A stretch of 61,858 bases of DNA, the filler included, from Jimgerdemannia flammicorona (taxonomy: Eukaryota), in NCBI GenBank assembly GCA_003990765.1. It is 2 parts of 2 records of this genome, joined end to end, with 100 filler letters (N's around TTAATTAATTAA, not from the genome) between each part and the next. Parts side by side here need not be neighbours in the genome. Positions count along the whole stretch, not along the records: positions 30,982 to 61,858 come from RBNJ01000421.1; 1 more part is not named here. One strand, given 5' to 3'. The stretch's first letter is position 1; every line of letters begins with the position of its first letter. Under the pieces are notes generated by a model, which saw only the letters and a program-made list of their open reading frames with translations, was not told the origin of the DNA and did no database searches. Both the position numbers and the translations under genes were made by a program. Shown piece by piece: positions 1 to 61,858 of this stretch.

Positions 1-219
1 TACCCACTCTTGGGTGGGGCAGGCTGGGTAGGAGGATCTAGTTACTCGGGCAGTGAGGTCGCAACTCACATCCTAAAGGTGCTTAGATTGTTATTAGTTT
101 GGAAATTGTAGTGTGAGAGTAGGGTGGAGTGAGATGCAGAATGTGGCTGCTGGTATGGCGTGAGGATTTTAGATAGTTAATAAATGGGGCTCCGGCCTAT
201 AGAGGAAAAAAAAAAAAAA
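1..219 (+). mobile_element. 3' tail of an unidentified poly(A) retroelement abutting the end of LINE-A ORF1
   Basis: AATAAA at 179-184 and A14 at 206-219. Sequence from 220 matches the ORF1/ORF2 junction of LINE-E (near 43800-43850, reverse strand). Confidence 0.5.
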
Positions 220-3200
220 GAGATGAGCATGGAGTACTAGGATGGGATCTCAAAAGAAACATTTTTGCAATATGAACAGTACAACTAGGATTTTTTCTTT
301 GAATGTCAACGGGTTGAGGGGAGCGATAAGGAGGAAGTACATATTTGGATGGCTAAAAGGACTGGATGCGGATCTCTTCTTGCTGCAGGATATCTGGTAT
401 GAGGTGGATGTGGACTTTCAGAATTGGACTAAGGAATGGGGGGGGGCTGCAGTGTGGATGAAGAGGGTGGGTATCCTTGTTCGGAAAGGGATGGGGGATA
501 TTGGGGACATTGGATATTTGGGGTCTTAGTTGGTGTGGGGAGTGCGGAAGAGGCCTGGACAGAGCTTATTGATGGTTGGGTCAATATACTATCTGGCTGA
601 GAGATGGGAGAGGGTGGATTGGATTCGAGGGTTGAAGGAGGCCAGTGTCCTGGGGGAGGGGGGGTTGTACTGCTTGGCAGGTGACTTCAACATGGTATGG
701 GATAAGGCAATGGACAGGACAGATAGAGGGAGAGGCGTGGAGCAAGAATGGTGGTTTGGAGGACTGGTTAGAGACAGAGAGGTTGAGTTCTTTGGTAGAT
801 TCAGGAAGACAGTTTTGGGACAATTGGCGGGTGTATACTCACTGGGCAGTGGGGCTGGGCTCCAGGATTGACTGGGTCTTGATGGCAGAATGCTGGGGAG
901 CAGATGTCTGGACATTGCTGGAGATGGTTTGGTGTCCATGGTCGGACCACTGGGGGCTGTTAGGAGGGGGGAGATTTGGGGGATGTGAGGATGGGCCTGG
1001 ATATTGGCGACTAAACTCCTCTTTGTTGAAGGATGAGGTATTGTGGGCGGATTGGGAAAAGGAGATTATCAGGAATATTGGGAGGTGGTGGGGCCGGGAC
1101 CTAGGGACTGGCGACTGCTGGAAGAGGCTGAAGGTGAATTTTCAGGGGTACTGGAGGGAGGCAGGGAAAGGAAGGTGTGCTCAATGATGGCAGCTGGTGT
1201 TATGGGCTTCACAGCATCTAGTGGCACTCATGGGGAGATGGGGAGATGTGCTGAAAGATAGGGAGAACTGACTGGCATATTGTGAGGATCCAAAAAGAGG
1301 TGGAGGAGCTTAAAGGAGTGTTGCGAAGAGAGGAGGAGGTGAGGCTGCACAGGATTGCAGCCTGGCTACAGTGGCAGGGGCTTGAGGAGGGGGAGAGGCC
1401 TACTAGGTTTCTTTCTTGATTGTTACAAGCATGATAAATGAAGCAGTGGTGGGAGGGTGTCCTGGATGTGAATGAGGAGCTGGTGGTGGGAACTCTGGCA
1501 ATTCTGGGAGTTCTAAAAACCTGTTGGGAGAATCTATGGAGTGAGGAGGAAGGAGGGGTGGATGCCTTGGACATTGAAAGACAGCTGGAGGGTTGGCATC
1601 TGGACCCTGCAATGGGCCTAGGGACCTTGGGGGACCTGGTGAGTGGAGAGGAGATCTGCAAGATTTTGGCCTCAACAAGTAAGGGGATAGCTCCAGGGGA
1701 GGATAGACTCCCCTGGGATTTCTGGAAGAAGATGGCTGGGGTGAGCGTAGTTCTGGAGAAAATGACAGCCATGTGTGGTGAGGTTCTTCAGTCTGGAACT
1801 TGGATTGGGGGCCAGCACCTAGGGCTGGTCTCCCTGCTCTGCAAGAATAAGGGGAGGCAAGAAGATTGGAGGAACTGGCAGCCGATCATGCTTCTCAACA
1901 TGGACCGCAAACTGGTAATGAAGATTTTGGTAGTGAGGCTACAAGGAATTACTCAGCAAGTGCTGGGTGGGGAGTATCATAGATTTGTCAGTGGCCATTT
2001 GATCCATGATGGGACAGCTTGGGTACATGGTGTGATAGAAGGAGCCTGGGCTGCATGGGTGGATGGCTGGTTGGTCTTTCTGGATCAGGAGAAGGCCTAT
2101 GATAGAGTGCAGAGGGTCTGGCTAGGAGAGGTGTTGAAATGGATTGGTATTCCTCCAGGGTTCCATAGATCATTGATTGGCCTTTTGGAGGACAGTCGGG
2201 CTGCATTGGTCATCAATGGCCACAGGGGTATGGCTTTCCCCCTTGGTCGCAAGGTGCCACAAGGTGACCCCTTGTCACCCATACTTTATGCCCTCTCCCT
2301 AGAGCCCCTACTGGACAGGATTTGGTGTCGAATTGGGGGTTTGAACATTCTAGGGATTAATTGGAAGGTGGGGGCCTTTGCCAATGATATGGTGGTTAGA
2401 CTGGGCTCTTTGGTGGATGTGGAGGAGTTACAGCAGTCAGTGGAATGGTATGAGAGGGGATCTGGTGCTAAACTCAACTGGCACAAATGTGAGACTCTGG
2501 TGCTATGTAATGGAATTGTTAGTGGTGACATCATTGGGATGGTGGTGCAGGCCAGCGAACCAGTACAGTACTTGAGAATTTACTTCTCGGTGTTTGGGTC
2601 TCTCCTCCCCCATGTTTGGTGGGACTGCAAACTTCTGGAGTGGGGCAATGTTCTTCTGAGATGGGGAGGTCGGCACATGTCCTTGGCAGGAAGAGTGATG
2701 GTGCTGAATGTGTATTGGCTGCTGAAGCTGTGGTATGTGGGGTATCATCTAAATTTCCCAGCTTGGGTGGTCAAGGGACTACTGAAGATGGCGAGATCAT
2801 GGATCTGGGGAGGGCAGCAAAGTCAGATAGGTTGGGAGGTGCTTATGCTATCAGTGGAAAGAGGTGGGCTGGGTTTAGTGGACTTTACTAAATGGCTCCA
2901 TTGTTTGAGAGCTTGGTGGCTGAGGAGGGCAAGTGAGCTGGGGGGCCAGGAATGGGTGCCACTCATACAGAGAGTGTGGGAGACCCGGTATTCCCCTTGC
3001 GGAGGCTTGGGCTGCTTGCAATGGTGGCCATGGATGGGAGCAGGAGGATGTGGTATTCGGGCTTCTGGTGGGGGGTGGTGGATGGTGCTAGGAGGATAGG
3101 ACTCTGGTGGCAGGGTGATGAAGGTGAGGAGGATTGGGGACTGCAGATGTGGTAGTGGGACAGGCTACTGCTGGGTGGTGCCTTGGTGGAGGACTTCCAG

Positions 3201-4006
3201 CTTGGAGAAGGTATGGAGTGTCTGAGGGGCTTAGGTTGTGATCTGTAGCCAGAGGCCTGGCAGAGGGTTGGGATTGGCGAAGAGTGGGACTGGAATGGGC
3301 TTTGGCTCTGGAGTGAGCAGGTGAGGCAGTGGCTGCCCCCCAAGTTCTGGGTGGTATGGTGGCAAGTTCTCTGGTGGAATGTGATGTTGAACTATTGGTC
3401 TGGGCACCTGGTAGACAGTGGCACATTTGAGTGTGAGAAATGTTTCAATATTGGTCAGGAGGGAGGAGTGGTGCAAACATCTGAATATTGGCTTGGTGAG
3501 TGTGACATTTTGGATGAGTTTTGGAGATGTATCATGGACTGGTTGGGGCTGCGTGCCCTGGAGGGAGGGGAAGGAGGGAGATGGGATGAGCTCTACCGAA
3601 GGCTGGTCGGTGGGATTGGGGATGAATGGCTGACCCTTAGCTGGGCTCTGGCTATTTGAGTTGGGATGGCTGGGCATTGGGTACATGTATTTGAGGAGGG
3701 TCAGAGGGTTGGGGTTGGGGATAGGGTGGTATTGTAGGAGTGGTTATTACTGGACATTCTGAACAGCTGGTGGTGAGGGTGGGGGCCGAGTGGGGGGTTT
3801 CACAGAGGATTGATACAGTGTGTCTCTCGGAAGAGTGATGGGAGGGTTCAGGTGGTGGGGGACTGGGTTGTGCTCTGGCAGAGGGTAGTTGAGGGGGAGG
3901 GTATGGGTCCATGGAGTATTGGTTGAGGGGATGGGGTGACAATGTATCTTACTATTATAGATGGTGGTAATAAAGGGCAGTCCAAGTGACTTAAAAAAAA
4001 AAAAAA
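220..4006 (+). mobile_element. L1/Tx1-like LINE (LINE-A), 5' part not present in window
   Basis: APE, RT and C-terminal zinc-finger remnants; ends AGTC-CAAGT-GACT then A14 (3993-4006). Confidence 0.92.
272..3840 (+). pseudogene. LINE-A ORF2 (APE endonuclease - reverse transcriptase - C-terminal CxxC..C finger), broken by stops and frameshifts
   Basis: IFSLNVNGL, LLQD, GDFN, RIDW, SDH (APE). In ORF 1438-3099: NWQPIMLLNMDRK, LDQEKAYD, VPQGDPLSP, AFANDM (RT). FECEKC...EYWLGEC near 3425-3505. End approximate. Confidence 0.9.
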
Positions 4007-4212
4007 GTGGTTGTCATAATGGTAAGAAATCTCTACAGTAATAAGCTTCACCACTATATTAATATGGTTTGCAAGGATTATATCAAATACTGGTTGGCAG
4101 AATAGAGGGGGCAAAAAAAGCAGGGAGGGGGGGTTTGGATAGTAATCAGATATACCACAATACCAGCAAAGAGTGGGTTCCCAGAGATCTGAAATCCCCC
4201 ACACTTATCTCC

Positions 4213-4343
4213 TTTTTTTTTTTTTTTCCGAGATATTCTCTTACTGACATACTTATTTTTATTATACCTTCAGGAATTCACTAGATTCTATATCCTTATC
4301 AGAACTTTAGAAGTGCTGTTAAAGAGTAAACTACATGCAAGCA
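4213..4343 (-). mobile_element. possible 3' end of another poly(A) retroelement
   Basis: T15 at 4213-4227, with AATAAA about 30 nt upstream on the minus strand. No coding evidence. Confidence 0.3.
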
Positions 4344-4394
4344 TAGTACTCTGCAAACTGAACCCAATTAATCTGAAACCTGACCTGTAAAACA

Positions 4395-4735
4395 GCCAAC
4401 CCAGAATTAGACATCACCTGTCTTTAACCCAACCCAGAATTATATGTCACCTGTCTTTAACCTGACCCGGAATTATACATCACCCATCTTTAACCTGACC
4501 TGTAAAACAGCCAACCTGGAATTAAATATCACCCATCTTTAACCCAACCCAGAATTATACATTACCTGTCTTTAACCTGACCAGGAATTATATGTCACCC
4601 ATCTTTAATCCAACTCAGAATTGTACATCACCCATCTTTAACTTGACCCAAAAAGATATATTACCCATCTTTAACCTGACCCGGAATTAAACATAACCCA
4701 TCTTTAACCTGACCTGGAAATATATGTCACCCAAC
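4395..4735. repeat. 33-bp subterminal tandem array (about 10 units) of hAT-1a
   Basis: Unit approx. CCAGAATTATATGTCACCCATCTTTAACCCAAC, followed by short CCTGAA/ACCC repeats at 4745-4840. Confidence 0.9.
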
Positions 4736-4929
4736 CCATTATTTACCCTTAACCCAAACCTGAACCTGACCCCCTGAACCCAACCCTGAACCTGACTCCT
4801 GAACCTGATCCTGAACCCAACCCTCTGAACTCTGCCCTGAAAAAATGATTCAGAAAATATTTGGATTATATTCAGAGCAATTGGAAGTGAAAAATATCTG
4901 AAGACCACCAAGAATCCAAATACATATAT

Positions 4930-7210
4930 GCACAAATTGAATTTACACACAAGCTGTTTCAACATTCAGTCACTAGCTCACCAGCAATAGAAAAAATACA
5001 TTCAGATAGAACAGATGTCACCAAAATAGCAAGATAATCGTGAGCCATTTGTGAAAGATTAGGATATACCACCTGATTTCAATACAAGGATCAGCTGGAT
5101 TCTCTGACAAATAACTGAAACAGAGAAATATGAGTGAAAATTAACCAAGTCAACCAAAAAACATAAAACAACACCCACTATTCAAGCTCATCATCTACAT
5201 CAACATGCTGTTTCTTCTCATATATTGAGTTGATAAAATCATCGGCATCATGAGATATTGAGGGTATAATGACAGCATTAACAGGCTTATACTCCTTTTC
5301 GCAGATATGTTCCATCTGATTCTTCCATGCATCAATTAAGGATTTTTCCATTTCTTACAACAGAAATAACACATATTGATATATAGATCTAAGGCTGAAG
5401 CTATGCTGTATAATGGTGTCATCTTGCTGTAATACTTTAGAAGTTTCATATGTGTATTCTCAGCATCAGTAAGCATTATCTATAAAAAATAAAAATATAC
5501 ATATATTACTTCCCAATTACTTACTAAATTAGTTCCTAAATTCACAAATAAAATTACTTTCAAAATCATATATATACCTGATTAAAATGTTCACCAGTTT
5601 GATATATAACAATGATGTCTTTGAGGTGATCACATAGCTGATTAAATAGTGAGATAACAGCTGCTATTGTAGGATACTTCGAAGCTGACATCATGGTTGT
5701 CACTTTGGCAAAAGGCTCGGAAAATTGGCAAATCAATTCAAATTGTTGCTATGCATCTTCAGATATATCACTCATTTGCTTATTCATAGCATACAATATA
5801 TCCAAGTCCTATTTGGATTTAATATCAATTTATTTAGTACCAAAATACTTCCAAATTGTATTCCAAAATCTATATAAATAGATTCAAAATCTTACCTTAT
5901 GAATCTCCAGAGCACATGCTAACATTTCATATATAGAACTCTATCTCATCATAACAACTAAGAGAGGCTTCAAAATGGGAATTCTGGAGAATTCACAGAC
6001 CTTCACCAGTTGTGCTTATCATTGCACTGAATTTTTGATCTTCTTTATCAACTCACATAGCTTTCCAATGGGCTCACTAAGAGGACTAAGAGCATCATGA
6101 ATAATGAGATTCAATATATGCCTGAAACAGCATACATGAGCAAGCAGATGATTGAGATTCTCAAACAGAGTATCATTGTTACTGGTATTGTCATACACTA
6201 TAGCAATGATTTGATTGTCACTAGGCAATAAATCATCTATTACTAGCTCTAGACGTTTTGTAAGATTGGTACCCATGTGTGTAATTTCGCTGATATTCAA
6301 AAAGTCTAAGATAATGTAATGCATCTTCCAATCACTATCAATCCAATGGGCTGTTATTCTAAGGAAGGCCTTGATGTTAACATCCGATGTCCAACAATCA
6401 AGTATAAGTGACACCTTCAACTTGAGCCCTGCTAGCCTTGCTTTTACTTAAGTCTGCAATAGTTCGAATTCCTTTTGAATAACTTGTGAAATTGTATCAG
6501 CCAATGAAAGAGCCAGATCAGGACATAATATGTAAAGGAGATACTTGAAGCCAATATTTTCGATAGTGGAGAATGGCTAATATCCAGTGACAATGAAGTT
6601 GGCAATTAACCGATGGAAATTTTCATCACTTAAAGTCTTACTAGTGTGTTTCTATTTGTAATAATAAAATTTGATGAATGATTTTTCTAATAACCTCCTA
6701 AGTAATTCCTGAATTCCATTTTATCCATACGTACTCACAATATCATCTTTCTTAGACCAGTGAGGATTCTCAGCATGCTGGTGAGGTAAGAGCATGGCAT
6801 TGTGATGCTTCCAGAGATGTCATTTAAGATTGTTGATATTGCCATCCTTTGATATATAGCTCCAAGTTATGCAATGGTTGCAACTGATGAGCTTACTTTG
6901 TAAATTCTATTTGAATAGAGAGATATGAGACTATATTAGAACCTCAACCACTTACAACCAATCACCCACCCTTATAACTGATGAGACCAATCACCCCTAT
7001 GAATACAACCATTAGCACAATATATAAAACTACCTTTATGGCATGATTCCACATGTAGCTATCACCAGGTTTTGTTTTTATTTTTATTCTCATGCTTATT
7101 GGTGATAATGAACTGGTTGAGATATCTGATATATTCTCTGATATATCCTCTGATATATCATCTGGCAGTTCTAAGATTTCTCCTAAATGTACTTCTTGAT
7201 CTTTAGACAT
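4930..7210 (-). pseudogene. hAT transposase with introns (BED finger, DDE core, C-terminal dimerization domain)
   Basis: SCNHC...HLWKHH (BED-like) near 6800-6885. SLILDCWTS, ITAHWID, VYDNTSNND, CFRHILNL in ORF 6019-6420. YPNLSQMAHDYLAI..TSVLSECIFS near 4985-5070. Confidence 0.88.
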
Positions 7211-7553
7211 TTCAAATGTTTGATGATGGCAGGGACTAGAAGCTTGAGTGGGAGGCTGAGAGCTGGAAAGTGGCTAGGAAGTGGTAAGCTAGGGAGTGGT
7301 GAACTGGGAAACAAGCTGGGGGGGCAGTGAACTAGAGGGCAGGGAGTTGTGGAGAGGTGGCAAGTGGTGGGAAAAGCCAGGAACTGTGGGGCCTGGAACA
7401 GGAGTCAGTGAGCTGAGGGGCAGCGAGAGAGAGAGCAGTGAGGTGACATGTGATAGCCAATGATCAATTGTGGATAGAGGATGGATGAATAAATATGCAC
7501 AGGTGGTGAACTGGTACCCATCATACAACTGCAAACAGCAAACATACTTTGGA

Positions 7554-8028
7554 GATTCAGCATGTTCTGCGTAAGCCCCAATTGAGCAAGGTTTGCAACA
7601 ACATTTGAGCGAGGTTTGTAATGCATTTGAGTGAGATTTGCAGTGAGGTTTGAGAAAGATTTGCAAGCAAGATTAAAGTGATATTTGGAAGTAAGATTAA
7701 AGCGAGATTTACAAGCAAGATTTATACATAAGATTAAAGTGAGATTTGCATAAGCCAGGCTTTGCAAGCCTTGCACTTGTAAGCCTAGACAAGCTCAGTC
7801 ACAAGCTGATATAATGTGTATATATGCTGATATCACATGATATCAGCTATTGGCTGAGCTTGCAAGCACAAGGCTTGCAAAGCCTGGCTTATGCAAATCT
7901 CACTTGCAAATCTTGCTTGAACCTTGCTGCAAATCTCACTGCAAATCTCGCTCAAATGCACCACAAACCTTACTCAAATATCATTATAAACCTCGCTCAA
8001 TCAGGGCTTACAGAGAATCTGCTGAATC
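7554..8028. repeat. internal fold-back 1 of hAT-1a (~475 bp)
   Basis: GATTCAGCA...GAGATTTGCATAAGCCAGGCTTTGCAAGCCTTG mirrored by CAAGGCTTGCAAAGCCTGGCTTATGCAAATCTC...TGCTGAATC. Central palindrome at 7826-7847. Confidence 0.9.
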
Positions 8029-8034
8029 ACACAG

Positions 8035-8239
8035 AGAGGAGTGGAATGTAGTAAGGAAAGCTCCAGATTTCAAGCATAAGCATAAGCATAAGCTTTGCTC
8101 CACTCAGTCTGACAAGCTGATAATAAGCTGATATCATATGATTTCAGCTATCAGCTGAATGGAGCAAAGCTTGTGCTTACACTTATACTTATGCTTACAC
8201 TTGCAATCTGGAGATTTCCTCACTGCATTTCACTCCTCT
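8035..8239. repeat. internal fold-back 2 of hAT-1a (~205 bp)
   Basis: AGAGGAGTGGAATGTAGTAAGGAAAGCTCCAGATT mirrored by AATCTGGAGATTTCCTCACTGCATTTCACTCCTCT. Central palindrome at 8126-8149. Confidence 0.9.
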
Positions 8240-8520
8240 TATGTTCTACTCCTCTTGTATTCTACTCCTCTTACACAACTCTCATATATTCCTCTACCTC
8301 CCTCACTCTCATTTCTCAGATTGCAAACAATATACAATATAGAAATCGGTTTCGAAAGAGATTTCAAAGAGATTCCAAAAGAGCTTCTGAAAGAGATTTT
8401 GGAGAGATTCCAAAAGAGCTTCTGAAAGATGTTATAGCTTTTGAACATCTAAGATATCGAAAGCTTACTTTTGCCTCTCATTCTTTTTGCCTCATCCTTC
8501 ACTTCACTTAATTCACTGCT

Positions 8521-9808
8521 ATATTGAGAAAACATGGATATGACTGCCTGGCCAATAAGTATTTACTTGGCCCCCCCCAAGCTTGATGTGCTTCAGCTCG
8601 CCATCCCAAAGCTTGGCACCCTAAAGATGTCCAGCTTGCCGACACCCAGCCTGCCAAGCTTGCCAATACCCAGCCTGCTGAGCTTGGTGACACCCAGGTT
8701 GCCAAGCTCACTGACTCCCAGCTTGCTGACCCTCAGCTCCCTGATCTCCAGCTTGACCACCAGCTCACTGCCGGTCTACAAGCACAAGGTCCCCCACCAG
8801 ATCTCAATAATGCAGCTTGAAAAAGTAAATTTTTTTTTTTTTTTTCTTTTTAAATTAATGTCCAAATTTTTTTCCTAATAACATTTGAAATATACATATC
8901 CTCCAGCTTCTAAGCCTGGGCCAGAGCACAAATCTTGCTACAATTGCTATTTTTGCCATCAAGTTTGCCCAAGCTCCACCTGGAAGCATTGTCAAACCAA
9001 TTTTCCAGATGTCCCAAACCTCACAGAGAAAAGGCCTTACAAATCAGACATTAGGCATGCTTTCATTGTAGCCAACAAATACATTAAGAAATTACATAAC
9101 GACCAACTGAGACAAGAAGTCACAAGAGTGATAGAAAACTGTGCAAAAATTATAGAACATTCATCAGACCACACCAGCTTTAAGATGAATGCCAAATCGT
9201 GGAACAAGTGAGATTGCCCAGATGGAATTATCATCATAGATGAATATGAAAAACTGCTGGCCATATTTGAACGAGTACTGGTGAAGAATTACAAAATGCT
9301 TTATATGTGGCTGATAGATGGCAGGCTTGTGCATTTTGTTGAGAGGGGTGGTGGTGGAGGAGATGGAGAGGTGGGAGAGGTCAGTGCTGGTGAAGGAGTT
9401 GGCACCAGTGGAGAGGTTGGTGGAGAGGTCGGCACAGGGGAGGTTGGTACAGGGGAGGTTGGCATAGAGGAATATGGGGAGGTTGGTATTGGAGAGGTCA
9501 GCATGGAGGAACATAGGGAGGTTAGCATAGAGGAACATGGGGAGGTCAGCATGGGGGAGATCAGTGTAGAGAAACATAGGGAGGTCAGCATGGGGGAGGT
9601 CAGCACAGAGGAACATGGGGAGGTTGGTGTGGAGGAATTTAGGGAGGTCAGCACAGAGGATGAAATGGAGGTTGGCATAGAGGAGATCAGTGCAGAGGAG
9701 GATATGGAGGAGGAGGATATAGAGGAAAGCAGTTCAGAATATATAGAGGAAGATGGTTTGGAATATAAGAAAGAGGAGGATCAGTTGGTTTATAGCAATG
9801 GAGAGTAA
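8521..9808 (+). pseudogene. second (cargo) gene of hAT-1a: about 400 aa, one intron (8825-8906), CX2CX6C motif, acidic repeat tail
   Basis: A GT..CTAAT..CAG intron joins the LADTQPAK-repeat frame in phase to the SCYNCYFCHQVC and GEVGMEEH-repeat frame. The start is ATA here and ATG in copy b (35131). In-frame TGA stops are present. Confidence 0.6.
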
Positions 9809-10084
9809 GATCTGTTCACAGCAGTAAGTTCTTTATTTTCCTGATTTACTTCCTATTTATTTCTGATTTCATTTTGATTTCTGATTCCTAATTATGTTTC
9901 TGTTTGTTTATTTTAAATATATATCTTAGATGTGCAATATATGTTTTTTGGTGCCTTATAGCTTAAAGGTGGATTAAAGACAGGTCTGTGTTGGGTTAAA
10001 TATGGGTCAGGGTCAGGTCATGTATATTTCTCAGGTTGGGTCACATATATTTCTTGGGTCAGGTCATGTATATTTCTTGGGTTG

Positions 10085-10322
10085 GGTTAAAGACGGGTTA
10101 TGTATATTTCCAGGTCAGATTAAAGATAGGTGACATATGTTTCCAGGTTGGGTTAAAGATGGGTGATGTATAATTCTGGATCAGGTTAAAGATGGGTGAT
10201 ATATTATTCTGGGTTGGGTTGAAGATGAATGATATATAATTCCAGATCAGGTTAAAGATGGGTGACATATAATTCTGGGTTGGGTTAAAGACAAGTGATG
10301 TATAATTCCAGGTTGGGTTAAA
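10085..10322. repeat. 33-bp subterminal array at the other end of hAT-1a (inverted relative to 4395-4735)
   Basis: Repeated GGGTTAAAGATGGGTGATGTATAATTCTGG units. Confidence 0.88.
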
Positions 10323-11154
10323 TATGTACACAGGTCAGCTTGGGTTGCAATGCACCAACCTCACCTATGGTTTCAAGGTCCCATATGTGACCAATATAGC
10401 CATTCTATTGTAACCACATGACCACCACTGCCCCATCACCTTTGAGGAGAGCTCAGACACAACAGTCATCACACTCATAATAGATAACAGACTCATAAAG
10501 ACCTGGGACCAGTGGGTGGAGTAGTTATTGTGAGAGTTAGGTAATCTTTTATGAGGGTTAGGCAGTCTTTTTTGAGGGGTTAGGCTGGCAGCCAGGCACC
10601 TCTTTCCATAGCACTAATGTAGTCATTATGCTGGGCCCTACTTGCTCTGTAGTGCTGCTAGTATAGTTCTGTAGTATAGGGCCAGGGTGCCCATGAGATC
10701 TGAACTGGCAACAGAGCCTGAATCTGTGGTAGACTTTGACCACTGGAAGTACCTTCTGACTACTAAAAATACTCTCCAACTGCCAGGAGTACCCTCTGAC
10801 CACCAGAAGTACCCTTGGACCTGGACCCAGACTTCTTTGCAGCTTGGAATTATCTCTTTGCTGCTGGCAAAGGGCCACAAATTATGTGTCAACTCCACTA
10901 ACTCCACCCACTGACCCTGGCACTGTTAGTATGGGGCTGCTCCTTGCTGCTGGTAGAGGGCCATAAATTTTGCATACTCCCTCTGCTGCTGCCAACCCTG
11001 CCACCAACCCTACTGACCACTGCCTCACTCAGGCTGCAAACTCCAGACTGATCCCTCATCTTTTTTTCGTTTTTATTTTATATAATTAAATATTCCACAA
11101 GACCAATTAACTTATCTATAAACTCCAGGACATGCTGAATTTTAGCAGCCCATA

Positions 11155-11971
11155 CTCCACCAAGATTTCAGATATATATGTATATACTGTGATTGTCTCA
11201 GCATTTACCTCTTAGGGGCAATGAGATCCACCCCACCTGAGAACATCTGCTCAATAGAAGTGCTAGTGGTAAGAATTGCTAGATAGTCACAAGCCATACC
11301 ACACAGGCTGGGGAAGTTCATTTGATGCAGCTGCAGTTGCATGCACCAGTGAGTAGAGTGGTGGTTAGAATGGTGGTCAGGTTGGTGGATTATATTGGCC
11401 TAATGCAATCAACTATCTGACAACTCACCTTCTACCAGTTGAGCACCTCTGTGCCCTCAAGCAGGATCACATGATCACTGGTAAGGTAAATGGTAAGTTC
11501 ATCTATTGATGGCAGCTCTTCTACTGATGGCTCTATCTTCCTCTTTCTGCTAAAGTAAATGTGAGACAGGAGGGATCTCTCAGCATATTCATCCAGACTT
11601 TGACTGGGACCTTGTGGTGGTGTATAGGTTTTCCAGTATATTTCAATTATAGCCTGCTTGATTCCCTCAATGTAGTACTGCTCCCAGCTCTGATCTTTAT
11701 GGTATTGTAGCTTTAAGCATGGGTCCAGCACTGTTCAGAGAAAGAGAGTGAGTTTTGTAGAGGTTTCTTTGTTTTGGAAAGGGCAATGGCTACATGCCAA
11801 CATACCTGTACTGATTGGATATATGGTGGTATCTGTTTTGGAGTAGTATTTTCTGAGATTGCTTAGAGCACCTCTATGGCATCTCTCTGTCTGGGCTTAA
11901 CTGTAAATTACTGCAACCCTCTAGCCTATCCTTGAGCTTGTCCTCTAGCTGGTCAATCAAAAGGTTATACA
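11155..11971 (-). pseudogene. hAT-2 transposase, C-terminal part
   Basis: LDPCLKLQY...IDELTIYL...VLNW (ORF 11432-11731), then FPSLCGMACDYLAILTTSTSIEQMFSGG (dimerization domain) near 11230-11320. Confidence 0.85.
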
Positions 11972-12149
11972 TTTTTTTTTTTTTTTTTTTTTTTTATAGT
12001 CACTTGGACTACCTTCCTTTATTACACCATCTATCCCATATAAATACAGTGATCCCTCCCCCTATCTGATCCCCCTAGGGGGCCCCCCCTCCCCTATCCC
12101 TTCCTGATGAAAGACCATTTTGTCTAACACCATTTCCACCCTCCCTCCA

Positions 12150-15100
12150 CTCTGCTCACAGATCCTTGCCACCAAACTGTGACAGCATCCGCCCTGAGGA
12201 CACCAACCCACCCACCATCCAGTCAAAAGATCCCCCAACAGCTCCTCCCACTGTAACACCTTCTCCTGTAGCCCTATCTGCTGCCCCTCCTCAAATAAAA
12301 AAACCAATGACCTGCCAGTCCCACCCACACTGCCAACACCCACCCTACAGTGAGCCAACTATCACCCACCCCCCCTACTAGCTGAGATCTCAAGTCCTCC
12401 CAGTGGCCTCCCTCACCCACCAGCCTCCACTCCACACCCAGTCTATTCCCTATTTCTACCCAAAAGTCCCCCAAAACCTCACACTCCCCCAGCCAATGTT
12501 CTGGTATCTGTACAAGTCCGCCAGCTTGCCCTATATTGTAACACTCCTTACAATCAAAACAGCCACCATTCACCAGAAACCCAGCATGAAAATTCAATAT
12601 AACATTCCTCTGCAGCATTCTCCACCATACTACCCAGACCTTGGGAGGAAGTCACCTCTGCATCATTGCACTCCAAGGCCAGATACCAGCCCAGTTCCAC
12701 TCCTCACCGATCCCTGCTGCCTGCCAGCCACTTGGCCGAAGATCCTGGCCAAGGCCCTGCTGACACTCCACTCCATCCCCAAAATTAAACATATCAAGCA
12801 GAGCCTCCCCCAGGAGCAGTCTATCCCATCACCACATATCAGGCCCCCACTCCATCTCTCTCTCATTGCCTTGCCAGTGCATACCAATTCAGTGTGCTCC
12901 ATCTACTACTCCCCACCAAAAGCCCTTAAACCACAGCCTCTGACTTCCATTCAGCTCTACTAGAGAGAGCAGATCTCCAGAGGACCCTCAAGGGGAGGTC
13001 CTCATCTCCCACACCTTCTGCAGCAGTGGCACCCAACCTCCTCCCTGCAGTTCAGTGGCTCTCTTCAACCACCAGACTCACAAGCAGTGCAACCTCTTAG
13101 GGAGATCTATAAGGCCAAGACCTCCCCTGACCACTGGTGTTGCAAGAGTATCCCAACTTATCTGGGACCTCCTCCCTGCCCAAATCCAATCTCTAGCCAC
13201 CTTCATCAGCCTCTTCACCACCCAAGCTGGGAAGTCTAGGTGATAGGCCACATACTACAGCTTAGGGAACCAGTATATATTCAGAATTGATGCCTGCCCA
13301 GCCAGAGAGATATAGTGGCCTCCCCAACCTCAAAGGGCCTCCCTCCAAATGGTCACCCTGCTCTCCCACCATACTCGTGGCAAGACAGAACCATATACAG
13401 AAAGGAAGATGCCCAGATACCACACCACCTCACCCATAGGGACAATTGTTCCAATGATGTCCCCACCCACTAGCCTATTTCCAAGCACCATTGTCTCACA
13501 CTTATGCCAGTTGAGTTTTGCCTCCGAGTGAGCCTCATACCATTCCACTGTCTCTTTAAGTACTTTGACATCAGCCACAGACCTAAGTCCAACCACCATG
13601 TCATCAGCAAAAGCCCCCACCTTCCACACTATACCATATATAGAGAGCCCTGCCACCTTCTGGCGAATCCTATCCATCAACAGCTCTAATAAAAGGGCAT
13701 AGAGAATAGGGGACAGAGGGTCCCCCTGAGGAACTCCTCTACCCAAGGAGAACACCAGACCTCGGTGACCATTACACATCAGTGCCGCCCGACTGCTCTC
13801 CAGTAGATTCAATATAGAAGCCTGAAATCTTGGGGGAACACCAATTTGATCCAACACCTTGCCCAGCCAGACCTGCCATACATGGTCATAGGCCTTCTCC
13901 TGGTCCAAAAAGACCAACCTTCCATCCAGTCCACAAGCCTGGGCCCCTTCAATGACACCATACACCCATGCAGCATCTTATTGTAAGTAGCTATATAATA
14001 GATCTTTTTCATCTATACTCTCATTATGTGTACAAATATTGTATATTTACTCTCTTATATTAGTATCTAGAAAAATCATCTTGATTGCATTCATCTTAAT
14101 ACTACTCTGATTAGTAAGTATATATCAAGATGTCTACTGAGGATCAAATTATCAAACTGTCATCAATGTTACTACCACAGTATTACTGTTCTTACTACTT
14201 AAGAAGAAGTATATATATATCAACATTCTAATAATTATAACTATTATAAAGATAAAGTATAAAGATATGTCATCTATACTTATTGATATTATAAGTAGAA
14301 TCAATAAAAGTTAACCAGTCATATTGTTGAGCTTCTATAACTATTAAGGGTCTATAAAGCAAAAGTCTCCCATCTCTTATAAGTCTGCCCCCAACAAAGC
14401 CCCGCTGCTCCTCCCCCAGTACCTGTTGGGCAACTTTCTGCAGCCTTGCGACAATCACCTTAGTCACCATCTTCCTGTCCATATCCAGAAGCATGATTGG
14501 CCTCCAATTCTTCCAATCTTCCCTCCTCCCCTTGTCTTTATACAATAAGGCCACCAGTCTGAGGTCCTGCTCTCCAACCCACACACCACTCTGAAGAACA
14601 TGGTCACAGAGAGCAGCCATCTCACCCAAAATGCCAGGGACCTTTACCATCTTCTTCCAGAAGTCCCACAGTAACCCATCCTCCTCTGGTGCTGTTCCAA
14701 GCTTAGTTGCTGCAAGGATACTCTGGATCTCCTCTCCTTGCACCGGTAAGATCAAGTCACCCAGTCTATCTACTTGCAGTGGCCCCCACTCCCCTAGTGT
14801 ATCTGCAATTGCTGTCCCATCAGCACCCCCTTCTCCCTCACTCCACAAACCCTGCCATCTCTCCTTCAAAACCCCTAAGATTTGTTGTGTGCCATGCACC
14901 ATGTCCCCATCGGCATCCAAGATCCCATCCCACTGATGTTGCACCCTCCTAGCTTTAAGGAGTCTTGATAAGTACCTAGTAGGCCTCTCACCCTCCTCAA
15001 GCCCCTGCCACCATAACCTAGCAGCCATACCATGCATATGAGTCTCCTCCTCATCTCTCAACACCTGTTGCAGCTCCACTATCTCCAATTTTGCCTGCTC

Positions 15101-16082
15101 TATCCTCCAATCCTCCACCCTATCAGAAGTAAGCAAATCCACCCAATCTATTTGTAGTCTCCTCAGCCTGCTGGAAGCACACCTCATGTGCTCCTCCCCA
15201 ATTGACCCTCGCAGCCTCTTTCAGTCTTATCCAACAGACACCCACAGACAAACCCTCATGCCTCCAGATAAGAACCTTCACCTGAATGTCCTCCACCCAT
15301 GAGTCCCATAACTCCTTCTCAGCCAGCAGAGAGGAGTTAAGGTGCCAATGTCCAGGTCTGTCTCCACTCCCCCCAAACTGCCCCTGCCCCAGCAGTCCCC
15401 AGTGATCAGACCATGGGCACCACTCCACCCCCAGCATCTTCCAAACATCTGAACCCCAACACTATGCCGTCAGAATCCAGTCAATCTTTGTACTTAAGCC
15501 ATTCACCCAATGTGTGTAGACCCTGGTATTGCCCCACCAAGATCTGCCCATATCCCCTAAGGAGCTCAACCTCTCCACCTCCTCCCATGCATCCAGACCT
15601 CCACTTCTCCCCCCTACACTCCTCCCTCCATCAGTTCTGTCTAGATACTGATCCCGAACCATATTAAAGTCTCTGCCAAGAACATCCACTCCTTCCTCCA
15701 ACAGAATATCCTCCTCCAGTAGCTTCTCAATCTACACAGTCCTCTTGCCCCTAACTGCAGGGCAGTAGCAAGAGCCAACCCTCACCAACTCCCACCCTGG
15801 CCGCTGCCAATCTCCCCAGACCAAGTGATCAACCCAGCTCCTGATTCCCTCCAAGTCTCCTCTACCCTTCCTCACCAGAATCGCCACTTTTTCAAACCAA
15901 GCAGTAGCCCCACCCCATTCCCTAGTCCACTCCACCCGATCCTCCTCATCCTCAAACCAAACATCCTGCAGTAAAAAGAGATCAGCCTCCAATCCCTTGA
16001 GCCAAGTAAAAATGTTCTTATGCTGCCCAGATCCCCTCAACCCATTCACATTCAATGAGAAAATGTTAGTTATACTGTTCAT
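12150..16082 (-). pseudogene. LINE-B ORF2 (APE-RT-zinc finger)
   Basis: MNSITNIFSLNVNGLRG, SDH, NWRPIMLLDMDRK, LDQEKAYD, GVPQGDPLSP, AFADDM, CKEC...EHWLGEC. End approximate. Confidence 0.9.
13974..14367 (-). mobile_element. heavily mutated MULE/Mutator transposase fragment inserted in the LINE-B RT
   Basis: AT-rich 394-bp block splits RT codons DG|TAWV. The minus strand reads FIDSTYNINKY (MULE D.TY.TN.Y motif) and VHIMR. Confidence 0.65.
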
Positions 16083-16113
16083 AAGGAATAATGTTAAATA
16101 GTGATCCTATCCT

Positions 16114-18141
16114 CTACAAGTCCACATTCTGCTCCTCCTGCACCAAGTCTGAGTCATGTTCAGCAGCTAGTTCCCTTTCCCCAGCTTTCTGTGCCTCCAA
16201 CCCTCCCAGAAGTTCTACCATTGCCCAATCTTCTCTCCCCTCAAAGTCCTCATGATACTCCAGACAAGCCTCCTGCCAGAGCTGCAGACCATGATGCTCA
16301 GCCCAACAGTAGGCTGCCTGCTCACCTGTGACCACCACTAGCCCCACCTTCCTCACCTCATCGACCTCATATCCCTCCTCCTCCAGGAAGATCACAAGAA
16401 TCTCCACTCTCAGCATCTCCACCACTCCATCTCTATGTAGAATCCATGCCCAATGCTCCTCAGGCATTACCCACAGGTCCACTTCCCCCAATGCCTCAGC
16501 TGCGAGGTTATCCATCACCTTGCTCATCCACAGCAAGTTCCCCACCTCCTTCTCTCCTGGAGCCCTGGCCATCCTGTATCCAACATCGTGGTATCAGCAC
16601 TGACACTGGCAGCCTCATCCCACTCCTCCTCAGGGACATCCACCAGCTCATCCTCACCAACCACCACCACCTGACCCCCTTTCTTCACATCAGGGACCCC
16701 AAAGTGCACTTGCTGGGCCCCCTGCATCAGTGCGTCCTCTGTTGTCCTTCTCTTCACTGCCGGGCCCCTCCTGATAAGAGGGGGGGGGGGTGGCATCCAA
16801 TTCCTCCTCCCAGATCTCAAAAGTGCCATCTGCATAGGGGTCCTTGCTCAGCACCTTCCCAGCTTCTTTCTTGCCTGCCTCCACCTCCCCTCCTCCTTTA
16901 CTCATCCAGACACTGGCTTCGACACCTCCAGACACTGCATCCCCATCTGCCTTCTTCTTAACCTCTACTGTCATACTCGCCAATAGCTCCCTCTGCCTCC
17001 TGCACCCCTGTGCCCACTCCCACTGCCCCTTGTCCATGCAGATATGCTTCCCCTCCACAACCTCCAGATGGGTTGTCTCCTCAAAGGGCTTCCAGGCCTT
17101 CACCCTCCATTTCACTGCACCACTCAACTCCTCCAGCACCTCCAGCAAGTCCTCCTCCTCCTCCTCACTCCCCTTCACCCTCGACACCCTACATACCACA
17201 GCCCCCCACATCAGCACTGAAGGCCAGTAATTCGTCTTTTCAGTGGCCTCCCTCCCTGCCAGTCTAATTCTGACATCCATATTGCCTGTCCTGATTACTG
17301 TCCCCTCCCACACCTAGAAACCTATGTCCACTACATCACTATACTCTGCCACCACCTCCTCTACCCTCCTCCTAGTCTCAACCTTCATCACCATAGGTAC
17401 CCCTTTGACTATCAGCTGTACCACCCTGGGGTCCCACCTAAGGCAGTACACCATAGGGACCACCACTTTGCCAACCATCACTCCTGTCTTCATTGCCTCA
17501 TCCAGTGGGCCCGCCTCCTCAAAACCCACCTCCACTCCCTCCAGCCCCTTCAGGAACTTCACTGAGGCTGCCCCAGCCACCTGCTGTGAGATAAGCCTCA
17601 GGATCATTCTTGCTGTCACCACCAAGCCCTGGAAGCACAAGGTAGCCATGAACTCTGAAACCGACTTCTTGAGTAATGGTGCCACCACCAGCCCTGTCAC
17701 ACCATCGGCCAGGTCCTCCTTCCAAATTGGTAGCCCCAGCCCCACTCTGCCATCAGCCGTCACATCTTCTTTTTTTTCCTGATTCTCCGTCACACCTCCA
17801 TCAGCAGTCCCACCCTCAGCTACAACACCTCCAGACCCTATGCTCATACCCCCAGCCTGAGGACCTCCCCCCCTCCCAAGGCTCACCTTGCCCTTCCCTA
17901 CAGCAGCACCAGCCCTGTCTCCAGCCAGCCATCTACTCCCCTTCACCTTGTCTGCAAAGCTTGAGAGGCGAGTCTTTCCCCTATTACCACCTGACACCAG
18001 TCCTCCTCCAGAGCCCTCACTGCCCTTCGACCCTCCAAAGGCCCCTATCCCCAGGCCATAACACCTCCCCACATTCTGCCAGCCAAAAGCCCCAGCTCCC
18101 CTCGACCCAGTACACCCATCGGAACTCCTGCTTGATGACAT
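16114..18141 (-). pseudogene. LINE-B ORF1 (Gly-rich N-terminus, putative RRM-type core)
   Basis: ORFs 17314-18246, 16690-17313 and 16114-16572 lie directly upstream of ORF2 and are homologous to ORF1 of LINE-C, E and F (VKFLK..EGVEVGF, WDP.VVQL.V, VWEGT..RTG). Confidence 0.8.
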
Positions 18142-18245
18142 TTTGATAGTACCTTTTCTCTGAGTTGTGTTGAAAACCTTTGCTTGAAGTTTGTGTAACG
18201 TAAATTGTATAGGAGAAAGGTGCATATCGATCAAAAGGTTATACA

Positions 18246-20010
18246 TATACCAATATAGCAGAGCTTATTGTTGGGGTCATTTGTTTGACTATATTTTTCA
18301 TACAATCATCAAAACACTGGCAGTTATATGTAGTGAGGAGTTATATTGTGCAGAAGCAGACAAAATGAATATGGAGCTAAAGCAATTACTACTTATATAC
18401 TTCAAAAACTCTGATAACATTCCTAAGTATGTCCTACTTACTTTCACCTATAGCCTCCCCTGCATTTCCTTTTTGGCAGCAACTATGGAATCTATTGGCT
18501 TTTTTTATAAAAAAAAAAAAAAAATTTCAATTATCTGAAATAAGTTGCTTCAGCTGAGAGAAAAAAAAGATATGACAACAAACTCTAGTACATGCTGGAT
18601 CATTGCAAATATCAAGTTTCAATATATACAGACATCTAATATCAGCTCTTCAGAGCTAAACTGATTGCCCTACACTATGTAGCAAATTTGTCTCATCATT
18701 GTGGAGACAATCAGACTTATATAACCAGTTTGCATAGCTTGAAAAATATACTCAGAGCCCCTCCTCTCTCAGATGTTTTGTCTATGTATGTAAAATAGCC
18801 CTGAACAGCAAGGTTCAGTACATGGGCCTGGCATCACACATGGTAGCTTTCTGTACTAAAGACCACAATTTCCTATTTGAGACTGGCCACTAAAACTTAG
18901 AAAAATGTTGAGTTGTTTGTAGCATTGTCTATCATAATAGCCAAAATCAGTACTTGAATATTTGGTCAGAAAATTTATGAGAAAATAAATAACTAATAAA
19001 ATCTGTTTTATTTGAAGACCTCCCTCAAAATGCTGACCTAACAGCAAGTTCTCCTTTTTAATCTTGGTTGTGATCCTAGGCTCCTAGATATAACTAATAA
19101 AAATATCTGTCATGTTTTCTCCAGAATGAGGACCAGTAAGTTTGATAAAGTCAAGGGTGAGAGATTTAAGCTACTAATCAAGATCAATCTAATGACCAGT
19201 AATACCTAGAAATGAAATTATATTGGGGAATGTCCATGTGTTGATCATAAATGAAATTTTGCCTACTGAATTCTACTTATTGAATGTGAGATTAAATTGG
19301 TGAGCTCTTTATAAATATATATATAATTCAGCTTGCAAAGATCATGGTACTGTCCTTATTTTACCTGTAGTGTCTGACAGAGATTATCATACTCCATCCT
19401 ATAGGCCTCCAGAACATCTTTGTGAATAGTATTGGCACTTAGCAAATATAAATCATACTTGAGAAGGCCAAAGATGCTATGCAATTGATCACTCTTGATA
19501 ATTGCGAATGGCTGGTCTGTACATACAATCTAGTAAATGAGCCAATTTCGAAATTCTGCTGAAGTGTATGACTAAATTTTTTGATTAAATGGGGTTATTA
19601 GTATAGAAATGGTCAGGCAATTGGATAAATATATCCACCATAGTTTGGATATCAATTTTATTTATCTCCATATTCTTTTTGTTTTTGTCAGGGTACTTAT
19701 CTTTTATATATCAATATATGTTTGAAGTTAAACTACTAAGCATTTTGAACTTCTGGCTATGCAGCTTATGGAGGTAGATGAAATAGTATCATATATATAT
19801 TAAACAAAAGTCTCAGTTATATTATAGGTGTATCTTCATTTGTTTAATTTTTTATCTGCAATAGTTATAAACAATATCATCTCCCATCTTAGTACAATAT
19901 TGCCAGATTTCAGAGTGAGGATTGCAAGAAAGGTGTGGAACTATCAGGGATGTTTAACTTAAAGCACCATCAGTACTGTGAACTGTTGAAGACTGATCTA
20001 TTGACATATT
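18246..20010 (-). pseudogene. hAT-2 transposase, N-terminal and catalytic part (very decayed)
   Basis: KISFMINTWT..SFLGITGH.ID...LDFIKLTGPHSGENM at 19110-19260; AHVLNLAVQ near 18800-18828; LILDV near 18630-18645. Boundaries approximate. Confidence 0.75.
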
Positions 20011-20140
20011 GTTTGCATGTTTGTATGTATATATATATATTTGCATATTTATATATACATGCATATATTTGTATATATATATATTATGTATATAGACACA
20101 TCTAGTATATGAGTCATGTGGAGGATTTGGATTAGAGGAT

Positions 20141-20452
20141 TTAGATTATATGATTTGGATTGAAGGATTTGGTTAAAGGATTCAGATGAGGATTTGGATT
20201 GAAGAATTCAAATTAGAGGATTTCAATTGGAGGATTTGAATTGAATAATTTGGATTGAGTAATTCAGTTTGAGTAATTCAGATTGAATAATTCAGATTGA
20301 GTGATTTGGTTTGAGTGGTTCAGATAGAGTGATTCAGATGGGGTGATTCAGATGGGTGATTTGAATTAATCTGAATTGATTCAGATTGTTTTAGATTTGA
20401 GATTCTGATCAAACCATCATGTGATGAATTGAATATAAATTTGATTTGAATT
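20141..20452. repeat. short GATTCAGATTG/GATTTGGATTG subterminal repeats of hAT-2
   Basis: Degenerate units of about 14 bp next to the TIR. The CpG-intact form GGATTCGGAT occurs in the MITE at 31930-31950. Confidence 0.8.
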
Positions 20453-20470
20453 GACTCATTTGGAGCACTA

Positions 20471-23400
20471 GTCTATGATGACAACTGCTGAAACTAGATA
20501 GAGGATAGAGGAGGTGATGGTAGAGTATATTGATATAGTAGATATTGAGTTCCAAGTCTGAGAGAAGATACCTTTTAGAACTAGAAATGTGAATATTTGG
20601 CTTTAACTTATAGGGAATGAAGCTATAGGGAAGATAGAGGAGAAGAATCTATTAGAGATGTTAGAGGAATTGAGTGGGGTAGTAGAACATTATTAATATC
20701 TTTCTCCAGTAACATTTGGGTTACACAAACTTCTGTCAATACTCACAACATTGTTTGTGGAGAATAGGTATTAGTAACATAGTGATCAATGAGTATTCAG
20801 AGTTCTATGCTGAGCAGGGGAACCCTAGTATATTCAACTGACAGTATGTAAGGAGGAGTTATGGCTTAGGGGGGAGTCTGTTGGGCTCTCTCATAAGTGG
20901 AAGAGGAGGTGGCAAAAATGGAGCTGGAGCTAGTAGATAGGGGCCTGAGAGAATGAGCTTTGCAGACAAGATAAAGGTGAGATATCTATCAACTGGATTG
21001 GAGAATTGGCTGATGAAGAGAAGGAGACAGTGAGGGCTGAAGGATCTGATGGAGTAGCCCATAGCAGTGAGAGCAGTGGGGCTGGGAAAATAGTGGCTAG
21101 GGAGAGAGGGACTGCTGATGGCAAAGGGACTGCCAATCTGGAAAAAAATCTAGATATAATAGTTAATGGTAGATCTGAACAAGAGGTGGACATGAGGCCT
21201 AGAGATCTGGTAGATAGTATAATAGATCTGGTAGCAGTCCTATTACTCAAGAAATCAAGGTTAGATTTTGAAATCACATTATGTTTCTGAGGTTTAGTAA
21301 TAATAGTAAGGATTATTCTGGGGTTTCTGATCTAGAAGGTGAAAGAGGCAGCCTTGGTGAATCTTTTGAAGAGTTTGGAAGGAGTGAAGATAGGCTTTGA
21401 GATGGAGGATGTGCTGCTGAGAGTGATAGAGAAGGGATTGGTAGTGGGGGGGGTAGTAATTCTCATAGCTTGGTGCTTGTGCTGAGACTCTGGAGTAGTG
21501 AGTTGATAGTGATGGATATATCTACAGTATTGAAGGAGATGGCCAGGGGGTTAATTGTAGAGGCTGTTAAGAATTATGAAGATATCATAGATATTAGATT
21601 TCAAGTCTGAGAAGGCACAAAGTTCAGAACAGACAATATAGATATTAGAGTATAACTGACAGACAAGGAGAATATGTAGAAAGCAAGGGACTGACCAGTG
21701 GTCCTCAAATGGAGACCTGTGGAGTATAAAATCTTGAGAGTGAAAGGGATACTGAAGGAAGAAGAGAACTTGCTAGAGATATTGAAGGATCTGACTAGAG
21801 CTATTGAGAGAAGAATATTAGCCTAGAATGAGTTTGAGGCCAAGATGGTAGTAGAGATCATAAATGGCAAGAAGGTATTGCTAGATCAGATAGCCTGAGA
21901 GAGAGCACAGAGGAGGCAAATTCTGAAGGATCTATTGGCAAAGTTGGGAGAGGGGGCAGAGGGGGGGACTATTACTGCAGATGTTTGATTGAGGGTAAGT
22001 ACCTGGACAGAATAGAAGGAAGTGGCACCAAAGGAGACTGTGGGAGAGAGTAGAGACTAAAAACAGAGTGCAGTAGTAAAAGATGAGAAGATGATCAAGG
22101 AGGAGTGCCCTCAGTATAGAGTGTCAGCAGGGGCTAGAGAGAATGACAAACTGCAGGATAAGCCAGAAGAGAAATGAGATGAGTTGGCAAGGATGAATGT
22201 AGAGGGAGGGCAGGTGGAAGAGAGGAAGAGGGTGGCCCATAGAGTGGAGGAGGCTGTTGATGAGGAGAAATGGCTGTGGAAAGTTCTGGTGAATGTGGCA
22301 GCTGAGGAGCTAGAGGGGGAGAACTTTTGAGTACTTAGTGAGAGACACTGAGGAGAAATCCTGCAAGGTGAGGGGGTGCGGTGAAAACTCTGAGATGAGA
22401 TAATGGCATCTTTACTAGAAGCTGAAGTATATCAAGTAGATGATAAAAGGGAGGCAGTACTTCTAATGATTATAAATAACTGAGCTGTATATCTGAGGGG
22501 TCTAAGGAAGGGGCTGGCAAAGTGGCAGGTAGTATGCAAGGAGTACTAGATAGATATGAAAGCCATGAATGGTGTGGATTGACAAGAGATCTTGGAGGTA
22601 TTGGAGGCTTAACAGGGAGAGACAGAACAGCTTAAGGCTGAGAGGAACCTGGATGTTGCTAGTGATGAAGTGAGTATGAAATTGTAGAGTAAGCAGCTGT
22701 TCTTCCAAAAAATGTTATTTAATATGAATAGGACAACTAGAATCTTCTCTTTGAATATCAATGAACTATAAGGAGTAGTGAGGTATAGAAATATCTTCTG
22801 CTGGCTGAAGGGACTGGATGTGGATTTGTTTCTACTATAGGATATTAGATGTAATAGAAACTTCAATATTCTGAACTGGATGAAGGAATGGGGTGGTGTG
22901 GCTATTTGGCATGAGTATGTGAGCATTCTGGTTAGAAAGGGCAAGAGAGACATTGGGGATGTTGGACATTGAGAGAGCAGGATAGTGTGGGGAGTTTGGA
23001 AGTGACCAGGCTAGAGACCCTTGACTGTTGAGTTACATTATTGTCTAGTAGAAAGGGGGGAGAGAGTGGAATAAATTTGAGGACTATAAGAGTTTATAAT
23101 ATTGGTAGAGATATGTATTAACTGTTTAGGTGAGAACTTTAAAATGATATAGAAGAGAAGGTGGACAGAACTGATGGAGAAAAGGGGATAGCTGGTAGGA
23201 GTAATGGTATGGAAACCTGGGAGGAAGTTGAATATCTGAGTTCATTAGTGAATACTAGAAGGCTTAGATGCAGAGATTATATGGTATATACTCACTGGGT
23301 GACAGGGTTGGGCTCAAGGATTTACTGGATATTGACTGTAAAATGCTAGAGAGTTGATATCAGGAGAACATTGAAAACTGTTTGATACCTATGGTCAGAT

Positions 23401-26400
23401 CACTGGGCCTTCTAGGAGGGAGTTGTTTTGGGAGAAGTGGAGAGGGGTCTGGACATTTGTGCTAAAATACCTCATTGCTAGAAAAGGCCTCCTTATGGGA
23501 TGCATGGGTGATAGATATTAGCTTTAGGATACTTGGCTGAAGATTAAAGGGACTGGAGTTTGGGGATCACTGGAGGAGATTGAAATCAGATATACAACAG
23601 TACTGGGGGAAGACAGGAATATGGTGCTCAGAGAAAGAAGTGAGTGAGGTGGGCCTTCCAGAGGTTGGTGAGGTTGTTGGTGTTATGGGCAGATTTGTTG
23701 AATGATAGTGAGTAGAGGGATTGGAGGATCCAGCAGATCAGGCTATAGGTAGTAAAGTTGAAGGAATTGCTGAGATAGGAGGAAGACCTACAGATAATGA
23801 ACATAGTGGTCTGGCTAAGGTGGAAGGGATTAGAGAAGGGAGAGAGGCCTACAAAGTTTTTGTCTCAACTTCTATAGATGAGGAGAGTATGGCAGAGATG
23901 AGAGAGAGTGTTGGATATGGCAGGGGAGTTGGTTGTTGATATACTGGAGATTTTGGACCAGTTGACCAAATGGAGAGAGCAATTATAGAGTGAGGAGGAA
24001 GGGGGGGTGGGGGGGTGGGGGAACTAGATATTGAAAGGCACCTGGAGGACTGATATCCTGATCTAGCAGAGGGCTTAGGTGACCTTGGTGCTTCTCTCTG
24101 AAGAGAGGAGATTTAGCAGGTACTAATGATGATGAGCTCAGAGACAGCACTAGGGAAAGATGGCTTACTGTGGGATTTTTGGAAGAAGATGGCAAGAGTC
24201 AAGTTAATTCTGGAGGATATGACAGAGATGTACAATAAGATCATTGGCTCAGAAAAGTGAATTGTGGGGCAGTGCTTAGGTCTTGTGGCTCTGCTGTTTA
24301 AGAATAAGGAGAGAAGAGAGAAGTGGAAAAACTGGAGGCTAATTATGCCTCTGGATATGGATTACAAGCTGATTACAAAGATACTAGTGACTAGGCTATA
24401 AGGAGTGACTCAGCAAGTACTGGGGGCTGAGCAGAGAGAATTAATAGAGAGATGTTTGATTCAAGATAGAATAGCCTGAGTGCATGGTATCATTGAAGGA
24501 GCTTATATTACTGGGGTGGATAGATGACTGGGTTTTCTGGACCAGGAGAAGGCCTATGATGGAGTTCAGTGAGTATGGTTGGAAGGAGTGCTAAAGTATA
24601 TAGGGGTCTCTTCAGGGGTTTGGTGGGCCTTAGTTGGTCTGCTGGAAGGGAGTCAGAAAGCAATTCTGGTAAATGATTATAGAGAGATTTTGTTCCCTCT
24701 AGGGAGGAGAGTGCCACAGGGAGACCCACTGTTACTAATCCTATATATGCTATCCCTCAAGTCTCTTTTAGATGGAATTCAGTAGAAGGTGGAGGGGTTA
24801 GGGTAAATTGGAAGATGGGAGCCTTTGTTGACAATATGTAGTCAGGTTAGGGTCAGCTGAGAATATAGTAGTGCTGAGAGATATAATAGAGTGGTATAAA
24901 GAGTACTCAGATACTAAGCTCAACTAGTATAAGTATGAGACCTTGGTGTTTAGAGGAGAGATAGTAGGTGGGGATGTGATTGAAACAATTGTCTCTACAA
25001 GAGAGGCTGTTTGTTATCTTGGAATTTACTTCTTAGTATATAGCTCCTTGTTACTATAAAGATGGTGGGAGCAGTGGTTAGTAGAGTAGGATAGTAATCT
25101 ATTGAGGTAGAGTAGTTATTATATATCTCTGGCAGAGAGGGAGATAATGCTAAATATATACTGGTTGTCTAAGCTATGGTATGTAGAGTACCACTTGGAC
25201 TTTCTGGTATAGGTGGTTAAGAGATTGTGAAGATGACCAAGACCTGGATATGGACAGAACAATAGCATTAGATTGGCTGAGAGGTATTGATCTTACCAGT
25301 AGACTAGAGTGGACTGAGTTTGGTGGATTTTTCCAAGTATCTTCATTGCTTATAGGTATGGTGACTAAAGCAAGCTAGAAAGTTGAAGGGCAGAGAGTAG
25401 GTTCCTCTCATATCATATAGAGGGTATGGGAGGGCCATTTTTTCTCCCCATGATGCATCTGGGGACCAATTATCTCTTGTGGCTTTCAAGGGGAGTTAGA
25501 GGATATGTTTTCTAGGATTCTGGTGGGGAATGGTTAATGGAGCTCACCATATTGGTCTCTGAAGGACTGGAGATACTAAATATAGAGGTGGGATCACCTT
25601 TTATTAGGCAGGGCACTAGTGGATGACTTTTATTTAAAAGATAATATAGAGTATCTTTGGGAGCACAAAAGGGATCTGTGGTATGAGGTATGGTAGAGAG
25701 TGGGGATTGGAAAAGAGTGGGATTGGAATGGTATCTGATTGTAGAGCAAACAGATGGCAAGATAGATTCCCTCCAAGTTCTGTATAGTATGGTGGAGACT
25801 TCTACAGTAAAATGTAATATTGAACTACCAGTTAGGTTATTTGGTAGAAGGAGATAGCTGGGTGTATAAGAAGTGCCTGAATATTGGAGAGGAGGGGGGA
25901 GTAGTATAGATGTCTGAACATTGACTAAGATGATGGGGAACCTTTGGAGTATAATTGAGGAGTGGCTGAGAGTGTACCCACTAGGGCTGGTGGTGGGAGG
26001 GAGCTGGGGTAACCTCTGGAGGATACTGGTGGAGGGGTTGGAGAATGAGTGGCTGATGTTGAGATGGGTGCTGACTATTTGTGTTGGGCTTGCTAGACAT
26101 TGGTTATATATATTTAAGGAAGGTCAACAGCTGATTCTGAGAGTAAGGGTTGTTAGATATGAGTAGCTGATGTTGGACTAATTGAATGGGTGGTGGAGGG
26201 GGTGGAGTGCTTGTTAGAGGTATCAGTAGTAACTAGTAGAGATAATTTGTAGAAAAGAGTGGTGGGAGGATTGGAGTGGCAGAGGAGATAGTAGCATTTC
26301 AAGAGAATAGTGAGAGGGGGGAGGGGTCTCCCTGTGGGATTGAGTGAGGGGTTCATTGGTATTAGTATAAATAGAGTTTAGTAATAAAGTAGAAGTCTTT

Positions 26401-26408
26401 ATGACTAT

Positions 26409-26439
<31 letters not shown>

Positions 26440-29400
26440 GTAGAACATTGAGCTATGGTATAGAGGAAGTATGTTGCTTCCACCCACTTAAAGGTAGTTG
26501 ATGAGAAGTATATTCAGATAGATAAGGCACTGTAGAAGAAGGCTTAGGGGAGGAAGAGACAGAAGGACATATAGATATAGTTGAAAGTAGTATCAGCTTT
26601 TAGATTGGAGGAGAGTTCCAAGGGGACTATAGCAAGTAACTAGGCTGCTGGTGGAGTGGAGAGACCAGTAGAGGGGGGAGAAGTGAGCAGAGAAATGTGT
26701 TATTAGTAGCTCTAAAGTTGGCATATTGGAGGTATGGGAGGAGGAGGAGGTGAGGGACAGGAGAGCTGCTTTCCTGAAGCAGAGTACTGATGAAGATATT
26801 GAGATAAGGGGTACCCGCAGAATTTGATTTAAAGTGCCAGATACTGCAAAAGGGGAATAGCTCATGAGTATTGAAGTAGAGGGGTTATTGAATGTTCTGG
26901 AGGAGGGGTGGAATTAGTTAGCTAGCACTGAGACTGATCACAATATTAGAAAGAGGGCAGTTAGGTACTTCTGGGGGAAAAAATATTAATAATCTGCAAT
27001 AGATATATGTGATAATTTATAACTTAGTAGTAGAGGAATTGGGAGAGGTGAAATTGAGGGTAAACAGTAAGAACCACTGAGAGAGAATCCTAAGGAGAGA
27101 TAGAGTAGTGGAGGTCCTGAAGCTTGAGATGTTGATAGTCTATATGGAAGAGGAGAGTTATGAGGTAGATGCTGCAAGAAGGGCAGAGCTGGCTGCAGCT
27201 GCTAGAGACAGTACTACATTTTGGTAGAAGAAGTGAAATAAAAGGATACTATAGCAGGAGATATATCTGGGGTATATAAGGAGAAAATAGAGGAGAAGAA
27301 TGATGAGGTGATTGCTGAGATCTTGACTGTGATAGAGATAAAAAAGGCCAAAGAGACAGAGATGGAGGCAGGGTATGGCTAGAACTTAGATCAGAAGACA
27401 ATGAGTGTGGAGCTATACGAAATAGGGCCTACTTTATAATTATATCTCTATATAAATAATATAACTAATATTTTCTCACTGAATGTGAATGGTTTGAGTG
27501 GTTCTGTAAGTTAGCAAAACATTTTCTCATAGCTGAAGAGATTGGAGACTGATCTTTTTCTTTTGCAAAATATATATTTAAAGGAGGACTTGGATGGGCA
27601 GAACTGAACTAAGAAATGGAGTGGTATTTCAGTTTGGTAAAACAAGGTTGGGATACTAGTGAGGAGTAGCAAAGATGATCTTTGTGAGATTGATAGCTAG
27701 AGTAGCCATTTGGTATAGGGTGAGTAATATTAGCCAGAGTGAGAGACTGTAATTGTTGAGCAGAGGTGGATATAATTGGGGGTAACTTCAATATGGTCAG
27801 AGTTATAGTAGTAGACAGAATTGATGGAGAGAGATGTGCTGGTAGTATAGTAGTAGACTGGAGATATGGGAGAAGGTTGAGAGACTGAGATCATTAGTAG
27901 ATACAGAAAGAACTTTATAGAGAGACCAGCAAGTATATACTCACTGAGTGAATGGATATAGAATGAGGATTGACTGGATGTTGACAGCTGATTACTGGGA
28001 GATAGATGTCTGGAGAAAATTAAAGGTAGAGTAGTATTTATGGTCTGATCATTAGAGATTATTAGGATATGGTTGGTTTGGGAAGAGTAGAGATAGACCT
28101 AGATATTAGTACCTCAATTCCTACTTACTGGCTGAGCAGAAGTTATGGGATGTGTGAGTGGAGGACATTAGCCAGAAGATTATTAATTAGATTGGAGAGA
28201 GGTGCTCAATTGGGGTATACTGGGTGAGGCTGAAAGAGGCTTTAAGGATATATTGGAGAGATACTAGCAGACTGGCTGGTGAGTAGTATCATAAGAGAGT
28301 AAGGTTGACTTCTACAAGATTGGCCAAACTCCAGGGAGATTGGGCTGGTCTGCTGGGGCTAGAGATAGAGAAGAATTGGAGGCTAGAATAAAACAGGATG
28401 GAGGTGGAAGAATTGCAAAGAGTGTTGAGAGAGGAGAAAGAAGCTCATATGAAGAAGATGTCAACTAGTTTGAGATAGCAGGAGTTTGAGAATGATGAGC
28501 AGTTCTCTAAATACTTATTATGGCTTCTTCAGACTCAGAGAGTAAGGTAGAGATGAGACAATATTCTTAATATTGGTGAATAGAGCTTAACAGATCTTGG
28601 GCTCTCTGAATAGGTAGTGGGAGAGTTTATAGACTTTGGAGGAGGTGGGTGCTGATTAAGAGACTATTGAGCAGACAATGGAAAATTGGCAATCTCTACC
28701 AGTATAGGGTCTGAGTGATCTGACTCTACTAGTCTAGATGGAGGAAGTCTAGCTGATTATAGCAGCTATATTATTGAATACTATATCAGGCAAGAACAGT
28801 CTGCCCTGGGATTTTTGAAAAATAATAGTGGGGGTCCCAGGGGTATTAAGGGAGATGGCAGTATTGTGTGACTTTGTACTCATATCTGAAAAGTGAATTA
28901 GAGAGCAGGATCTTTGCCTGGTAGTACTGCTGTTCAAGAATAAGGACAGATAAGAGAATTGGAAGGACTGGTGGCTAATCATACTTCTGAATATAGATAG
29001 AAAGTTGGTCACCAAAGTAATTATTGTAAGATTGCAGAATATAGTCCAACAGATACTAGGTAAAGAGCAGTGGGACTTTGTTAGAGAGAGGGTCTTATAA
29101 GAGTTGGGATGGTGTGGATATATAGTATTATTGAAGGGATGAGGGCTAGTGGACTGGATAGAAGATTGGTCTTTCTGAACCAGAAGGAGACTTATGACCA
29201 GGTAAGATACATAAGTCTGGCTAGAGAAGATACTAGATAGGATTAGTCTTCTCCAGCATTTCCAGGTTTTAATAATTAGTCTATTGAAGAGTAGCAGGAT
29301 AGTACTGATGTATAATAGACACCATGGTGTGGCTTTTTCTTTGTGAAGAAGAGTGCCTCAGGGGGATTTATTGTCCCCAATCCTGTATACTCTATAATTT

Positions 29401-30877
29401 GAGCCACTAATAGATCATATCCAGTATATAGTAGCTAGGCTCTCAATCAATGAGATAGTATGGAAGATTGGAGTATTTGCTGATGATCTAGATATTAGAA
29501 TATTATGAGACTGTGGAATGATATGAGAGACTCTCTGAAGTAAAGCTCAATTGGAATAAGTATGAGACAATAGTGTTAGGAGCCAGTTTGGTAGAGGGAG
29601 ATGTTGTTGGAACAATTGTTTCTATAGGAGAGGCTGTACAGTATTTGGAAATTTCTTTTAGTATCTAAATCTGTCTTATAAAGGATCTGATGAGAGAGGA
29701 AGGTGGTCAGTTGGGGGGAGATCCTTCAGAGCTGGAGGGGACATCACTTCTCTCTGGTGGGGTAGGTGTTGATTTAGAATATTTACTAGCTTCCAAAGAT
29801 GTGATATCTGATATATCATTTAGACTTTCTAGCCTTGGTAGTAAAGAAGCTATTAAAGTTGGCCAGGGATTGGATTTGGACTGAGAGATAGAATAAGATA
29901 GGATGGAAGATTTTGACATTATCAGTAAATAGGATAGGTCTGGATCTGGTGGACTTCCCTAGAAGGCTATACTATTTGAGAGCTTGGTAGTTAAAGTATG
30001 CTGTGGAGCTGTAGAGAGATAGATGGGTACTACTGCTTCTAAAGGTTTGGGAGATGAGATTCTCTTCTAGAGAATCTTCAGAAAATCTGATATCATTGAT
30101 AGAACTGGGTGACAGCTGGTGCTTGCAGTTCAAAGACTTCTAGTAAAGAATGGTAGAGAGTGCTCATTGTATTGAGCTGTGTTGGCAAGATGGTGATGGG
30201 GGAATTAATTGGGGTTCTGTAATATAGCATTGAGATCAACTTCTGTTAGATGGTTCACTGTTAGTAGATTTTGATCTTAGTGTTAAAGTAGAGTGCCAGC
30301 AAGAGATGGACCAGGATTTGTTGCTGGTAGGGTGGTAAATGGCTGGGATTGATGAGGAGTAAGACTGAATAAGTATCTAAACCTAGTGTATAGAGGTAAA
30401 GATATAGCTCCATCTGAAGTTCTTTATAGGTGATGTAGTAATATTTACTGTAGAGGAATATTATGCTGAACTTTAGATCAGAGCACTTAGTAGTGAGTAG
30501 GATTTTTTATTAAAGAGTACTTAAATATAGAGTAAGAGAGGGAGTTTGTATAGATGCCAGAACATTGGCTGAGTAAGTATGAGATTCTTGGAAACTTCTG
30601 GATTATGATTGAAAATTACATAGGAGTAATGAAAAAGGTGGTGGGTGTGCAGAGTCAGTGTGAGGATTTGTGAGTACACCTGATTAGTTGTATTGGAAAT
30701 AAGTTACTCACTGTTGAGTATGTCTTAGAGTTGTAGTGATTAATATAATGTTGATCTTTAATTATAAAGGAGTATGGAGGGGACTCTCTAGGGAGATTGG
30801 GTAGGGTTGGAGTCTTTGTATTATATATAGAGTTAGATTGGATTGTAGAAGTTCAAGTAACTATAAAAAAAAAAAAA
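20471..30877 (+). mobile_element. L1/Tx1-like LINE-D (host): pieces 20471-20691 and 26436-30877, 5' part missing
   Basis: The ORF1 fragment follows the hAT-2 TIR and resumes after LINE-C. APE start NIFSLNVNGL near 27465; VPQGDLLSP near 29352; VFADDL near 29473; AGTT-CAAGT-AACT then A13 at 30865-30877. Confidence 0.88.
20692..26435 (+). mobile_element. full-length L1/Tx1-like LINE-C nested in LINE-D ORF1
   Basis: TSD core AGTAGAACATT at 20681-20691 and 26439-26449. The 5' end CTTTCTCC..GTTACACAAACTTC is shared with LINE-B. ORF2 start MNRTTRIFSLNIN at 22724; LDQEKAYD and VPQGDP at 24537-24730; poly(A) to 26435. Confidence 0.92.
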
Positions 30878-30881
30878 TATA

Positions 30882-30981
30882 NNNNNNNNNNNNNNNNNNN
30901 NNNNNNNNNNNNNNNNNNNNNNNNNTTAATTAATTAANNNNNNNNNNNNNNNNNNNNNNNNNNNNNNNNNNNNNNNNNNNN
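30882..30981. other. assembly gap / artificial contig linker
   Basis: 44 N + TTAATTAATTAA (30926-30937, stops in all frames) + 44 N. Confidence 0.97.
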
Positions 30982-31906
30982 TTTTTTTTATAGTCACTTA
31001 GACTTTCCTTTATTATGGCTGTCTATAATATTAATACAATATCACCCCATCCCTTCAACCAATACTCCTTGGATCCACTCCTCCACCCCCTACTTCCCTC
31101 TGCCAGAGGACAACCCAGTCACCCACCACCTGAACCCTCTTGCCCCTTTTCCAGTAGATATTCTGTACCAACTCCCTGCGACTCCCCCCACCTGGCCCCC
31201 ACCCTCACTATCAACTATTCAAAATATCCAGTAACAACCATTTCCAATATACCACCCTATCCCCAATCCCAACCCACTGGTCCTTCTCAAATATATATAC
31301 CTCATATCCCACCAGCCTGACCTATATGGCCAGAGCCCAACTAAGGGTCAGCCATTCATCCCCAATCCCTCCTACCAGCCTTCAGTGGAGCTCTCCCCAT
31401 CTCCCCCCTTCCCCTCCTTCCAGGGCTTGCAACCCTAACCAGTCTGCAATATGATGCCAAAACACCCCCAAAATATCACATTCACTAAGCCAATGTTCCA
31501 GCATTTGTATCCCTCCCCCTTCCTGTCCAACATCAAAACATTCCTCACACTCAAATGTGCCACCAGCCACAAAGTGCTCAGACTGATAGTTCAACATCAC
31601 ATTCTACCATAGAACTTGCAATCAAACCACTCAGAACTTGGGGGGTAGCCACCACATCACCCACTTGATCCAAAGTGTGAGACTATTCCAGTCCCACTCC
31701 TCACCAATCCCAACCCTCTACCAGGCTTCAGGCCAAAGGTCCCCACCTAAGCCCTGCAAATACTCCATTCCATCACCAAGCTGGAAGTCCTCCACCAAAA
31801 CATTGCCCAGCATTAGCCTGTCCCATCTCCACATCTGCAGTCCCCAATCCTCCTCTCCCTCATCGCCCTGCCACCAAAGTCCAATTCTCCTAGCACCATC
31901 TACCAC

Positions 31907-32445
31907 TAGTGCTCCGAACGAGTCAATCCGGATGGGATTCGGATGGATTCGAATCAACCATTGTTTTGATTTCCAAATTGGACAATTAAATGTTTACATC
32001 AATAACTCGATGAATAATCATCCAAATTTGATGATCTTGGTGTCATTTCAAAGCTCCTAATATGGCCTTTCTAATGATACCAAGAACATTAAAATCGGAT
32101 TACATGTTGCCGAGATATTAAGGAAAACATTCTATTTGACGAAATTTTCAAAATTGGTAAATCGAAGAATTTCCAAAATCAGCGATTCAGACATTTTCCT
32201 TCATAACTCCGCAATACATGATCAGATTTCAATGTTCTTGGTATCATTAGATAGGCCATGTTACGGGCTTTCAAATGACACTAAGATCATCAAATTTGGA
32301 TGTTTATTTATCGAGTTATTGATGTAAACATTTGATTGTCTAATTTGGAAATGAAAACAATGGTTGATTCGAATCCATCTGGATGGGATTCAATCTGAAT
32401 CAATCCAAATCCAATCTTGATTAAATTGACTCGTTAGGAGCACTA
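31907..32445. mobile_element. hAT-type fold-back MITE (539 bp), non-autonomous relative of hAT-2
   Basis: TIR TAGTGCTCCGAACGAGTCAAT / ATTGACTCGTTAGGAGCACTA; perfect 8-bp TSD TCTACCAC (31899-31906, 32446-32453); long internal inverted arms. Confidence 0.95.
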
Positions 32446-33796
32446 TCTACCACCCTCCACCAAAAGCCCATATATCACATCCTCTTGCTCCCATCTAAGA
32501 CCACCAATGTCAGAAGATCACCAGAAGCTCCATGGGGGGAATACCTGGCCTCCCACACTCTCTGCATGAGTGGCACCCACTCCTGACCCCTCAGTTCGCT
32601 TACCCTCCTCAGCCACCATACTCTCAAGCAATGAAGCTATTTGGTAAAGTCCTCTAAACCCAGCCCACCTCTTTCCACTGGGAGGGTCAGAACCTCCCAA
32701 TCTATCTGACTCCACCACCATGCCCAGATCCACAAAATTGTCATTTTCAACAGTCTCCTGACCACCCAAGCTGGGAAGTTCAGATGATACCCCACATACC
32801 ACAGCTTTGGCATCCAATACACATTTAGTACCATCACTCTTCCTGCCAAGGATATATGCTGACCACTCTATTGCAAAAGCACATTTCCCCATGCCAGGAG
32901 GTTGATCCCACTAAGCATGGGGCAGAAGAGACCCAAATACTGAAAAGTAGATCCCCAGATAATGAACTGGCTCTCCTGCTGGCACCACCATCCCAATCAC
33001 ATTACCATCAATAATTCCACCACCTAGTACCAGAGTCTTGCATTTGTGCCAATTAAGTTTAGTATCAGAGCCCCTATCATACCATTCAACAGATCTCCTC
33101 AACTCTCCTATATCTGCTAGTGAACCCAGTCTAACCACCATGTCATCTGCAAAGGCCCCCACCTTCCAATTAATCTCTAGAATGTCCAATCCTCAATTCA
33201 ACACTGGATCCTATCCAGTAGAGATAGTGTATCACAACCCAAGCTGACCCATATACATATTTAACCCAACCCAGAATTATACATCACCCATCTTTAACCC
33301 AACCTGGAATAATACATCACCTATCTTTAACCCAATCTAGAATAATATATCACCCATCTTTAACCCAACCTGGAATAATATGTCACCTATCTTTAACCTG
33401 ACCCAGAATTATATTTCACCCATCTTTAACCTGACCTGGAAATATATGTTACCCATCTTTAACCCAATCCAGAATTATATGTAACCCATCTTTAACCCAA
33501 CTCAAGAAATATACATAACTCAACCCAAGAAATATATGTGACCTCACTCCAGAAATATACATGACCTGACTTAAGAAATATATGTGACCCAACCCTGACC
33601 CATATTTAACCTGACACAGACCCATCTTTAATCTGTCTTTAAGCTACAAGGTAACAAGAAAAATATATTGCACATCTAAGATATATATTTAGAATAAATA
33701 AATAGAAAAATAATTAGAAATTAGAAATAAAAATGAAATCGGAAATAAATAGAAAGTAAATCAGGAAAATAAAGAACTTACCAGTGTGAACAGATC

Positions 33797-35131
33797 TTAC
33801 TCTTTACCGATATTAACCAACTGATCCTCATCCTTCTCATATTCTGAACCATCTTCCTCCATATATTCTGAACTGCTTTTCTCTATATCCTCCTCCTCCA
33901 TATCCTCCTCTGACCAACCTCCTCTGTGCCAACCTCTATTTCATTCTCTGCGCTGACCTCCACATGTTCCTCCACACTGACCTCTCCATGTTCCTCTGTG
34001 CTGACCTCCACATGTTCCTCTGTGCCAACCTCCCCATATTCCTCTACACTGATCTCCCCCATGCCGACCTCCCCATGTTTCTCCATGCCAACCTCCCCCA
34101 CACCAACCTCCCCATGTTCCTCCATGCCAACCTCCCCTGCACTGACCTCCCCTGTGCCAACCTCCCCCATGCTGACCTCTCCACTGACCTCTCCACCAGC
34201 ACCAACTCCTCCACTGGCACCAACCTCTTCCACCTCTCCATCCCCTCCACCACTATCCTGCTCAACAAAATGTACAAGTCTGCCATCTATCAGTCATGTA
34301 TAAAGCATTTTGTCATTCTTCACCAGTACTCATTCAAATATGGCCAGCAGTTTTTTGTGTTCATCCATGATGAAAATTCCATCTGGATAACCTCACTTGT
34401 TCCATACTTTGGTATTCACCTTGAAGCTGGTATAGTATGATGAACATTCCATGATTTTCATATGGTTTTCTATCACTCTTATGACTTCTTGCCTCAGTTA
34501 GTCGTCATGTACTTTCTTAATGCATTTGTTGGCTGCAGCAAAAGCATGCCTAATGTCTGATTTGTAAGGCCTTTTCTCTGTGAGGTTTGGGGCATCTGGG
34601 AAATTGGTTTAGCAATGCTTTCAGGTGGTGTTTGGGCAAACTTGATGGCAAAAATGGCAATTGTAGCAAGATTTGTGCTCCAGCCCAGGCTTAGAAGCTG
34701 GAGGATATGTATATTTTGAATGTTATTAGGAAAAAATTTTGGACATTGATTTAAAAAGAAAAAAAAAAAAAAACCTAACTTTTTCAAGCTACATTATTGG
34801 AATATGGTGAGGGATCTTGTGTTTGTAGACTGGCAGCAAACTGGCAGTCAAGCTGGAGATTAGGGAGCTGAGGGTCAGTGAGCTGGGAGTTGGCGAGCTT
34901 GGCAACCTGGGTGTTGGCAAGCTTGGCAGGCTGGGTGTCGGCAAGCTCAGCAGGCTGGGAGTTAGCAAGCTCAGCAGACTGGGTGTTGGCAAGCTCAGCA
35001 GGCTGGGTGTTGGCAAGCTGGGCATCTTTAGGGCACTGAGCTTTGGGATAGCAAGCTGAAGCGCATCAAGCTTGGGTGGGGCCAAGTAAATACTTATTGG
35101 CCAGGCAGTCATATCTATGTTTTCTCAACAT
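33797..35131 (-). pseudogene. second (cargo) gene of hAT-1b
   Basis: Collinear with 8521-9808: ATG TTG AGA AAA at 35131, same intron position, SCYNCHFCHQVC motif, GEVGMEEH repeats (ORF 33883-34233). Confidence 0.6.
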
Positions 35132-35434
35132 AGTGGTAAATTAAGTGAGATGAAGTGAAGGATGAGATGAAGCAAAGGATGAGGTGAAAAGAATGAGAGA
35201 CGAAAGTAAGCTTTCAATATCTTAAATATTCAAAAGCTATAACATCTTTCAGAAGCTCTTTCAGAATCTCTCCGAAATCTCTTTCCAAAGCTCTTTCTGA
35301 ATCTCTTCAAAATCTCTTTCAAAACCCATTTCTAAATTGTATGTTGTTTGCAATCTGAGGAATGAGGGTAAGGGAGGTGGAGGAATACATGAGGGTTATG
35401 GAAGAGGAGTGGAACACAAGAGGAGTAGAATGCA

Positions 35435-36108
35435 AGAGGAGTAGAATGCAGTGAGGAAAGCTCCAGATTACAAGTATAAGCATAAGCATAAGCACAAATG
35501 CAAGCTTTGCTCTACTCAGCTGATAGCTGATATTATATGATATCAGCTTATTATTAGCTTGTCAGACTGAGTAGAGCAAAGCTTATACTGACACTTACAC
35601 TTGTAATCTGCAGCTTTCCTCACTGTGTTCCACTCCTCTCTGCATGATTCAGCAGGTTCTGCATAAGTCCCAATTGAGCAAGGTTTGTAATGACGTTTGA
35701 GTGAGGTTTGTGGTACGTTTGAGCAAGATTTGCAGTGAGATTTGCAGTGAGGTTTGAGTGAGATTTGCAGTGAGGTTTGAGTGAGATTTGCATGCGAGAT
35801 TTGCGTAAGTCAGGCTTTACAAGCCTTGTGCTTGCAAGCTCAGCTGATAGCTGATATCACATGATATCAGCTTATATACATGTCATATCAGCTTATGACT
35901 GAGCTTGTCTAGGCTTGCAAGTGCAAGGCTTGCAAAGCCTGGCTTATGCAAATCTTGCTTTAATCTTATGTACAAATCTCACTTGCAAATCTCACTTTAA
36001 TCTTGCTTATAAATCTTGCTGAACCTTGCTATAAATCTTGCTCAAATGTACCACAAACCTCACTCAAACATCATTGCAAACCTTGCTCAATGTAGAATAT
36101 ACTGAATC
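35435..36108. repeat. twin internal fold-backs of hAT-1b (35435-35639 and 35646-36108)
   Basis: Same mirrored arms as copy a; central AGCTGATATCACATGATATCAGCT at 35849-35872. Confidence 0.9.
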
Positions 36109-36447
36109 TCCAAAGTATGTTTACTGTTTGCAGTTGTATGATGGGTACCAGTCTACCCATGCATATTTATTCATCTATCCTCTGTCCACAATCGATCATT
36201 GGCTATCATATTCACCTCACTGCTCTCTCTCTTGCTGCCCCCCAGCTTGCTGACTCCTATTCCAGGCCCCACAGTTCCTGGCTTTTCCTGCCACTCACCA
36301 CATCCCCCCAACTCCCTGCCCCTTAGTTCACTGCCCCCCCAGCTCGTTTTCCAGTTTGCCACTCCCTAGCTCACTACACCCTAGCCACTTTCCAGCTCTC
36401 GGCCTCCCACTCAATCTCCCAGTCCCCACCATTATTAAACATTTGAA

Positions 36448-38770
36448 ATGTCTAAAGATCAAGAAGTATATTTAAGAGAAATCTCTGAACTATTGGATGA
36501 TATATCAGAGGATATATTGGAGGATATATCAGATATCTCCACTAGTTCGTTATCACCAATGAGTATGAGAATAAAAATAAAAACAAACCTAGTGATAGCT
36601 AGGTGTGGAATTATGCTACAAAGATAGTTTTATACATTATGCTAATAGTTGCATTCATAGAGATAATTGGTCTCATCAGTCATAAGAGTGGGTGGTTGGT
36701 TGTAAGTAGTTGAGGTTCTAATATAGTCTCATATCTCTCTATTCAAATAGAATTTACAAAGTAAGCTCATCAGTTGCAACCATTGCATAACTTAGAGCTA
36801 TATATCGAAGGACAGCAATATTAACAATCTTAAATGATATCTCTGAAAGCATCACAATGCCATGCTCTTACCTTTCCAGTGTGCTGAGAATCCTTGCTGG
36901 TCTAAGAAAGATAATATTGTGAGTATGGATAGAATGGAATTCAGGAAGTACTTAGGAGGTTAATAGAAAAATAATTCATAAAATTTTATTATTACAAATA
37001 AGAACATACTAGCAAGACTTTAAGTAATAAAAATTTCTGTCAGTTAATTGCCAACTTCATTGTCACTGGATATCAGCCATTCTTAACTATTGAAAACACT
37101 GGCTTCAAGTATCTCCTTTACATATTATGCCCTGATCTGGCCCTTCCATCAGCTGATATGATTTCATAAGTTATTCAAAAGGAATTCGAACTATTGTAGA
37201 CTCAAGTAAAAGCAAGGCTAGTAGGGCTCAAGTCGAAGGTGTCACTTATACTTGATTGTTAGACATAAGGTGTTAACATTAAGGCCTTTCTTGGAATAAC
37301 AGCTCATTGGATTGACAGTGATTGGAAGATGCATGACATTATCTTAGACTTTGTGAATATCAGCAAAATAACACACATGGGTACCAAACTTGCAAAATGT
37401 CTGGAGCTGGTAATAGATGATTTATTACCTAGTAATAATCAAATCATTGCTGTTGTGTGTAACAATGCCAGTAACAATGATACTCTATTTGAGAATCTCC
37501 ATCATCCACTCGCTCATGTATACTATTTTGGACATATATTGAATCTCGTCATTCGTAATACTCGAGGTTCTCTTAGTGAGCCCATTAGAAAGCTATGAGA
37601 GTTGATAAAGAAGATCAAAAATTCAGTGCAACAATAAGCACAACTGGTAAAGGTCTGTGAATCCTCCGGAATTCCCATTTTGAAGTCTCTCTTAGATATT
37701 ATGACAAGATGGAGTTCTACATAGGAAATGTTAGCATGTGCTCTGGAGATTCATAAGGTAAGATTTTGAATCTATTTGTATAGATTTTGGAATATGTTTC
37801 AGAAGTATTTTAGTGCTAAATAAATTGATATTATACCCAAATAGGGCTTGGATATATTGTGTGCCATGGATAAGTAAATGAGCAATATATCTGAAGATAT
37901 ATGGCAACAATTTGAATTGATTTGCTGATTTCTTGAGTCTTTTGCCAAAGTGACAACTGTGATGTCAGCTTCAAAGTGTCCTATAATAGTGGCTGTTATT
38001 CCACTATTTAATCAGCTATGTGATCACCTCAAAGATGTCATCCATATATATTAAACTGGTGAACATTTTAATTAGGTATATATATGATTTTGAAAGTAAT
38101 TTTATTTGTGAATTTAGGAACTAATTTAGTAAGTAATTGGGAAGTAATATGTGTATATTTTTATTTTTTATAGATAATGCTTACTGCTGCTGAGAATATA
38201 TGTACATATGAAACTTTTAAAGTATTATGGCAAGATGATACCATTATACAGCATAGCTTCAGCCTTAGATCTATGTATCAACATACATTATTTCCATCAT
38301 AAGCAATAGAAAAAATCCTTAATTGATAAATGGAAGAATCAGATGGAACGTATCTGGAAAAAGAAGTATAAGCCTGTTAATGCTGTCATTATACCCTCAA
38401 TATCTCATAATACTAATGATTTTATCAACTCAATATATGAGAAAAAACAGCATTTCAATGTGGATGATGAGCTTGAATGGTAGGTGTTGTTTCTATGTTT
38501 TTTAGTTGGCTTGGTTAATTTTCACTCATATTTCTCTATTTCAGTTATTTGTCGGAGAATACAGCTGATCCTCATATAGATATACTGGATTCATGGTGGT
38601 GAAATCAGTCGGTATATTCTAATCTTTCATGAATAGCTTGTGATTATCTTGCTATTTCATGATATCTGTTCTATCTGAATATATTTTTTCTATTGCTGGT
38701 GAGCTAGTGACTGAATGTCGAAACAGCTTGTGTGTAAATACAATTCGTGCATGCATGTGTTTGGATTCTT
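36448..38770 (+). pseudogene. hAT-1b transposase
   Basis: MSKDQEV start; SCNHC..KHH; FLGITAHWID; VCNNASNND; GHILNL; TRWSST near 37705; dimerization domain near 38615-38725. Confidence 0.88.
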
Positions 38771-40057
38771 GGTAGTCTTCAGATATTTTTCACTTTCAAT
38801 TACTCTGAATAATATCCAAATATTTCTGAATTATTTTTTCAGGGCAGAGTTCAGAGGGTTGGGTTCAGGGTCAGATTCAGGGGTCAGGTTCAGGGTCAGG
38901 TTCAGGGGTCAGGTTCATGGTCAGGTTCAGGGGTTGGGTTCAGGGTCAGGTTCAGGAGTCAGGTTCAGGTTTGGGTTAAGGGTAAATAATGAGTCAGCTG
39001 ACATACATTTCTAGGTCAGGTTAAAGATGGGTTATGTTTAATTCTGAGTCAGGTTAAAGATGGGTAATGTATCTTTCTGAGTTGAGTTAAAGATGGGTGA
39101 TGTACAATTCTGAGTTATATTACAGATGGGTGCATATAATTCTAGATCAGGTTAAAGATGGGTGATGTATAATTCCAGGTTGGGTTAAAGATGGGTGACA
39201 TCTAATTCCAGGTTGGCTGTTTTATAGATCGGGTTTCGGGTTAATCAGGTTGGGTTTGTAGAGCACTAAGTAGGGGCTCCAGAGAGAGGGCATATAAGAT
39301 GAGCAACAAAGGGTCTCCTTGTGGCACCCCAAGATAAAGGGGAAAGGTTACACCTCTGTGGCTATTGACAATCAATACAGCCTGACTGTTTTCCAAAAGA
39401 CTGATCTATGACCTTTGGAACTCTGGGGGAACACCAACCCATTTCAACACTACCTCTAGCCAGATCCTCCTCACTCTATCATACATCTTTTCCTGGTCTA
39501 AAAAAACCAATCTTCCATCCACCCCTACAGTCTACACTCCTTCAATCACCTCATGTACCCAAGCTGTCCCATCTCAGATCAACTGGCCACCAACAAATCC
39601 TCATTGCTTCACACCCAGTACTTGCTGAATGATTCTCTGCAGCCTTGTCACCAATATCTTTATCACCAGTTAGCAGTCCATATCAAGTAGCATAATTGAC
39701 TACCAGTTCTTCCAATCTTCCCATTGCCCCTTATCTTTGTAGAGCAAGACCAGTTCAAGGTACTGGCCCCCAATCCAAGTTCCAGACTGAAGTACCTCAC
39801 TATACATTCCTGTCATTTCCTCCAATACCTCTGCCACCCCAGCCATCTTCTTCCAAAAATCCCAGAGAAGTCTATCCTCACCCAGAGCTGTCCTCTTACT
39901 TATTGTAGCCAAGGCCTTGCAAATTTCCTTACCCTTTACTAGATCTCCCAGAGTCCCCAGGCCCATTACAGAGTATGGATGCCAATTCTCCAACTGCCTC
40001 TCAATATTCAAAGCATCCTCCCCCCCTTCCTACTCACTCTACAAATACTCCCAATAA

Positions 40058-42646
40058 GGGACTTCTTTTGCTCAAACCATTCAGAGTGAGCTAAGCCACA
40101 CAGACATCCTTTCTTGACAAGCAACACGTTTTCAAGTTTTCCTGTCATCTATACTAGTGTACAAGGTGTGGCAGAAGTCTAGCTACAGTACACAATAAGT
40201 CTCATCTGTTTCAGTGGAGTTTTCATCAGATGGCAACCTAAGGTTCATCAAGCTCTGAACGTTTGGAGAGAAGGAGGCCTGGTCTGGGTCTCTCCAAGAG
40301 TTTTGCAGTGACAGTTGGAGCAGGGGTAGAGGCAAGAGGAGTAGGTGGTCAGGGGAGGCAGGCTGGCATTGAGAGTTGGCACACGGTGATGGGGGGCAGG
40401 AGGGTGGCTACTAGGCCCATGGGGGTAGGGCAGGGGGGGCGTAGTGTTGACAGGGGTAGGAGTCAGGTTACTGGCCAGATGACGGGTCAGGTGACTGGTC
40501 AGGTGCCTGCTAGGGGCCAGGGGTTCGGAAGTGGTGTGGCTGGGACTGGTATTCCTGGGGCTGGGCCGGTGGCTGGGGTGACTACTGGAGTGTCAGAGAA
40601 CAAGAAGAAGGCAACAATGGCAGCTCGTTCTGATAAACTGGTGGTGCGTTCCTTCTTCCACAAGTCAGTGTTGATGTAGGCCATATCAGCGAATTTTTTA
40701 GGGCTGGGGATGTCTGCTATGAAGGTCTTGCAGCTAGTGGGAGAGGAGATTGCAGGGGCAGAGTCACTGAAGTTCATCCCATCAGCTGAGGTGGTTGAGA
40801 TAGGAATCATCGAGAAGGAGGAGATGGTGAAGGCCTTGGAGAAAGGGCTGGTCATCAAGAGCATCAAGGTCAGTATGGCGAGGTGCCTGAGGTGGGACCT
40901 ATGGGCAGTGCGACTGGTGATTGAAGGGCTGCCGACATTGGGGAGACAGGAGACTAAAGGAATGGTGGCAGAGGCACTGGGGGCATTTGGCGAGATGGTT
41001 GACTTCGGGTTTATGTTCTGGGAGGGGACCAAGTTGAGGAATGGCAACTGCGAGGTAATGGTGAGGCTGGAAGGCAAGGAGGCCATGGGGCAAGGGAGGG
41101 ACTGGCCAGAAGTAGTTTGTATCGGAGGGCAGGAGTGCAAAGTGTGGAGAAGGAAGGGTTCTGAACAGGAGGAGGAGGAATTGCTAGTCGCCCTAGAGGA
41201 GAGAGAGGCTGTAAAGAAATTGCAGAAGAGGAAATGAGAGGAGTTTGCCAAGGACTGGATCTGGATTCCGACTGATGGGAAGAGGAAGAGGTGGCAAAGG
41301 GCAAACTGGGAGCACCTGCAGACAGTCCTTCAGGGCTCGAAAAGGGAGGAGGAGGAAAAAGCAGAGATGGCCAAAAGTCAGATGGAAGAGGTGGAGATGG
41401 CTGAGGTGTTCTTTTCACAACTAGGGAGTGTGGAGAATTCCACTCATGTGCCAGTAACAGGGAAGTGGGCTGATAAGGAGAAGACAAATACTGGGGGCTT
41501 TGAGGAGGTTGTCGAGGTGGTACCGGAGACCCAGTTGGAGGATGTTTGCATGGCAGGAGCAGCAAATGTGCATTGGGAATGCCCAGAGGCAGGCAAAGTG
41601 GTTCGGCTGGAGAAGGGCACTGAGGAGGACAATCTGGTGGATGTGGCTTCTGATGTATCAGTGGATAGAGAGATGCTACAGGAGCTGAGTAGGACTCTGA
41701 GCCCTGCCACCCCTGGGCCCATGGTAATGACAGCAGATGACTGGTATCAGGCAGTGCTCAAGGAACTTGTGGAGGAGGATATCAAGGAAGTGGATATATT
41801 TAATAGATTGCAGGAGGCCTGGGAAGGGTTTCTCAATATGGCATTGCAGGGGCCAAAGTTAGTGATGGCGATGGTGGCAGTGATTCTGGATAATGAAGGA
41901 TATGAGGTTGATGAGGACCATATGGCTGACATCAGGAAGGTAGCATCAGAGCAAGTGGCAGTCTTTTGCAGTAGTGTAAATAGAGCTCATATCTGGAGGG
42001 CTATCTGTGAGGAATGGAAGGCTATTATTTGCAGTAGGGCTGAGAAGGTGGCAGCAAATCTGGTGGAAATTTAGACATTTATATTCATGATGATGAACAG
42101 TCTACATATATTATCACTAAATATCAATGGTTTGTGTGATGGAGTGAAGTGAAGGCATTTGTTTCGGTGGCTGAAGAACAGGAGGTATGACTTGATATTT
42201 CTGCAGGATGTTCGGGCCTATGGGGAGCAAGATTATAAGGAGTGAAGCAAGGAATGGTATGGTAGTACAGGGTGGAATGAGCAGGTGGGCATCCTGGTTG
42301 GCTTGGGGAGAGGAGAGCTGAAGGAGGTTGAGGTGTATGGTGATCGATTGGTCTGGGGGAGACTGAAAGGAGGAGTGGGCGATGGGCTTATAGTTGGCTC
42401 AGTATATCTGCCAGTGGTTGGCAGAGAGCAAAACCAATGGGTGGAAGGTTGGCTGGATTGGGAAGGCCGAGAGGAGATTGGGCTGGACATTTTGGGAGGG
42501 GACTTCAACATGGTTCGTGACAGGACACTAGATAGGTCTGATGGTGGAGTCAGCATAGCAGTTTCTACAGGGCTCTCATGATGGCTTCAAGTTGAGAAGG
42601 AAATGGGATTAGTTGATGGAGTATGACCGTCAAGGTGAGGAAACAT
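40058..42646 (+). mobile_element. diverged L1/Tx1-like LINE-F, 3'-truncated, inside LINE-E
   Basis: ORF1 remnants about 40230-42074 (LKFIP..EVVEIG, WDLWAVRLV, FWEGTKLRNG). APE start MNSLHILSLNING at 42093, LQDV, GGDFN. No RT or poly(A). Confidence 0.85.
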
Positions 42647-45600
42647 CCATGATAAAAACCTAGTAGGTCTCTCTCTCTCCTCAAGCTCCAGCCACCTCAG
42701 CCATACCACTATCCCCTTCAGCCTAACCTCTTTCTCTCTTTGTAACACTTTCTTAAGCTCCTCAACTTCCTTCTTGATCCTCCCAATACACCAGTTGGCT
42801 GCCTTCCAGTCATCTAGCACACCTGCCCATCTCTACATAAGTGCCACCAATCACTGTAAGGCCCAATCACCATCTGCTGCTGCTGAGTATACCTCCCTTT
42901 CTCTACTTCTCTCCAGTACCCCTGAGCACTTGCTTTCAACCTCTTCCAGCAGTCCCCAATCACCAGGCCCTGTTTCTGCCATTTCCCAATTTTCACAACA
43001 ATCTCCTTCTCCCAGTCTGCCTATAAAGCCCCATCTTCTAACAAAGAAGAATTCAGTAGCCAATGTCCAGGCCCATCTCTACTTCCCCCAAACCTCCTCC
43101 CTCTGAATAGACCCCAGTGATCTGACCACAGACACCAAACCACCTCCAGCATTGTCCAGACATCTGCTCCCCAGTATTCCAATATCAATATCCAGTTGAT
43201 CCTTGAGCCCAGTCCTACTGTCCAGTGAGTATAAATTCAATGATCATCCCAAAACTGTCTCTCAGAATCAACCAAAGAACTCAACCTCTCTATCTCCAAC
43301 CAAATATCCAACCTACCACTCCTGCTCCTCATTCCTCTCCTGCCATCTCTCCTGTCCAATATCTTATCTTGCACCATGTTGAAGTCACCCCCCAGGCAGT
43401 CAAACCCAACCTCACCCAAGATACTGGTCTCTTTCAAACTTTGAATCCAATTCACCCATTCCCCTCTCTCTGCTGGGCAGTAATATGACTCCACTGTCAA
43501 TGGGCTCCATCCAGGCCTCTTCTACACTCCCAACACTAGCTGAGTCCCCCAATGTCCAATGTCCCCAATGTCCCCTATCCCCTTTCGAACTAGGACACCC
43601 ACCCTCTCTGTCCACACTGCAGTCCCCCCCCATTCCTTAGTCCAATCCTGTAAGTCCACATCTACCTCACAACAGATATCCTGTAGTAAAAAGAGATCCA
43701 CATCCAGTCTCTTTAGATATCCAAATATGTACTTCCTTCTAGCTGCCCCCCATAACCCATTTATGTTTAAAGAGAATATTCTAGTTGTACTATTCATATT
43801 GAATAATGTTTGGATTTGAGACCCCAGTCCAGTATTCTATGCTCATCTCATTCCCAGCCAGATCCAAGCACTGCTCTGCTTTCAAGTCACCCTCTATGAC
43901 AGCCTGAGCATCCAATGCTTCCAAGATTTCTTAACATTCCACCCCATCCACCACCTCTATCTCCAATCAATAGTCTGTGCAGACCACTCTCCACTTCTCC
44001 AATCCCTTTCTTGAGCCCCACAAATAAGCTGTCCAGTTATTTGCAATCTCTCTAAGTTCCTCCTCTCTCTGATCATTGACATGGTATTCAACTGATTCCA
44101 AGAGAACTGCCAGGATCTCATTCTGCACCTTTCTTGGTATCTCCTCACTATAAAGGATTTCCTCCCAATACATCTCCTCCATAACCTAGAAGTTCTCACC
44201 TCCAACTCTTCTGCTACTACCCCTTCCAGAGTCTTCAACAGCTACTTCTCCTCATCCACCACCTCTGCCATACCCTGGGCAACTCGATCACCCCCCACCT
44301 CTGGGTCCACCAAAGTGCTCCTCCTCACTGACTCATCCCACTTCTCATCCAGGATATCCAGTAACTCCTCTTCACCCCCTGCCCCCTCTGGGACACTATA
44401 CTGAGAGTGTACTTCTTTGCTCATTTCCACATCTGCCTCTATACCACCCTTCCTCTCCTCTCTTTGTCCATCCTGGGCCCCATCTTAGGCCATCTCTTGT
44501 TCCCCAGCCCAGTCACTCTCATACAATCCTGCTCTCCCATCCTCTGCTCTGCCACCAGCCCAACTGCTGCCCAACTTCACAAGCAGTTCCTTCTAGATTC
44601 TCCTCCCCTGTATCTTCTCTCAGATCACCCTATCCATCCTGATCCTCTTCCCATCAATGACTTCCACAACTGTCCTGACTTCATACTCCTTCCAAGCCAA
44701 TCTCCTCCTCTCAACTGCACCAGCCAGATCCTCCAGAGCCTCAAGCAAATCTTCCTTCTCTTCCTGAGTCCCCTTCACCCTTGTGATCTTGTACTCCATC
44801 TGTCCCCACTTCAGAGTTACCAGCCAATCCCTTGTCTTCCCTGTGTTCTTCTTTCCAGCCAACCTCACCCAGATATCGACATCACCAGTCCAAAGCTCTG
44901 TACCCTCCCAGACCTTGAACCTGATGTTCAAAATCTCTCCATACTCCTTGACTGCTCCCACAATCAACTCCCTGGCCCTCTCCCTCAACACCAAAGGAAG
45001 ATCCAACACTATCAGCTGCACCACATGGGGGTCCCAGAATATGCATCTGGCCATAGGAACCACAACCCCACCCACTGTTACTCCCTTCTCCATAGCAGTC
45101 AGAAATGCTTCCTCTTTCTCAAACCCCACCTTGATCCCTTCCTTCTACTTCAAAAACTTCACCAACACTGCCTTTTTCGCCTCCTGTACCACCAGCCCCA
45201 AGATCATCCTTATAGTTACCACTAAGCCCCTGGAACACAATGTGATGGTGAATTCTGAACTTGATTTCTTAAGTAACAGTCCCGACACCATACCCATCAC
45301 CCCATCTGCCAGGTCCCCAGGCCTCATGCCCACTCTCTGTTCTGAACCAATAACTGCCATCATATCTGGATTTTTTCCAGATCCCCAGTTACAGCCCCAT
45401 CAACAGTCACATCTCCAGCCCCTACTCCACCCCCTTCCCTACCACCAGATACTCCCCTGGGCACTCCTTCCTGTCTCCCAGCAGCAGCTGTCAATGCCTT
45501 CCCTAGGCCCAGCCAACCATTTAGACCAGTGGCCATTCTCTCCATCTTGACCTTGTCAGCAAAGGTTGACCTCTCCCCTCCATATTGTCTTAGGCTGCCC

Positions 45601-45832
45601 CTCTCTCTATCACCAGTACCTCAACCAGCCATCGAGGCCCCTGGCATCCCCAAACCATCTCTCCTCCTCCCCACTTATTGCTAGCCAAAGGCACCACTGC
45701 CCCTCTGGCCAGTACACTCACCAGTGCGATTGTTGCCATCCATGTCAATAGTCATCTATCACCAAAAACATTGTAAAAAGTATTGTCTGAGTCTTGTGTC
45801 ACCTGAATGTTACTGGTGAAAGATGTGTCTTT

Positions 45833-48800
45833 TGACAGCCTTTGAGAGTAATGTACTGAACAAGAGTCTGGGAGGATGAGGCCCATTCCTGAAGTAGCTG
45901 GTCCCAAAGGAATAACTGAAGGAAGGAGCAGAGAAAGCAAGTCTTGCAGACCTAAGGATAGAGGTCTCAGTACTAGTCAAGGAAGTCAAGCCAGGAGGTC
46001 CAATGCCAGAACTTATCAATTATACAACCCAGGGGATTTGTGATAAAGTACTTACTAATAAAACTGATGGAGTTATTGCCAGACTTGCTATACCAATTCA
46101 GATGGGCTTGGAACATACAGCAGAGGTCTGATATGTGATAAAGGAAGGAAGAGAGGCCAAGGATTGAGCTACCAAGCAAGGGATGGCCAGAAAATCCGAC
46201 CACTTAAGTAATAGTATTATCAAAGACATATTCAGGATACTTCAACACCAGAAGCCCCATAGTAGTTATGAGACAGAAGATTCATAGAAAGGGAAGCCTG
46301 TACTCCAGCTAAGGTCTAATAAAGATATGTATGTTGGACAGCTTGATCATATGGCCAAACCCAAGAGTTTGTTCTGCCTTTGCCACATTCTGCAATATAA
46401 GGCTGACAAAGTCAAACTTTTATTAGTATATGGTATACCCAGGTATATGTAGGAGAGGGGTCATGGGCAGGGCTCTCTCTCAATCTATATAGTACAGTTG
46501 GCAGGACCAATATAACTGCACTTCTTCAGGTTGAGTTCTATACTATTTACTGAGAGCCAATCTTTATAAAAATCAATCATTCTCTGCCCTTTCATAGCAG
46601 TGCAGGAGGTAAGGGCAATATCATCAGTAAATAAAAGCCTAATGGAGAAGTTATACTCCTTAAATTGCTCATCAAAAGAGGTATCTAGAGAGTCAATGAA
46701 CATGTCAAAGAGCTAAGAAGAGAGGAGGGAGCCCTGGAAGAGGCCAAACTCAGTAGGGACTGAAGGGGTGATGAGTCTATTAACAACTATCTGATAAGAC
46801 CAGTGATTGGACAGACTATAGATAATGTTAAAGAGGGTTGCATTGGCTCCTTATTCCTCAAGTTGAGAAATATTGAGCTTGAGGGAGACTCTATTATATA
46901 TCTGCCAGAGGTCCAGAAAGACACAGTAGCCCCACCTCTTGGCCCATGTCTCATGTGAGAATAAGATATGAGAAAGAGATGAGAAGTGGGTTTAGAAGCT
47001 GTCTTGACAGTATGACATTCTGTTAGGCCACTACAGCTCTTGACATAGCCTTCCAACAGTTCAAATAGTCTACAAAATATCTTAGTGAGAGCAATAGGGT
47101 AAAACCCATCAATTATCCAGGATTCCTCCTTCTTAGGAACTGGAGTAATGATGGCAGAGTTCCAGTGGTAGAGAGTGAGTCTCCAAACCATACACATCTA
47201 AATGAAAAAGGACAATACTTTCAATAGACTACCAGGAGCATCCTTCTTACCTGCTTTTACTTGAAGGATCCAGACATACAAGGAGACAGCTCTACAGGTC
47301 TTTGTAAGGGTGTAGCTGCAGATAGCTCACTAAACTACAGGTTGGTCAAATCAAGACTGTAGCTCAAGAGTATCTATTCCAATGGAGAAGACATCCTCAG
47401 AGTCATCAATATGAAGAGAGACATTCAGTTGACTGAAAAGAGTAGTAAAATAAGCAACCACATTATTAAACACCAGAATAGCAGAGGAGTAAGATTAGAG
47501 AGAAGTAGCAGGAGTGGAGTAGTATGCTTGCTTGAAACTACAAATGACATCAGAAACTGAAGATGCACTGCAAAGAAGGTCCCACCAGGGGAGTAGTGTT
47601 GCTCTGATTTCTCTTATGTCATATGAGCCCAGAATGTTCTCACAGACAGATTGTAGACCAGAGGTCAAAAGAGAGTCAAGGGAATCATGATCTTCTACAG
47701 ATAAAAAGCTAGTGATGTGGTCCTAGACAGAGTAAATTGACCTAATAATAGTATTGCAAATGATATATGCTGATTCCTGAAAGTGAGCTTGAATGACCAG
47801 ATCAGTCAGGTACTTTGCAGAGTAGTGGCAGACACCAGCTAAGACAGCAACTGGAAAGGGAGAGAAGGCAAAGGAGACTGTAAGGAGGGAGAAGTGCTCA
47901 GTGGTGATAGGGAGAGTAGTATAGGTAAGGGACATATAGAGAGATATAGTGGTGAATGTGTGATCAACGTATATAGATCCAGTCATCTGAGTTAGGTGGT
48001 TTAAAACCCACATCATTAAGGAGGTATCAATGACCCCAAGGACCAGAGTTGATATCACCAAGCCAGATACTGAAGTACATATGTATTGATGTTACTGATC
48101 AAGAGGGCCTTACCCAGGAAGAGACCAGATATAAGATCATGGAAGCCACTAATGGGAAGAGAGGGGGGGGGTACAAACCCTGACCAAAGCCAGACTCTGG
48201 AATATGAGCTAGATATAGAAGGGGTCAGCAGAGGACTTAGAAATGAGTGGGGTGAAATGGTTTGATACAAGGACTACAAGACTACCATTCTGGTAGCTTA
48301 CAATCCTGTTTAATACTAGTGGAAAGATATATGAACAAGTAGAGAGAGATATAGCAGAATGTGCTATGTTTCACATATGAAAAGAATATTGAGAGCAGGA
48401 TCAATCAACTGACTGAGTACATGGAACTTGTTCTGAGTTTGTCCATGTGTATTGAGGAATCCAACTCTTATTGAAGGCTGGGCACATTAGTGCCAACAGT
48501 ATGAGAAGCACCTGAAGTGAAAGCCTTGGCTTCCAAATCCATTGCCATCTCCCCAGTTATGGCCACAGTACCATCTGCCTTCAAAGTAGGGCTGGCCAAC
48601 CAGGGGGCAAGAGAGAGGAGAGTGAGGTTAAGTTCTATAGCCCATGCCTTATAGAAGATCTGTATCTCAGGCCTCTTCATGATGGCATTGCCAGCCAACT
48701 GCTGGACCTGAGTATGAAAGGATTACAGTACCAATACTTTCACGGTCTCTGTGACATTCTTATTGCAGAAGAGTATAGGGTCCCAGGCTAAGAGCACTGA

Positions 48801-49636
48801 GAACTCAAGCCCCTTCATCTTCATTTGGAATACTATAATATAATAAGAGTATAGGAGGAATTCTATAGTTGATGCCAAGACATATGATATATTGAGAACT
48901 TTGGACAATATTATATAGACATCATACAAGTTCTCCTAGATCTGTCTGATCAAAAGATGGGCAAAGCTATCAATGTAAACACACTGCAGCCTAGTGCCTC
49001 TCTCAGTCAGCAATAATTGAGAGGTTGGCTTGTAGGTCATATGTGGTGACAGCAGTCCTTTCTATCTCATGGTAGGCCTGGGTCTTATCTTTGATAGAGA
49101 CCTTCTTAGTGATAGCAGTGTATGATTTGGGGGAGACTGGGGTTGAAGTGGGAGACAAAGACAGACCAACAGTACTGGGTCCAATAGACATAATCTGGGG
49201 CACTGGCCTAGGAGTCTAGAACTTGCTCTTTTTAGGGGGCATGGCTTTGGCAGCCAGAGGTGCTGCTGTGAGAGTAGTCTCTTTTAGTGGTTTCTCAGAC
49301 TATAATATGACAGCTTTAGTGATCTGCTTATTCACTCGTTTCTGGGCCTTTGACTATATATTCATAGCAGGACCAGTAGGAGGGGGGGCTGAGGACTTGG
49401 TGTGGGCAGATGTAGATGAGATAGCAGGAGTACTTCCTGAAGGAGTACTAGATAATGTGGGGGTGGTAGCTACTGAGCATACAGCAAGCTGTGCCATTAG
49501 CTAGGCATTGATCTTAGCCAGTTTGGCCACTTGAGTCAGCAGATCTGAGATCTGCTTCCTCATTGAGACCATCTCCATGACCAGATTAGAGTTGGCTGAG
49601 GGGCTGCACAACTGGCTATTGGGGTTATTGTCAAAC
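45833..49636 (-). mobile_element. telomeric-junction APE-RT non-LTR element, copy A (3' end cut by LINE-E; 5'-truncated in ORF1)
   Basis: GFLNTHG..LNILFICE (APE) near 48370-48465; YVDHTF; PVPKK..FYPIALT; FQGSLLS..FDMFIDSL..LLFTDDIAL (RT) at 46610-46745. Collinear with copies B and C. Confidence 0.88.
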
Positions 49637-49652
49637 TAGGGTTAGGGTTAGG
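49637..49652 (+). repeat. telomeric-repeat tract TAGGGTTAGGGTTAGG at the A/B junction
   Basis: Read directly; followed by CTTCAAGTAAG, the element 3' end in reverse. Confidence 0.93.
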
Positions 49653-50059
49653 CTTCAAGTAAGGATTTATTTATTATAGAGAAGATAAGATATATCAGAG
49701 CAATAAATGGCAAAGACTTCTAAGATAAGAAAAGCAAAATGAGACCAGCAAAATAAACAACTAGCTAAGAAGAACAAAGTAAAGGCCAGAGAGGTGACCA
49801 CCCTATGGATGGGCTGGATAAAACCATTTTGTCATAGCCATAAAGATAATAAATGTGAAAAGCAAAGAAGAGAGCTATAATAAAATACACAAATGCTCAG
49901 TACCAACTACAGCAACAATATCAATACCCAAACTCCAAATAACTAACATAAGATATATAACTCAATGTACACTCAACAACAAAGGAACCAACTGTGGTGA
50001 ATGAGGAGAAAGAAGAGAATAATGAAAATATATGATCACTTGATCACCAAAACATCTTC

Positions 50060-53000
50060 AGATAGAACCTGACTATAAGGTGGCCACCAGAATTACACAT
50101 ATCATTAATAGTATGGTAGGCTGTCTTATGAAGAGCATGAAGAGGGTAGATACAAAGCTCTTCCTGCAATTCATTACTGGTAAACCAATCAAGGTATTCA
50201 TCATGATTGAAATTATCTTAGAAGGTGGAATAGAAGCCATCAAGAAGACTACACCTGAGAAGATGTATATAATGAAACTTATCTCCATAGGGGCAGGAGT
50301 GAGATTGGCCAAAGTAGATATAATACTAGGTGAGGGCAGAATGGACAAGCCAAGAGGAGAAGGATAGGATACAGTTGGTACCTCGAGACCATAAATGGCC
50401 TTTGGGGGTGATATACTGAATGAGAGCCTGGGAGGAGGAGATTCCTGATACAGCTAATCTTAGAGAAATGACTGGAGGAAGGAGTAAAGTAAGCAGGTAT
50501 TGTAGACCTGAAGATGAAGGTCCCAGTACTAGTTGAGGAAGTTAAGCAAAAAGGTCTAATGCTGGAACTTGTCAATAATGGAACCTAGGGGATATGTGAC
50601 AAAGTGCTTCTAAGAGAGCTGATGGAGTTATCACCAGACTTGCTATACAAATCCAGATGGACTTAAAACATATAGTAGAGGTCTGATATATGATGAAGGA
50701 AGGAAGAGATGCCAAGGGTGGAGCTGTTAAGTAAGGGAAAGCCAGAAAACCCAACTGCCCAAGCAACAGTATCATCAAAAACCTACTCAGGTTGCTTTAA
50801 TACCTGAAGTCCCATAGTAGTTGCTAGACAGGAATCTCATAGGAGGAGAAGGTCTTATTCCAGCTGATGCCTAATAAAGGTATGTATGATGACCACCTTG
50901 ACCATTAGTAACTAGAGTAGAATACAGTTATAGTAGAACCCAAGAGTTTATTCTATCTTTACTGTATTCTGCAATGCCAGGCTGATAAAGTCAAACCCTT
51001 TATTGGTATACAGTGTGCCCTTTATTGGTATACAGTGTGCCAAGATATATGTAGGATGGTTCCAAGTGACTATAAAAAAAAAAAAAAAAAAAAAAAAATA
51101 TATATAGGATAGGGGTCATGGGCAGGGTTCTCTCTCAATCTACATGGTACAATCAGCAGAGTGAAGATAACTATACTTCTTAGGATTGAGTTCCATACCA
51201 TTCACCAAGAACCAATCTTCACAGAAGTCAATCATCCTCTACCCTTCTATAATAGTACAGGGGGTGAGGGTGATATCATCAGCAAAGAAGAGACTGAGAG
51301 AGAAGTTGTACTCCTTAAACTGCTCATCAAAGGAAGTGGCAAGAGAGTCAATGAATATGTCAAAGAGCCAAGGAGAGAGGAGGGATCCCTGGAAGAGGCC
51401 ATGCTCAGTTGGGACTGAAGGGGTGACAAGGCCATTAACAACTATCTAATAAGATAGTTATTGAAGAGGCTATAGATGATACTAAGGAGAGCTGCATCAG
51501 TACCTCATTCCTCAAGTTGAGAGAGAATGAGCTTGAGGGGGACTCTATCATATATCTACCAAAGGTTAAGAAAGATATGGTGATCCCACTCCTTGGCCCA
51601 TATCTCATGCAAAAGCAAGACATGGGAAAGAGATAAGCAGTAGGTTCGGAAGCCATTCTGGCAGTATGACATTTCTGTCAGGCCACTTTTGCTCTTGACA
51701 TATCCTTCCTAACACTGCTCAAAGAGTCTATGAAAAATCTCAGTAAGGCAATAGATTGAAACCTATCAATAATTCAAGATTTATCCTTCTTTGAAACTAG
51801 GGTATAATGGCAGAGTTCCATTAGTATGGAGTGAGCCCCCAAACCACACATATCTGGAAGAAAAAGGAAAAGGCTTTCAACAGGCTACAGGGAGTATCCT
51901 TCTTGTCTACTATCACCCAAAGGATCTAGGTATGCAATGAATCAGCCCCACAGGCCTTCATGAGGGAGTAGCTGCAAATAGCTCTCTAAACCACAGGCTT
52001 ATCAAACCCAGACTGTAGTCCAAAAGTACCCATGCTGAGGGGGAAGACATGCTCAGAGTTATTGAGATGGAGGGAAGTGTTCAGTTAACTGAAGATAGTG
52101 GTAAAATAAGCAACCACCTCATCAAAAACTGGAACAGTAGAAGAGTAAAATTAGAGGAAGGAGGGGGGGGTGGAGCAATATACTTGCTTAAAACCACAAA
52201 TGGTACCAGAGACTGAAGATGTACTGCAAAGAAGGTTCTTCTGGGGGAGGGGTGCCACCCTGATCTCTCTTGCATCATATGAGTCCAGAATGTCCTCACA
52301 GATAGACTATAGACCAGAGGTCAAAAGAGAGTTGAGGGAATCCACAAACTGCTGGCAATCTTCTACAGATCAAAAGCCAGTGATGTGCTCTTAAACAGAG
52401 TAAATGGACATGATAATGGTATTGCAAACAATATCCACTGATTCCTAAAGGTGAGCTTGAATGATCATATTGGTCAGGTATTTCACAGAGTAGTAACAGA
52501 TACCAGCTAAGGCAATAACCAGCAAGGAAGAGAAGGGGAAGGAGACAGTAAGAAGGGAAGAGTTGTCAGTGGTGACAGGGGGTATAGTATAGGTGAGGGA
52601 CATATGGAGGGATGCAGTGGCAAATATGATCAATGTGTATAGATCTAGCTACCAGGGTTAGATAGTTCAATGACCACATCATTAAGGAGGTACTGATGAC
52701 ATCTATCTGATTCAGAGGACCAGAGTTGACATCACTAAGTCAGGTACTGAAGCAAGTATTGATGTCACTGATCAAAAGGGCCATACCCAGAAAGAGGCCA
52801 GATATAAGATCACAGAAGCCACCAATGGGAAGAGAGGGGGGGGTGTAGACCCCAACCAAAGCCAAGCCCTGAAACATGAGCTGGATATGGAAGAGATTGG
52901 CAGAGGACCCAGAAATGAGTGGGGCAAAATAGTTTGACATAAGTACCATAAGACCACCATTCTGGTGACCCACAATCCTGTGCAATACTAGAGAGAAGAC

Positions 53001-53142
53001 ATGTGAATGAGCAGAGAGGATATAGTGGAATGTATCATGTTTTACATATGAAAAGTATATCAAGGGCAGGACCAATCAACTGACTGAGTATATTGAACTT
53101 GTCCTAAGTTAGTCCATATGTATTGAGGAACCTAACTCTCAT
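50060..53142 (-). pseudogene. copy B ORF2: APE endonuclease - RT - C-terminal C.(C)G..F...H...C finger
   Basis: MRVRFLNTYG..LDILFICKT, GHQNGGL, GVYTPP, SDINT, IDHI, FQGSLLSP..FADDI (51270-51395), SCPYGDKFHYIHLLRC near 50250-50300. End approximate. Confidence 0.85.
51060..51098 (+). mobile_element. ultra-truncated L1-like insertion (about 14 nt + poly(A)) in copy B
   Basis: TTCCAAGTGACTAT(A)n matches the LINE 3' terminus. Flanked by ATATATGTAGGATGG / ATATATATAGGATAG; absent from copies A and C. Confidence 0.85.
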
Positions 53143-54627
53143 TGGGGGTTGGGTGTATTAGTGCCAACAGTGTGGGAAGTATCTGAAGAGGAAGCCTCAG
53201 CTTCCAAATCTATCACTATCTTCCTGATTATGACCACAGTACCATCTGCCTTCAAAGTAGGGCCAGCCAACAGGGGGGCAAGGGAGGGGAGGGTGAGGCT
53301 GAGTTCTGTGATCCATGCCTCATAGAAGGTCTGCACCTCAGGCCTCTTTGAAGTGGTATTGCCAGTCAACTGCTGGACTTGAGCATTGGAGGATTGGAGT
53401 ACCCATGCTTTCACAGCCTCTGTGGCATTCTTGTTACATGAGAGCATAGGGTCTCAGACCAAAAGCACTGAGAACCTGAGTACTATTATCTTCTTTTGAA
53501 ATGCCATGATATAATCAGGGTGTAAAAGGAATTTGATAGTCGATACCAAGACATATGACATGTTAAGAACGTTTGACAATATTACATAAACATCATATAA
53601 GTTCTTTTGGATCTGCCCAATCTTGAGATGAGTGAATCCATAGATGTAAATATACTGCATTCTGGTACCTCTCTTAGTTGGTGACAAATGAGAGGTTGGC
53701 TTGTGGGTCATATGTAAAAGAGTGGCAGCAGCAGTAGCCCATTCTGTCTCAGTAAAGGCCTGGATCTTATCTTTGATGGAAATCTTCTTAATGGTAGAGA
53801 TATACAATTTGGATGGGGCAGGGGTTGAAGCAGGGAATGAAGATAGATCAGTGGCACTACATCCCATAGGTGTAATCTAGGCCACTAGCCTGAGGGCTTT
53901 GGCCTTGCTCTTTTTAGGGGTCACAGCTTTAGTGGCCAGAGGTACAGCCATGGGAGTTGCCTCCTTTGACAGTGCACCAGACTGCAATGTAGTGGCTTTA
54001 ACAGCCTACTTATCTGCTCTCTTCTGGGCTTTGACCATATGTTCATAGTAGAACTAGTAGGAGGAGAAACTGAGGACTTGGGGAGAGCAGATGTAGAAGA
54101 GGTGGCAGGGTAATTTCTGAAGAAGCACTAAATAATGAGGGGGCAGTAGATACTGATTGTACAGTAAGCTGGGACATTAGCTAAATATTGATCTTGATCA
54201 GATTGATAACTTAAGTTAGCAGATCTGAGTTCTGCTTCCTCATTGCAGTCATCTCTATAACCATATTGGGGTCAGCTGAGGGGCCTACATAACTAGCAGT
54301 TAGAGTCATTCCCAAATAAGTGTTAGGGTAAACATACTTATTCTGATTGAGGATTGGGAATATGGAAGAGAAGGGCAGGTACTGGGTATCATGGTGTGAA
54401 TTAGAAGAAATTGCAATCTTTTTATCATCTTCTGCATTATACAGAGAAGATAAATATACTGATATTGATTGTGTATCCCTGCATAACCTGCACATCACTA
54501 TAAGGCTATTCTCATCAAAACTAAGGGAAAGAAGACTGATGCTGTGACATTCAGTGCAGTGAAGAGAGGTGCCAAAAGGTGGGTGGCATTGCCATCATTA
54601 CTGACAATGGAAGAGGTGGCTAATATT
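53139..54627 (-). pseudogene. copy B ORF1 (gag-like position; stop overlaps ORF2 start as ATGA)
   Basis: Block IYIYGF..L.IGQI.KNLYDVY.ILS.VLN.SYV..STI.FLL.PDY..AFQKK..LGFSVLLAWDP conserved in all three copies. TGA 53141-53139 overlaps ATG 53142-53140. Start uncertain. Confidence 0.7.
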
Positions 54628-54839
54628 GCCAGAATAGGTAAAGGTATATTTGTGGGTATTTTAGAAATTGTAAAATACAATTTATATGACCTTTGTTTGT
54701 ATAATTAAAAAATAATGAGGAAGAGGGATATTTATACACAATGAGAAGCTTAGCTAATCAAAGTGACTACTTTCTTAATTTGGAATAGCTTCTGGCTGTA
54801 AATCCAAGTGTAGCCAAATGGGAAAATCACTTAACTGGC

Positions 54840-54855
54840 TTAGGTTAGGGTTAGG
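54840..54855 (+). repeat. telomeric-repeat tract TTAGGTTAGGGTTAGG at the B/C junction
   Basis: Read directly; again followed by CTTCAAGTAAG. Confidence 0.93.
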
Positions 54856-57800
54856 CTTCAAGTAAGAATTTATTCATTGTAGAGAAGAAAGATTCATTAC
54901 AGCAATAAATGGCAAAGACTCCTAAGATGAGAAATGTAAAAAGAGGCCAGCAAAGTAAACCACTAGCTAAGAAGAACAAAACAAAGGCCAGAGAGGTAAC
55001 TATACTGGATAAAACCATTGTGTTATGGCCATAAAGATAATAAATACAAAAGCAAAAAGGAGAAGAGCTAAGATATAATACTCAAATGCCAGACACCAAC
55101 TATAGGAACAATATTGACACCCAAACTCCAAACAGCTGATATGAGATATATAACTCAACTCTCAACAACAAGAGAACCAATCAAGATGAATGAGGGAAAA
55201 GAAGGAGATAAAGAAAATGTACAATCACTCAATCAATCAAGTATCTTCATAATCTCAGTCAGGCAAAACCCAACTATGAGGTGGCCACCAGAATTATACA
55301 TAGTATTGATAAAATAGTAGACTGTCTCATGAAGAGTAAAAGAGAGTAGGCACAAAGTTCTTCCTACCATTCATCAATAGTAAACCAATTGAGCTATTCA
55401 TGTCAGTTAGAATTACCTCAGAGAGTGGAATAAGAACCATCATGAAGACTGCACCTATAGAGAAGGCCACAATGAAACTTATATCTACAGAGGTAGGGGC
55501 AGGATTGACCAAAGTAGCTATAATACCAGGCAAGAGTAGAGCGCACAAGTAGGGGGAGGAAGGAAAGGATATATTTGGCACTCTGAGACCTAAGACAGCC
55601 CTTGGGAGTAATGTATTAAATAAGAGCCTATGAGGAGGAAGTCCATTCCTAGAGCAGCTGATCCTGAAGAAATGACTGGAGGAAGGAGTGGAGCAAGCAA
55701 GTCTTGCAGATCTAAGAATGAAGGTCCCAGTACTATTCAAGAAAGTTAAGCCAGGAGTTCAAATGTCAGAACCTGTCAATAATAGAACCTGGAGGATGTG
55801 TGACAAAGTGCTCACTAAGAGCACTGATAGCATTGTTATAGACTTACTATATCAATCCTGATAGGCTTGGAACATACAGCAGAGGTCCAATATATGATGA
55901 AGGAAGAAAAGGAGACCAAGAATCAAACTACCAAGCAAGAGATGGCTAGAAAAACTGACTGCTCAAGTAATAGCGTCATCAAAGACCTACTCTGGATACT
56001 TCAATACCTGAAGTCTCTTGATAGTAGCTGGATAGGAAGCTTATGGAAAGAGAAGACCATATTTCAGCTGAGGCTTAATGAAGATATGTATGATGGCCAG
56101 CTTAACCATTAGTGTCTAGAGAGGACCATAGGCATGGCAGAATCTTAGAGTTTATTCCATCTTTGTCACATTCTGCAATATCAGGCTGACAAAGTCAAAC
56201 TCTTTATTGATGTATAGCATACCCAGATAAATATAAGAGAGGGATCATAAGCAGAGCTCTCCCCCAATCCATACAGTAGCGGACTGCTACGGGTGCAGAA
56301 CCGCAGCAGTGCAGTGCAGAACCACAGCAGTGTAGAACCGCAGCAGTGCAGTGCAGAACCACAGCAGTGCAGAACCGCAGCAGTGCAGAACTGTGGCAGA
56401 TGCGGACCCGCAGAAGTTTATTAAAACGCACCTGGTTTGGAAAAATTATCATCTCATATTATTCCAAGTGACCAACCATTCGACAGCTTAGCAGTACCCT
56501 AGTATAGTCAGCCAGACCAACATAACTACACTTCTTAGGGTTGAGTTCCATACCATTCACTGAGAGCTAATCTTTACAGAAGTCAACCATCCTCTGCTCT
56601 TCTGTGGTAGTGCAGGGGGTGAGAGCGATATCATTGATAAAGAAAAGTATGAGAGAGAAGTAGTACTCCTTAAACTGCTCATCAAAGTAAGTGGTGAGGT
56701 GGTCAATAAACACATCAAAGAGCCAAGGGGAGAGGAGAGAGCCCTGAAAGAGGCTGTACTCAGTGGGAACCAGAGAGATGGTAAGGTCATTAACAACTAC
56801 CTAATAGGAGCAGTGATTGAATAGACTTTAGATAATACTAAGGAGGGCTGTATCAGCTCCTTGTTCCTCAAGTTAGGAAAGAATAACTTCAGTGGAACTC
56901 CATCATAAGCCTGTCAGAGGTCAAGAAAGACATAGTGGTCCCACTCCTTGGTCCATGTCTCATACAAGAGCAAGATATGGGAAAGGGGTGAGAAGTAGGT
57001 TTGGAAGCCACCTTGGTAGTACAATATTTCTGTCAGGCTACTTTGGCTTTTGATGTAGCCTTCCAAACACTGCTCAAAGAGTCTACAAATCATCTCAGTG
57101 AGAGTGATAGGGCAAAATCCATCAATTGTCCTAGATTCCTCTTTCTTGAGAACTGGAGTAATAATGGCAGAGTTCTAGCAGCAAGGAGTGAGCCCCCAAA
57201 CTATGCACATCTGGAAGAAGAAGGACAAGGCTTTCCTTAGGCTATAGGGGGCATCCTTCTCACCCACCATCACTTGAAGAATCCAGAGGTGTAAGGAGTC
57301 AGCCCAACAGGCCTTTGTGAGAGAGTAGCTGTGGATAGCTCTCTAAACCACAGGTTGGTCAAATTAAGACTGCAACCCAAGAGTACTTATGCTAGGAGGG
57401 AAGATGTCCTCAGAGTCATCAAGGTGAAAGAAGGCATTTGGCTGGCTAAAGATCATAGTAAAATAAGCAGCAGAGGAGGGAGATTGGAGGAGGGTAGAGG
57501 GGGTGGAGCAGTATGCTTGCTTGAAACCATAAATAGTATCAGAGACCGAAGATGTACTGTAAAGAAGGTCCCACTGAGGGAGTGGCACTGCTTCGATTTC
57601 CCTTTTGTCATATGAGCACAGAATGTTCTCACAGATAGACTGTAGACCAGAGATCTAAAGAGAGTCAAGAGAATCCACAAACTGCTACCGATCTTCCACA
57701 GAGCAAAAGCCAGCAATGTGGTCCTAGACAGAGTAAATAGACCTAACAATGGTATTGTAAATAATATCTGCTGATTTCTGAAGGTGAGCTGGACAACTGG

Positions 57801-59712
57801 ATTGGTCAGATATTTTGCAGAGTAGTAGTAAACACTAGCCAAGGCAGTAACTAACAAGAGAGAGAAGGGAAAGGAGATGATAAGAAGAGAGAGGTGGTTA
57901 GTGGTGATAGGAGGAGCGGTGTAGGTGAGAGATGTATGAAGAGATGCAGTAGTGAACATATGGTCAATATGTGTGGATCCAGTCACTAAGTCAGATGATT
58001 AAATAACCACATCATGAAGGAGGTATCAATGATATCCGTTTGATCCTGAGGACCAGAGTTGATATCACTATGGTGGGCATCAAAGTGAATATTGATGTCA
58101 CCAAGCAGAAGGGCCTTACCCAGGAATGGGACAGATATATGATCTTGGAAACCATCAATGGAAAGAGAGTGGGGGGCATAGACCCCAACCAAAGCTAAGT
58201 CCTGGAATATGAGCCAGATATGGAAGGGGTCAGCAGAGGACATGGAAATAAGTTGAGTGAAATAGTTTAATATAAGGACTACAAGACCACCATTTTGGTG
58301 ACCCACAATCCTGTATGATGCCAGAAGAGAAGACATATGAATGAGCAGAGAGGTATGCAGCAAAATTTACTATGTTTTACATATAAAAAGAATATCAAGA
58401 GCAGGACTAATCAACTGACTGAGCACATTGAACTTGTTCTGAGTTAGTCTATATACATTGAGGAACCCTACTCTAATTGGAGGCTGAGTGTGTTAGTACT
58501 AATAGTATGGGAAGCACCTGAAGAGGAAGCTATGGCTTCTAAATCCATTGCCATCTCCCTGGTCATGACCATAATATCTTCTGTCTTTGAAGTAGGGCTG
58601 GTCAATAGAGGGGCAAGAGAGGGGAGGGCAAGGCCAAGTTCTGTATCCTACATCTTGTAGAAGGTCTACACCTCAGGCCTCTTTACAGTGACATTGCCAG
58701 CCAACTGCCAGACCCAGGCACAGAAGGATTGAAGGACCCATGCCTTCACAGCCTCTGTAGTGTTCTTGTTTTGGGAGAGTACAGGGTCCCAGGCTAAGAG
58801 TACTGAGAACCCAAGTACTTTCATCTTCTTTTGGAATGCCATGATATAATCAGGGCACAGCAGAAATTTGATAGTTGATGCTCAGATGTACAATATATTA
58901 AAAACTTTTGACAATATTATATAGACATCATATAAGATCTTCTAGACCTGCCCAATCTTAAGATAGGCAAACCAATCAATATAAATGTACTGTAGCTAGG
59001 CAGCCCTCCCAGTAAGTGACAAATGAGAGGTTGGCTTGTGAGTCATACATGAAAGAGCAGTGGCAGTGGAAGCCCTTTCCATCTCAGAGTAGACCTGGGT
59101 CCTATCTTTAATAGAAATATTCTTAGCAGTAGCAGCATATATTTTGGGTGAGATGAGAGTTGAAGTGGGGGACAAAGATGGACTAGCAGTACTGGGTCTC
59201 ACAGGTATAGCCTGGGGCACTGGCTTGGAGGCCTTGGCCTTGTGGGTACAGCTTTGATAGCTGGGGACACAGCTGTAGGAGTTGCCTCCTTTGGCAGTGT
59301 ACCAGACTGCAATGTGGCAGCTTTAGTGGCCAACTTGTCTGCTTACTTCTGGGCCTTCAACTGCATATTTATAGCAGGACCAGTTGGAAGAAAACCTGAG
59401 GACTTGGGGGGGGCAGATATGGATAGAATAATAGAGATACTCTCCAAAGGAGCACCAGATGATATGGGGGCAATGGGTGCCAATTTCACTGAAGTGCATG
59501 AAGAGATAGGTAGTATTGCCATCATTGCTAACAATGGAGGAGATGGCTGACATTGCCAAAATAGGTGAAGGTATGTTTGTTTGTTTATGTGAAATTGGGA
59601 AACATAGCTCACATGACCTTTGTTTATGCAACAAAAAAATAATAGAGAAGGCAGGTATTTATATCTAATGGGAGGCTTAGCTTATCAAACTGACTGCTTT
59701 CTTAATTTAAAT
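54856..59712 (-). mobile_element. telomeric-junction APE-RT non-LTR element, copy C (about 0.4-kb deletion in ORF1; 5' end truncated)
   Basis: GHQNGGL..GVYAP..LLGDINIHF (ORF 57986-58363), HIDHMF, RT motifs near 56620-56760. 59510-59712 aligns with 54585-54782 of copy B. Confidence 0.88.
56278..56500. mobile_element. 223-bp MITE with 12-bp imperfect TIR and 3-bp TSD (PIF/Harbinger-like), with internal GTGCAGAACC(G/A)CAGCA repeats
   Basis: AGCGGACTGCTA...TAGCAGTACCCT, flanked by AGT (56275-56277, 56501-56503). Absent in copies A and B; CpG retained. Confidence 0.75.
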
Positions 59713-60877
59713 TATCTCTTTCTTCACTACCTTACTGGTCACAATAATTTGATAGGCAATCTTCTAAGTTCACTTTCTATAATTATTACACCCTCTATCA
59801 TGGGTTGGTTTGCTGTACTTGTTGCAAGGCAGTAGGGGAGGCAATAGTGATAAGTTGTCTATTTATTGGTGTCTGATTGGTGTCTTCTCTACTTTTTTAT
59901 GATTCCTGGTACCTTCAGGTATATCTGGAGTATATTCATTTTAGTGTGGCACTTTCTTCCTTTTATCATCATCAACAAGGTGCTGTCTTGGTACATTATG
60001 AGTTATGTAGAGAGTTGGCTAATCTTGGGTATCAAGTGCCCAGTATAGGTTACTTACAGGTTCTCAGTACCTGTGGTGGGGCCCTCTGGCTTTGGCAAGC
60101 TTCCTAGCATATGTAGTTCTGGCATAGGTGACTGTTTTTTGGATGTTGTCGGAATGGGAGTAGAGATGGCCATTATAGATAGGAGGAAGGATGATTATGG
60201 TAGACCAGTAGGGTACTAGGCTGTGGGTGGTCATTGGGACTGATGTAGATGCTGCTTCAGTGTGGCCTTTTAATTGGTGCAGAGTGGTTAGGTAATAGAT
60301 ATCACTCTCAGCTTCTTTTGGTAATTCAGTCAGTTAGGCCCTAGTCATTGGGAGTGGTCAGGGGGCTTGAGGCTATCCATTTCAGGTATCTTGGCTACAC
60401 TCAACTACAACTGGGAGCTGATACAGCAATGTGATCAAGACCTACAGGCTTAAGTAGTGGGGTATTGAGGGTCTCCTCCTGTCTCATGTATAAGTCCTTT
60501 ACTCACCTCAACTGGGAGAACCAGACTCTATCTACTCTAATGTACTTTGATGAGAGTTTTTCTTTACCTGTCATTCTCTTTGGAGTGATAGGGGCTATTC
60601 TATTTAGCTTGGATATAGCCTTTTATATATATTGGAGTTTTGGATATATGCTTTCAGTCATTGGTATATAGCTGGATTCCCCCTGGTTATAGGAAGAGTA
60701 TGATATATAGAATAAGATATAGACTACTATGGGCTCTGCTGCACCTGATATAATTGAGCTGCTAGACAATAGCTAGCCTAGGTTAATAGGGAGGCAGTGC
60801 TTGATGGATGCTCAGGGAGGGTTTTGATCTATATAGTCTAGGTTCCCTTCCAATAAAAATCCACAGAACTTTGAGTC

Positions 60878-60881
<4 letters not shown>

Positions 60882-60954
<73 letters not shown>
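60882..60954 (+). repeat. long poly(A) tract, probable retroelement tail
   Basis: About 72 A with one T; AATAAA at 60852-60857. The upstream sequence is not the LINE A-E terminus. Confidence 0.6.
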
Positions 60955-60957
<3 letters not shown>

Positions 60958-61858
60958 ACTTATTAAGATAAAAGTTTTAGATATTCTGGAAGATCGTTTT
61001 ATTAAGGTCAAGATCAATTTCTTAGAGAGTACATTCTCTATACTTATTGATTTTAAGATTGAGTTGATGTCTCAACCAAAGTCCTTTTTTGGACTAATTC
61101 TAGATAATCAGGATTTTTTATATTTTATAAAGTTCAAGAAACTAAGACCAGCTTAGTTGAATCAGTATATTACTGTAGATAATATCCAATTAGGAAATTT
61201 TGTAATAGGGTTAGGAGTGAGACTTAATGGAGAGCAGATTTACTTAAAAGTAGTTTGTGGGTTATATTTGCTATTCATGATATTACTATAATAGAAATAG
61301 TTATGTGAAGGGATATTGTAAGAAAGGGCTCAGAAGTTATGTTCAGATTGTTCTATATGTTTAAGTCTATTTTTGTCTGAGATTTTAAGGTCTGAGAGAG
61401 GGAGTATTTATATATATTAGTGAGAGGCTATTTGGACTATACTGAATATAGATGTAGCACTTAGTATTATATTGAGTCAGAATACAGTTATATAGTATAA
61501 GTGTGATCTGATATATTAAGAGATTGTCTGACTACTGAGTTAGTTTATAGTCATATTATATGAGGCTAATCTAACTATACTAATAACTGCTTTATCATTA
61601 TTAAATCAGATTATATTATAGATATCTTTTATAGTATATCTGACTTAAAGTATTTGCAGGATATAGTTATCAGGGTATGAGAAAGTTCTGTCTGTAGTTT
61701 GAATATACTTAATATACTTGTAATTGAGTTCTTGTATCATATCATCAATTTGGCCATAGGACAGAGTTATAACCATTTTGATAGTAGTAACTTAGAGGCA
61801 GGAGATAAAGATACTGTACTCATAGAAGAGTTTCTAGTATTTGTAGACAATGAGCTTC

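Follow-up and report, generated by a model that had tools for sequence, protein, structure and literature searches.

It is chiefly through telomere-targeting retrotransposons that mobile elements are naturally linked to the maintenance of chromosome ends. The documented cases are few; the account in PMC10088271 names elements of the insect R1 and Jockey clades, the L1-like Zepp and Tx1-1_ACar, CRE-like elements in fungi and Giardia, and EN-deficient Penelope-like elements. Here we describe a LINE (hereafter the array LINE) that is present as three head-to-tail copies in a window of 61,858 bp, this being the whole stretch of DNA that was analysed, and compare it with these systems.

TRAS1 and SART1 (R1 clade, Bombyx and other insects) are, like the array LINE, two-ORF elements with an APE and an RT. 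TRAS also has the same orientation, with the sense-strand 3′ end on the C-rich telomere strand, and forms arrays in telomeric regions; its EN is described as nicking the G-rich strand and recognising only 2–3 repeats (PMC7265360). TRAS and SART differ in their host repeat, TTAGG, and in their insect hosts, and in TRAS1 poly(A) precedes the repeats, whereas the array LINE family has none at any listed 3′ end. Tx1-1_ACar of the green anole, an L1-like (TTAGGG)n-specific LINE (Kojima & Jurka, Repbase Reports 2013, as cited in PMC10088271), is likewise of APE type and reported in telomeric repeats; the vertebrate lineage of its host is said to use (TTAGGG)n (PMC7265360).

MoTeR1/2, FoTeR and Cnl1 (CRE clade) have fungal hosts, as the array LINE probably does, and are similar to it in further respects described in PMC12857005 and PMC8381367: their 3′ junctions bear TTAGGG tracts, copies form head-to-tail arrays in which short interstitial tracts intervene, 5′ ends may be truncated and relics have become internalised. 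However, their endonuclease is restriction-like and they group with SLACS, CRE and CZAR, whereas the array family, which aligns with L1 ORF2p, has its APE at the N terminus. The initial annotation set the restriction-like endonuclease of fungal telomeric non-LTR elements (MoTeR and Cnl1) against the APE found here, a contrast that stands for fungi (MoTeR, FoTeR and Cnl1, as treated in PMC12857005) but does not extend to telomeric elements in general, given that TRAS/SART and Tx1-1_ACar (PMC10088271) are of APE type. The Penelope-like elements Athena and Coprina and the Zymoseptoria tritici subtelomeric ‘family 4’ are reported to carry short telomere-repeat stretches at a 3′ end that points away from the telomere, and to occur in tandem with truncated copies (PMC4522978). 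They have no endonuclease, a PLE-type RT and, in Z. tritici, a length of ~3.4–3.5 kb, in contrast to the LINE-type RT of the array family and its APE, the catalytic motifs of which are intact in relatives. HeT-A, TART and TAHRE (Jockey clade, Drosophila) share head-to-tail arrays, with 3′ ends facing the centromere, but attach by poly(A) to ends without telomerase repeats, whereas the junctions of the array LINE are telomerase-type repeats.

This kind of element is already known from TRAS/SART, Tx1-1_ACar and MoTeR; the literature searched yielded no fungal APE-type LINE clade with a telomere-repeat 3′ junction. With one more APE-type clade, telomere specificity would have arisen independently once more. 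If the interpretation developed below is true, the family would supply a natural candidate for an endonuclease specific to TTAGGG; in fungal genomes it would mark former chromosome ends and might give rise to interstitial telomere tracts, which in Pyricularia are described as destabilising chromosomes (PMC8381367).

Three decayed copies and their junctions

The minus strand of the window holds three decayed copies of a two-ORF APE and RT non-LTR element, arranged head to tail with a period of ~5.2 kb (BLAST of the region against the window). That there are three diverged minus-strand copies in tandem had been proposed from the first reading and is borne out by BLAST, at ~75–77% identity (A–B, 76.7% over 3247 nt; B–C, 75.9% over 2938 nt and 75.5% over 1395 nt; A–C, 74.8% over 3015 nt). 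No fourth copy or further fragment of the array LINE turned up in a sensitive search of the 61,858-bp window. Copy B (49654..54839, minus strand; BLAST, alignment and tblastn) is the longest and is full-length, comprising a 5′ UTR, an ORF1 remnant, APE, RT, a C-terminal region and a 3′ UTR. Copy A (45834..49635, minus strand) was delimited by BLAST pairs, the three-way alignment and tblastn of P0005 residues 178–704 to 47968–46413; in the alignment its 5′ end is ~510 nt shorter than that of B and ~430 nt are missing at its 3′ end, on which side a Tx1-like LINE adjoins it at ~45833. Copy C (54857..59712, minus strand; BLAST pairs and three-way alignment) has a 5′ end ~68 nt shorter than that of B, so that all three 5′ ends differ, and adjoins non-telomeric DNA there (~59712) without a tract. 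Its 5′ part has an internal deletion of ~400 nt, and a 16/21-bp tandem-repeat insert lies at 56293–56417. Divergence is equal among the three copies (private changes in 3387 columns: 367, 363 and 400), and there is thus no age gradient across the array. The copies carry many stops and frameshifts, their CpG sites are decayed and other transposons surround them; the array is an old, long-dead, CpG-decayed relic.

The coding sense of all three copies is the minus strand. Intact relatives of ~1000 aa map from APE through RT on each of them (tblastn), and the copies align to residues ~4–210 of these relatives, which is the N-terminal APE region. In copy C the APE remnant spans 58025..58480 (minus strand; tblastn of P0008 residues 4–171, P0006 residues 29–186 and P0005 residues 65–182), with equivalents on the same strand at ~52623–52970 in B and up to 47968 in A (tblastn); the APE motifs of the copies themselves are decayed, for example from SDH to TNH. 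The RT core lies at 46413..47018 in A, 51098–51750 in B and 56435–56896 in C (minus strand), as located by tblastn, Pfam RVT_1 on fragments and read-through translations with X at stops; of 48 stop-to-stop fragments, 3 matched RVT_1, none of them reaching the gathering score. Upstream of ORF2 on all three copies, tblastn of the ORF1 of one relative (L006) recovered an ORF1 remnant, corresponding to the RRM-like C-terminal part, at 53277..53738 in B (E = 4e-22), 58657–59217 in C (E = 1.7e-17) and 48642–49025 in A (E = 1.2e-15), again on the minus strand. The order of ORF1 then ORF2, in the absence of LTRs, fits an APE-type LINE.

Junction tract 1, CTAGGGTTAGGGTTAGGC (49636..49653, G-strand on the plus strand), lies between the 5′ end of A and the 3′ end of B, and junction tract 2, TTAGGTTAGGGTTAGGC (54840..54856, plus strand), between the 5′ end of B and the 3′ end of C. 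The initial annotation had reported TTAGGG-type tracts of 16 bp at both junctions; the tracts are there, with lengths of 18 and 17 nt. It was correct that the G-rich strand runs from the 5′ end of one copy into the 3′ end of the next, as on the plus strand a TTAGGG tract follows the 5′ end of A and leads into the 3′ end of B, and a tract likewise connects the 5′ end of B with the 3′ end of C. With up to one mismatch allowed, a TTAGGG 12-mer occurs three times in the 61,858 bp, every time at one of these two junctions (expectation 0.49; three occurrences reached in 0 of 100 shuffles). AATAAA signals on the sense strand of B (49666..49671, minus strand) and C (54869..54874, minus strand) each lie 13 nt upstream of the tract. 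Both preserved 3′ ends in the window are joined to a telomere-type repeat, in one orientation; the Tx1-like LINE in the same window, an internal control, ends in AATAAA, 20 nt and then poly(A). Copy B also contains an internal telomere-like motif, ACCCTAAC on the sense strand (54322..54329, minus strand; alignment and sequence check), at the position where the 5′ truncation of copy A meets tract 1. Because the two coincide, the short 5′ end of A could have arisen by a later deletion between short direct repeats and not as an independent truncation.

Shared 3′ architecture and arrays in relatives

We compared 14 metagenomic loci of the same RT clade (71 kb) with 62 other RT loci (273 kb). In seven of the 14 clade loci, a perfect CCCTAA repeat of 12 nt or more closely follows the 3′ UTR on the sense strand, and no clade locus has one on the opposite strand; the 62 comparison loci gave no C-strand match and one G-strand match. 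Imperfect tracts were recognised by eye in five more clade loci (L006, L007, L008, L010 and L011), and CCCTAA-type units in one fixed orientation are present in 12 of the 14. The contigs of the other two give no verdict: that of L002 stops before the 3′ end, and L012 has no tract in the 367 nt available. No tract was seen in the sister subclade (L013, L015, L017, L020 and L049). The tract-bearing 3′ ends have a common layout, namely AATAAA, 2–22 nt and then a tract of 9–32 nt, without poly(A), and this layout was found in none of the 62 other RT-bearing loci. ORF2 identity among the clade elements is ~30–40% and the tail sequence is the same nonetheless, which speaks for a conserved host sequence as the constraint; judging by these tails, the telomere repeat of the host would be TTAGGG.

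Head-to-tail junctions with differing 5′ truncations occur in four relatives (L006, L008, L011 and L018), on metagenome contigs that are possibly collapsed or chimeric. L006 starts with the 3′ end of an upstream copy and CCTAACCCT; the ORFs of L008 are intact, and a 123-nt overlap of its contig ends implies a period of 5460 nt; L011 contains three 3′ ends in an array of very short 3′ fragments; and the flank past the tract in L018 encodes ORF2 residues ~303–357. The proposal of an APE-type family tied to telomere repeats, forming head-to-tail arrays in telomere-attached polarity, gains support from these relatives, which share both the CCCTAA 3′ junction and the arrays. Past the tracts of L003, L019 and the 3′ end of L006 itself, the sequence is neither telomeric nor from the array LINE family. 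No long telomere array was found beside any of the copies examined, all tracts being 9–32 nt long, so that RNA may have templated most of the tract, and insertion may have taken place at sites that are not telomeric.

The organisation of the clade is ORF1 followed by ORF2, the latter with an N-terminal APE, an RT and a Cys/His motif. Intact ORF1 products are 404 aa (L006), 616 aa (L008) and 639 aa (L005) long, each ORF1 overlaps the start of ORF2, and no Pfam zinc knuckle was found in ORF1, a further point of difference from TRAS1.

Class and placement of the family

A profile of the three window copies matched 130 proteins at E ≤ 1e-10. Against human L1 ORF2p, the family profile aligned across EN and RT (E = 6.6e-49, profile positions 5–746), and the EN motifs NxxGL, ETW, YxPP, GDxN, xDH and DH, aligned to the L1 EN, are all conserved in intact relatives. 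Pfam Exo_endo_phos was above the cut-off in one of six relatives (P0008, residues 32–217), weak in three and absent from two. With an RT, an N-terminal APE, an upstream ORF1 and no LTRs, the array LINE is an APE-type non-LTR (LINE) retrotransposon. The presence of the N-terminal APE rules out the CRE clade (MoTeR, FoTeR and Cnl1, with a restriction-like endonuclease and no APE), and the alignment of RT and EN with L1 ORF2p rules out an EN-deficient Penelope-like element with a PLE/telomerase-like RT.

In a quick tree, copy A falls inside the clade of its relatives (SH-aLRT 97 for a 21-row clade and 91 for an 11-row subclade), and two named relatives indicate that this clade is probably fungal. 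The best match to a solved structure was L1 ORF2p, among matched chains that hold no other APE-LINE ORF2. EN structures of TRAS1 and R1Bm are in the PDB; at E ≤ 1, the matches of the family profile to solved structures included L1 EN chains and no chain named as an R1-clade EN. The six relatives gave no match to zf-RVT, a type of C-terminal domain widespread in the L1/Tx1 group, and the next-nearest proteins to the clade carry PF14529 and RNase H; these features, compared by description, may set the family apart from Tx1-1_ACar, a vertebrate element of the Tx1 clade.

Origin of the array

We consider it likely that the clade consists of telomere-repeat-specific (TRAS-like) or telomere-end-primed LINEs, probably fungal, and that the window holds a relic array. 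In these elements the 3′ end meets the C-rich telomere-repeat strand, not poly(A). The transcript would terminate in one to a few CCCUAA units shortly past AATAAA, and a 3′-OH on the TTAGGG strand would pair with these units and prime reverse transcription (TPRT). The favoured source of this 3′-OH would be a nick made by the element’s own APE within a telomere-repeat tract, as in TRAS, the EN of which is reported to nick the TTAGG strand and with which the array LINE shares its orientation (PMC7265360); the natural G-strand end of a chromosome would be the alternative source. The anatomy, the family-wide 3′ architecture, the arrays in relatives and the APE catalytic motifs conserved in the intact ones are observed directly; the priming step, the origin of the 3′-OH and any telomeric location are inferred. 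The 5′ end would be joined afterwards, often truncated, via microhomology. Every new copy would regenerate a short tract at its own 3′ end, and repeated events at one site would thus build head-to-tail arrays with the G-strand running from 5′ end to 3′ end. The array in the window would have formed over a short period; in the case of growth by addition at a chromosome end, this end would have lain to the right (higher coordinates) and copy A would be the oldest. Insertion into an interstitial or self-generated tract accounts for the window as well as the fossil subtelomere or internalised chromosome end suggested in the initial annotation does.

A broader interpretation, which we put forward tentatively and regard as doubtful in its full extent, is that of an old, widespread, probably fungal APE-LINE clade specialised on TTAGGG. 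Its members would join chromosome ends or telomere tracts without poly(A), with the short CCCUAA 3′ terminus as an address label, and would have converged with TRAS of insects, Tx1-1_ACar of a lizard and the fungal MoTeRs with their restriction-like endonuclease. The window would then be an internalised former chromosome end, and intact relatives of the L008 type may still be active.

Segmental tandem amplification, in which a single insertion with its tail was triplicated as a unit by unequal crossing-over or replication slippage, would make the array uninformative on targeting. The equal divergence of the copies and the almost equal lengths of the two tracts speak for it, and the shorter 5′ end of A may reflect a later deletion from the tract to the internal ACCCTAAC. 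We nevertheless find this origin unlikely: the 5′ ends of the three copies differ, and junctions of the same head-to-tail kind occur in unrelated relatives with truncations at other points, which requires a mechanism of the whole family and not a local accident. Such arrays are also rare for ordinary LINEs, and the Tx1-like family of the same window is dispersed and nested, not tandem (BLAST).

Non-LTR reverse transcriptases are able to jump templates. A single integration by TPRT in which the RT twice left the 5′ part of an element RNA for the CCCUAA-terminated 3′ end of a second one would make a concatemer with RNA-templated tracts for which a telomere is not needed. Copies of equal age, short tracts of uniform length, a truncated first copy (A) followed by longer ones, and a 5′ end of C on non-telomeric DNA, as expected of the final 5′ junction of one event, all agree with such a course; however, it leaves unexplained both a telomere-repeat tail across a clade that is only 30–40% identical and the L011-type arrays of very short 3′ fragments, and we judge it improbable. 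With template jumping, the lost 3′ end of A would be the only true target junction, and hence beyond inspection.

Simple-repeat tails are carried by many LINE clades, and the tail could be a common 3′ microsatellite whose resemblance to the telomere repeat is coincidental, with arrays formed by self-targeting (as in microsatellite-specific LINEs) through a preference of the endonuclease or of priming for the element’s own tail, and chromosome ends irrelevant; tracts that are short in every case, and flanked by non-telomeric sequence in L003, L019 and L006, are consistent with this, but we judge it improbable, as an arbitrary tail should drift in lineages so divergent, whereas the tail keeps its CCCTAA type and orientation in 12 of 14 loci, and the telomere repeat is the only repeat that the hosts are expected to share.

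The array and its coding content

Three copies of one LINE family lie head to tail on the minus strand (copy A, 45834–49635; copy B, 49654–54839; copy C, 54857–59712), with a period of ~5.2 kb in a BLAST comparison of the 44–61.9 kb region against the window. Nucleotide identity is 76.7% over 3247 nt between A and B, 75.9% over 2938 nt and 75.5% over 1395 nt between B and C, and 74.8% over 3015 nt between A and C. Both inter-copy junctions are TTAGGG-type tracts, which read CTAGGGTTAGGGTTAGGC (49636–49653) and TTAGGTTAGGGTTAGGC (54840–54856) on the plus strand. The window (61,858 bp) has three TTAGGG 12-mers with at most one mismatch, exclusively at these two junctions, against an expectation of 0.49 (three were reached in 0 of 100 shuffles). 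The plus strand runs from the 5′ end of one copy through the G-rich tract into the 3′ end of the next. The tandem arrangement, the junction tracts and their polarity are therefore as the initial annotation had described them. An LTR element or a satellite is ruled out as the identity of the array by its open reading frames and LINE homology. Rfam returned no matches in the window, and a sensitive search of the window found no fourth copy, stray fragment or missing 3′ end of copy A.

Copies B and C share a 3′ end of the form AATAAA-N13-GCCTAACCCTAACCC. The 5′ ends are unequal: B is the longest, C stops ~68 nt short of it and adjoins non-telomeric DNA, and A starts ~510 nt inward relative to B. 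The truncation point of A corresponds to the position of an internal ACCCTAAC in B (54322–54329); microhomology may have mediated the 5′ junction there, or short direct repeats may have allowed the intervening sequence to be deleted later. The RT regions also carry post-insertion changes, namely a 25-nt A-run insert and an exact 22-bp tandem duplication in B (51053–51098, 50996–51041) and, at the equivalent place in C, an insert of 16/21/37-bp tandem repeats (56293–56417).

The copies are badly decayed: Pfam RVT_1 was detected in only 3 of 48 stop-to-stop fragments, all under the gathering score, and a word-indexed search of longer proteins with one 136-aa RT fragment gave no match at E ≤ 1e-3. 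We conceptually translated each RT core across its stops, writing an X for each one, aligned the three copies and searched the resulting profile with index-free HMMER against 1.84 billion representatives, which identified 1082 proteins at E ≤ 1e-3, 130 of them at E ≤ 1e-10. The strongest matches are ~1000-aa proteins with the RT at approximately residues 560–700, and the top six are cluster singletons from Logan, ENA and JGI. In tblastn, residues ~4–704 of the ~1000-aa relatives map back onto all three copies, covering an N-terminal endonuclease region and then the RT. All six relatives scanned with Pfam have RVT_1. For Exo_endo_phos, one (the ORF2 protein P0008) scores above the cut-off and three match weakly, and two lack it. 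A profile built from 20 members of the family aligned with human L1 ORF2p at E = 6.6e-49, beginning in the endonuclease and continuing through the RT; L1 ORF2p is the best solved-structure match, by default. The NxxGL, ETW, YxPP, GDxN, xDH and DH motifs of the family line up with those of the L1 endonuclease, which are its catalytic residues. Searches of the ESM Atlas with a related ORF2 protein (P0005) and a neighbouring LINE ORF matched only RT/APE clusters.

Intact relatives encode an ORF1 of 404–639 aa that overlaps the start of ORF2 by a few bases. These ORF1s match no Pfam family, and a gene-like ORF beside the element at metagenome locus L006 has no meaningful Pfam match. The C-terminal part of the ORF1 of one relative has matches on the 5′ side of the APE in each copy (E = 4e-22 in B, 1.7e-17 in C and 1.2e-15 in A). 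Together with the ORF2 alignments, this bears out the proposed architecture of two ORFs with an N-terminal APE and an RT. Membership of the MoTeR-type and of the Penelope-like elements (PLEs) is rejected because an APE is present.

Telomere-type 3′ ends and arrays among relatives

The named relatives are fungal: one from Calcarisporiella thermophila is 38% identical to P0005 across 63% of its length, and one from Sporobolomyces ruberrimus is 43% identical across 19%. Scanning metagenome contigs with the family alignment yielded 76 loci, 14 of which align with the greater part of the ORF2 query (one, L011, is 5′-truncated). At 7 of these 14 loci the sense strand has a perfect C-strand telomere repeat, 12 nt or longer, shortly beyond the end of ORF2, compared with 0 of 14 on the other strand; the remaining 62 loci (273 kb) gave no C-strand hits and one G-strand hit. 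Imperfect tracts were recognized by eye in five more of the 14 (L006, L007, L008, L010 and L011). The L002 contig stops short of its 3′ end, and L012 has no tract within the 367 nt available. We discounted ‘tract’ labels in the outgroup loci L038 and L044, which are single imperfect 12-mers without 3′-end context.

The 3′ layout is constant: AATAAA, 2–22 nt and then 9–32 nt of CCCTAA units, without poly(A). ORF2 identity among these elements is only about 30–40%, a distance at which an arbitrary tail would drift; from sequence comparison, the retention of CCCTAA thus points to constraint by a conserved host sequence. The Tx1/L1-like LINE copies inside the same window end in AATAAA-N20-poly(A), so the telomere-type tail belongs to the family of copies A–C and not to the genome.

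Some 3′ ends have further features. In L004, the tract is followed at once by about eight tandem units of 30 bp that each include CCCTAAC (4476–4720); L005 has GCTAACCCTAA motifs ~31 nt apart (5750–5820). These may be subtelomeric repeats or the repeat-bearing 5′ end of a next element, comparable to the upstream repeats of MoTeR and FoTeR. L007 ends in CCCTACCCTTTGG followed by (TTCTTTGG)3 (~3180–3221), without clean CCCTAA units, which may mean either that the host repeat differs or that this end has simply decayed.

A quick maximum-likelihood tree with SH-aLRT support was built from 68 RT-core rows, after dropping HSPs under 200 aa, including those of copies B and C. Copy A falls inside a 21-row clade (support 97) and, within it, an 11-row subclade (support 91) in which all ten evaluable members have the tract. 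No tract was found in the sister subclade (L013, L015, L017, L020 and L049).

Arrays recur in these relatives. The L006 contig starts with the last 16 nt of the 3′ UTR of an upstream copy and CCTAACCCT, after which a full-length intact element begins, 5′ end first. The two ends of the L008 contig share a 123-nt overlap that is 100% identical. The resulting 5460-nt unit has both ORF1 and ORF2 intact, with an imperfect tract forming the join, and represents either a tandem array or a collapsed assembly of one. L011 has the terminal 3′ UTR in three copies (595–666, 836–895 and 2816–2870), two of which are very short 5′-truncated fragments, and at L018 the sequence right after the tract codes for family ORF2 residues ~303–357 in the same orientation. 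These junctions show head-to-tail joining in four independent relatives, with a different 5′ truncation point in each; array formation is a habit of the family. Both the 3′ architecture and these arrays support the central proposal of the initial annotation, an APE LINE family that is linked to telomere repeats and assembles arrays with telomere-extending polarity.

Priming and comparison with known telomeric elements

In the mechanism that we propose, a 3′-OH on the TTAGGG strand would pair with the terminal CCCUAA units of the RNA and prime reverse transcription, with poly(A), if any, being skipped. The tract phase is fairly regular on the element side (N|CCTAAC in the window, L001, L005, L006 and L008) and variable at the far side, as expected if base-pairing sets the 3′ junction and end-joining sets the 5′ junction of the next element. 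For the source of the 3′-OH, we favour a TRAS-like APE nick within the repeat tract, given that the catalytic motifs are conserved in intact relatives; the 3′ junctions of the window, L001, L005 and L006 would place such a nick at TTAGG^G. It may instead be a natural chromosome end, as for endonuclease-deficient PLEs and HeT-A/TART; Drosophila TART likewise retains an APE domain. Tracts are short throughout, and L003, L019 and L006 have non-telomeric flanks beyond them, so an RNA template may account for most of the tract, and insertions may not necessarily be terminal.

An excerpt of PMC10088271 assigns telomere-located LINEs to four clades: CRE (MoTeR1, GilM and GilT), L1-like (Zepp1 and Tx1-1_ACar), R1 (TRAS and SART) and Jockey (HeT-A, TART and TAHRE), with endonuclease-deficient PLEs as a fifth group beside them; MoTeR1 is the sole fungal entry in that excerpt. 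FoTeR, MoTeR and Cnl1 have restriction-like endonucleases, according to an excerpt of PMC12857005. A 3.4–3.5-kb subtelomeric family of Zymoseptoria with 1–3 TTAGGG units at the 3′ end is PLE-like according to its authors (PMC4522978, in excerpt). The family resembles TRAS most closely in working mode, which does not imply R1-clade membership; the TRAS endonuclease nicks at T^A of TTAGG, and 2–3 repeats are enough (PMC7265360, in excerpt). The family relatives scanned had no zf-RVT hit, and the next-nearest relatives of the family bear PF14529 and RNase H. Searches of the open full-text literature turned up no account of an APE-type LINE in fungi that is tied to telomere repeats. The kind of system is already known, and the clade itself appears to be new among its members.

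Age of the array and other elements in the window

In 3387 well-aligned three-way columns, private changes number 367 in A, 363 in B and 400 in C and are mostly transitions, with no gradient that would order the copies by age. The near-equal counts (about 11% each) make the copies equal in age within error; the array was built quickly and lost activity long ago. The window is largely made of other transposons, and its CpG observed/expected ratio of 0.08 (233 CpG in 61.9 kb), compared with 0.84 for GpC, indicates long-term heavy cytosine methylation or deamination over this transposon-rich DNA.

Between the 5′ end of copy C (59712) and the end of the window, an AATAAA signal precedes a poly(A) run of 73 nt (60853–60954, plus strand); this is the 3′ end of another retroposed sequence, for which no clear target-site duplication was found. 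The G-rich Tx1/L1-like LINE family occupies 1–4007 (plus strand), ~12400–18300 (minus strand), 30982–33221 plus 39269–40054 (minus strand) and 40400–45800. Its strand asymmetry is extreme (sense strand G 38%, C 14%; GC skew ~±0.45). One 553-aa RT ORF is still open (1438–3099), with a best database match 63% identical over 43% of the query and named matches to fish Tx1-type, Mucorales and Mycena proteins. Two 44-nt N runs (30882–30925 and 30938–30981), which are within the inter-record filler, adjoin the poly(A) tail of a copy. Distant kin of this family (65–71%) form a 10-kb block at 20000–30000 with only 10.5% C, a GC skew of ~+0.5 and 1–2 CpG per 4 kb.

A 6-kb element is present in two copies that are 83–85% identical (4429–10355 and, inverted, 33227–39216). 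One copy is nested in a G-rich LINE copy, which identifies the element as a separate mobile element. Bounded by 33-bp repeat arrays in inverted orientation, it is probably a decayed TIR or foldback DNA transposon. It also contains a degenerate hexamer array, (AACCTG)n, at 4745–4841 and 38838–38983, which might, speculatively, be a CpG-decayed repeat of the CCCGAA type.
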